From: Oopsacas minuta
Lineage: Eukaryota > Animalia > Porifera
Assembly (NCBI GenBank): GCA_024704765.1
Contig: JAKMXF010000095.1
Location: 9,864-36,219 of the forward strand
Direction: 5' to 3'
DNA: 26,356 nucleotides
Positions within the stretch are counted from its first letter, which is position 1. The number at the start of each line of letters is the position of its first letter. Made by a program: the position numbers and the translations under genes. A model generated the notes under the pieces. That model was not told the origin of the DNA and did not search any database. It saw only the letters and a list, made by a program, of their open reading frames with translations. Shown piece after piece: positions 1 through 26,356 of this stretch.

Positions 1-525
1 CAATACAGGAACAATCTATATCTACCAGTCATTGATAGACTGTTAGCAGAATTAAACCATTGATTTAATTCAAATAGTAGAGTCCTTATGAAAGCAATTC
101 AAGCCTTCAACCCAAATTCAGGAAACTTTCTAGAAGCAGCAGAAATCGATGAATTTGCTCAGGCTTATAACATTGATTCCCACCATTTGAATCTTGAATC
201 AAAACTCGCAAAGCGTGCAATGATAGCATTCAAATTAGAAAGTATCAATAGCTTGTTACTGAAGCTTTTACCTCTAGAAACTGCCTTTCCAAACTTAGTA
301 AAGGCCATACGAATCGCAATAACCATTGGTGTTAGCAGTGCACATTCTGAGAGATCTTTTTCTACACTTAACCGTGTGAAAAACAATTTAAGGACAACAT
401 TGGATCGCCAGTGGCTCACAGACCTCTGTATTTTGAGCATCGAGAGTACAAGCTCAAACAATCTAGATTTAGATGAGGTAGTTCAGAAGTACTGTTCAAG
501 TAACATCAACCGTAGGATTACATAA
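1..525 (+). pseudogene. hAT transposase C-terminus (ZMYM1-like group, hATC dimerisation domain), 5'-truncated by the window
   Basis: Frame +1 reads QYRNNLYLPVIDRLLAELNH*FNSN...FPNLVKAIRIAITIGVSSAHSERSFSTLNRVKNNLRTTL...WLTDLCILSIE. The SSAxSERSFS-L-xxK-xxLR and L-ILSIE motifs are typical of hAT dimerisation domains. There is an in-frame TGA at 61-63. Confidence 0.88.
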
Positions 526-728
526 GTATGACCTAAGTGTTTTGGATTGGTTATCGACAATATTTACTAAAAATATGACAACAAGAATAATTTATTATAC
601 TCCGCTAGAGTTGAATATAGACTAGAACATGTATTTACTAAAAACATTTGCTTTGATTTATGGTCAATTTATGTATTGTTGGATGTTGCGTTGTGCTCGG
701 GGAAATAAAAGTCCTAGTTCCGCCACTG
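1..728 (+). mobile_element. hAT DNA transposon, right arm and terminal inverted repeat
   Basis: Ends CTAGTTCCGCCACTG (714-728; reverse complement CAGTGGCGGAACTAG), a typical hAT terminus about 200 bp after the transposase stop. The left end is outside the window, so the TSD cannot be tested. Confidence 0.7.
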
Positions 729-859
729 GAGGTGTGAAAGTTCATCTACTCTTAGGTTGAATAAATGCTCTTCTATGAAGTCGATTGCCTACATTTGTAT
801 AGTTGGTAGCAACATATGATAACTTTAACTATTCATATAAGTAACTCAAAAACATTACC

Positions 860-1420
860 AGTGCATATAACACCTTATCAACGTAGTCCCAGGCTTGTCT
901 AGGCCTCATGTTTGGATAGATGTGTTTAGAAAACTCCATCAGGCTGTAAGTAATCTCGCTTCTCTATAAACAGAACAAACTCGTATATTCATACCATCAA
1001 TATCATTAGCCAGTATTAATCATGAAATAATGAGAAACAGACCTATGTGAATTTGAAAGTTAAAATATATAGTTGCACTAACCATTGTTTCGGGCCTGTA
1101 ATCTTTTAATATCTGATACGCGATCACATCAGGGATGCAGAAGCCTTTTACATTACGTGACTTCTCCAATGTCTCGTGAAATTTCGAGAGACATACTCCA
1201 CGATTCTTGTGATTGGTAAATGGTAACCAAAAGAATAGTGTATTACAGTATGTTATTCCGAAAATATGAGATAATTGAGGAGTTAATTTGTTCATAGACA
1301 ATGTAGACAACAATGTAAGCGAACGAATACCTTGAAATTTTCTAGTTCGTTGAGGAGCGATTCCTTTGAGATGCCAAATTTCCAATTACTGGGAAGCATA
1401 GTTACTTCCTTTTCACTTTT
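860..1420 (-). pseudogene. Additional spliced exons downstream of the integrase, unidentified C-terminal domain
   Basis: A 64-bp GT-AG intron (1421-1484) is followed by a clean 90-nt phase-0 exon (1331-1420: KSEKEVTMLPSNWKFGISKESLLNELENFK, next donor GTATTC). Further open segments follow (NRGVCLSKFHETLEKSRNVKGFCIPDVIAYQILKDYRPETM; KRDYLQPDGVSKHIYPNMRPRQAWDYVDKVLYAL). Confidence 0.4.
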
Positions 1421-1484
1421 CTATGTAAGCAAATGAAACGTGGTGAAGTAAAGGCTTGGGGCAATGAAATGAATATGTGCATAC

Positions 1485-2195
1485 CCTGAATTTCTTAGTC
1501 ACCACATCTGTAGGGATATCCGTCATTTACGTTTAGGCGATTTGGCTTCTGATCGCGGGAGATATTGTCGTGTCAAGTGTAATGGATACTTGCTAAACTT
1601 GGAATCACTACCTTCCTTGAGAACCAATGCATGACTCTCTGTCACTTTAGCTACTGTCATGGGACCAATGTATTTGCCTTCTTTCTTGGTTTCAGGCATT
1701 TTCTTTTGCTTTTCGCATGTGACGAACGAGTATCTGATCTCCTTGCTTTATGCTCGTACTAGGGAAATCTGATTACGTAATTAATTATCAAAAGTTAATA
1801 GCTACATGATTGATTACCTGTTCTTTTAACCTTATCATCGAATTGGTATTTTTGTATTTGTTGTTCCTTGTGAATATTTTCTTGGGCATGTAATTTGGAT
1901 TCTGAACGAGCTTCCATCAAAGACTCTATCCAACCATCAGAATATTCAAGTACTGGAGAGAAAGTATCATCATCTTCTTCATCGCTAGAAGTCCGCGTTG
2001 TAGATTGTTCAGTTATTCCTCCTCCTCAAAATGAAACATGTTAGAATTGTCGAGTAGAAGACTACAATTAATTTCTCTTCCGTACATCAGATAGAATGGT
2101 GAATAGTCTGTTGATGTATTCCAGCAAGTGTTAGCAGCTAGAACAGCAGCTTATAATTTACTCTGCCACTCTGTACCTGTTTCCACTAGCACTTT
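1485..2195 (-). pseudogene. Intron-containing Gypsy-like integrase (Ginger1/GIN-like), end of catalytic core plus C-terminal region
   Basis: Manual translation gives KVLVETGTEWQSKL*AAVLAANTCWNTSTDYSPFYLMYGRE ... AQENIHKEQQIQKYQFDDKVKRT|DFPSTSIKQGDQILVRHMRK ... GKYIGPMTVAKVT. These match the integrase SPFxLMYGR, AxENIxxxQxxQKxxYD, GDxVLV and GPY/F-like motifs. Removing a 49-bp GT-AG intron (1769-1817) restores the frame. Several stops and frameshifts are present. Confidence 0.8.
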
Positions 2196-2281
2196 GTGGA
2201 GTTATTAAAGTAGGCAAGGCAATTAAACAATTATGGCTTGTTGAATTTAGTAGTCTATATACTACTTACGTTGGGAAACAT

Positions 2282-2326
2282 GAATAAGACCGAATAGAAT
2301 AAGACCGAATGGAATGAGACCGAATT
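2282..2326. repeat. 15-bp tandem repeat x3 (GAATRAGACCGAATN)
   Basis: Units gaataagaccgaata / gaataagaccgaatg / gaatgagaccgaatt are read directly. It may be the subterminal array of a non-autonomous element. Confidence 0.85.
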
Positions 2327-2467
2327 TAATTCAAGCCAATTAACAATTTTCTAAAGGATACCATATAGATATGTTTACAATACTTCTTGAAGGTTTCTGG
2401 GGTGAATATATTAATAGTGATTATTCACAACTTTTTAATCCAACTGCATAATTAGCAATTCATACAN

Positions 2468-2771
2468 GCGTCTGGGCTAATCTGGAGGCAAGGGCCTGTG
2501 CTAAACCTCACAAGAGTTTGGACTCTCTGAAGCTCTCCCTTCAGCGTGAATGGCAGAAAATACCACAAGATGAGCTGCGAAATGCAGTAGGGAACTTTAG
2601 GACGCGGATACAGGCTGTAATTTCTCACAGGGGAGGATATATTGAGTAAACACTTTACTAAACAATTTATTGCTAAATATTATATCAGTTTGTAAAATAT
2701 CAACCAAATTGGTTTAATATAGAAAATATGGCAGGCAAAAATATTGAGGACAGAACTTATTAAACACCCTG
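2468..2771 (+). mobile_element. Tc1/mariner transposon 3' fragment (maT/DD37D-like C-terminus) with right TIR
   Basis: After the N the frame reads VWANLEARACAKPHKSLDSLKLSLQREWQKIPQDELRNAVGNFRTRIQAVISHRGGYIE* (stop 2647-2649). The segment ends ACTTATTAAACACCCTG, a CAGGGTG-type TIR. The TA-CA just before the N may be the start of the left TIR. Confidence 0.8.
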
Positions 2772-3096
2772 AAAACTTAAGCAAATCTTAAGTTAAATTT
2801 AAGTTGGTAATCACTAAACAAATCTTAAGCAAAAACTAAGTATTTGCTTAAACTTACCAAAATATCACCAAAAAACTTAAGTCATGTCTATAGTTGACTT
2901 AACTTTGATTGTCTATTAAACTATTGCAATTTTTTGATATTAGTTATTATAGCAAGTGTAGTTTCATTTGAATATAATTATAAAATAACAGTTACAGACA
3001 TGGGGGAACGCCGTTGCCTTACTTTCCAACTTAGCAATACACAAATATAAGTTATGCAGAAAAATACATTTATCAAAAATTGTGGATCATGGTACA

Positions 3097-3823
3097 TTAC
3101 CAAGGGGGGAAATTCGTTGGAAATCTGCTTGGAGCAACGAATGGAAACGATTGTTGTGCCAGGAGATTTATTATTGCTGTTTGATTTTGTACCATTTCAG
3201 GCAGTAACTGGAGTACGTTCCCAATAGATAGCAAATTCTCTTTGATCTCTCTCAAAAGTTTTAACCTTTCATCCTCTTTTACAATAAGAATACGTTTTGT
3301 ATCATCGTCAATGGACGTTGCCAACTGTGAATGTTGTCTTCTCCTACTAACTGCAGGTACTTTACCATCAAATGGGAATGAAGGACTTATTGGCATTGGT
3401 CTGCTGATAGTTGGGAACTTTGTGGCTCAGCAGAGACGTCTATTCCACAACTAATTCCCTCGAAGCATTCTGTACCCCTTATGCTATAGATCTTTTCCTC
3501 CAATGGGGTTAACTCTGTATCAGCTGGTCCACTCCCAGTTTTTCTGATAGATTTTATTTTATCAGCAATTAGAAGTTTGTGCTTACACAAAAGGTTAGAC
3601 CACTTCTTTGTGACATCATCTCTAGACCTATGCACACCGTGTTGACTTGTTAACCACTCGCAATTTGATCCCAAAGTGAAGATTTTTCTTCGAATGTTAG
3701 CGATGCACTAAAGCTACCAAACAGCCTAGATTTATTTTCTTCTACAAAATCAACTAATGTATTGATTTCTTCCTGCGAGTAATTTTTCGATCTTGTTTTA
3801 GTTTTATCTTGTTGAAGGTCCAT
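3097..3823 (-). pseudogene. Myb/SANT-like DNA-binding protein (Myb_DNA-bind_5, Harbinger ORF2 type), two frameshifts
   Basis: ATG at 3823: MDLQQDKTKTRSKNYSQEEINTLVDFVEENKSRLFGSFSASLTFEEKSSLWDQIAS / LTSQHGVHRSRDDVTKKWSNL...IRKTGSGP..ELTPLEEKI...GISCGID. This is followed by a coiled-coil-like tail (KEDERLKLLREIKENLLSI). Frameshifts fall near 3655 and near 3400. Confidence 0.85.
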
Positions 3824-4070
3824 TTTTCGAATTTATGATATAAACACTAGAAGTGTTTTCGAAGATTTATATAATTTAGAACTATTTAACTTTTCTCAGC
3901 TGCTGGATCAATCTATAGTATCTTTCACTACCTTATAATTGTTTTAGATTTTACACAGTTATTATCAAACATTATTGGGTAATTCACCAACACTCTTCAA
4001 TATGGCTTTCGGTGTCATATTATTATCACATGTTACCATATTAGTAAACGGATTAGGAAACTATGATGTA

Positions 4071-4307
4071 CTGTATTTACTCGTACGTGAATATTTGCCA
4101 ACCCAAAAATATTTCCCAACCATCTCTTTCGGTCCATGCTCGAACGGTATTTGATAGAGAAATTTCAGGAATATGGTCATGGTGCTATGACATCTTAGAT
4201 TAATGGAATTTCCCAAATCGAGATCAAATTCCAAATTTGTAGTTGAGAGGGCGAGAAATCGTAGACTAAAAATTGAGGCCGACTACTGTTCGAGTAAATA
4301 GATACAG
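4071..4307. mobile_element. pogo/Tc1-mariner-type MITE nested in the Harbinger element
   Basis: TA|CTGTATTTACTCG at the left and CGAGTAAATA(GATA)CAG|TA at the right form imperfect TIRs with a TA duplication. Confidence 0.7.
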
Positions 4308-4510
4308 TATTACACATAGGTTATTATACTTAAGTTTTGCTTATAACTTAAGCAAATCTTAAGTATTCTATTAAGTTTTGAATATTTAGGAATACTTAAC
4401 GAAAACTTAAGTTCTACTTAAGAATTGTTGAAGTTTTACTTAACTTTAAGTTAAGCAAAACTTAAGTTGTTTAGTGGATGAAGCCCCTGTTTCATCACTG
4501 ATTAGCCTCG

Positions 4511-7393
4511 ATGTCCAACACTTGCTCTGCACCTGGATGCCGGAGTAATTATTCAGGGGAGCCATATACACGAGTATTCAGATTACCCTCAAACTCTGAA
4601 CTTAGAGAAAAATGGCTACGCGCTCTGCACAGGGAGGATATTAAAGATCTAAAAAACGTATTTGTTTGGTCTAATCACTTTCGCACTGAAGATGTCATCA
4701 CTGAAATGGATATGCCTCAACCTGATGGCTCACTACAAAATATTTCTCGGCGACCAATTCTACATAAGAACGCTATACCTTGTCTTCTTCCCAGTTGTCT
4801 CAAGTATCCTAGCTCATCATCCCCGAAGCCTGAACGTTTAGATCGTGGGAAGATCGAGAGTAAATTGTTTTCTCAAGCCTTAGAACAGAGCCTTGATCTT
4901 CATAAAGCGGAGTATAGTAAGTTCGGTGTCAAATCATTAGGAGAGCTAAAATGTAAACTCGAAGAATTTGAACTACCTTCATCTTGGGTTAAATGGTTTT
5001 GAGATGACACGTCTAGTAACTCACTAAAGCTGACAGAAAACAAACATATATATATATACCAACATATGCTTCAATTAATAACTCCTTAACACCTACAGAG
5101 TTCTATCAAAACATTCAAATTCCTCTCACAATACACAATCTCAGTGATATTCGAGAAATTGATACCATCATCAGCGAGGTTTCCGCATACACTAAGGACC
5201 CTATTGAAAGCTGTATTCGCCACGATACTTCTAACATTGAAAGTACGATTTCGAAGATAGGAACTTCGAACGATATCCTAGAGAAATATTCAGAATTGTT
5301 ACTCCAGTCAAAATTTCTACTGTGCCAGCTTGAGAATACACTAATTCTTAAAAATCGAAGACGGTGCAATATTGTTACAAAGGTGCTAGCTCTAAAATCT
5401 CATTTGAAATCTTCTACCTGCTACAGCTACTTACAGTCTTTGAATTGTTTAATATTTACCCACTCAACAACCCTACGTAGTCTTTATGGAACTATAGGCT
5501 TAGAGTGTGAGTTGTAAACATATTTGAAGGTTTCTACTACTAATTTCAATAACCAAGAAAGGAATGTTGCATTACATATGGATGAAATACATGTCAAATT
5601 AGAGTTTTCTTGCACAGGTGGGAGAATACTCGGCTCTTCAACTACACAGAACGAAGCATCCAATACAGTTCTAGCATATATGTTATCAAGTCTATGCAAA
5701 AAATGGCCTACTGTTGTACGACTCCTACCTTGCGCAAATCTTCAGCTGCTCAAATACTACCTATTTTACATAAAATAATCAAGGATATAGAAAATTGCAA
5801 TCTTCAAATTCAAGTTATTTGCACAGATAACTGCCCTCTGAATGTGAATCTGTTTAAGTTACTATCCCCTGTTTCCAATTTTGAAACCTAGGTTCCTCAC
5901 CCATTAGACACTTGTAGACCTCTGTAACTTATCTTCGACTTTGTTCACATCATCAAAACAGTAAGAAATAATTGGATAAATCAAATCGATTCTAATCACA
6001 CGTTTAGCTGTCCTTCATTCGTATCTTGCGAATATACTTTAAAGGTACCATTTCAAGACCTTCGGAATCTCTTTAAACTTGAGCAAAATTCTGTCGCTAA
6101 AACAGCCCACCGATTAACAGCCAAATCTTGCTGGCCATCTAGCCTTGAAAGACAGAATGTCAATTTAGCACTTCGCATTTTTGACGACTCAACTGCTGCA
6201 GCTTTAACACTCCATGCTTCTAAATATGGTCAAGTTTCAGGAACAGCTCAGTTCATTAACCTTATTTGTAAGGTATGGAAGATCTTCAACATTAATATAC
6301 CTAATAAAGCCATCTGTCTAAATGACGAGCTTTCTATGCCACTACAGAGTAATCACATTCGGTTTGTATTCCTTTCAGATGTTGTGAAATGGCTTGATGA
6401 ATGGAGAACTTTACCCCAAAAGCATGGAAAACTCACTGCGCAAACCTTTACCAGTTTTCGCCATTCGTGTACTGTCCTTGAAGGGATAGTCAACCATCTT
6501 ACCAAAAACTGTGGTTTTGCCTATGTTCTTAGTTCTTTCCTTCAAAACGACCCAATCGAACATCACTTTGGGATTAACCGAATGATGAGCGGTTCCCAGT
6601 ACAATATTACATTTTGCCAGGTTTTGCAAAGTGAGAGACTATTTAGGGTTTCTGCAATTCTGAAGTTGTTCTCCTCTAGTCTTCGGGTGAGAGTTCAATC
6701 TCATTAAAAGAATTTTTAAAGTCATTTTCAATCTCCGAAGAATCTAGCGATAACATTATAGTCGATTTAGACCCCTATAACAGAGTGTTCAATGAAGAGG
6801 AGACACCAATCATACTCGATATTTTTTCCTCATTCAATCTTTAGCCTTTATTGCCGGTTGTGTTCATTCCATCTTCAAAAGTGCTTTCTATTCTAAGCGA
6901 GGTATTACCCACTCTTCTGGCGTAAGAGATACTGAAGAAGCAGTATTGCTCTCAGTGTTTGTCAAGTCTTGTTCAAGAAGATACTTTCGAATTAGATATA
7001 ACTGATCCCGTCTATGGTTTAATATGTGCGATTAACAGAGGAGGCGAATTCACCGGAAGTCGAGGTCATGAACTTCGTCAACATTAAAACACCTTCCAGA
7101 TGAGGTCCTAGCTTTACCTAAGATCAGAGAAGTATCTCTTTATAGCAAGTCCATTCCGGAAGATCTTAGTTTCCTTGACATTAAATGTAATCGAGAGTAA
7201 TGAAACTGAGTTTTGGAAAAACAAGTGCACTACTTGTGACTTAATAGGATGGAATATCTTAAAGAAGATTATTATTTCAGCAACCAATTGTATCCTAGCT
7301 AACAAAGTGAAGAAGATGAATTCGTTGAAAAGGAGATTAACTGAAAGCTCGCATAACTCTCGTAAATACACCAAATTCAAATCAAATAATTAG
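4511..7393 (+). pseudogene. P-element (THAP9-like) transposase, near full length, multiple stops and frameshifts
   Basis: THAP domain MSNTCSAPGC..FRLP..KW..FVWSNHF..NAIP (the third Cys is replaced by Trp). Catalytic and other motifs: MDEIHVK (D 5581), CTDN (D 5826), IFDFVHIIKTVRNNW (D 5937), ERQNVNLALRIF (GTP-binding region) and LQNDPIEHHFG (E 6558). The C-terminal region has LAFIAG, INRGG and CTTC. No introns are needed to join the frames. Confidence 0.92.
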
Positions 7394-7853
7394 TAATTTT
7401 GATGTTGGCAGTCTCTTTGTTGCCATAGCATTTCTTATTTCTTTATATATACAATTATTGTTGTAGTGTAAATATGATAACTTTCTATCTACCATTTGGT
7501 ACGAATATTGTTAAATACAATGGAATTAATCTCAATATATCATATTCAATATATGCACTTTAAGTAATCCATGGTCCAAATGAACAGTGACGCCCTATAT
7601 TACGTAGGTAACGACTCGCCTTATACCAGAATTCGTACTAATTATATTTATTAATGAGTTTCCAATGTACATATACGTTAAATTATACATATAGGCAGTA
7701 TAGTAATATTTCTTTTGTTTTATGTCATTTAGTTGAGAAGTAGAGTAGATAATCCGTCAGTTGTTAGGACATGATGTGAATCATTTACCGAAGATTCATG
7801 GTCTGTACTTTCATGAGCAGGGAATCCTTTGAGCCTGCATTTTGCTGAATATA

Positions 7854-8398
7854 GGGTAGATCTCTAAAATCCGAGTCGATTGTGTAATCCAGCACCGCGG
7901 ACCATTAAGTTGTCATTAGTTAGAATTTTGAAGTTTGAAATTAGTAAGAAAGAAATTTTCAATAACTTGGCGATAGTCAGAAAGCTTTTCGGTAAGTTGT
8001 CTAAAGTTAGAATGATTTTAAAAGATGTTGGCATTAGTCAGAACGAGTAGCCTGACTTTGATAGAAAATTAAGAAAGAGATCGAAAACATGTAATGTAGG
8101 CATTAATGGAAATCTGTGATGTTCCAAGTACCGGTTTTCAAAAGTCTTGAAGACTTGCGAGCTCATTACTACTAGGCTCAAACACTTACTATACTTTTCG
8201 CGCGTGTAATAATTATAGAAGGATGGGAGATTAAAGATTTACAAAATTTTTGTCTAGCAATGCCAACTGTCTGACTTATAGGGGATTTCAGAGAAAAAAG
8301 TTTCAAAATACTTCTGACTAACGCCAACATACAAAATAAACATTCTCACGCCAACTTACAGAAAAAGCATCCTGACCAATCCGTCCAATAAGCTGCCC
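7854..8398. mobile_element. Foldback-like MITE with modular inverted arms
   Basis: Bounded by TA|GGGTAGAT and AGCTGCCC|TA. The left arm carries a ~20-bp motif (consensus AAGTTGGCRTTAGTCAGAA) at 7906, 7963, 7993 and 8024. The right arm carries its reverse complement at 8312-8331 and 8343-8358. Confidence 0.65.
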
Positions 8399-9750
8399 TA
8401 CTCCAATTATCCTGGAATTCAGGCGGATATCGGATAGTATTGGTGACCTACAGAAAAATTCCATTCAATATCCAAAAAAGCGTTCTATTGAACTACAATA
8501 TTTACTATGAATAATACATAGATATATAAAAGTTGTCAATTATTAGCTTATGAACTTTTACACATAGCAATTTCTAATAGGTTCACATTAACTTAACACA
8601 ATAAGTGAGATTTTGCCGGATATTGTTACCAACAGCTCTGACACTACTAGAGCTATATGTACATATGCGAGGATTATTGTCAGAAGTAAAACTCCAAAAC
8701 ACTATAATACAACCCCGCTTTGGAATCATTTTCAGTACTTTCACAAAGAATTTTATGAGCACAAAGAATACAAATAGAAGAGATTAATTCCCAAAGAGGC
8801 GAATTTGGTGACGTAGATGTCAACTTTATCTCATAAAATCTAAACTTTCCTAAATACCTGACCTAGGAGATGACCTATCTCACTACAATAGTTTGAGTTT
8901 CTTGACTGTGATCCAAGGCGGTGGATTGAGATGCTATCTACCCCCTTAAAATAGATCCGATACATATATAACATGAAAATTATTGAAAGTAGATATACGT
9001 TACTTTGAAACTAGTTTACTACCCCCTAGGAAAAGTATAATTAAACAATTACTGCCGAAGTGTTATATTCGTAGTGAAAGGAACACTAAATTTTGCCACT
9101 TCGTTTAAACTAATTCTCGCGCAAAACGAGTAGTTAGCGCCATTTTTACGCCATCAAACGGCAGTATTTGGTTAATACACTGTTCATAATGTTCATAATA
9201 AGCAAACGTACCCAAGAATATAAAATAATTGTCCTGAATTCTTAAAATGGAATCACATGGGAACCAAGTTTTAAACTTGAATCAATTCAATAAAAAAGAA
9301 TCTAAATGGCGAAGGTTCACATATCTTTTGCAGTTCTTTGCAATTAGGAATCTAAAAACTTGGGATTAATTATAGTATCACTGATTTCTGATGGATTTAC
9401 GAAATCCCAGGGTGGTATCTCTGTACAATGGTAATCGCTTATAAAGAACACACTTGAGAGTAATAAAATATCTCTTTATTACCTGTATGAATAAACAAGA
9501 GTATATGAGGACGATTTCCAGAGGATTATTTTCATTTCAGATTTGTTCCTACAATAGTGGTTCTTATAAGCTATACCCATTGTACCCACATTGTACAAAC
9601 AAACGTTAGTGAGATAATTAGGACTACATCTCTCAGCTAAAAACATTTAATGAAAGCAAGGCCCTAAGCCAGAATTTATTCGCATTTCATGTTCGCTTTC
9701 TAGACCCTGAAATATCTTGGATCAGCAAATGTGCAGGTAAAAGTAAGTGT

Positions 9751-9770
9751 GAACCCTGGCTACGCTACTG
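9751..9770 (-). mobile_element. Orphan hAT-type terminus in the tetraspanin intron
   Basis: GAACCCTGGCTACGCTACTG reads CAGTAGCGTAGCCAGGG on the other strand. No partner end or TSD was found. Confidence 0.45.
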
Positions 9771-9924
9771 TTAACGGACGATAATCGATACATTAGTTTT
9801 TGTTGAATTGGTGACTTTTCAGGATTCTTGGGTACTGATTTTCCAACTAATTGATAATCTTTGGCGGACAATAATCACCGCTTAGGCTAATACACACACA
9901 CCACGTGAATATATATATATATAC

Positions 9925-10550
9925 CTGGAAATACAACCAATTGTCTCAATATTTGATAATCTTGTCTGGTCTAAGGGATTTCGCACAGAATAGCCACATT
10001 GTGAGTTTATCTGCTGAGTTGGAATACAACATGAGCTTGGAACACCGCATGCTTCAATTCCTAAGGCGGAGCAATTAAAGTAACGATTAATATTCCAATC
10101 CTGATAGGAATTGCTGCCACAGCAGGAGAGGTAATTTTGTACTAAATCCACAGCTGCACGAAGATCGGAATTTTCTCTATATTCTTGGATAAAAAACAAT
10201 ATGGCAGTATTCGCTTGTTCTGTAACTAAGGACCGTGCAGCAAAAATAACAATGACAAAAACGATCTGGATAAGCAGAAATAGTCCAACAGCAACTATAT
10301 ATATAATCAAAAATATCCGTATTTCTCTCAAAGAACCAATTGCACCAAAAAAACCAAAAATAAGCAGAATAACACCAAAAATAATTATCGCAATGGCTGG
10401 ATCAGAAATAGCTGAGGAAATTTGTGATAATCTTTGAGTTTCTATGCGGGCGTATATCCCAATTGCAAAAAGAAGAAGTCCAATGCAGAGAATAAACACA
10501 TTGAAAGCAAGTGAAATGAACTTGAGTAAATACAATAACCAGGGCATAAT
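9925..10550 (-). CDS. Tetraspanin, TspanC8 subgroup (TSPAN5/14/15/17/33-like), main exon TM1-TM3 plus EC2
   Basis: Stop-free frame with three TM segments, GFFGAIGSLRE, and an EC2 with CCG, DWxxNxYFNCS, EACGVPSSCC, QCG and GC (8 Cys). The exon ends in phase 2 at GCIS-AG|GTATAT (donor 9924-9923). The ORF-track tail YIYIYSRGVCVLA is intron read-through. Confidence 0.93.
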
Positions 10551-10607
10551 CTAAGAATTAAATCAAGATATGAATAAGATATTAGTCTATCCTAGTACTA
10601 TAGAGAC

Positions 10608-10700
10608 CTGAGACTTCTTCCAGCAGTCAGATCTCTCTGAAATTTTCACAGAGAATGTGGATCGTTGAGTGAAACCAAAAATGTGATAATAATTGAACAT
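10608..10700 (-). CDS. Probable first coding exon of the tetraspanin (N-terminal cytoplasmic tail)
   Basis: ATG at 10700 gives MFNYYHIFGFTQRSTFSVKISERSDCWKKSQ (31 codons). A 57-bp GT-AG intron (10551-10607, acceptor TTAATTCTTAG) joins it in frame to IMPWLLYLLKF. The donor GTCTCT is weak. Confidence 0.55.
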
Positions 10701-10939
10701 GCACTAACCGAGCATAATTATTTTAACACAACTAAATGTAAAAATACATCACTTGGCTATACGGAGAATATTTGAAAACCCATACAATAAACTACAAGTT
10801 TGTAATTTCATGTAACTTTTCGACATGATTGAAAAGGGACTGTATTCGGGAAATTAGCACAGGATTAGACTATAAATAAGATGTAAATCGATGATATAAA
10901 TGAATATTAAAAAATTGAAAATTTTTCAATATGTCCAAA

Positions 10940-11000
10940 AATTATAAATGCCCCAAAATTACAAATGCGAATAAATTACAAATGTCCATTAATTACAAAG
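10940..11000. repeat. 17-bp-period tandem repeat x4 (core AATTACAAATG)
   Basis: Cores start at 10940, 10957, 10974 and 10991. The array abuts the truncated P-element fragment. Confidence 0.8.
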
Positions 11001-11005
11001 CAATT

Positions 11006-11250
11006 AACGTGTATTTCATCCACTTGAACTATAATATTTCTCTCCATGAACTGAAGGAAGAAGTAGCTTGGGTGAGGTAGGTTGAGAAATCGTTTTCATT
11101 GCCAAACGAAGAACACAATGTATTTAACGTCTGAACATGCGGTAGAGAAAGACACTCTAAACACTCGGGATATACATAACATGCTGGAGAAATGAGAAGA
11201 GTCTTAATTGATATGACTTGAGTAATTATATTGTACTGTTGCGTGAGATT
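11006..11250 (-). pseudogene. Second, divergent P-element transposase fragment (region up to the first catalytic Asp)
   Basis: NLTQQYNIITQVISIKTLLISPACYVYPECLECLSLPHVQTLNTLCSSFGNENDFSTYLTQATSSFS / MERNIIVQVDEIHV aligns by eye, colinearly, with RCNIVTKVLALKSHLKSSTCYSYLQSLNCLIFTHSTTLRSLYGTIGLECEL*TYLKVSTTNFNNQERNVALHMDEIHV of the 4511-7393 copy. Not in the ORF track. Confidence 0.85.
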
Positions 11251-11571
11251 TTAGCCCATTAGTATTATTGGACCAGGGATAGTTTTCACCGTGAGATTAT
11301 AACTCATCTATATTAATGCATCAGTAGCGTACTGAAACTCATGAAATATTCTAAAACAAAACGAAGTCAATTTTAAAATTTTTATGTAGAGGGTGTCTCA
11401 AAAGTATTTTCCTCTTATGAATACCACTACAATATAGAATTTCTTAGATAGATTCATCTAATTATTTGCCTATATATTCACCATTAAGTTTTATACATGA
11501 ATTAATTCGACTTGGCATCCCATCAACTAAATTCTCAAGTATCGACGGGCTAATCCCATTCCATATATTTN

Positions 11572-11697
11572 ATGTTATTGTATGGAAATTACTAGATTGC
11601 GGCTACGAATATAGACTACACAATATATAGGAGCGGGAAAGAGTATACAATTTATGACAATATATTTGTGTGGTCGAATACTTTTGTCCCTTGACTG
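11572..11697. mobile_element. Tc1-like element, right terminus following an assembly N
   Basis: Ends ...GTGGTCGAATACTTTTGTCCCTTGACTG|TA. Bases 11603-11697 are the exact reverse complement of 26262-26356. Confidence 0.85.
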
Positions 11698-12008
11698 TAT
11701 ATCAATAGTTGTCTCCGAGACATCAAGTCGGGTCCTAGCATTAAGTGAGGATTTATGGGGAAATTTACCCCAAATTATGCGAGCATTTGAGATCTAGACT
11801 TATAATATTACATAAGTAAAGATTACTTGGTTCCAAGTAACCTACATTAGAGATAAGACAGGGCATTTTACATTTGAAATGGCCCAGGGGTGGGAAATTA
11901 GAAAAATCCTAGTATCAAATCTTCACCTTTGACCCATATATGCCAAGACTAGGGGAGGTGGGGACAAGCATTTATAGGTGCAATAGCTGGAAAGTACTAA
12001 CAACACCG

Positions 12009-12414
12009 CAGAGCATTAAGCGCTCCTGCGCTGAAAAGGTAGATAACTCCCACCTCCGCTCCTTATTAAGAAAGGGAGCGCACTCCGGCTCGCGCTCCAA
12101 TTGCTCTCCATTACATTCTTACATAATTATATGAGATTTGAATTTAAGTAATCAGGATTGAATTTAACCATTATACCAACTGGAAATTGCTAAATGTGCA
12201 ACGCCCATTTCAATAAACTGTGAATTATACGAAAGTGTTCCAGCATCAACATTTTATGGCAAGAATATTGTATTTGATGCAGATTAACGATGAAATTTGT
12301 AAATTGTTTGCAATTAAATACGAGCGCGCTCCTTCAAAAATAGAGCGCCTCTCCACCTTCCGCTACTGAATCATGGATGGAACGCGTACCAAGTCTCGCT
12401 CCTTTAATGCTCTG
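12009..12414. mobile_element. Complete hAT-type MITE (406 bp)
   Basis: TIRs CAGAGCATTAA / TTAATGCTCTG. The 8-bp TSD is CAACACCG (12001-12008) versus CAACACAG (12415-12422), a 7/8 match. Both subterminal regions contain many CGCTCC/GAGCG motifs. Confidence 0.88.
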
Positions 12415-12808
12415 CAACACAGCGCATCTCTGAAGCATAATGTTACGACATACGAGCGATGAACTATGAAAGGGACAAGTAACAACGATAGATTTTGATA
12501 ACAGTAAAAGTGAAGATAAGTAATCCAAATTAGAATATATATGTGAGTCCTTATAGCTTTCTAACTTCTGCTGCCGAATTGAGAGATACACAACAACTAA
12601 ATACATCAACTCGTAACACTACAAATCAAGACAATACAAGGATCATATAATCACATAATTAGATGATTCTATGAATTTTAATAAATGTCTTCGTATTTAT
12701 TTAACTGAATATATATTCACCTATAAATAAACTACATTTAGATTCACAAATCATTTCGTATTACATTACTTTTGATATTACCAGTAATCTGTATGCGACA
12801 ATATAATG

Positions 12809-14329
12809 CACAGTGTGGCAAAATGGCCATAATGGGGAAATAGGTAAATGCATCTGTATTATCACCACAATTATACTTACATATACTAAATCGACACTGT
12901 AGATTTCAAAAATACCAATGATTTTTTAGTAGCAGGACTATAAACTTAGTTATGACGTAATTACTGACATTTTCTAATTTTGAACACTTGTGGTTCATTA
13001 GTGAGGATATTATGAAAGTTGATAATACATGCATGTCATGGTCTCTATTCTGCTATTTGATAACGTACAATTTAAAGACCCTTAATTATGTATGACTTTT
13101 GGATATACTTATTATCATAAATCATCTGTTAGTATACTATTATATAATACCTCTTGGAGGCTATTTGCAAAGTCTCTTTTCTTCTTTGCGTGAATCAAAC
13201 GATTCTGTACTAAGATGGAGTCACTACAACATAACAACCTGACTAAAATATCACTAACATTATCTGTGAAAGAAGTTTTTCTCGCAAGATTCTCCCGATA
13301 CCGCCTTACAAATTTATTGCAGGATTCTAAACATTCCTCAGAGAGATTCTGTAATCCCTTACCATCATTGTAAGTACCTATTAACTGAAACGAATGGGCA
13401 AGTAACTTGTGCAAAGATTGAGGATGCTTGCCCATGGGTACTCAACTAGCAAAATTCGGACGTTCTTTGCACAATTCTTGCATTATGTCACAGTTAATCG
13501 AGGCACCACTGTTGAGGAGTCTTAACAAAACAGATAGATTTGTCTGGATCTTCTCTAATGATATTTTATCTGAAGGATTAATGGAGGAAATGGCCCACGT
13601 CTAAAAGTCTCTTATTTGAAAAACAGTCTCGCGCAATGTTACCAGTGGTTGAAGTGCCGACCTGGCTTGAAGGGATAGCGACACTGAAGTTACATCTTTC
13701 CTGGAGTATAGCTCGAGCCCGTTTCATGTAAGAATTTACTTTCGAGTTTGATGGCGCCCATACCTTGTGTCCTGCATCAAGATGGTATATCAACAGCATG
13801 AACCACCTGAATATACAAAGGTAAGGCATGCAAAGGAGACGCAGCTATAATATCGCTGTTAGAAGTTGTTTGATGCGTAATACTAACACGTTGATTTGAT
13901 GGAGTTTCAAGTAATCTTCTTCATCAACCTCTTCAAAAAGTTCCGGAGCGTCGCTAATTAATCTGTTAATAGGAAACCAGAATGGGCCCATTCTAAACTT
14001 TTAATTTGGCTATCCGTCGCAGTACACAGATGACAAGAAGGCACACCAGCTCCATCCAGCAATCCTGCCATCTTGGTATCAAAAAGGGAACGGATTATCT
14101 CGACCTGTGCATGGCCTCCAATAAGAGATAACCCATCCTGTATGATATGGTCTGTTTGAGGATTGACTATTGTATTCATGATAAGCTTACATTAGAATAT
14201 TCTTCTTTCAAAGCTATCAGTGCTACTGGCCTAAAGCAGAACGGAGAGTTGGGTGAGCTGTTATAGAACACGTCATTTCCAAGTGTGCCTGTAATTGATA
14301 TTGCTTTGAATCGGAACTAAATGAAAGTA
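12809..14329 (-). mobile_element. Transib DNA transposon (RAG1-core-like transposase), 3' two-thirds with TIR
   Basis: The terminus starts CACAGTG-TGGCAAAATGGCC at 12809, about 300 bp beyond the transposase stop. The element is cut by the N at 14330. Confidence 0.82.
13115..14329 (-). pseudogene. Transib/RAG1-core-like transposase, frameshifted
   Basis: Reconstructed order: FRFKAISIT..NSSPNSPFCFRPVALIALKE; SLFDTKMAGLL..SCHLC (D codon 14078-14080, RAG1 D708 equivalent, plus CxxC); SPLHA(Y)LCIFRWFMLLIYH; GTSTTGNIARDCF; LLVEYPWASIPQSLHKLLAH; LSEECLESCNKFVRRYRENLARKTS..N..D...RL...SD (E codon 13325-13327, RAG1 E962 equivalent). At least six frameshifts. Confidence 0.88.
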
Positions 14330-14330
14330 N

Positions 14331-14533
14331 TTGCATAAATATGTATTTACTTTAGTTGCGTAGGCTGAAGATAATATAAAACATCTGTGAACTTAGTTCG
14401 ATCATTACTTTTGTCATTATAATCGCCTTTCTGATATATTTTCAGACTATTCAGTAGGTATATTCTCGCAATGTGCCATATGTCGCATGTGTCATTAATG
14501 GTATGGTGTTCCGATACTTTTGGCCAGGGAGTG
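14331..14533. mobile_element. Tc1-like element, right terminus following an assembly N (second Tc1 family)
   Basis: Ends ATGGTGTTCCGATACTTTTGGCCAGGGAGTG|TA, the reverse complement of the classic Tc1 TIR CACTCCCTGGCCAAAAGTATCGGAACACC. Confidence 0.8.
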
Positions 14534-15877
14534 TATGTGAATATTTGTGTTGGACATAATATATACCCAAACAAGATAATGCGACCCCTACCAGTCGTTC
14601 GTTACACACAGACCCCTCGTAAAAGAGGCTGGCTGAACCAATGTATTATTTCCTAGGTTGCAACCGAATAGTTCAATATTTGGTTCAACCGGAAATACTA
14701 TGCCGAAGCGATGATATTCTGTTGCAGTTGACCTCAGTGGTCCAATTCATGCATAGTTGTATTAATTTCTTTGAAAAAGTTGTTTTCAAATCAATAATCT
14801 TCAGTAGAAACAAGCCTAAATATGCAAATATTTCGGCCGTTCAGTGATACATATAAATTTCAGTTTCATTCCCATAACAAAATGCGAGTTGTAAAGAATT
14901 GAATATTTGCATACGAAAGAATCTTCAACGTAAATATTTTTGATGATGAGATTGAATATGCAAAAATGCTTTACAGGGCAAATTTTGAAACAAACAAGTA
15001 TTTGATCTACACAAGATTCTTTCTCAGGTGAGAAACAAACAAGTGCAAGGTAAGTAATGTTTTGGAAATTATTGCAGCGACCTCCCGCGGCAATCGTGGC
15101 GTTTCTGAAGCTCCTGAATCAACAAAGGGAGCAGTGCCTCAAAATACTTAATATAATAGGCTCTAATAAAAAATATACTGAGTAAAACTGGGAGTAACCA
15201 AATAATCCTTTAGTGTATGGTTTTCCCATTCCTAAGTTGATTAATTGCACTCAATTGATCGTTAAATGACATGAAATTAAAATGAAATTAACCTAAAAAT
15301 GACCTAAAAATTGACTTCTTAAATTTTGAGACTTTGCCAGATCTGAACGTATAATTTATATATATATGACCAGAACTGACTAGGTAGAACCTTTTGACAA
15401 GCCTGTAAGGGGGACCATTATTTTCTTAATAATAAACGTGACCTCAAATCTCAAATGATGATTTCTACAATATGAATAAAAGTAAATGCACGGGAGGGGA
15501 AATAACCAAAATGACCACAAAGACGAATTAAAAAGACTTTATATTCTTGGAGTAACTTTAGTAGAGGAAATAGGAGAAGATTACGAAAATAAATGACCTT
15601 TTATTTAATTTTAGCTACTTCATTCTGTAAGTACAGGATTTCATGGAAGAAAAATCGAACATCTTAAAGACCTCATGAAATTGTTCAGAATGAGAGTATT
15701 CACGACATCTAATGATACATAAAATACGAGTAGTACTACATATAGATAGTTATCAATAAATGAACAAAGATAATAATCCATTCAATAGTAGGCGAAATAT
15801 TAACAACATTATGAAAGATGGTAAATATGTACCACAATTTAGAGATATTTAATAATATATTACGTAATATAGGACAA

Positions 15878-16031
15878 CTAAGAAATTTTGTTCGAGCTTT
15901 TAATCGAAGGTTTTCTCTTTATTTCAATAATAAGTCCGATAGCAAGAAGAATGGCGAGGATTTGAATAAATAATAAACCAACTCCAATTCCACCAACTGA
16001 ATATAAATTCGTTTCAACCAAATTCTCAAAT
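15878..16031 (-). CDS. Tetraspanin terminal exon (end of EC2, TM4, C-terminal tail)
   Basis: Strong acceptor CTTTATCCTTTTTTAG (AG 16033-16032), phase 2. Reads (R)FENLVETNLYSVGGIGVGLLFIQILAILLAIGLIIEIKRKPSIKSSNKIS*, with the conserved TM4 Gln and no internal stop. Not in the ORF track. Confidence 0.88.
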
Positions 16032-16434
16032 CTAAAAAAGGATAAAGTAATCCTTGGACATTAGAAAAATTAACATAAAAGCACATGATATTTCCATACT
16101 CAGAGTAAATATAAGAATGGGGTCAGGTCCGGGATTAGCCTGTATGCCAACTAAGGCATGCACCCTCATCAGGATATTTGTACACTCTGGAATGATCGTG
16201 TTATTCAATTGTCTACGTGTGGGACTCAAATTACTAAAGATATTTAGGGCTAGTTTCACACGCATCTTCCCCTAAATATCATGTTATATCAACCAAATCT
16301 CAGGATATACTTCGTATATATCTCGAATTAATCAACAGACTGATAGTTATATGGCGATAAACGTAAGTTTAAGTATGAAAAGTAAGCTGACAGTACGAAG
16401 GTACCTATTATCATACTAATTATTCCTGTCCTTC

Positions 16435-16522
16435 TCGCCTAGACCACACTGGGGGCTTATATCGCTCCCAAGACATCCAAATGTTGGTTATCCTCCATCA
16501 AAAATTCGTAGCTACGCTACTG
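16435..16522. mobile_element. hAT-type MITE right arm
   Basis: Degenerate CCxAGACCxCxCTGGGGGCTTAxAxCGCTCCCxAGAC-type internal motif followed by the terminus GTAGCTACGCTACTG (reverse complement CAGTAGCGTAGCTAC). The left end was not found. Confidence 0.45.
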
Positions 16523-16730
16523 GCCCTTAACAGAGATGGATACCCACGGTTTCGGGACCTGCAAACTTGGATATTCTCAAGCTGGGTCAAATAGACAGTT
16601 CGGAACGTGGACAATATGGTATATGGACAGTCGGTTTGTGACAAATCGGCACAGTGCTAATTTAGGTGTAAATTGGCTTTATATTTATTTTCATAGATCA
16701 TCAATCGATTAACTAGTTGAAATCAGTAAA

Positions 16731-16814
16731 CAGTGGAAACCACCTAATAGCAAAATCCGCCCATTAACCAGAGAAATCTTGCAAATTACGATTGCTAATA
16801 GGAGGTTTCCACTT
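16731..16814. mobile_element. Small pogo/Tigger-like MITE (84 bp)
   Basis: CAGTGGAAACCACCTAATAGCAA pairs with TTGCTAATAGGAGGTTTCCACTT (20/23 inverted match). A second, more decayed Tigger-like left end (AGAGTGGAACCTGCATAAACCGACACC) follows at about 16824. Confidence 0.7.
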
Positions 16815-17236
16815 TGTGCTGGTAGAGTGGAACCTGCATAAACCGACACCTGTATCAAGGTTTGGCACCGATATATCGTGTAATGAAAAATATCCATATC
16901 AGGATCTCCAAAAATACAGCGGTTTAGCAAAATTGATCAAGTTTTATTGTTGTATTTTTAGCATTAGTAAAATAGAAGAATGAATTTCTACTAAAGAATC
17001 CTAATACATGTATATTGAAGTATTAGAATTTGCACTTTATACTGAATTATGTTAATTGAGTTTCTAATCTATAACCAAATAACATGATAACAGTTCATAA
17101 TACAGTTTATGCTGAAAGTTGTTTCGTTTCGTGTCGTGGACTCTCAATGGTTTTAAAATGTAGATTTCGATACGAGTGCGAAGTAAGCTGAATATTTGAC
17201 CAACAGAACTTCAACCATAAATTTGACTAACTTACT

Positions 17237-18530
17237 TAGGGGTTTCAAAAGGTTTAATTGTTTAATATCCTGACACGACAACAAATTACTAATCAAATTT
17301 CTACATAAAACATCAATGCATAGTTGTAGCCTTTCAACCCACTTCGAAAATGTTATTTTATACTCGTCTCTGTCCACTGAATTGAGGTAGTGGTAAATCC
17401 CGTTTCCTAGCTCAAGTCGGGTTTTTGCCGTCTTCCAGATGTTATTTCAGCCCATGAAATAGCCAGAAATCACAAGGTGATAGATCTGGGGAATACGGAG
17501 GAAGTTCCATCATCTCAAACCCGACATCCTCAATAACTTCCCTAACGTATTATGAAACATGAGGTCTGGCACTATCGTGGAGTGATTTGATTCCTCGTGT
17601 TCCCGTAGCGGACGTCAGTTATACAGACTTTCTCGACTTCTCTCAAGATTTTTCTGCTTAAAATTCTCCATTGAGTCGTTCTCCTTTAGGCACAGGCATT
17701 TGAGCCACTGACAATAAGCACCAAAAAGTATGCTGTAGGTAACTTTATCGTCTCGGAAGTCCGACGTGCCTTTCCGGGGGATAAGACCTTTTGGGAGCCA
17801 TGATTTCCTTTGTTCCTGACGCAGAGGTTCAGAAAATTTAATCCAAGTCCGTCACCAGGAACGATTTCATATAACCTTCAAGAATCACAATCTCTATATT
17901 CTTTAAGCAATATTTTCCGGCATGAAACCCTCTTCTCCTTTTGGCCTTTTATGAGGATTTTTGGCATCCATCGCGCTAAAATCTTACGATATTCGAGATA
18001 ATGGTGTAGAATTGTATGAACACTTCCCGATGAGATGTCAAGGATTAGGGCAATCTCTCCAACGCTCAAATGGGGATCAATATCCAATAGTTCCAGAATT
18101 TGAGAGGGAATTTCAGGGGCTGTTAGCGGAAATAGATCTTCCGGTCCGAGGGTCATTTTCAATGTTGCCCCTACCAACCTATAATTTACGTACCCATTCC
18201 TTTACAGTGGGATACGCTAGAGCTTCCACATGATAAACGGTGACGAGATCCTTATGTATCTGTAGTGGTTTGTCGGCGAGTACGGTACGAATCTTTATGT
18301 TAGCTCGTTGTTCGGTATTGCTTGATGTGTTCTGAAGCCATGAAAAAGTTGACCCTCGGAAATAGGTAAAATTGAAAGTAGGATCAAGATATATAATAGC
18401 TAGAGTGAATTGCTCAACTCCATTAAATAGGCAATTGATAGGACTATTAGGATAACAATGCATTTCATGTAATCGAGTAGAGTTTGGCTGCTATAAACAA
18501 AGGATGGAAACTCTTTAAATGCCCAAAGTA
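17237..18530 (-). mobile_element. mariner (DD34D) element, full length (~1.3 kb), decayed transposase
   Basis: EQRANIKIRTVL..IHKDL..VY..AL.YPTVKEW (HTH); RWMPKIL (WVPHEL variant); IVPGD (D1 region); LHDSARPH (D2); PPYSPDLSPCDFWLF (D3); FSKWVERLQLCID. Degenerate TIRs at 17237-17255 (TAGGGGTTTCAAAAGGTTT) and about 18508-18530. Confidence 0.9.
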
Positions 18531-19288
18531 CAATTTTCCGAATGTAAATATTTTGACCATTCGAAAGAAGAGAGCGGCGTTTCTGAGAATGATTTTATTT
18601 TTCTAATGGAAATTTGTGTATCAAACTAGCAGTAGTTCACATAATAATTTAGCATACTTAAACAAACTTGTTTCCTGAAATCATGGCCATGGATTTTTGC
18701 CGTATGGATGTTTATGTATTCAAAATATTATATTAAAATACTCAAAACTTTTTTGAGATATTTAGGTTTGAAAACTGTCTTGTTTGAGCAGAGTCTTTAT
18801 TGGATTGGTACTAAGGGCAGAAATTTAATGAAAGATTCTAATCCATTCAACTATAGTAACTCACACAGATTACTGCAATATTACTGTTTAATCTCAGTTG
18901 GCTCGTTATGAATTAATCAATGAATTATAGAATTTACAAAGTAATTTCAGTTAAATCATAGCATTTAGTTCCATATATCCCAAAAATAGATCAATAAATT
19001 CATTGTTTGAAATGTCGAGTAGAAATGGATAATTCAGAATCATTTGCTAAATTTCAAATAATTAATCAACTTATAAAAGATACATATTCACATGATTATT
19101 TCCCTATTTGAAATACAAAACAATGTTACTGAAGAGTAAACATCTTAAAATAGTTCTTCCGAATGTACCAATATTATCTTATATTTCATCCATTCATAAA
19201 CAAACTCCTATATTTTTATCACTTTCAACAAAAAATCTTTCACAACTTTAAAAGTCTTATTGACTAAGGTTTGTCTATTTTTAATAAA

Positions 19289-19386
19289 CAGTATTTCTCG
19301 AATAGTACGCTGGGACGATTATACATTTCGAGGATCCTTCATGGGGGCGATTATTCGAAGGGCTACTTAAAATTCGAGGATAAAGG
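19289..19386. mobile_element. Decayed pogo-type MITE
   Basis: CAGTATTTCTCGAATA at the left and AATTCGAGGATAAAGG|TA at the right, with internal GGGGGCGATTATTCGA. The terminal style matches 4071-4307. Confidence 0.45.
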
Positions 19387-19722
19387 TATCTAAATTCTGC
19401 CTTATATTTCAAAGATTGTATTTTGATCTTCAAATTTTAGAATTTTACTTTCGTTTCGACCTCTCCGTCAATGGAACCACATAGTTTCCTTACTTCAAGT
19501 GGAATCAATATTTCAAAATATAACTTCATTTCTTTCTATATAAATTATTTCTGTCTCATCGGAATGCGTGCTAGATGTGTTGTAATCGATTGCTATAAAA
19601 AAAGTTAGATTTATCTTGCACGTTTTCTGGTGAGCGGCGCATATGGCATTTTGATGTTCCTCTTTTAGTTCCACGAGAGCTTCAGCTGTTACTTTTGTAA
19701 ATCAAATACACTTTCAATTTAT

Positions 19723-20354
19723 ACAAAGAGGTTGTGAGTTCATTTCAGATGGCCCTAGCGTTAGCGATTCTATTTGGGGAATTATTTGTATAAAAACTAC
19801 ATGGCCGCAATAATCCAGCTCAACGAAAATCTATTTATTTCAAATGGAAAAATAATTCCCGAAATATCCGTGTATTATTCGAGCGAATAATCGATCGATC
19901 TGTCTCACCTCAGCCATCTATAGATTTCATACCGTGTATCTCGCTTTCTCCATGTCCACCAACTCTACAAATTACAACAAAATCATTGATTGTGAGTTAT
20001 AGCCTCGACTCTTTCTCAATAGAAGATTTTCCATCTCTTCAAACTGCCACAATTTATCGATATATTGTCCATTGCCTGGAATATGCATCTTCTTTAATGA
20101 TAATCAATAGGGAATATGTTTGGTATTCAATTTAACTGGATTTGTTAGAAGATAGGCTAATGGTAATTTCGTCTTCAGCTGCATCTGACCCATTACATTA
20201 CTATGATTTGAGAGATGAGCAATTCAGTATCGACCTCTGCGGGTGCAATTATAGTGGTAGTTTAGTCGAATATTATAATTATAACCTTAATCAGGCTCAG
20301 TTATGGATTGATGGTCGTAACTTCACCGTTATCGCAGTCCAAATTCTTACATAA
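19723..20354 (+). pseudogene. Unidentified decayed coding segment (~210 codons)
   Basis: GCEFISDGPSVSDSIWGIICIKTTWPQ*SSSTKIYLFQME / NNSRNIRVLFERII...YVWYSI*LDLLEDRLMV...WIDGRNFTVIAVQILT*. Only two stops and one 1-nt frameshift (about 19850) occur over about 630 AT-rich bases. No family recognised. Confidence 0.4.
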
Positions 20355-20489
20355 TTTTTTGAGAATTGTGAGTATTCCATTTGTATAGTGTAGTTCATTC
20401 GTAAACAAATTCCCACAAAGTCAGTATGAACATCAAGTCATTGAGCAGACAACCTTATTGCTAATGTGGATAGTTCTACATAAAATTGA

Positions 20490-21350
20490 TTGTAAATCGA
20501 CAATTTTGTTTGAGAATAAGTACTTACTTCTGACCAAAGATCAGATGAGAATATATATTCCTTGGGTAGCCATCTTGCGAGACCAGGTTTCATGTGTGGA
20601 TATAGAGGCATTTAAAGCTGCCTATACCTAAATGCATTAAGGCTAGAATATGCGGAATAGAAATTTTCCCCTGATTGTCCCAAACCCCTGGCCCAGAAAA
20701 TACTCATCTTCTGTTGATGAGGATTTTGAAGATGAAGATCCTATCAAGTGCAATAATATTATTACAAATACAGTTGATGACCAAATAGTCCCGTTATCTG
20801 ATAAATCTGAAGAATTTCCTATGACACCAGAGTTGAAAGTCAATGGCGAATCTCATCTTGAGATGGTGTATGGGATAGTATTCATATTATAGATTTACAA
20901 GGTAGAGAAAGGTTAAATATAGAATGGACAGCTGTGTTCAGCAATAAAATATCTGAAATATAACCAGAATGTGTTTGTAAGATAACAATTATTGGTATAA
21001 AAAGTCTTCCAGTCGAAAAAATGAATTCGCCCCTGCTTTCGAGCAGCTGATGAATGCAAGTTGTAAAATTGTTACAAATTTGAGTTTTGTATTGACTTGT
21101 AATTACGAATACAATCAAATACAATACTTAGTAAGTGGTTCACTCTCCTCGCAACATTCTGATGGAGAGACTGTACATGCATGTCATATATCTGTTAGTT
21201 TGATACGAAGCAATTGATCAAATCCATGTTATTCTCTGCAAGTTTTAGATTATCTGCTGACATTGTTATGCCAATTCTAGATCTTTGGAATGGAATTATA
21301 CTGTCTAAGAGCAATGAAACCTGTGTAAGGCAAGTAATGCAAGTGCAGAA
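20490..21350 (+). pseudogene. Unidentified decayed coding segment
   Basis: Long low-stop stretches in shifting frames (FENKYLLLTKDQMRIYIPWVAILRDQ..; RNFPLIVPNPWPRKYSSSVDEDFEDEDP..; IDLQGRERLNIEWTAVF..; AFEQLMNASCKIVTNLSFVL..). No family recognised. Confidence 0.3.
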
Positions 21351-21734
21351 GATTAGTTTAGAATAGTCAAACATACAATTTTAGAAACAAATGTAAACCT
21401 AAGAGCTGACGATGTTATAAGTACAACGTATCAATATGTGAATGACAGAATTGATGCAATAAATTTTGTATTTCATCCTTTGGCTATCAACATATTTAAA
21501 AGTAGGAAAATGCAAGTAGAAATACAAAATGAGGAAGGATCCAAAGAAAATGGTTGTCTCAGAAGTATATACCAACAGAGTTACAGCAATCCTAACCTAA
21601 TTAGAGCAAATAAAGTTTTGAAGCAATAAATATAAATAAAACGGGAGGAAAAATTTCTGATTTTGTATCACACAAAAGGAATATTGACAAAGATTCTGTA
21701 AGAAACACGAGTCCAGGTGTTGTCCTCTCAGTTG

Positions 21735-24700
21735 ATAATAATAATAATACATCATTTAAGGACGCTTTCTACAAATTGTCTCGCGTTTAGAGTTCAGATT
21801 AAGTGTGTCACACCAAAAGTACAAAAACAGTACAAGAAAAATTATGTGAAAGTTACTTTTTGTAAGTCTTAGCGAATAAATGGGTTTCTTAGTATTTTTT
21901 GAAGGTGTCAATGGAAGTAGAGTTTCTGACATGAACCGGAAGAGAATTCCAATGCCATGGGGCTGTTATGGAAAAGGACTGATCCCCATAGTCCCTTAAT
22001 CTTGATCTAGACTGCTTAAGTTGATTAGAATTAGATGATCTGAGATTATAAGGATTTCACACAGGTGAATTATGTCACATAAATATCCTCGACAATAGCC
22101 ATAATAACTTTATAGGTAACCAAGAGTATCTTAAATTCAATCCTTGGATTAATAGGTAACTAATGAAGGCTCTCTAACGCTGATGTAATATGTTCAAATT
22201 TCTTAGTACTGAAACTAAGCTGGCCGCAGAGTTTTGACTTGTAGTCTATTTAATATTTTATTAGGTAGACCAAAAGATAAGGAATTAGAGTAGTCTGCTA
22301 TAAACACATGAACCATTTTCTGCTTTGAGTTTTTTGTCAAAATATTCAGCAATGCATCCAATCCTACTTAGAGATAAAGCAGTTGAACTACAAACCGTGC
22401 TCATATGCTGCTTCATTGATAGAGTATTCTAACCCAAATAACACTCAAGATGCGTAAACTATTTACAGGCTGCAAAATTGTAGAGCCAAACTCAAAACAA
22501 TTAGATGTAGGTGTAGGCTTAAATCTGAAAAAAATATAAGAAATTAGACTTAGTTGAATTACCAATTAACTTATTAGCAGTGAACCAACTACACACATCA
22601 TCTAAACAATCCTCAAGAGAGTGTAAAATTTTTTCACGGTTTGATGGCTGTATAGAAATGTAATCTGAGTATCATCAGTATAAATGATTCCAGTTGATCT
22701 GTACGCTCTAATAATGTCTTCTACTGGAGAGATGTATAGATTAAAAAGTAATGGACCAAGTGCAGATCCTTAAGGACCCCCAAACTTCGTAATGATAGAA
22801 CCTGAGCATGTTCCGTTGATACCAACCATCAGTTCCCTACTAGTCAGGTAAGACTAAACCCAATTCTGGACTTTTTCAGACAATCTCAATCTTAACTTTA
22901 AGTGTTCAATAAGAATAGCGCGATCAACCGTATCAAAAGCTTTGGATTGGTCCAGGCGAACTAATGCAACTTCCTCACCGGGATCAAGTGAACAACTATA
23001 TCAAAGCAGTTTCGGGGGAATCAAATTTGCGATAAGCAAATTGCAACCTAGGGTACAGAAAATTATCAGTTAAATATATGTCTAATTGATCATAAACAAC
23101 TCTTTCAATAATTTTTATAAGGATGGTAAAGTGGCAATCGGTCTATAATTAGATAACTCATTTACTTCAAGGGAAGAATGTTTAATCAAAGTTGTAATCG
23201 ATGATTGTTTTAGGAGTTTCGGTAAACAGCTGTCTGTAGAGAGGTATTTACAATATGGAGAAGAGGAATTAACAGTGTCAAGACATGATTTAAGGACAGA
23301 AGTAGGCATCGGATCAGAACCGCATGAATTGATTGACGCCTTTTTGATCAATTGATATAAGTCATTCGATATTACTTCCATAAATGCAGTGAAATAATAA
23401 CTACAATTGACAATATCAGTATGTACTACATCATTGCTTGTCCTCCCCAAACTATCACTTCTGAGTGCACCAATTTTGGAAACAAAAAAGTCAGAGAATA
23501 AATCAGCAAGTGATACGTTAGACTGAGCTTCTGGCAGAATATGTGCTTTATCAGCCGTTAAGCTGCGAATCAATCGAAAAAGCTTCTTATTATTGTCACA
23601 GCTCTGTGGCAATCATAAGAAGCTTTTGTTTGTATAAATTCCCAATAGTTCTTTTTATAAACACGACATTTGGTTCTGAATAACACTAAATTTTCACAGT
23701 TCGCCCTTTATATAGTTTCTTTCAATTCACAGCAGTTCACGCTTAATATCTCAAAGATCACTTGTATACCAATGAGAAAAAAGTCGGCTTGTCACAAATT
23801 TATGAGTTAGTAGGGCGTGAATATCCAGAACAGCACGTAGGTTAGATTTATAGTCATTGACTAAAATAGTCAACATGATCATCAATAGAAGATTCAGAAC
23901 AATAAAACTTTAGCTTCAAATCATCTATAAATTCATCAATTTTGATTGACTTGATCTTCCTCGTGGATATTTTAATCTTAGGCAAACGAGGAGAAACAAA
24001 GTTTAGAAATAACATAAGAGTGATCCATAAATGTGTCAGAGAAGGTTTGTGTTGAAACAATCTAATCAGAGTCCATCTACCTTGTAGTAACTAAATCCAG
24101 GGTATGACCACACCGATGAGTTGGACCATAAACATGTTGTAAGTTAAACTTGGTCAATATTTCATTGAAGAGTATAGTTTGTGGATTAGATGGAACATCT
24201 ACCGGAATATTTAAATCACTATCAAAAATTAGCTTATTGTTGGAAGAAAATAGCCATTCAATTAAATCAGAGAACTCGGAAATAAATTGAGCTAATGTCA
24301 ACCATTTTTACAGAAGGTGGCGCACGGTAAATTGAGATAAGTCTGAAAGGCACTTTGCGCCGTTGACATAGTCAAATCAAAGTGCTCAAATGAAGTATAT
24401 TTTGATATTTATTCATAATTAATCTCAATCTAGGGTTAGGAATGACTGCAATAGCACACCACGAGCAGGACATGAAATGGTTATGTTGTGAAGAGGTAGA
24501 AGGTCACTGAAGATAGAAAGTGAATGATCATTATCATGCTTCAGACAAGTTTCACAGATAACTAAGACATCTAACTGATTCGAGGTAACCATTTCAGCCA
24601 CAGACGTTATCTTGTTCTTAACTGGGCATGCGTTCCATATACCAAATTTACTGTCATGCTGCCGATGAGGACGAGATACAAATGATAAATTAAAGAAATT

Positions 24701-25050
24701 ACTGTATATGTGACAAGAAAACTTCATATCCAGAGCACAAGGGTATTCGTCCCGTTTAAAATACTGATATTTCGGTCTTCTTGATTTGTGAATAGGACCG
24801 ATACATCATATATTCCGTATATTATTTCTGCGCTCTCTAACCTTAAAACCAGAGGGACACCCTCTTCGTTTAAGAGGTTAAAGGCGACCATGTACACCAC
24901 AGGAATCTTGATTTAATAAAGAAAAGTAAGAGATAACTTCAGAGCGTAAAAAAAGGAGAAAATGTCAAGAAGACAAAGCCAACAAATAGTACAAAGAGCA
25001 GCCATTCAAAGGCGCTTAACACAATAATATAAAATAAATTTAATCTAATT
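21735..25050 (-). mobile_element. L2/CR1-clade LINE (APE endonuclease plus reverse transcriptase), heavily decayed
   Basis: N-terminal KRRGCPSGFKVRERR. Endonuclease motifs FGIWNACPVKNK, DVLVICET and HVYGPTHRCGHTLDLV. RT motifs NYRPIATLP, LDQSKAFDTVD, GP*GSALGPLLF and YTDDTQ (22671-22682). C-terminal EHITSALESLH*LP..RI*FKILLVTYK. The 3' end has an (ATT)n tail at 21735-21749. Confidence 0.92.
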
Positions 25051-25210
25051 TATCTGTAGTTTGTTTATGAAGACTTGTGTAAATTTTAGTCAGACTGGTA
25101 AGTTTGATATTTGTAACACGTTACTTGATGTCAGGGTAAGTCTAAGAATAAATAATATCAATAGTCAAATGAACTGGCCATTGATCTATTATATACCAAG
25201 TGCTACATAG

Positions 25211-25642
25211 TATATTCCTGGAGATGGGAACTGCCTATTTTCTTACTTAGCATATTCTGTGTTCGGACATAATTGTCATATGATACGTAAATGTTGTAGA
25301 CAGTATGTCAAGTTCGCTAAAAGAAAATGTGGACAATTTATTACTAACAAATGCCCGAATACTTATAGGAAAACAATAGGTTATATAAATAAACAAACAT
25401 GAAAGGCAACGGAGGATGGGATGGAAATTGGGAAATAGTTACAGCAGCGCTTTTATTTAAGACTGATATATGGGTGTATATGAAAGAACCTGTAAATAGT
25501 TGGGATATATTCTCCTGCAAAGGTTCTTCATTTGATGATGTATTGAACTCGCCTCCCTCATATGCGAATGGATCAATATATTGTACTAAAAGGTAATTAC
25601 TATGAACCTGTTTTAGAAACTTTAGACAAGGTTTTAGTATAG
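25211..25642 (+). pseudogene. OTU-domain cysteine protease (deubiquitinase-like), decayed
   Basis: IPGDGNCLFSYLAYSVFG...HMIR (Cys codon 25232-25234) / MKGNGGWDGNWEIVTAALLFKTDIWVY / IY...NYYEPV. The last motif corresponds to HYxxV with the catalytic His read as Tyr. Two frameshifts. Confidence 0.82.
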
Positions 25643-26261
25643 ATACAACAATAGATAACAGTCCATGCTTAATGATAGAAATTCTAATTATCAGATTATA
25701 TGTTTAAAATCTCACTTAACATAGAAGTACTAAAACTAACAGCACCAAAAGTGGTTTAACGTATAACACGCCTGCTATATGAACCGTCTACTGTATTCGA
25801 GTTTGATATAACTGGAGTTGGTTGTGTTCTATTATACGTATATTTGAAATCTTTGAGGGGGTAGTGAGATTAGATACACTTGTTGTCTCACTTCTAGGGT
25901 ACAACAAACGGCCCACCTGTTGAATCTCTATTAAAACTTGGTTTATTCGAGGCCCTAAACTACATAAATATATTGATTAAAATATATTCAGGCAGATTCC
26001 TGCTGTCCTACCACTGGTTTATGTATTTCTATATCTGATTCCACATATAGCTGAGCCATAATATAATTTCCGAAGTAATACAAAAAGCTCATGTCCTCAA
26101 TCGAAATGGTGACTTAAATTAATGCGAAAAAATGACCTTACCTCGATGATAGAAAAGCTAATACAAAAACTATACATAGCACAGCTGAGCAATATATAAG
26201 TTATTTGTGACCCTTGCTGTTGTTTTTATATTTACCTCCATTAGCTTATTCATTATGCATA

Positions 26262-26356
26262 CAGTCAAGGGACAAAAGTATTCGACCACACAAATATATT
26301 GTCATAAATTGTATACTCTTTCCCGCTCCTATATATTGTGTAGTCTATATTCGTAG
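26262..26356. mobile_element. Tc1-like element, left terminus running off the window
   Basis: TA|CAGTCAAGGGACAAAAGTATTCGACCACAC...; 95/95 identical in inverted orientation to 11603-11697. Confidence 0.85.

Follow-up and report, generated by a model that had tools for sequence, protein, structure and literature searches.

The two parts of a tetraspanin gene that lie in the wrong order in the Oopsacas minuta assembly probably belong to one ordinary two-exon gene of the TspanC8 type, whose exons look misordered through scaffolding. In the window (the whole stretch of DNA analysed, 26,356 nt), the exon encoding TM4 sits 5.3 kb upstream of the exon encoding TM1 to EC2 on the minus strand. The initial annotation had called this order wrong, a description that holds for the assembly but probably not for the genome. 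Biologically the locus is of little consequence: the gene would be an ordinary tetraspanin of the TspanC8 type whose large intron is filled with transposons. For the assembly the consequences are wider: short, transposon-rich O. minuta scaffolds appear to carry contigs in reversed order with their strands kept, yielding false "scrambled genes" (the tetraspanin here, PARP1 on scaffold C17) and false split transposons. Any O. minuta gene model, synteny analysis or claim of gene loss in which a single-N join is involved should be re-checked with the PacBio reads.

Two intact exons in an odd order

The coding parts of the locus, together with a tract next to the start codon, are as follows.

9925-10547, minus strand: exon 1 of the tetraspanin gene, with its ATG at 10547, encoding TM1, EC1, TM2, TM3 and an EC2 with eight cysteines
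10551-10560, minus strand: splice-acceptor-like tract taattcttag, 3 nt 5′ of the exon 1 ATG; a putative spliced-leader acceptor
15878-16031, minus strand: terminal exon for the last part of EC2, TM4 and the cytoplasmic tail, with acceptor, frame, stop and ATTAAA

Exon 1 (10547-9927) comprises 207 codons free of stops despite a sequence of 35% GC, and ends in ...TIGCIS plus AG (bases 9926-9925) in phase 2, followed by a GT donor at 9924-9923. Compared with the Pfam Tetraspanin profile (PF00335) it scored 114.1 bits (cut-off 32.1, E = 9.7e-33), the match covering profile positions 1-173 of 225. TM4 is thus absent from this exon, in line with the earlier description of a main exon that stops at AG/GT in phase 2 before TM4. 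By a Kyte-Doolittle scan, exon 1 contains three hydrophobic segments and the terminal exon a single one. The EC2 cysteines number eight (C142, C143, C159, C167, C173, C174, C184 and C205), all of them retained, and the CCG motif of the large extracellular loop corresponds to C142-C143-G144, which is invariant in 8/8 orthologue sequences. In three-way comparisons with two orthologue lineages, exon 1 carried 7-13 lineage-specific changes, as against 14-24 in the others. With no excess of changes and its eight cysteines intact, exon 1 shows no decay at the level of sequence.

The terminal exon begins at 16031 behind the acceptor ttttttag (AG at 16033-16032), ends with the stop TAG at 15880-15878 and is followed by ATTAAA at 15853-15848. 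Searched on its own, it gave a weak match to positions 190-223 of the Pfam Tetraspanin profile (E = 0.075). A profile built from 20 TspanC8 homologues matched it in the TM4 region (columns 229-267 of 288, probability 95%, E = 3.4e-8), in line with the earlier reading of an intact phase-2 terminal exon. This profile match begins collinearly right after the end point of exon 1, and the splice phases of the exon 1 donor and the terminal exon acceptor agree. The four TM segments (three plus one) lie in one polypeptide only if both exons are spliced together; the encoded product of the joined exons would be a four-pass membrane protein, a TspanC8-type tetraspanin.

When ten full-length homologues were compared with the whole scaffold by tblastn, six of them matched the upstream TM4 exon collinearly among the matches listed (P0007, P0013-P0016 and, weakly, P0006), and for five of those six it was the second-best match (E = 0.012-0.42). 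Among the same matches there was no consistent TM4-like candidate downstream of exon 1, and upstream of 16034 the search for a TM1-EC2 exon was negative, so both absences claimed from the initial reading of the window stood. Weak recurrent matches at C95 ~6100-6200 and at window 3373-3426 were rejected as tetraspanin relics, being Cys-rich stretches. The initial annotation had also proposed counting copies of both exons in the whole assembly: exon 1 and the terminal exon are each single-copy across the 61.46-Mb genome. The absence of a second copy of either weakens its first option, tandem paralogues.

All sequence searches were run separately for each exon. A protein search with exon 1 returned no spliced or transcript-derived product, and a word search with the TM4 exon for spliced products gave no match. 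The close matches to exon 1 (P0001-P0005, P0121-P0123) are all genomic ORFs that end at the donor or read through it; P0122 (265 aa), considered as a full-length spliced orthologue, was rejected as intron read-through. Seven protein entries from ENA assemblies are orthologues, 78-82% identical and apparently from two related lineages, and the phase-2 intron just before TM4 is conserved in all glass-sponge orthologue entries. Scans of metagenome and genome contig collections for orthologous loci turned up no relative.

Scaffold joins and the left neighbour of contig c3

The O. minuta assembly (365 scaffolds, ~61 Mb) was produced with SPAdes (k = 21-99), then SSPACE, Pilon and GapFiller (PMC10280926). 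The scaffold at hand, C95, is 36 kb long and consists of at least four small contigs, among them c2 (2468-11570), c3 (11572-14329) and c4 (14331-26356). Its joins and the elements around them are listed below.

2467: join c1/c2, a single N; c1 ends 185-197 bp into a ~2.1-kb transposon (2270-2466)
2468-2771: left end of c2, the final 304 bp of another transposon, which is at least 1.25 kb long
2772-4487 and 4487-7613: two full-length multi-copy transposons, downstream of exon 1
11571: join c2/c3, a single N; c2 ends 189 bp into a ~1350-bp transposon (11382-11570)
From 11572: left end of c3, beginning with the inner edge of an inverted repeat that belongs to a MITE
14330: join c3/c4, a single N; c3 breaks off within a 3115-bp Transib-like transposon (12809-14329), after reaching its base 1534
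14331-14536: left end of c4, part of an unrelated ~256-bp MITE whose left inverted repeat is missing

Young transposons with copies 95-100% identical are abundant in the region; no repeats were listed in 7614-9924. Each of the six contig ends flanking the three Ns breaks off within a multi-copy element, and the missing remainders of the interrupted elements are absent from the scaffold, so that a near-zero gap is impossible at each join. Judged by these truncations, each of the single Ns (2467, 11571 and 14330) marks a scaffold join where two contigs with unrelated repeats at their ends were put together; two of these joins, 11571 and 14330, fall between the two tetraspanin exons. A reading of the Ns as ambiguous bases was rejected: the Transib-like element halts at its N, and other copies continue for 1.6 kb. 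In SSPACE/GapFiller output, a single N denotes a non-positive gap estimate for which no overlap was found. A literature search on this rule yielded nothing useful.

The order of c3 and c4 can be read from two elements, an old DNA transposon (TE2) and a MITE.

11572-11702, plus strand: left end of c3, formed by the 131-bp terminal inverted repeat from the right side of a ~918-bp Tc1/mariner-like MITE
26259-26356, plus strand: right end of c4, and with it of the scaffold, formed by the outermost 98 bp of that MITE's left inverted repeat
25704-26259, plus strand: segment of TE2, which in other copies runs directly into the homologue of 11700-12797
11700-12797, plus strand: next segment of the same TE2 copy, on c3
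17172-19033, plus strand: long inverted repeat on the left side of TE2, in two pieces (17172-17235 and 18537-19033) around a 1.3-kb insertion

In the TE2 copies on C222, C54 and C199, the homologue of 26259 runs straight into that of 11700; the junction leaves 2 bp unaligned in C222, the same in C199, and 38 bp in C54. C53 carries a fourth copy, which passes from 26169 to 11731 with ~100 bp unaligned. In the window, a single ~918-bp MITE has its left inverted repeat at 26259 and its right one at 11700, and the junctions show TA dinucleotides. Positions 26259-26356 are the exact reverse complement of 11603-11700; this 98-bp inverted match between c3 and the scaffold end was considered as a hairpin or large inverted duplication and rejected, since a terminal repeat belonging to the multi-copy MITE accounts for it. 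Four unbroken TE2 copies and both MITE ends together imply that the right end of c4, the MITE and the left end of c3 are physically adjacent. On the evidence of these elements, c4 lies left of c3, opposite to the scaffold order and with its strand kept. The outer end of the TE2 left long inverted repeat is 1.1 kb from the TM4 acceptor. The right long inverted repeat, expected after c3, occurs neither on the scaffold nor anywhere else in the assembly, which contradicts the c3/c4 join once again.

A proposed mirrored chain of contigs and its rivals

We propose that C95 is an SSPACE chain of SPAdes contigs, each broken at young multi-copy transposons, and that the chain was probably laid down mirrored with strands preserved. 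The true order would then be c4 (with the TM4 exon), c3, c2 (with exon 1), and the minus strand would lead from exon 1 through an intron of 24 kb or more, filled with nested transposons, to the TM4 exon. The cause may lie in mate-pair geometry, that is, in library orientation or paired-end contamination. As c4 occupies the left side of c3, a real link between c2 and c3 leaves only the right side of c3 for c2. If c2 keeps its strand, as c4 does relative to c3, the exons return to their canonical order. Exon 1 comes upstream of TM4 in the corrected order only if c2 indeed lies right of c3 with its strand kept, a position and orientation that we infer. No split element links the right end of c3 to the left end of c2, where elements abut end to end, and threading c1 and c2 through split transposons failed for the same reason.

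One gene is favoured because the phases match, the TM4 exon is collinear with the profile and both exons are single-copy. Counting against a two-exon gene is the size of the implied intron, which at 24 kb or more is ~70 times the genome mean of 341 bp (PMC10280926). PARP1, on the minus strand of the short scaffold C17, has its catalytic domain (20495-18632) placed 5′ of its N-terminal zinc fingers (7080-2815), an arrangement that, judged from the domain order, shows the same signature of reversed blocks.

The initial annotation had offered four options for the exon order. The half of one of them that invoked mis-ordered contigs is the one supported, given that the Ns are joins and that c4 belongs on the other side of c3; scrambled-order or trans-splicing and a circular or permuted locus received no positive support. 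The odd order has the scaffold as its sole evidence, and the sequence contradicts the joins there.

An unlikely alternative to the mirrored chain is that only c3 is misplaced. The true order would then be c2, c4, c3 and the TM4 exon would really lie upstream, the two exons stemming from tandem paralogues or from a partial tandem duplication, with the partner of each exon hidden in an unassembled transposon-rich gap or collapsed in the assembly. The adjacency of c4 to c3 is, after all, the sole one proven by sequence, the position of c2 being deduced; the right end of c2 and the left end of c4 both stop in repeats and could abut, and tandem tetraspanin arrays exist in the genome. Yet the 61-Mb assembly holds no second exon 1 or TM4 exon, a link between c2 and c3 across the 12-kb c4 would require unusually long inserts, and two orphan half-genes that match in phase and sequence are less economical than one gene.

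It is quite improbable that the order is real and that a recent transposon-mediated rearrangement or circular permutation split the gene, leaving the exons as young remnants of a dead gene. The wealth of young, near-identical transposon copies in the region would suit such an event. However, the joins that produce the order are contradicted by sequence, exon 1 has neither an excess of changes nor a stop in its 207 codons at 35% GC, and the TM4 exon retains acceptor, frame, stop and ATTAAA. That the order is real and the gene functional, a full-length mRNA arising by trans-splicing or scrambled-order splicing between transcripts, is very improbable: matching donor and acceptor phases and intact exons would allow it, but positive evidence is lacking, it requires the contradicted scaffold order, and the same pattern in PARP1 on C17 points to a technical cause.

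Comparison with known tetraspanins and scaffolding errors

The best named matches of the tetraspanin are tetraspanin-33-like, -5, -17 and -10 (31-43% identity). TspanC8 proteins are tetraspanins with eight EC2 cysteines (Tspan5, 10, 14, 15, 17 and 33) and are partners of the protease ADAM10 (Dornier et al. 2012, PMC3483123). The O. minuta gene resembles them in its Pfam Tetraspanin domain, in its three TM segments with a fourth in the terminal exon, and in an EC2 with CCG and eight cysteines. In contrast to the named members, it belongs to a glass-sponge lineage, and the binding of ADAM10 and control of its trafficking, which mark the subfamily in other animals, would be putative in the sponge protein.

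Within the same genome, a paralogue at C111:615664-616389 shares 41% identity over TM1-EC2, an identical cysteine pattern and an identical short linker from the final GC to TM4. Unlike the gene in the window it is intronless, a single 288-codon exon with TM4 contiguous. Used as a tblastn query against the scaffold, this paralogue did not match the TM4 exon among the matches listed, and BLASTP of its TM4 against the window TM4 exon gave no significant match. Tandem tetraspanin arrays are present in the genome on C298 and C210.

As an assembly, the locus resembles mis-orders of the SSPACE mate-pair type in its short, repeat-bounded contigs, in single-N joins with no possible overlap, and in one adjacency proven reversed with orientation kept.

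Two tetraspanin exons

The exon order reported by the initial annotation, with a terminal exon for the fourth transmembrane segment (TM4) lying upstream of the TM1-EC2 exon (exon 1), was borne out in the assembly by the positions, phase and uniqueness of both exons:

10551-10560, minus: splice-acceptor-like tract (ttcttag), ending 3 nt 5′ of the exon 1 ATG
10547-9927, minus: exon 1 open frame by translation, 207 codons from the ATG
16031-15878, minus: TM4 exon, with a ttttttag acceptor upstream and its TAG at 15880-15878

Exon 1 ends in two extra bases, AG, followed by a GT donor at 9924-9923, and its peptide matched Pfam Tetraspanin with 114 bits over profile positions 1-173 of 225, indicating that this phase-2 exon lacks TM4, as had been claimed. 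Three segments of the peptide are hydrophobic, and its large loop contains eight cysteines and a CCG motif. The tract preceding the ATG would fit a spliced-leader signature. Complementary in phase to the exon 1 donor, the TM4 exon codes for FENLVETNLYSVGG, then for a hydrophobic stretch and lastly for a basic tail, with ATTAAA 25 nt past its TAG. Profile comparison aligned its 50-residue peptide with the TM4 region (columns 229-267 of 288; probability 95%, E 3.4e-8) of a profile built from 20 TspanC8-type homologues.

Ten full-length homologues were compared with the whole scaffold by tblastn. Among the matches listed, the TM4 exon followed directly and collinearly on the exon 1 match for at least six of the ten and was the second-best match for at least five of these homologues, which fits the proposed pairing; no other consistent TM4 candidate, downstream of exon 1 or elsewhere, was among them, in agreement with the original reading. 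With a paralogue from scaffold C111 as the query against the whole scaffold, the TM4 exon was not retrieved among the matches listed. The suggested copy-number search of the assembly found each exon to be single in the genome. Each exon was compared on its own. The best named relatives (tetraspanin-33-like, -5, -17 and -10; 31-43% identity), together with the eight cysteines, place the predicted gene with the TspanC8 group of ADAM10 partners (PMC3483123).

Contig ends and scaffold joins

The Oopsacas minuta genome (365 scaffolds, ~61 Mb, 36% GC) was assembled with hybrid SPAdes (k ≤ 99), scaffolded with SSPACE and further processed with Pilon and GapFiller (PMC10280926); the assembly searched here comprises 365 contigs and 61,460,524 bases. 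The window forms the final 26,356 bp of C95, a scaffold of 36,219 bp. To judge from the flanking sequence, the Ns of the window are scaffold joins, separating contigs c1 (to 2466), c2 (2468-11570, carrying exon 1), c3 (11572-14329) and c4 (14331-26356, carrying the TM4 exon). Their ends comprise:

2270-2466, c1 right: 185-197 bp of a ~2.1-kb element
2468-2771, c2 left: final 304 bp of a different element of at least 1.25 kb
11382-11570, c2 right: initial 189 bp of a ~1350-bp element
11572-11702, c3 left: right 131-bp inverted repeat of a ~918-bp MITE
12809-14329, c3 right: initial 1534 bp of a 3115-bp Transib-like element
14331-14536, c4 left: ~256-bp MITE without its left repeat
26259-26356, c4 right: outer 98 bp of the left inverted repeat of a ~918-bp MITE

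All contig ends examined thus stop within a multi-copy transposon whose remainder is missing from the scaffold, so that a near-zero gap is impossible at every join. SSPACE places a single N where the gap estimate is non-positive and an overlap is absent. Other Transib-like copies stay in step beyond the N, at which the window departs from them. This family, which starts CACAGTG and has at least 40 copies, appears very young given the 99.7-99.9% mutual identity of four sampled full copies (L019:685-3800, L020, L021 and L022), and is perhaps still active; the window copy is older (95.8% identity).

A transposon shared by c4 and c3, and a proposed contig order

TE2, an old DNA transposon family of 4.7-7 kb with terminal inverted repeats of 0.5-0.8 kb, is represented in the window at 17172-26259 and 11700-12797, with several younger elements nested inside. 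In copies elsewhere, the homologue of 25704-26259 is directly joined to that of 11700-12797, with 2, 38 and 2 bp unaligned on scaffolds C222, C54 and C199, respectively; in a fourth copy, on C53, the homologue of 26169 is followed by that of 11731 after ~100 unaligned bp. In the window, the first point falls at the right end of c4 and the second at the left end of c3, where opposite terminal repeats of one MITE occur with the flanks ...TTATGCA-TA-CAGTC... and ...GACTG-TA-TATCAAT...; this site has the sequence ...TTATGCACCTATCAAT... in intact TE2 copies. The two ends represent a single Tc1/mariner-like insertion within one TE2 copy. Continuity of TE2 and the paired MITE repeats imply that, with both contigs in plus orientation, c4 lies physically ahead of c3, and hence that the scaffold order of these contigs, as read from sequence, is opposite to the physical one. 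The c3|c4 join is a true adjacency in mirrored order with strand kept, not a random false link.

The 98-bp inverted identity was also considered as a hairpin, which was rejected, as it is the terminal repeat of the ~918-bp MITE. The terminal inverted repeats of this element (TACAGTCAAGGGACAAAAG...) measure 131 bp and are flanked by TA; copies lie at loci L032-L036 (95-100% identity). The left terminal repeat of TE2 begins 1.1 kb from the TM4 acceptor, at 17172. Its right counterpart, expected beyond c3, occurs neither on the scaffold nor elsewhere in the assembly, the best remaining matches there having 74-82% identity.

As the left side of c3 is taken by c4, we infer that c2 lies to the right of c3, provided that the c2-c3 link reflects real proximity; this is the step from the transposon to the gene, and no split element linking c3 right to c2 left was found. 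The true order would then be c4, c3, c2, with strand preserved as in the c4/c3 pair, and the minus strand would read exon 1, intron, TM4 exon. The putative intron would comprise:

9924 down to 2468, c2 part: 7,457 bp
missing transposon sequence between c3 and c2: at least ~3,000 bp
c3: 2,758 bp
missing MITE interior: ~689 bp
26356 down to 16034, c4 part: 10,323 bp
total: at least ~24,000 bp

Such a length is exceptional against the genome mean of 341 bp (PMC10280926). TE2 makes up most of it, and only ~3.4 kb (7614-9924 and 16034-17171) gave no repeat in searches that scored the best candidates.

We therefore regard a mirrored scaffold with an ordinary collinear gene as the probable explanation. 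Among the options first proposed (tandem paralogues, a collapsed duplication or mis-ordered contigs, scrambled or trans-splicing, a circular or permuted locus), the TE2 copy and the Ns as joins support mis-ordered contigs alone. That only c3 is misplaced, beside a genuine tandem or partial duplication, is unlikely; it shares the reversed c4/c3 pair and parts from the preferred reading at the placement of c2. A real, recent rearrangement leaving a dead gene is rated lower still: it would take the exon order at face value, but the sequence of exon 1 is unlike that of a pseudogene in decay. In three-way comparisons it carries 7-13 lineage-specific changes, as against 14-24 in either orthologue lineage. 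These orthologues are seven ORF entries from ENA assemblies (P0001-P0005, P0121 and P0123; 78-82% identity to exon 1), which appear to form two related lineages and all end at, or read through, one and the same GCI(A/S)R junction, showing that the intron is conserved. Exon 1 differs from all seven at four otherwise invariant residues, F40L, E94Q (in TM3), L103A and P162L (in the NCSAPG motif), despite which it changes slowest among the three lineages. Scrambled or trans-splicing, which would likewise accept the assembled order, is very improbable.

Comparison with PARP1 and tetraspanin paralogues

On the short scaffold C17, the PARP1 catalytic domain (20495-18632) lies 5′ of the N-terminal zinc fingers (7080-2815), all on the minus strand and with normal exon order within each block. 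This is probably likewise a scaffolding artefact, and reversed blocks with strand kept in a conserved PARP1-type gene argue for a technical cause. The closest tetraspanin paralogue occurs as a tandem pair (C298:274278-277302; 39-59% identity) with stops within the matches, and these would be multi-exon genes or else pseudogenes. A single open frame spans the EC2 end and TM4 of the second member, indicating no intron at the position of the window gene's intron. The C111 paralogue is intronless with a contiguous TM4.
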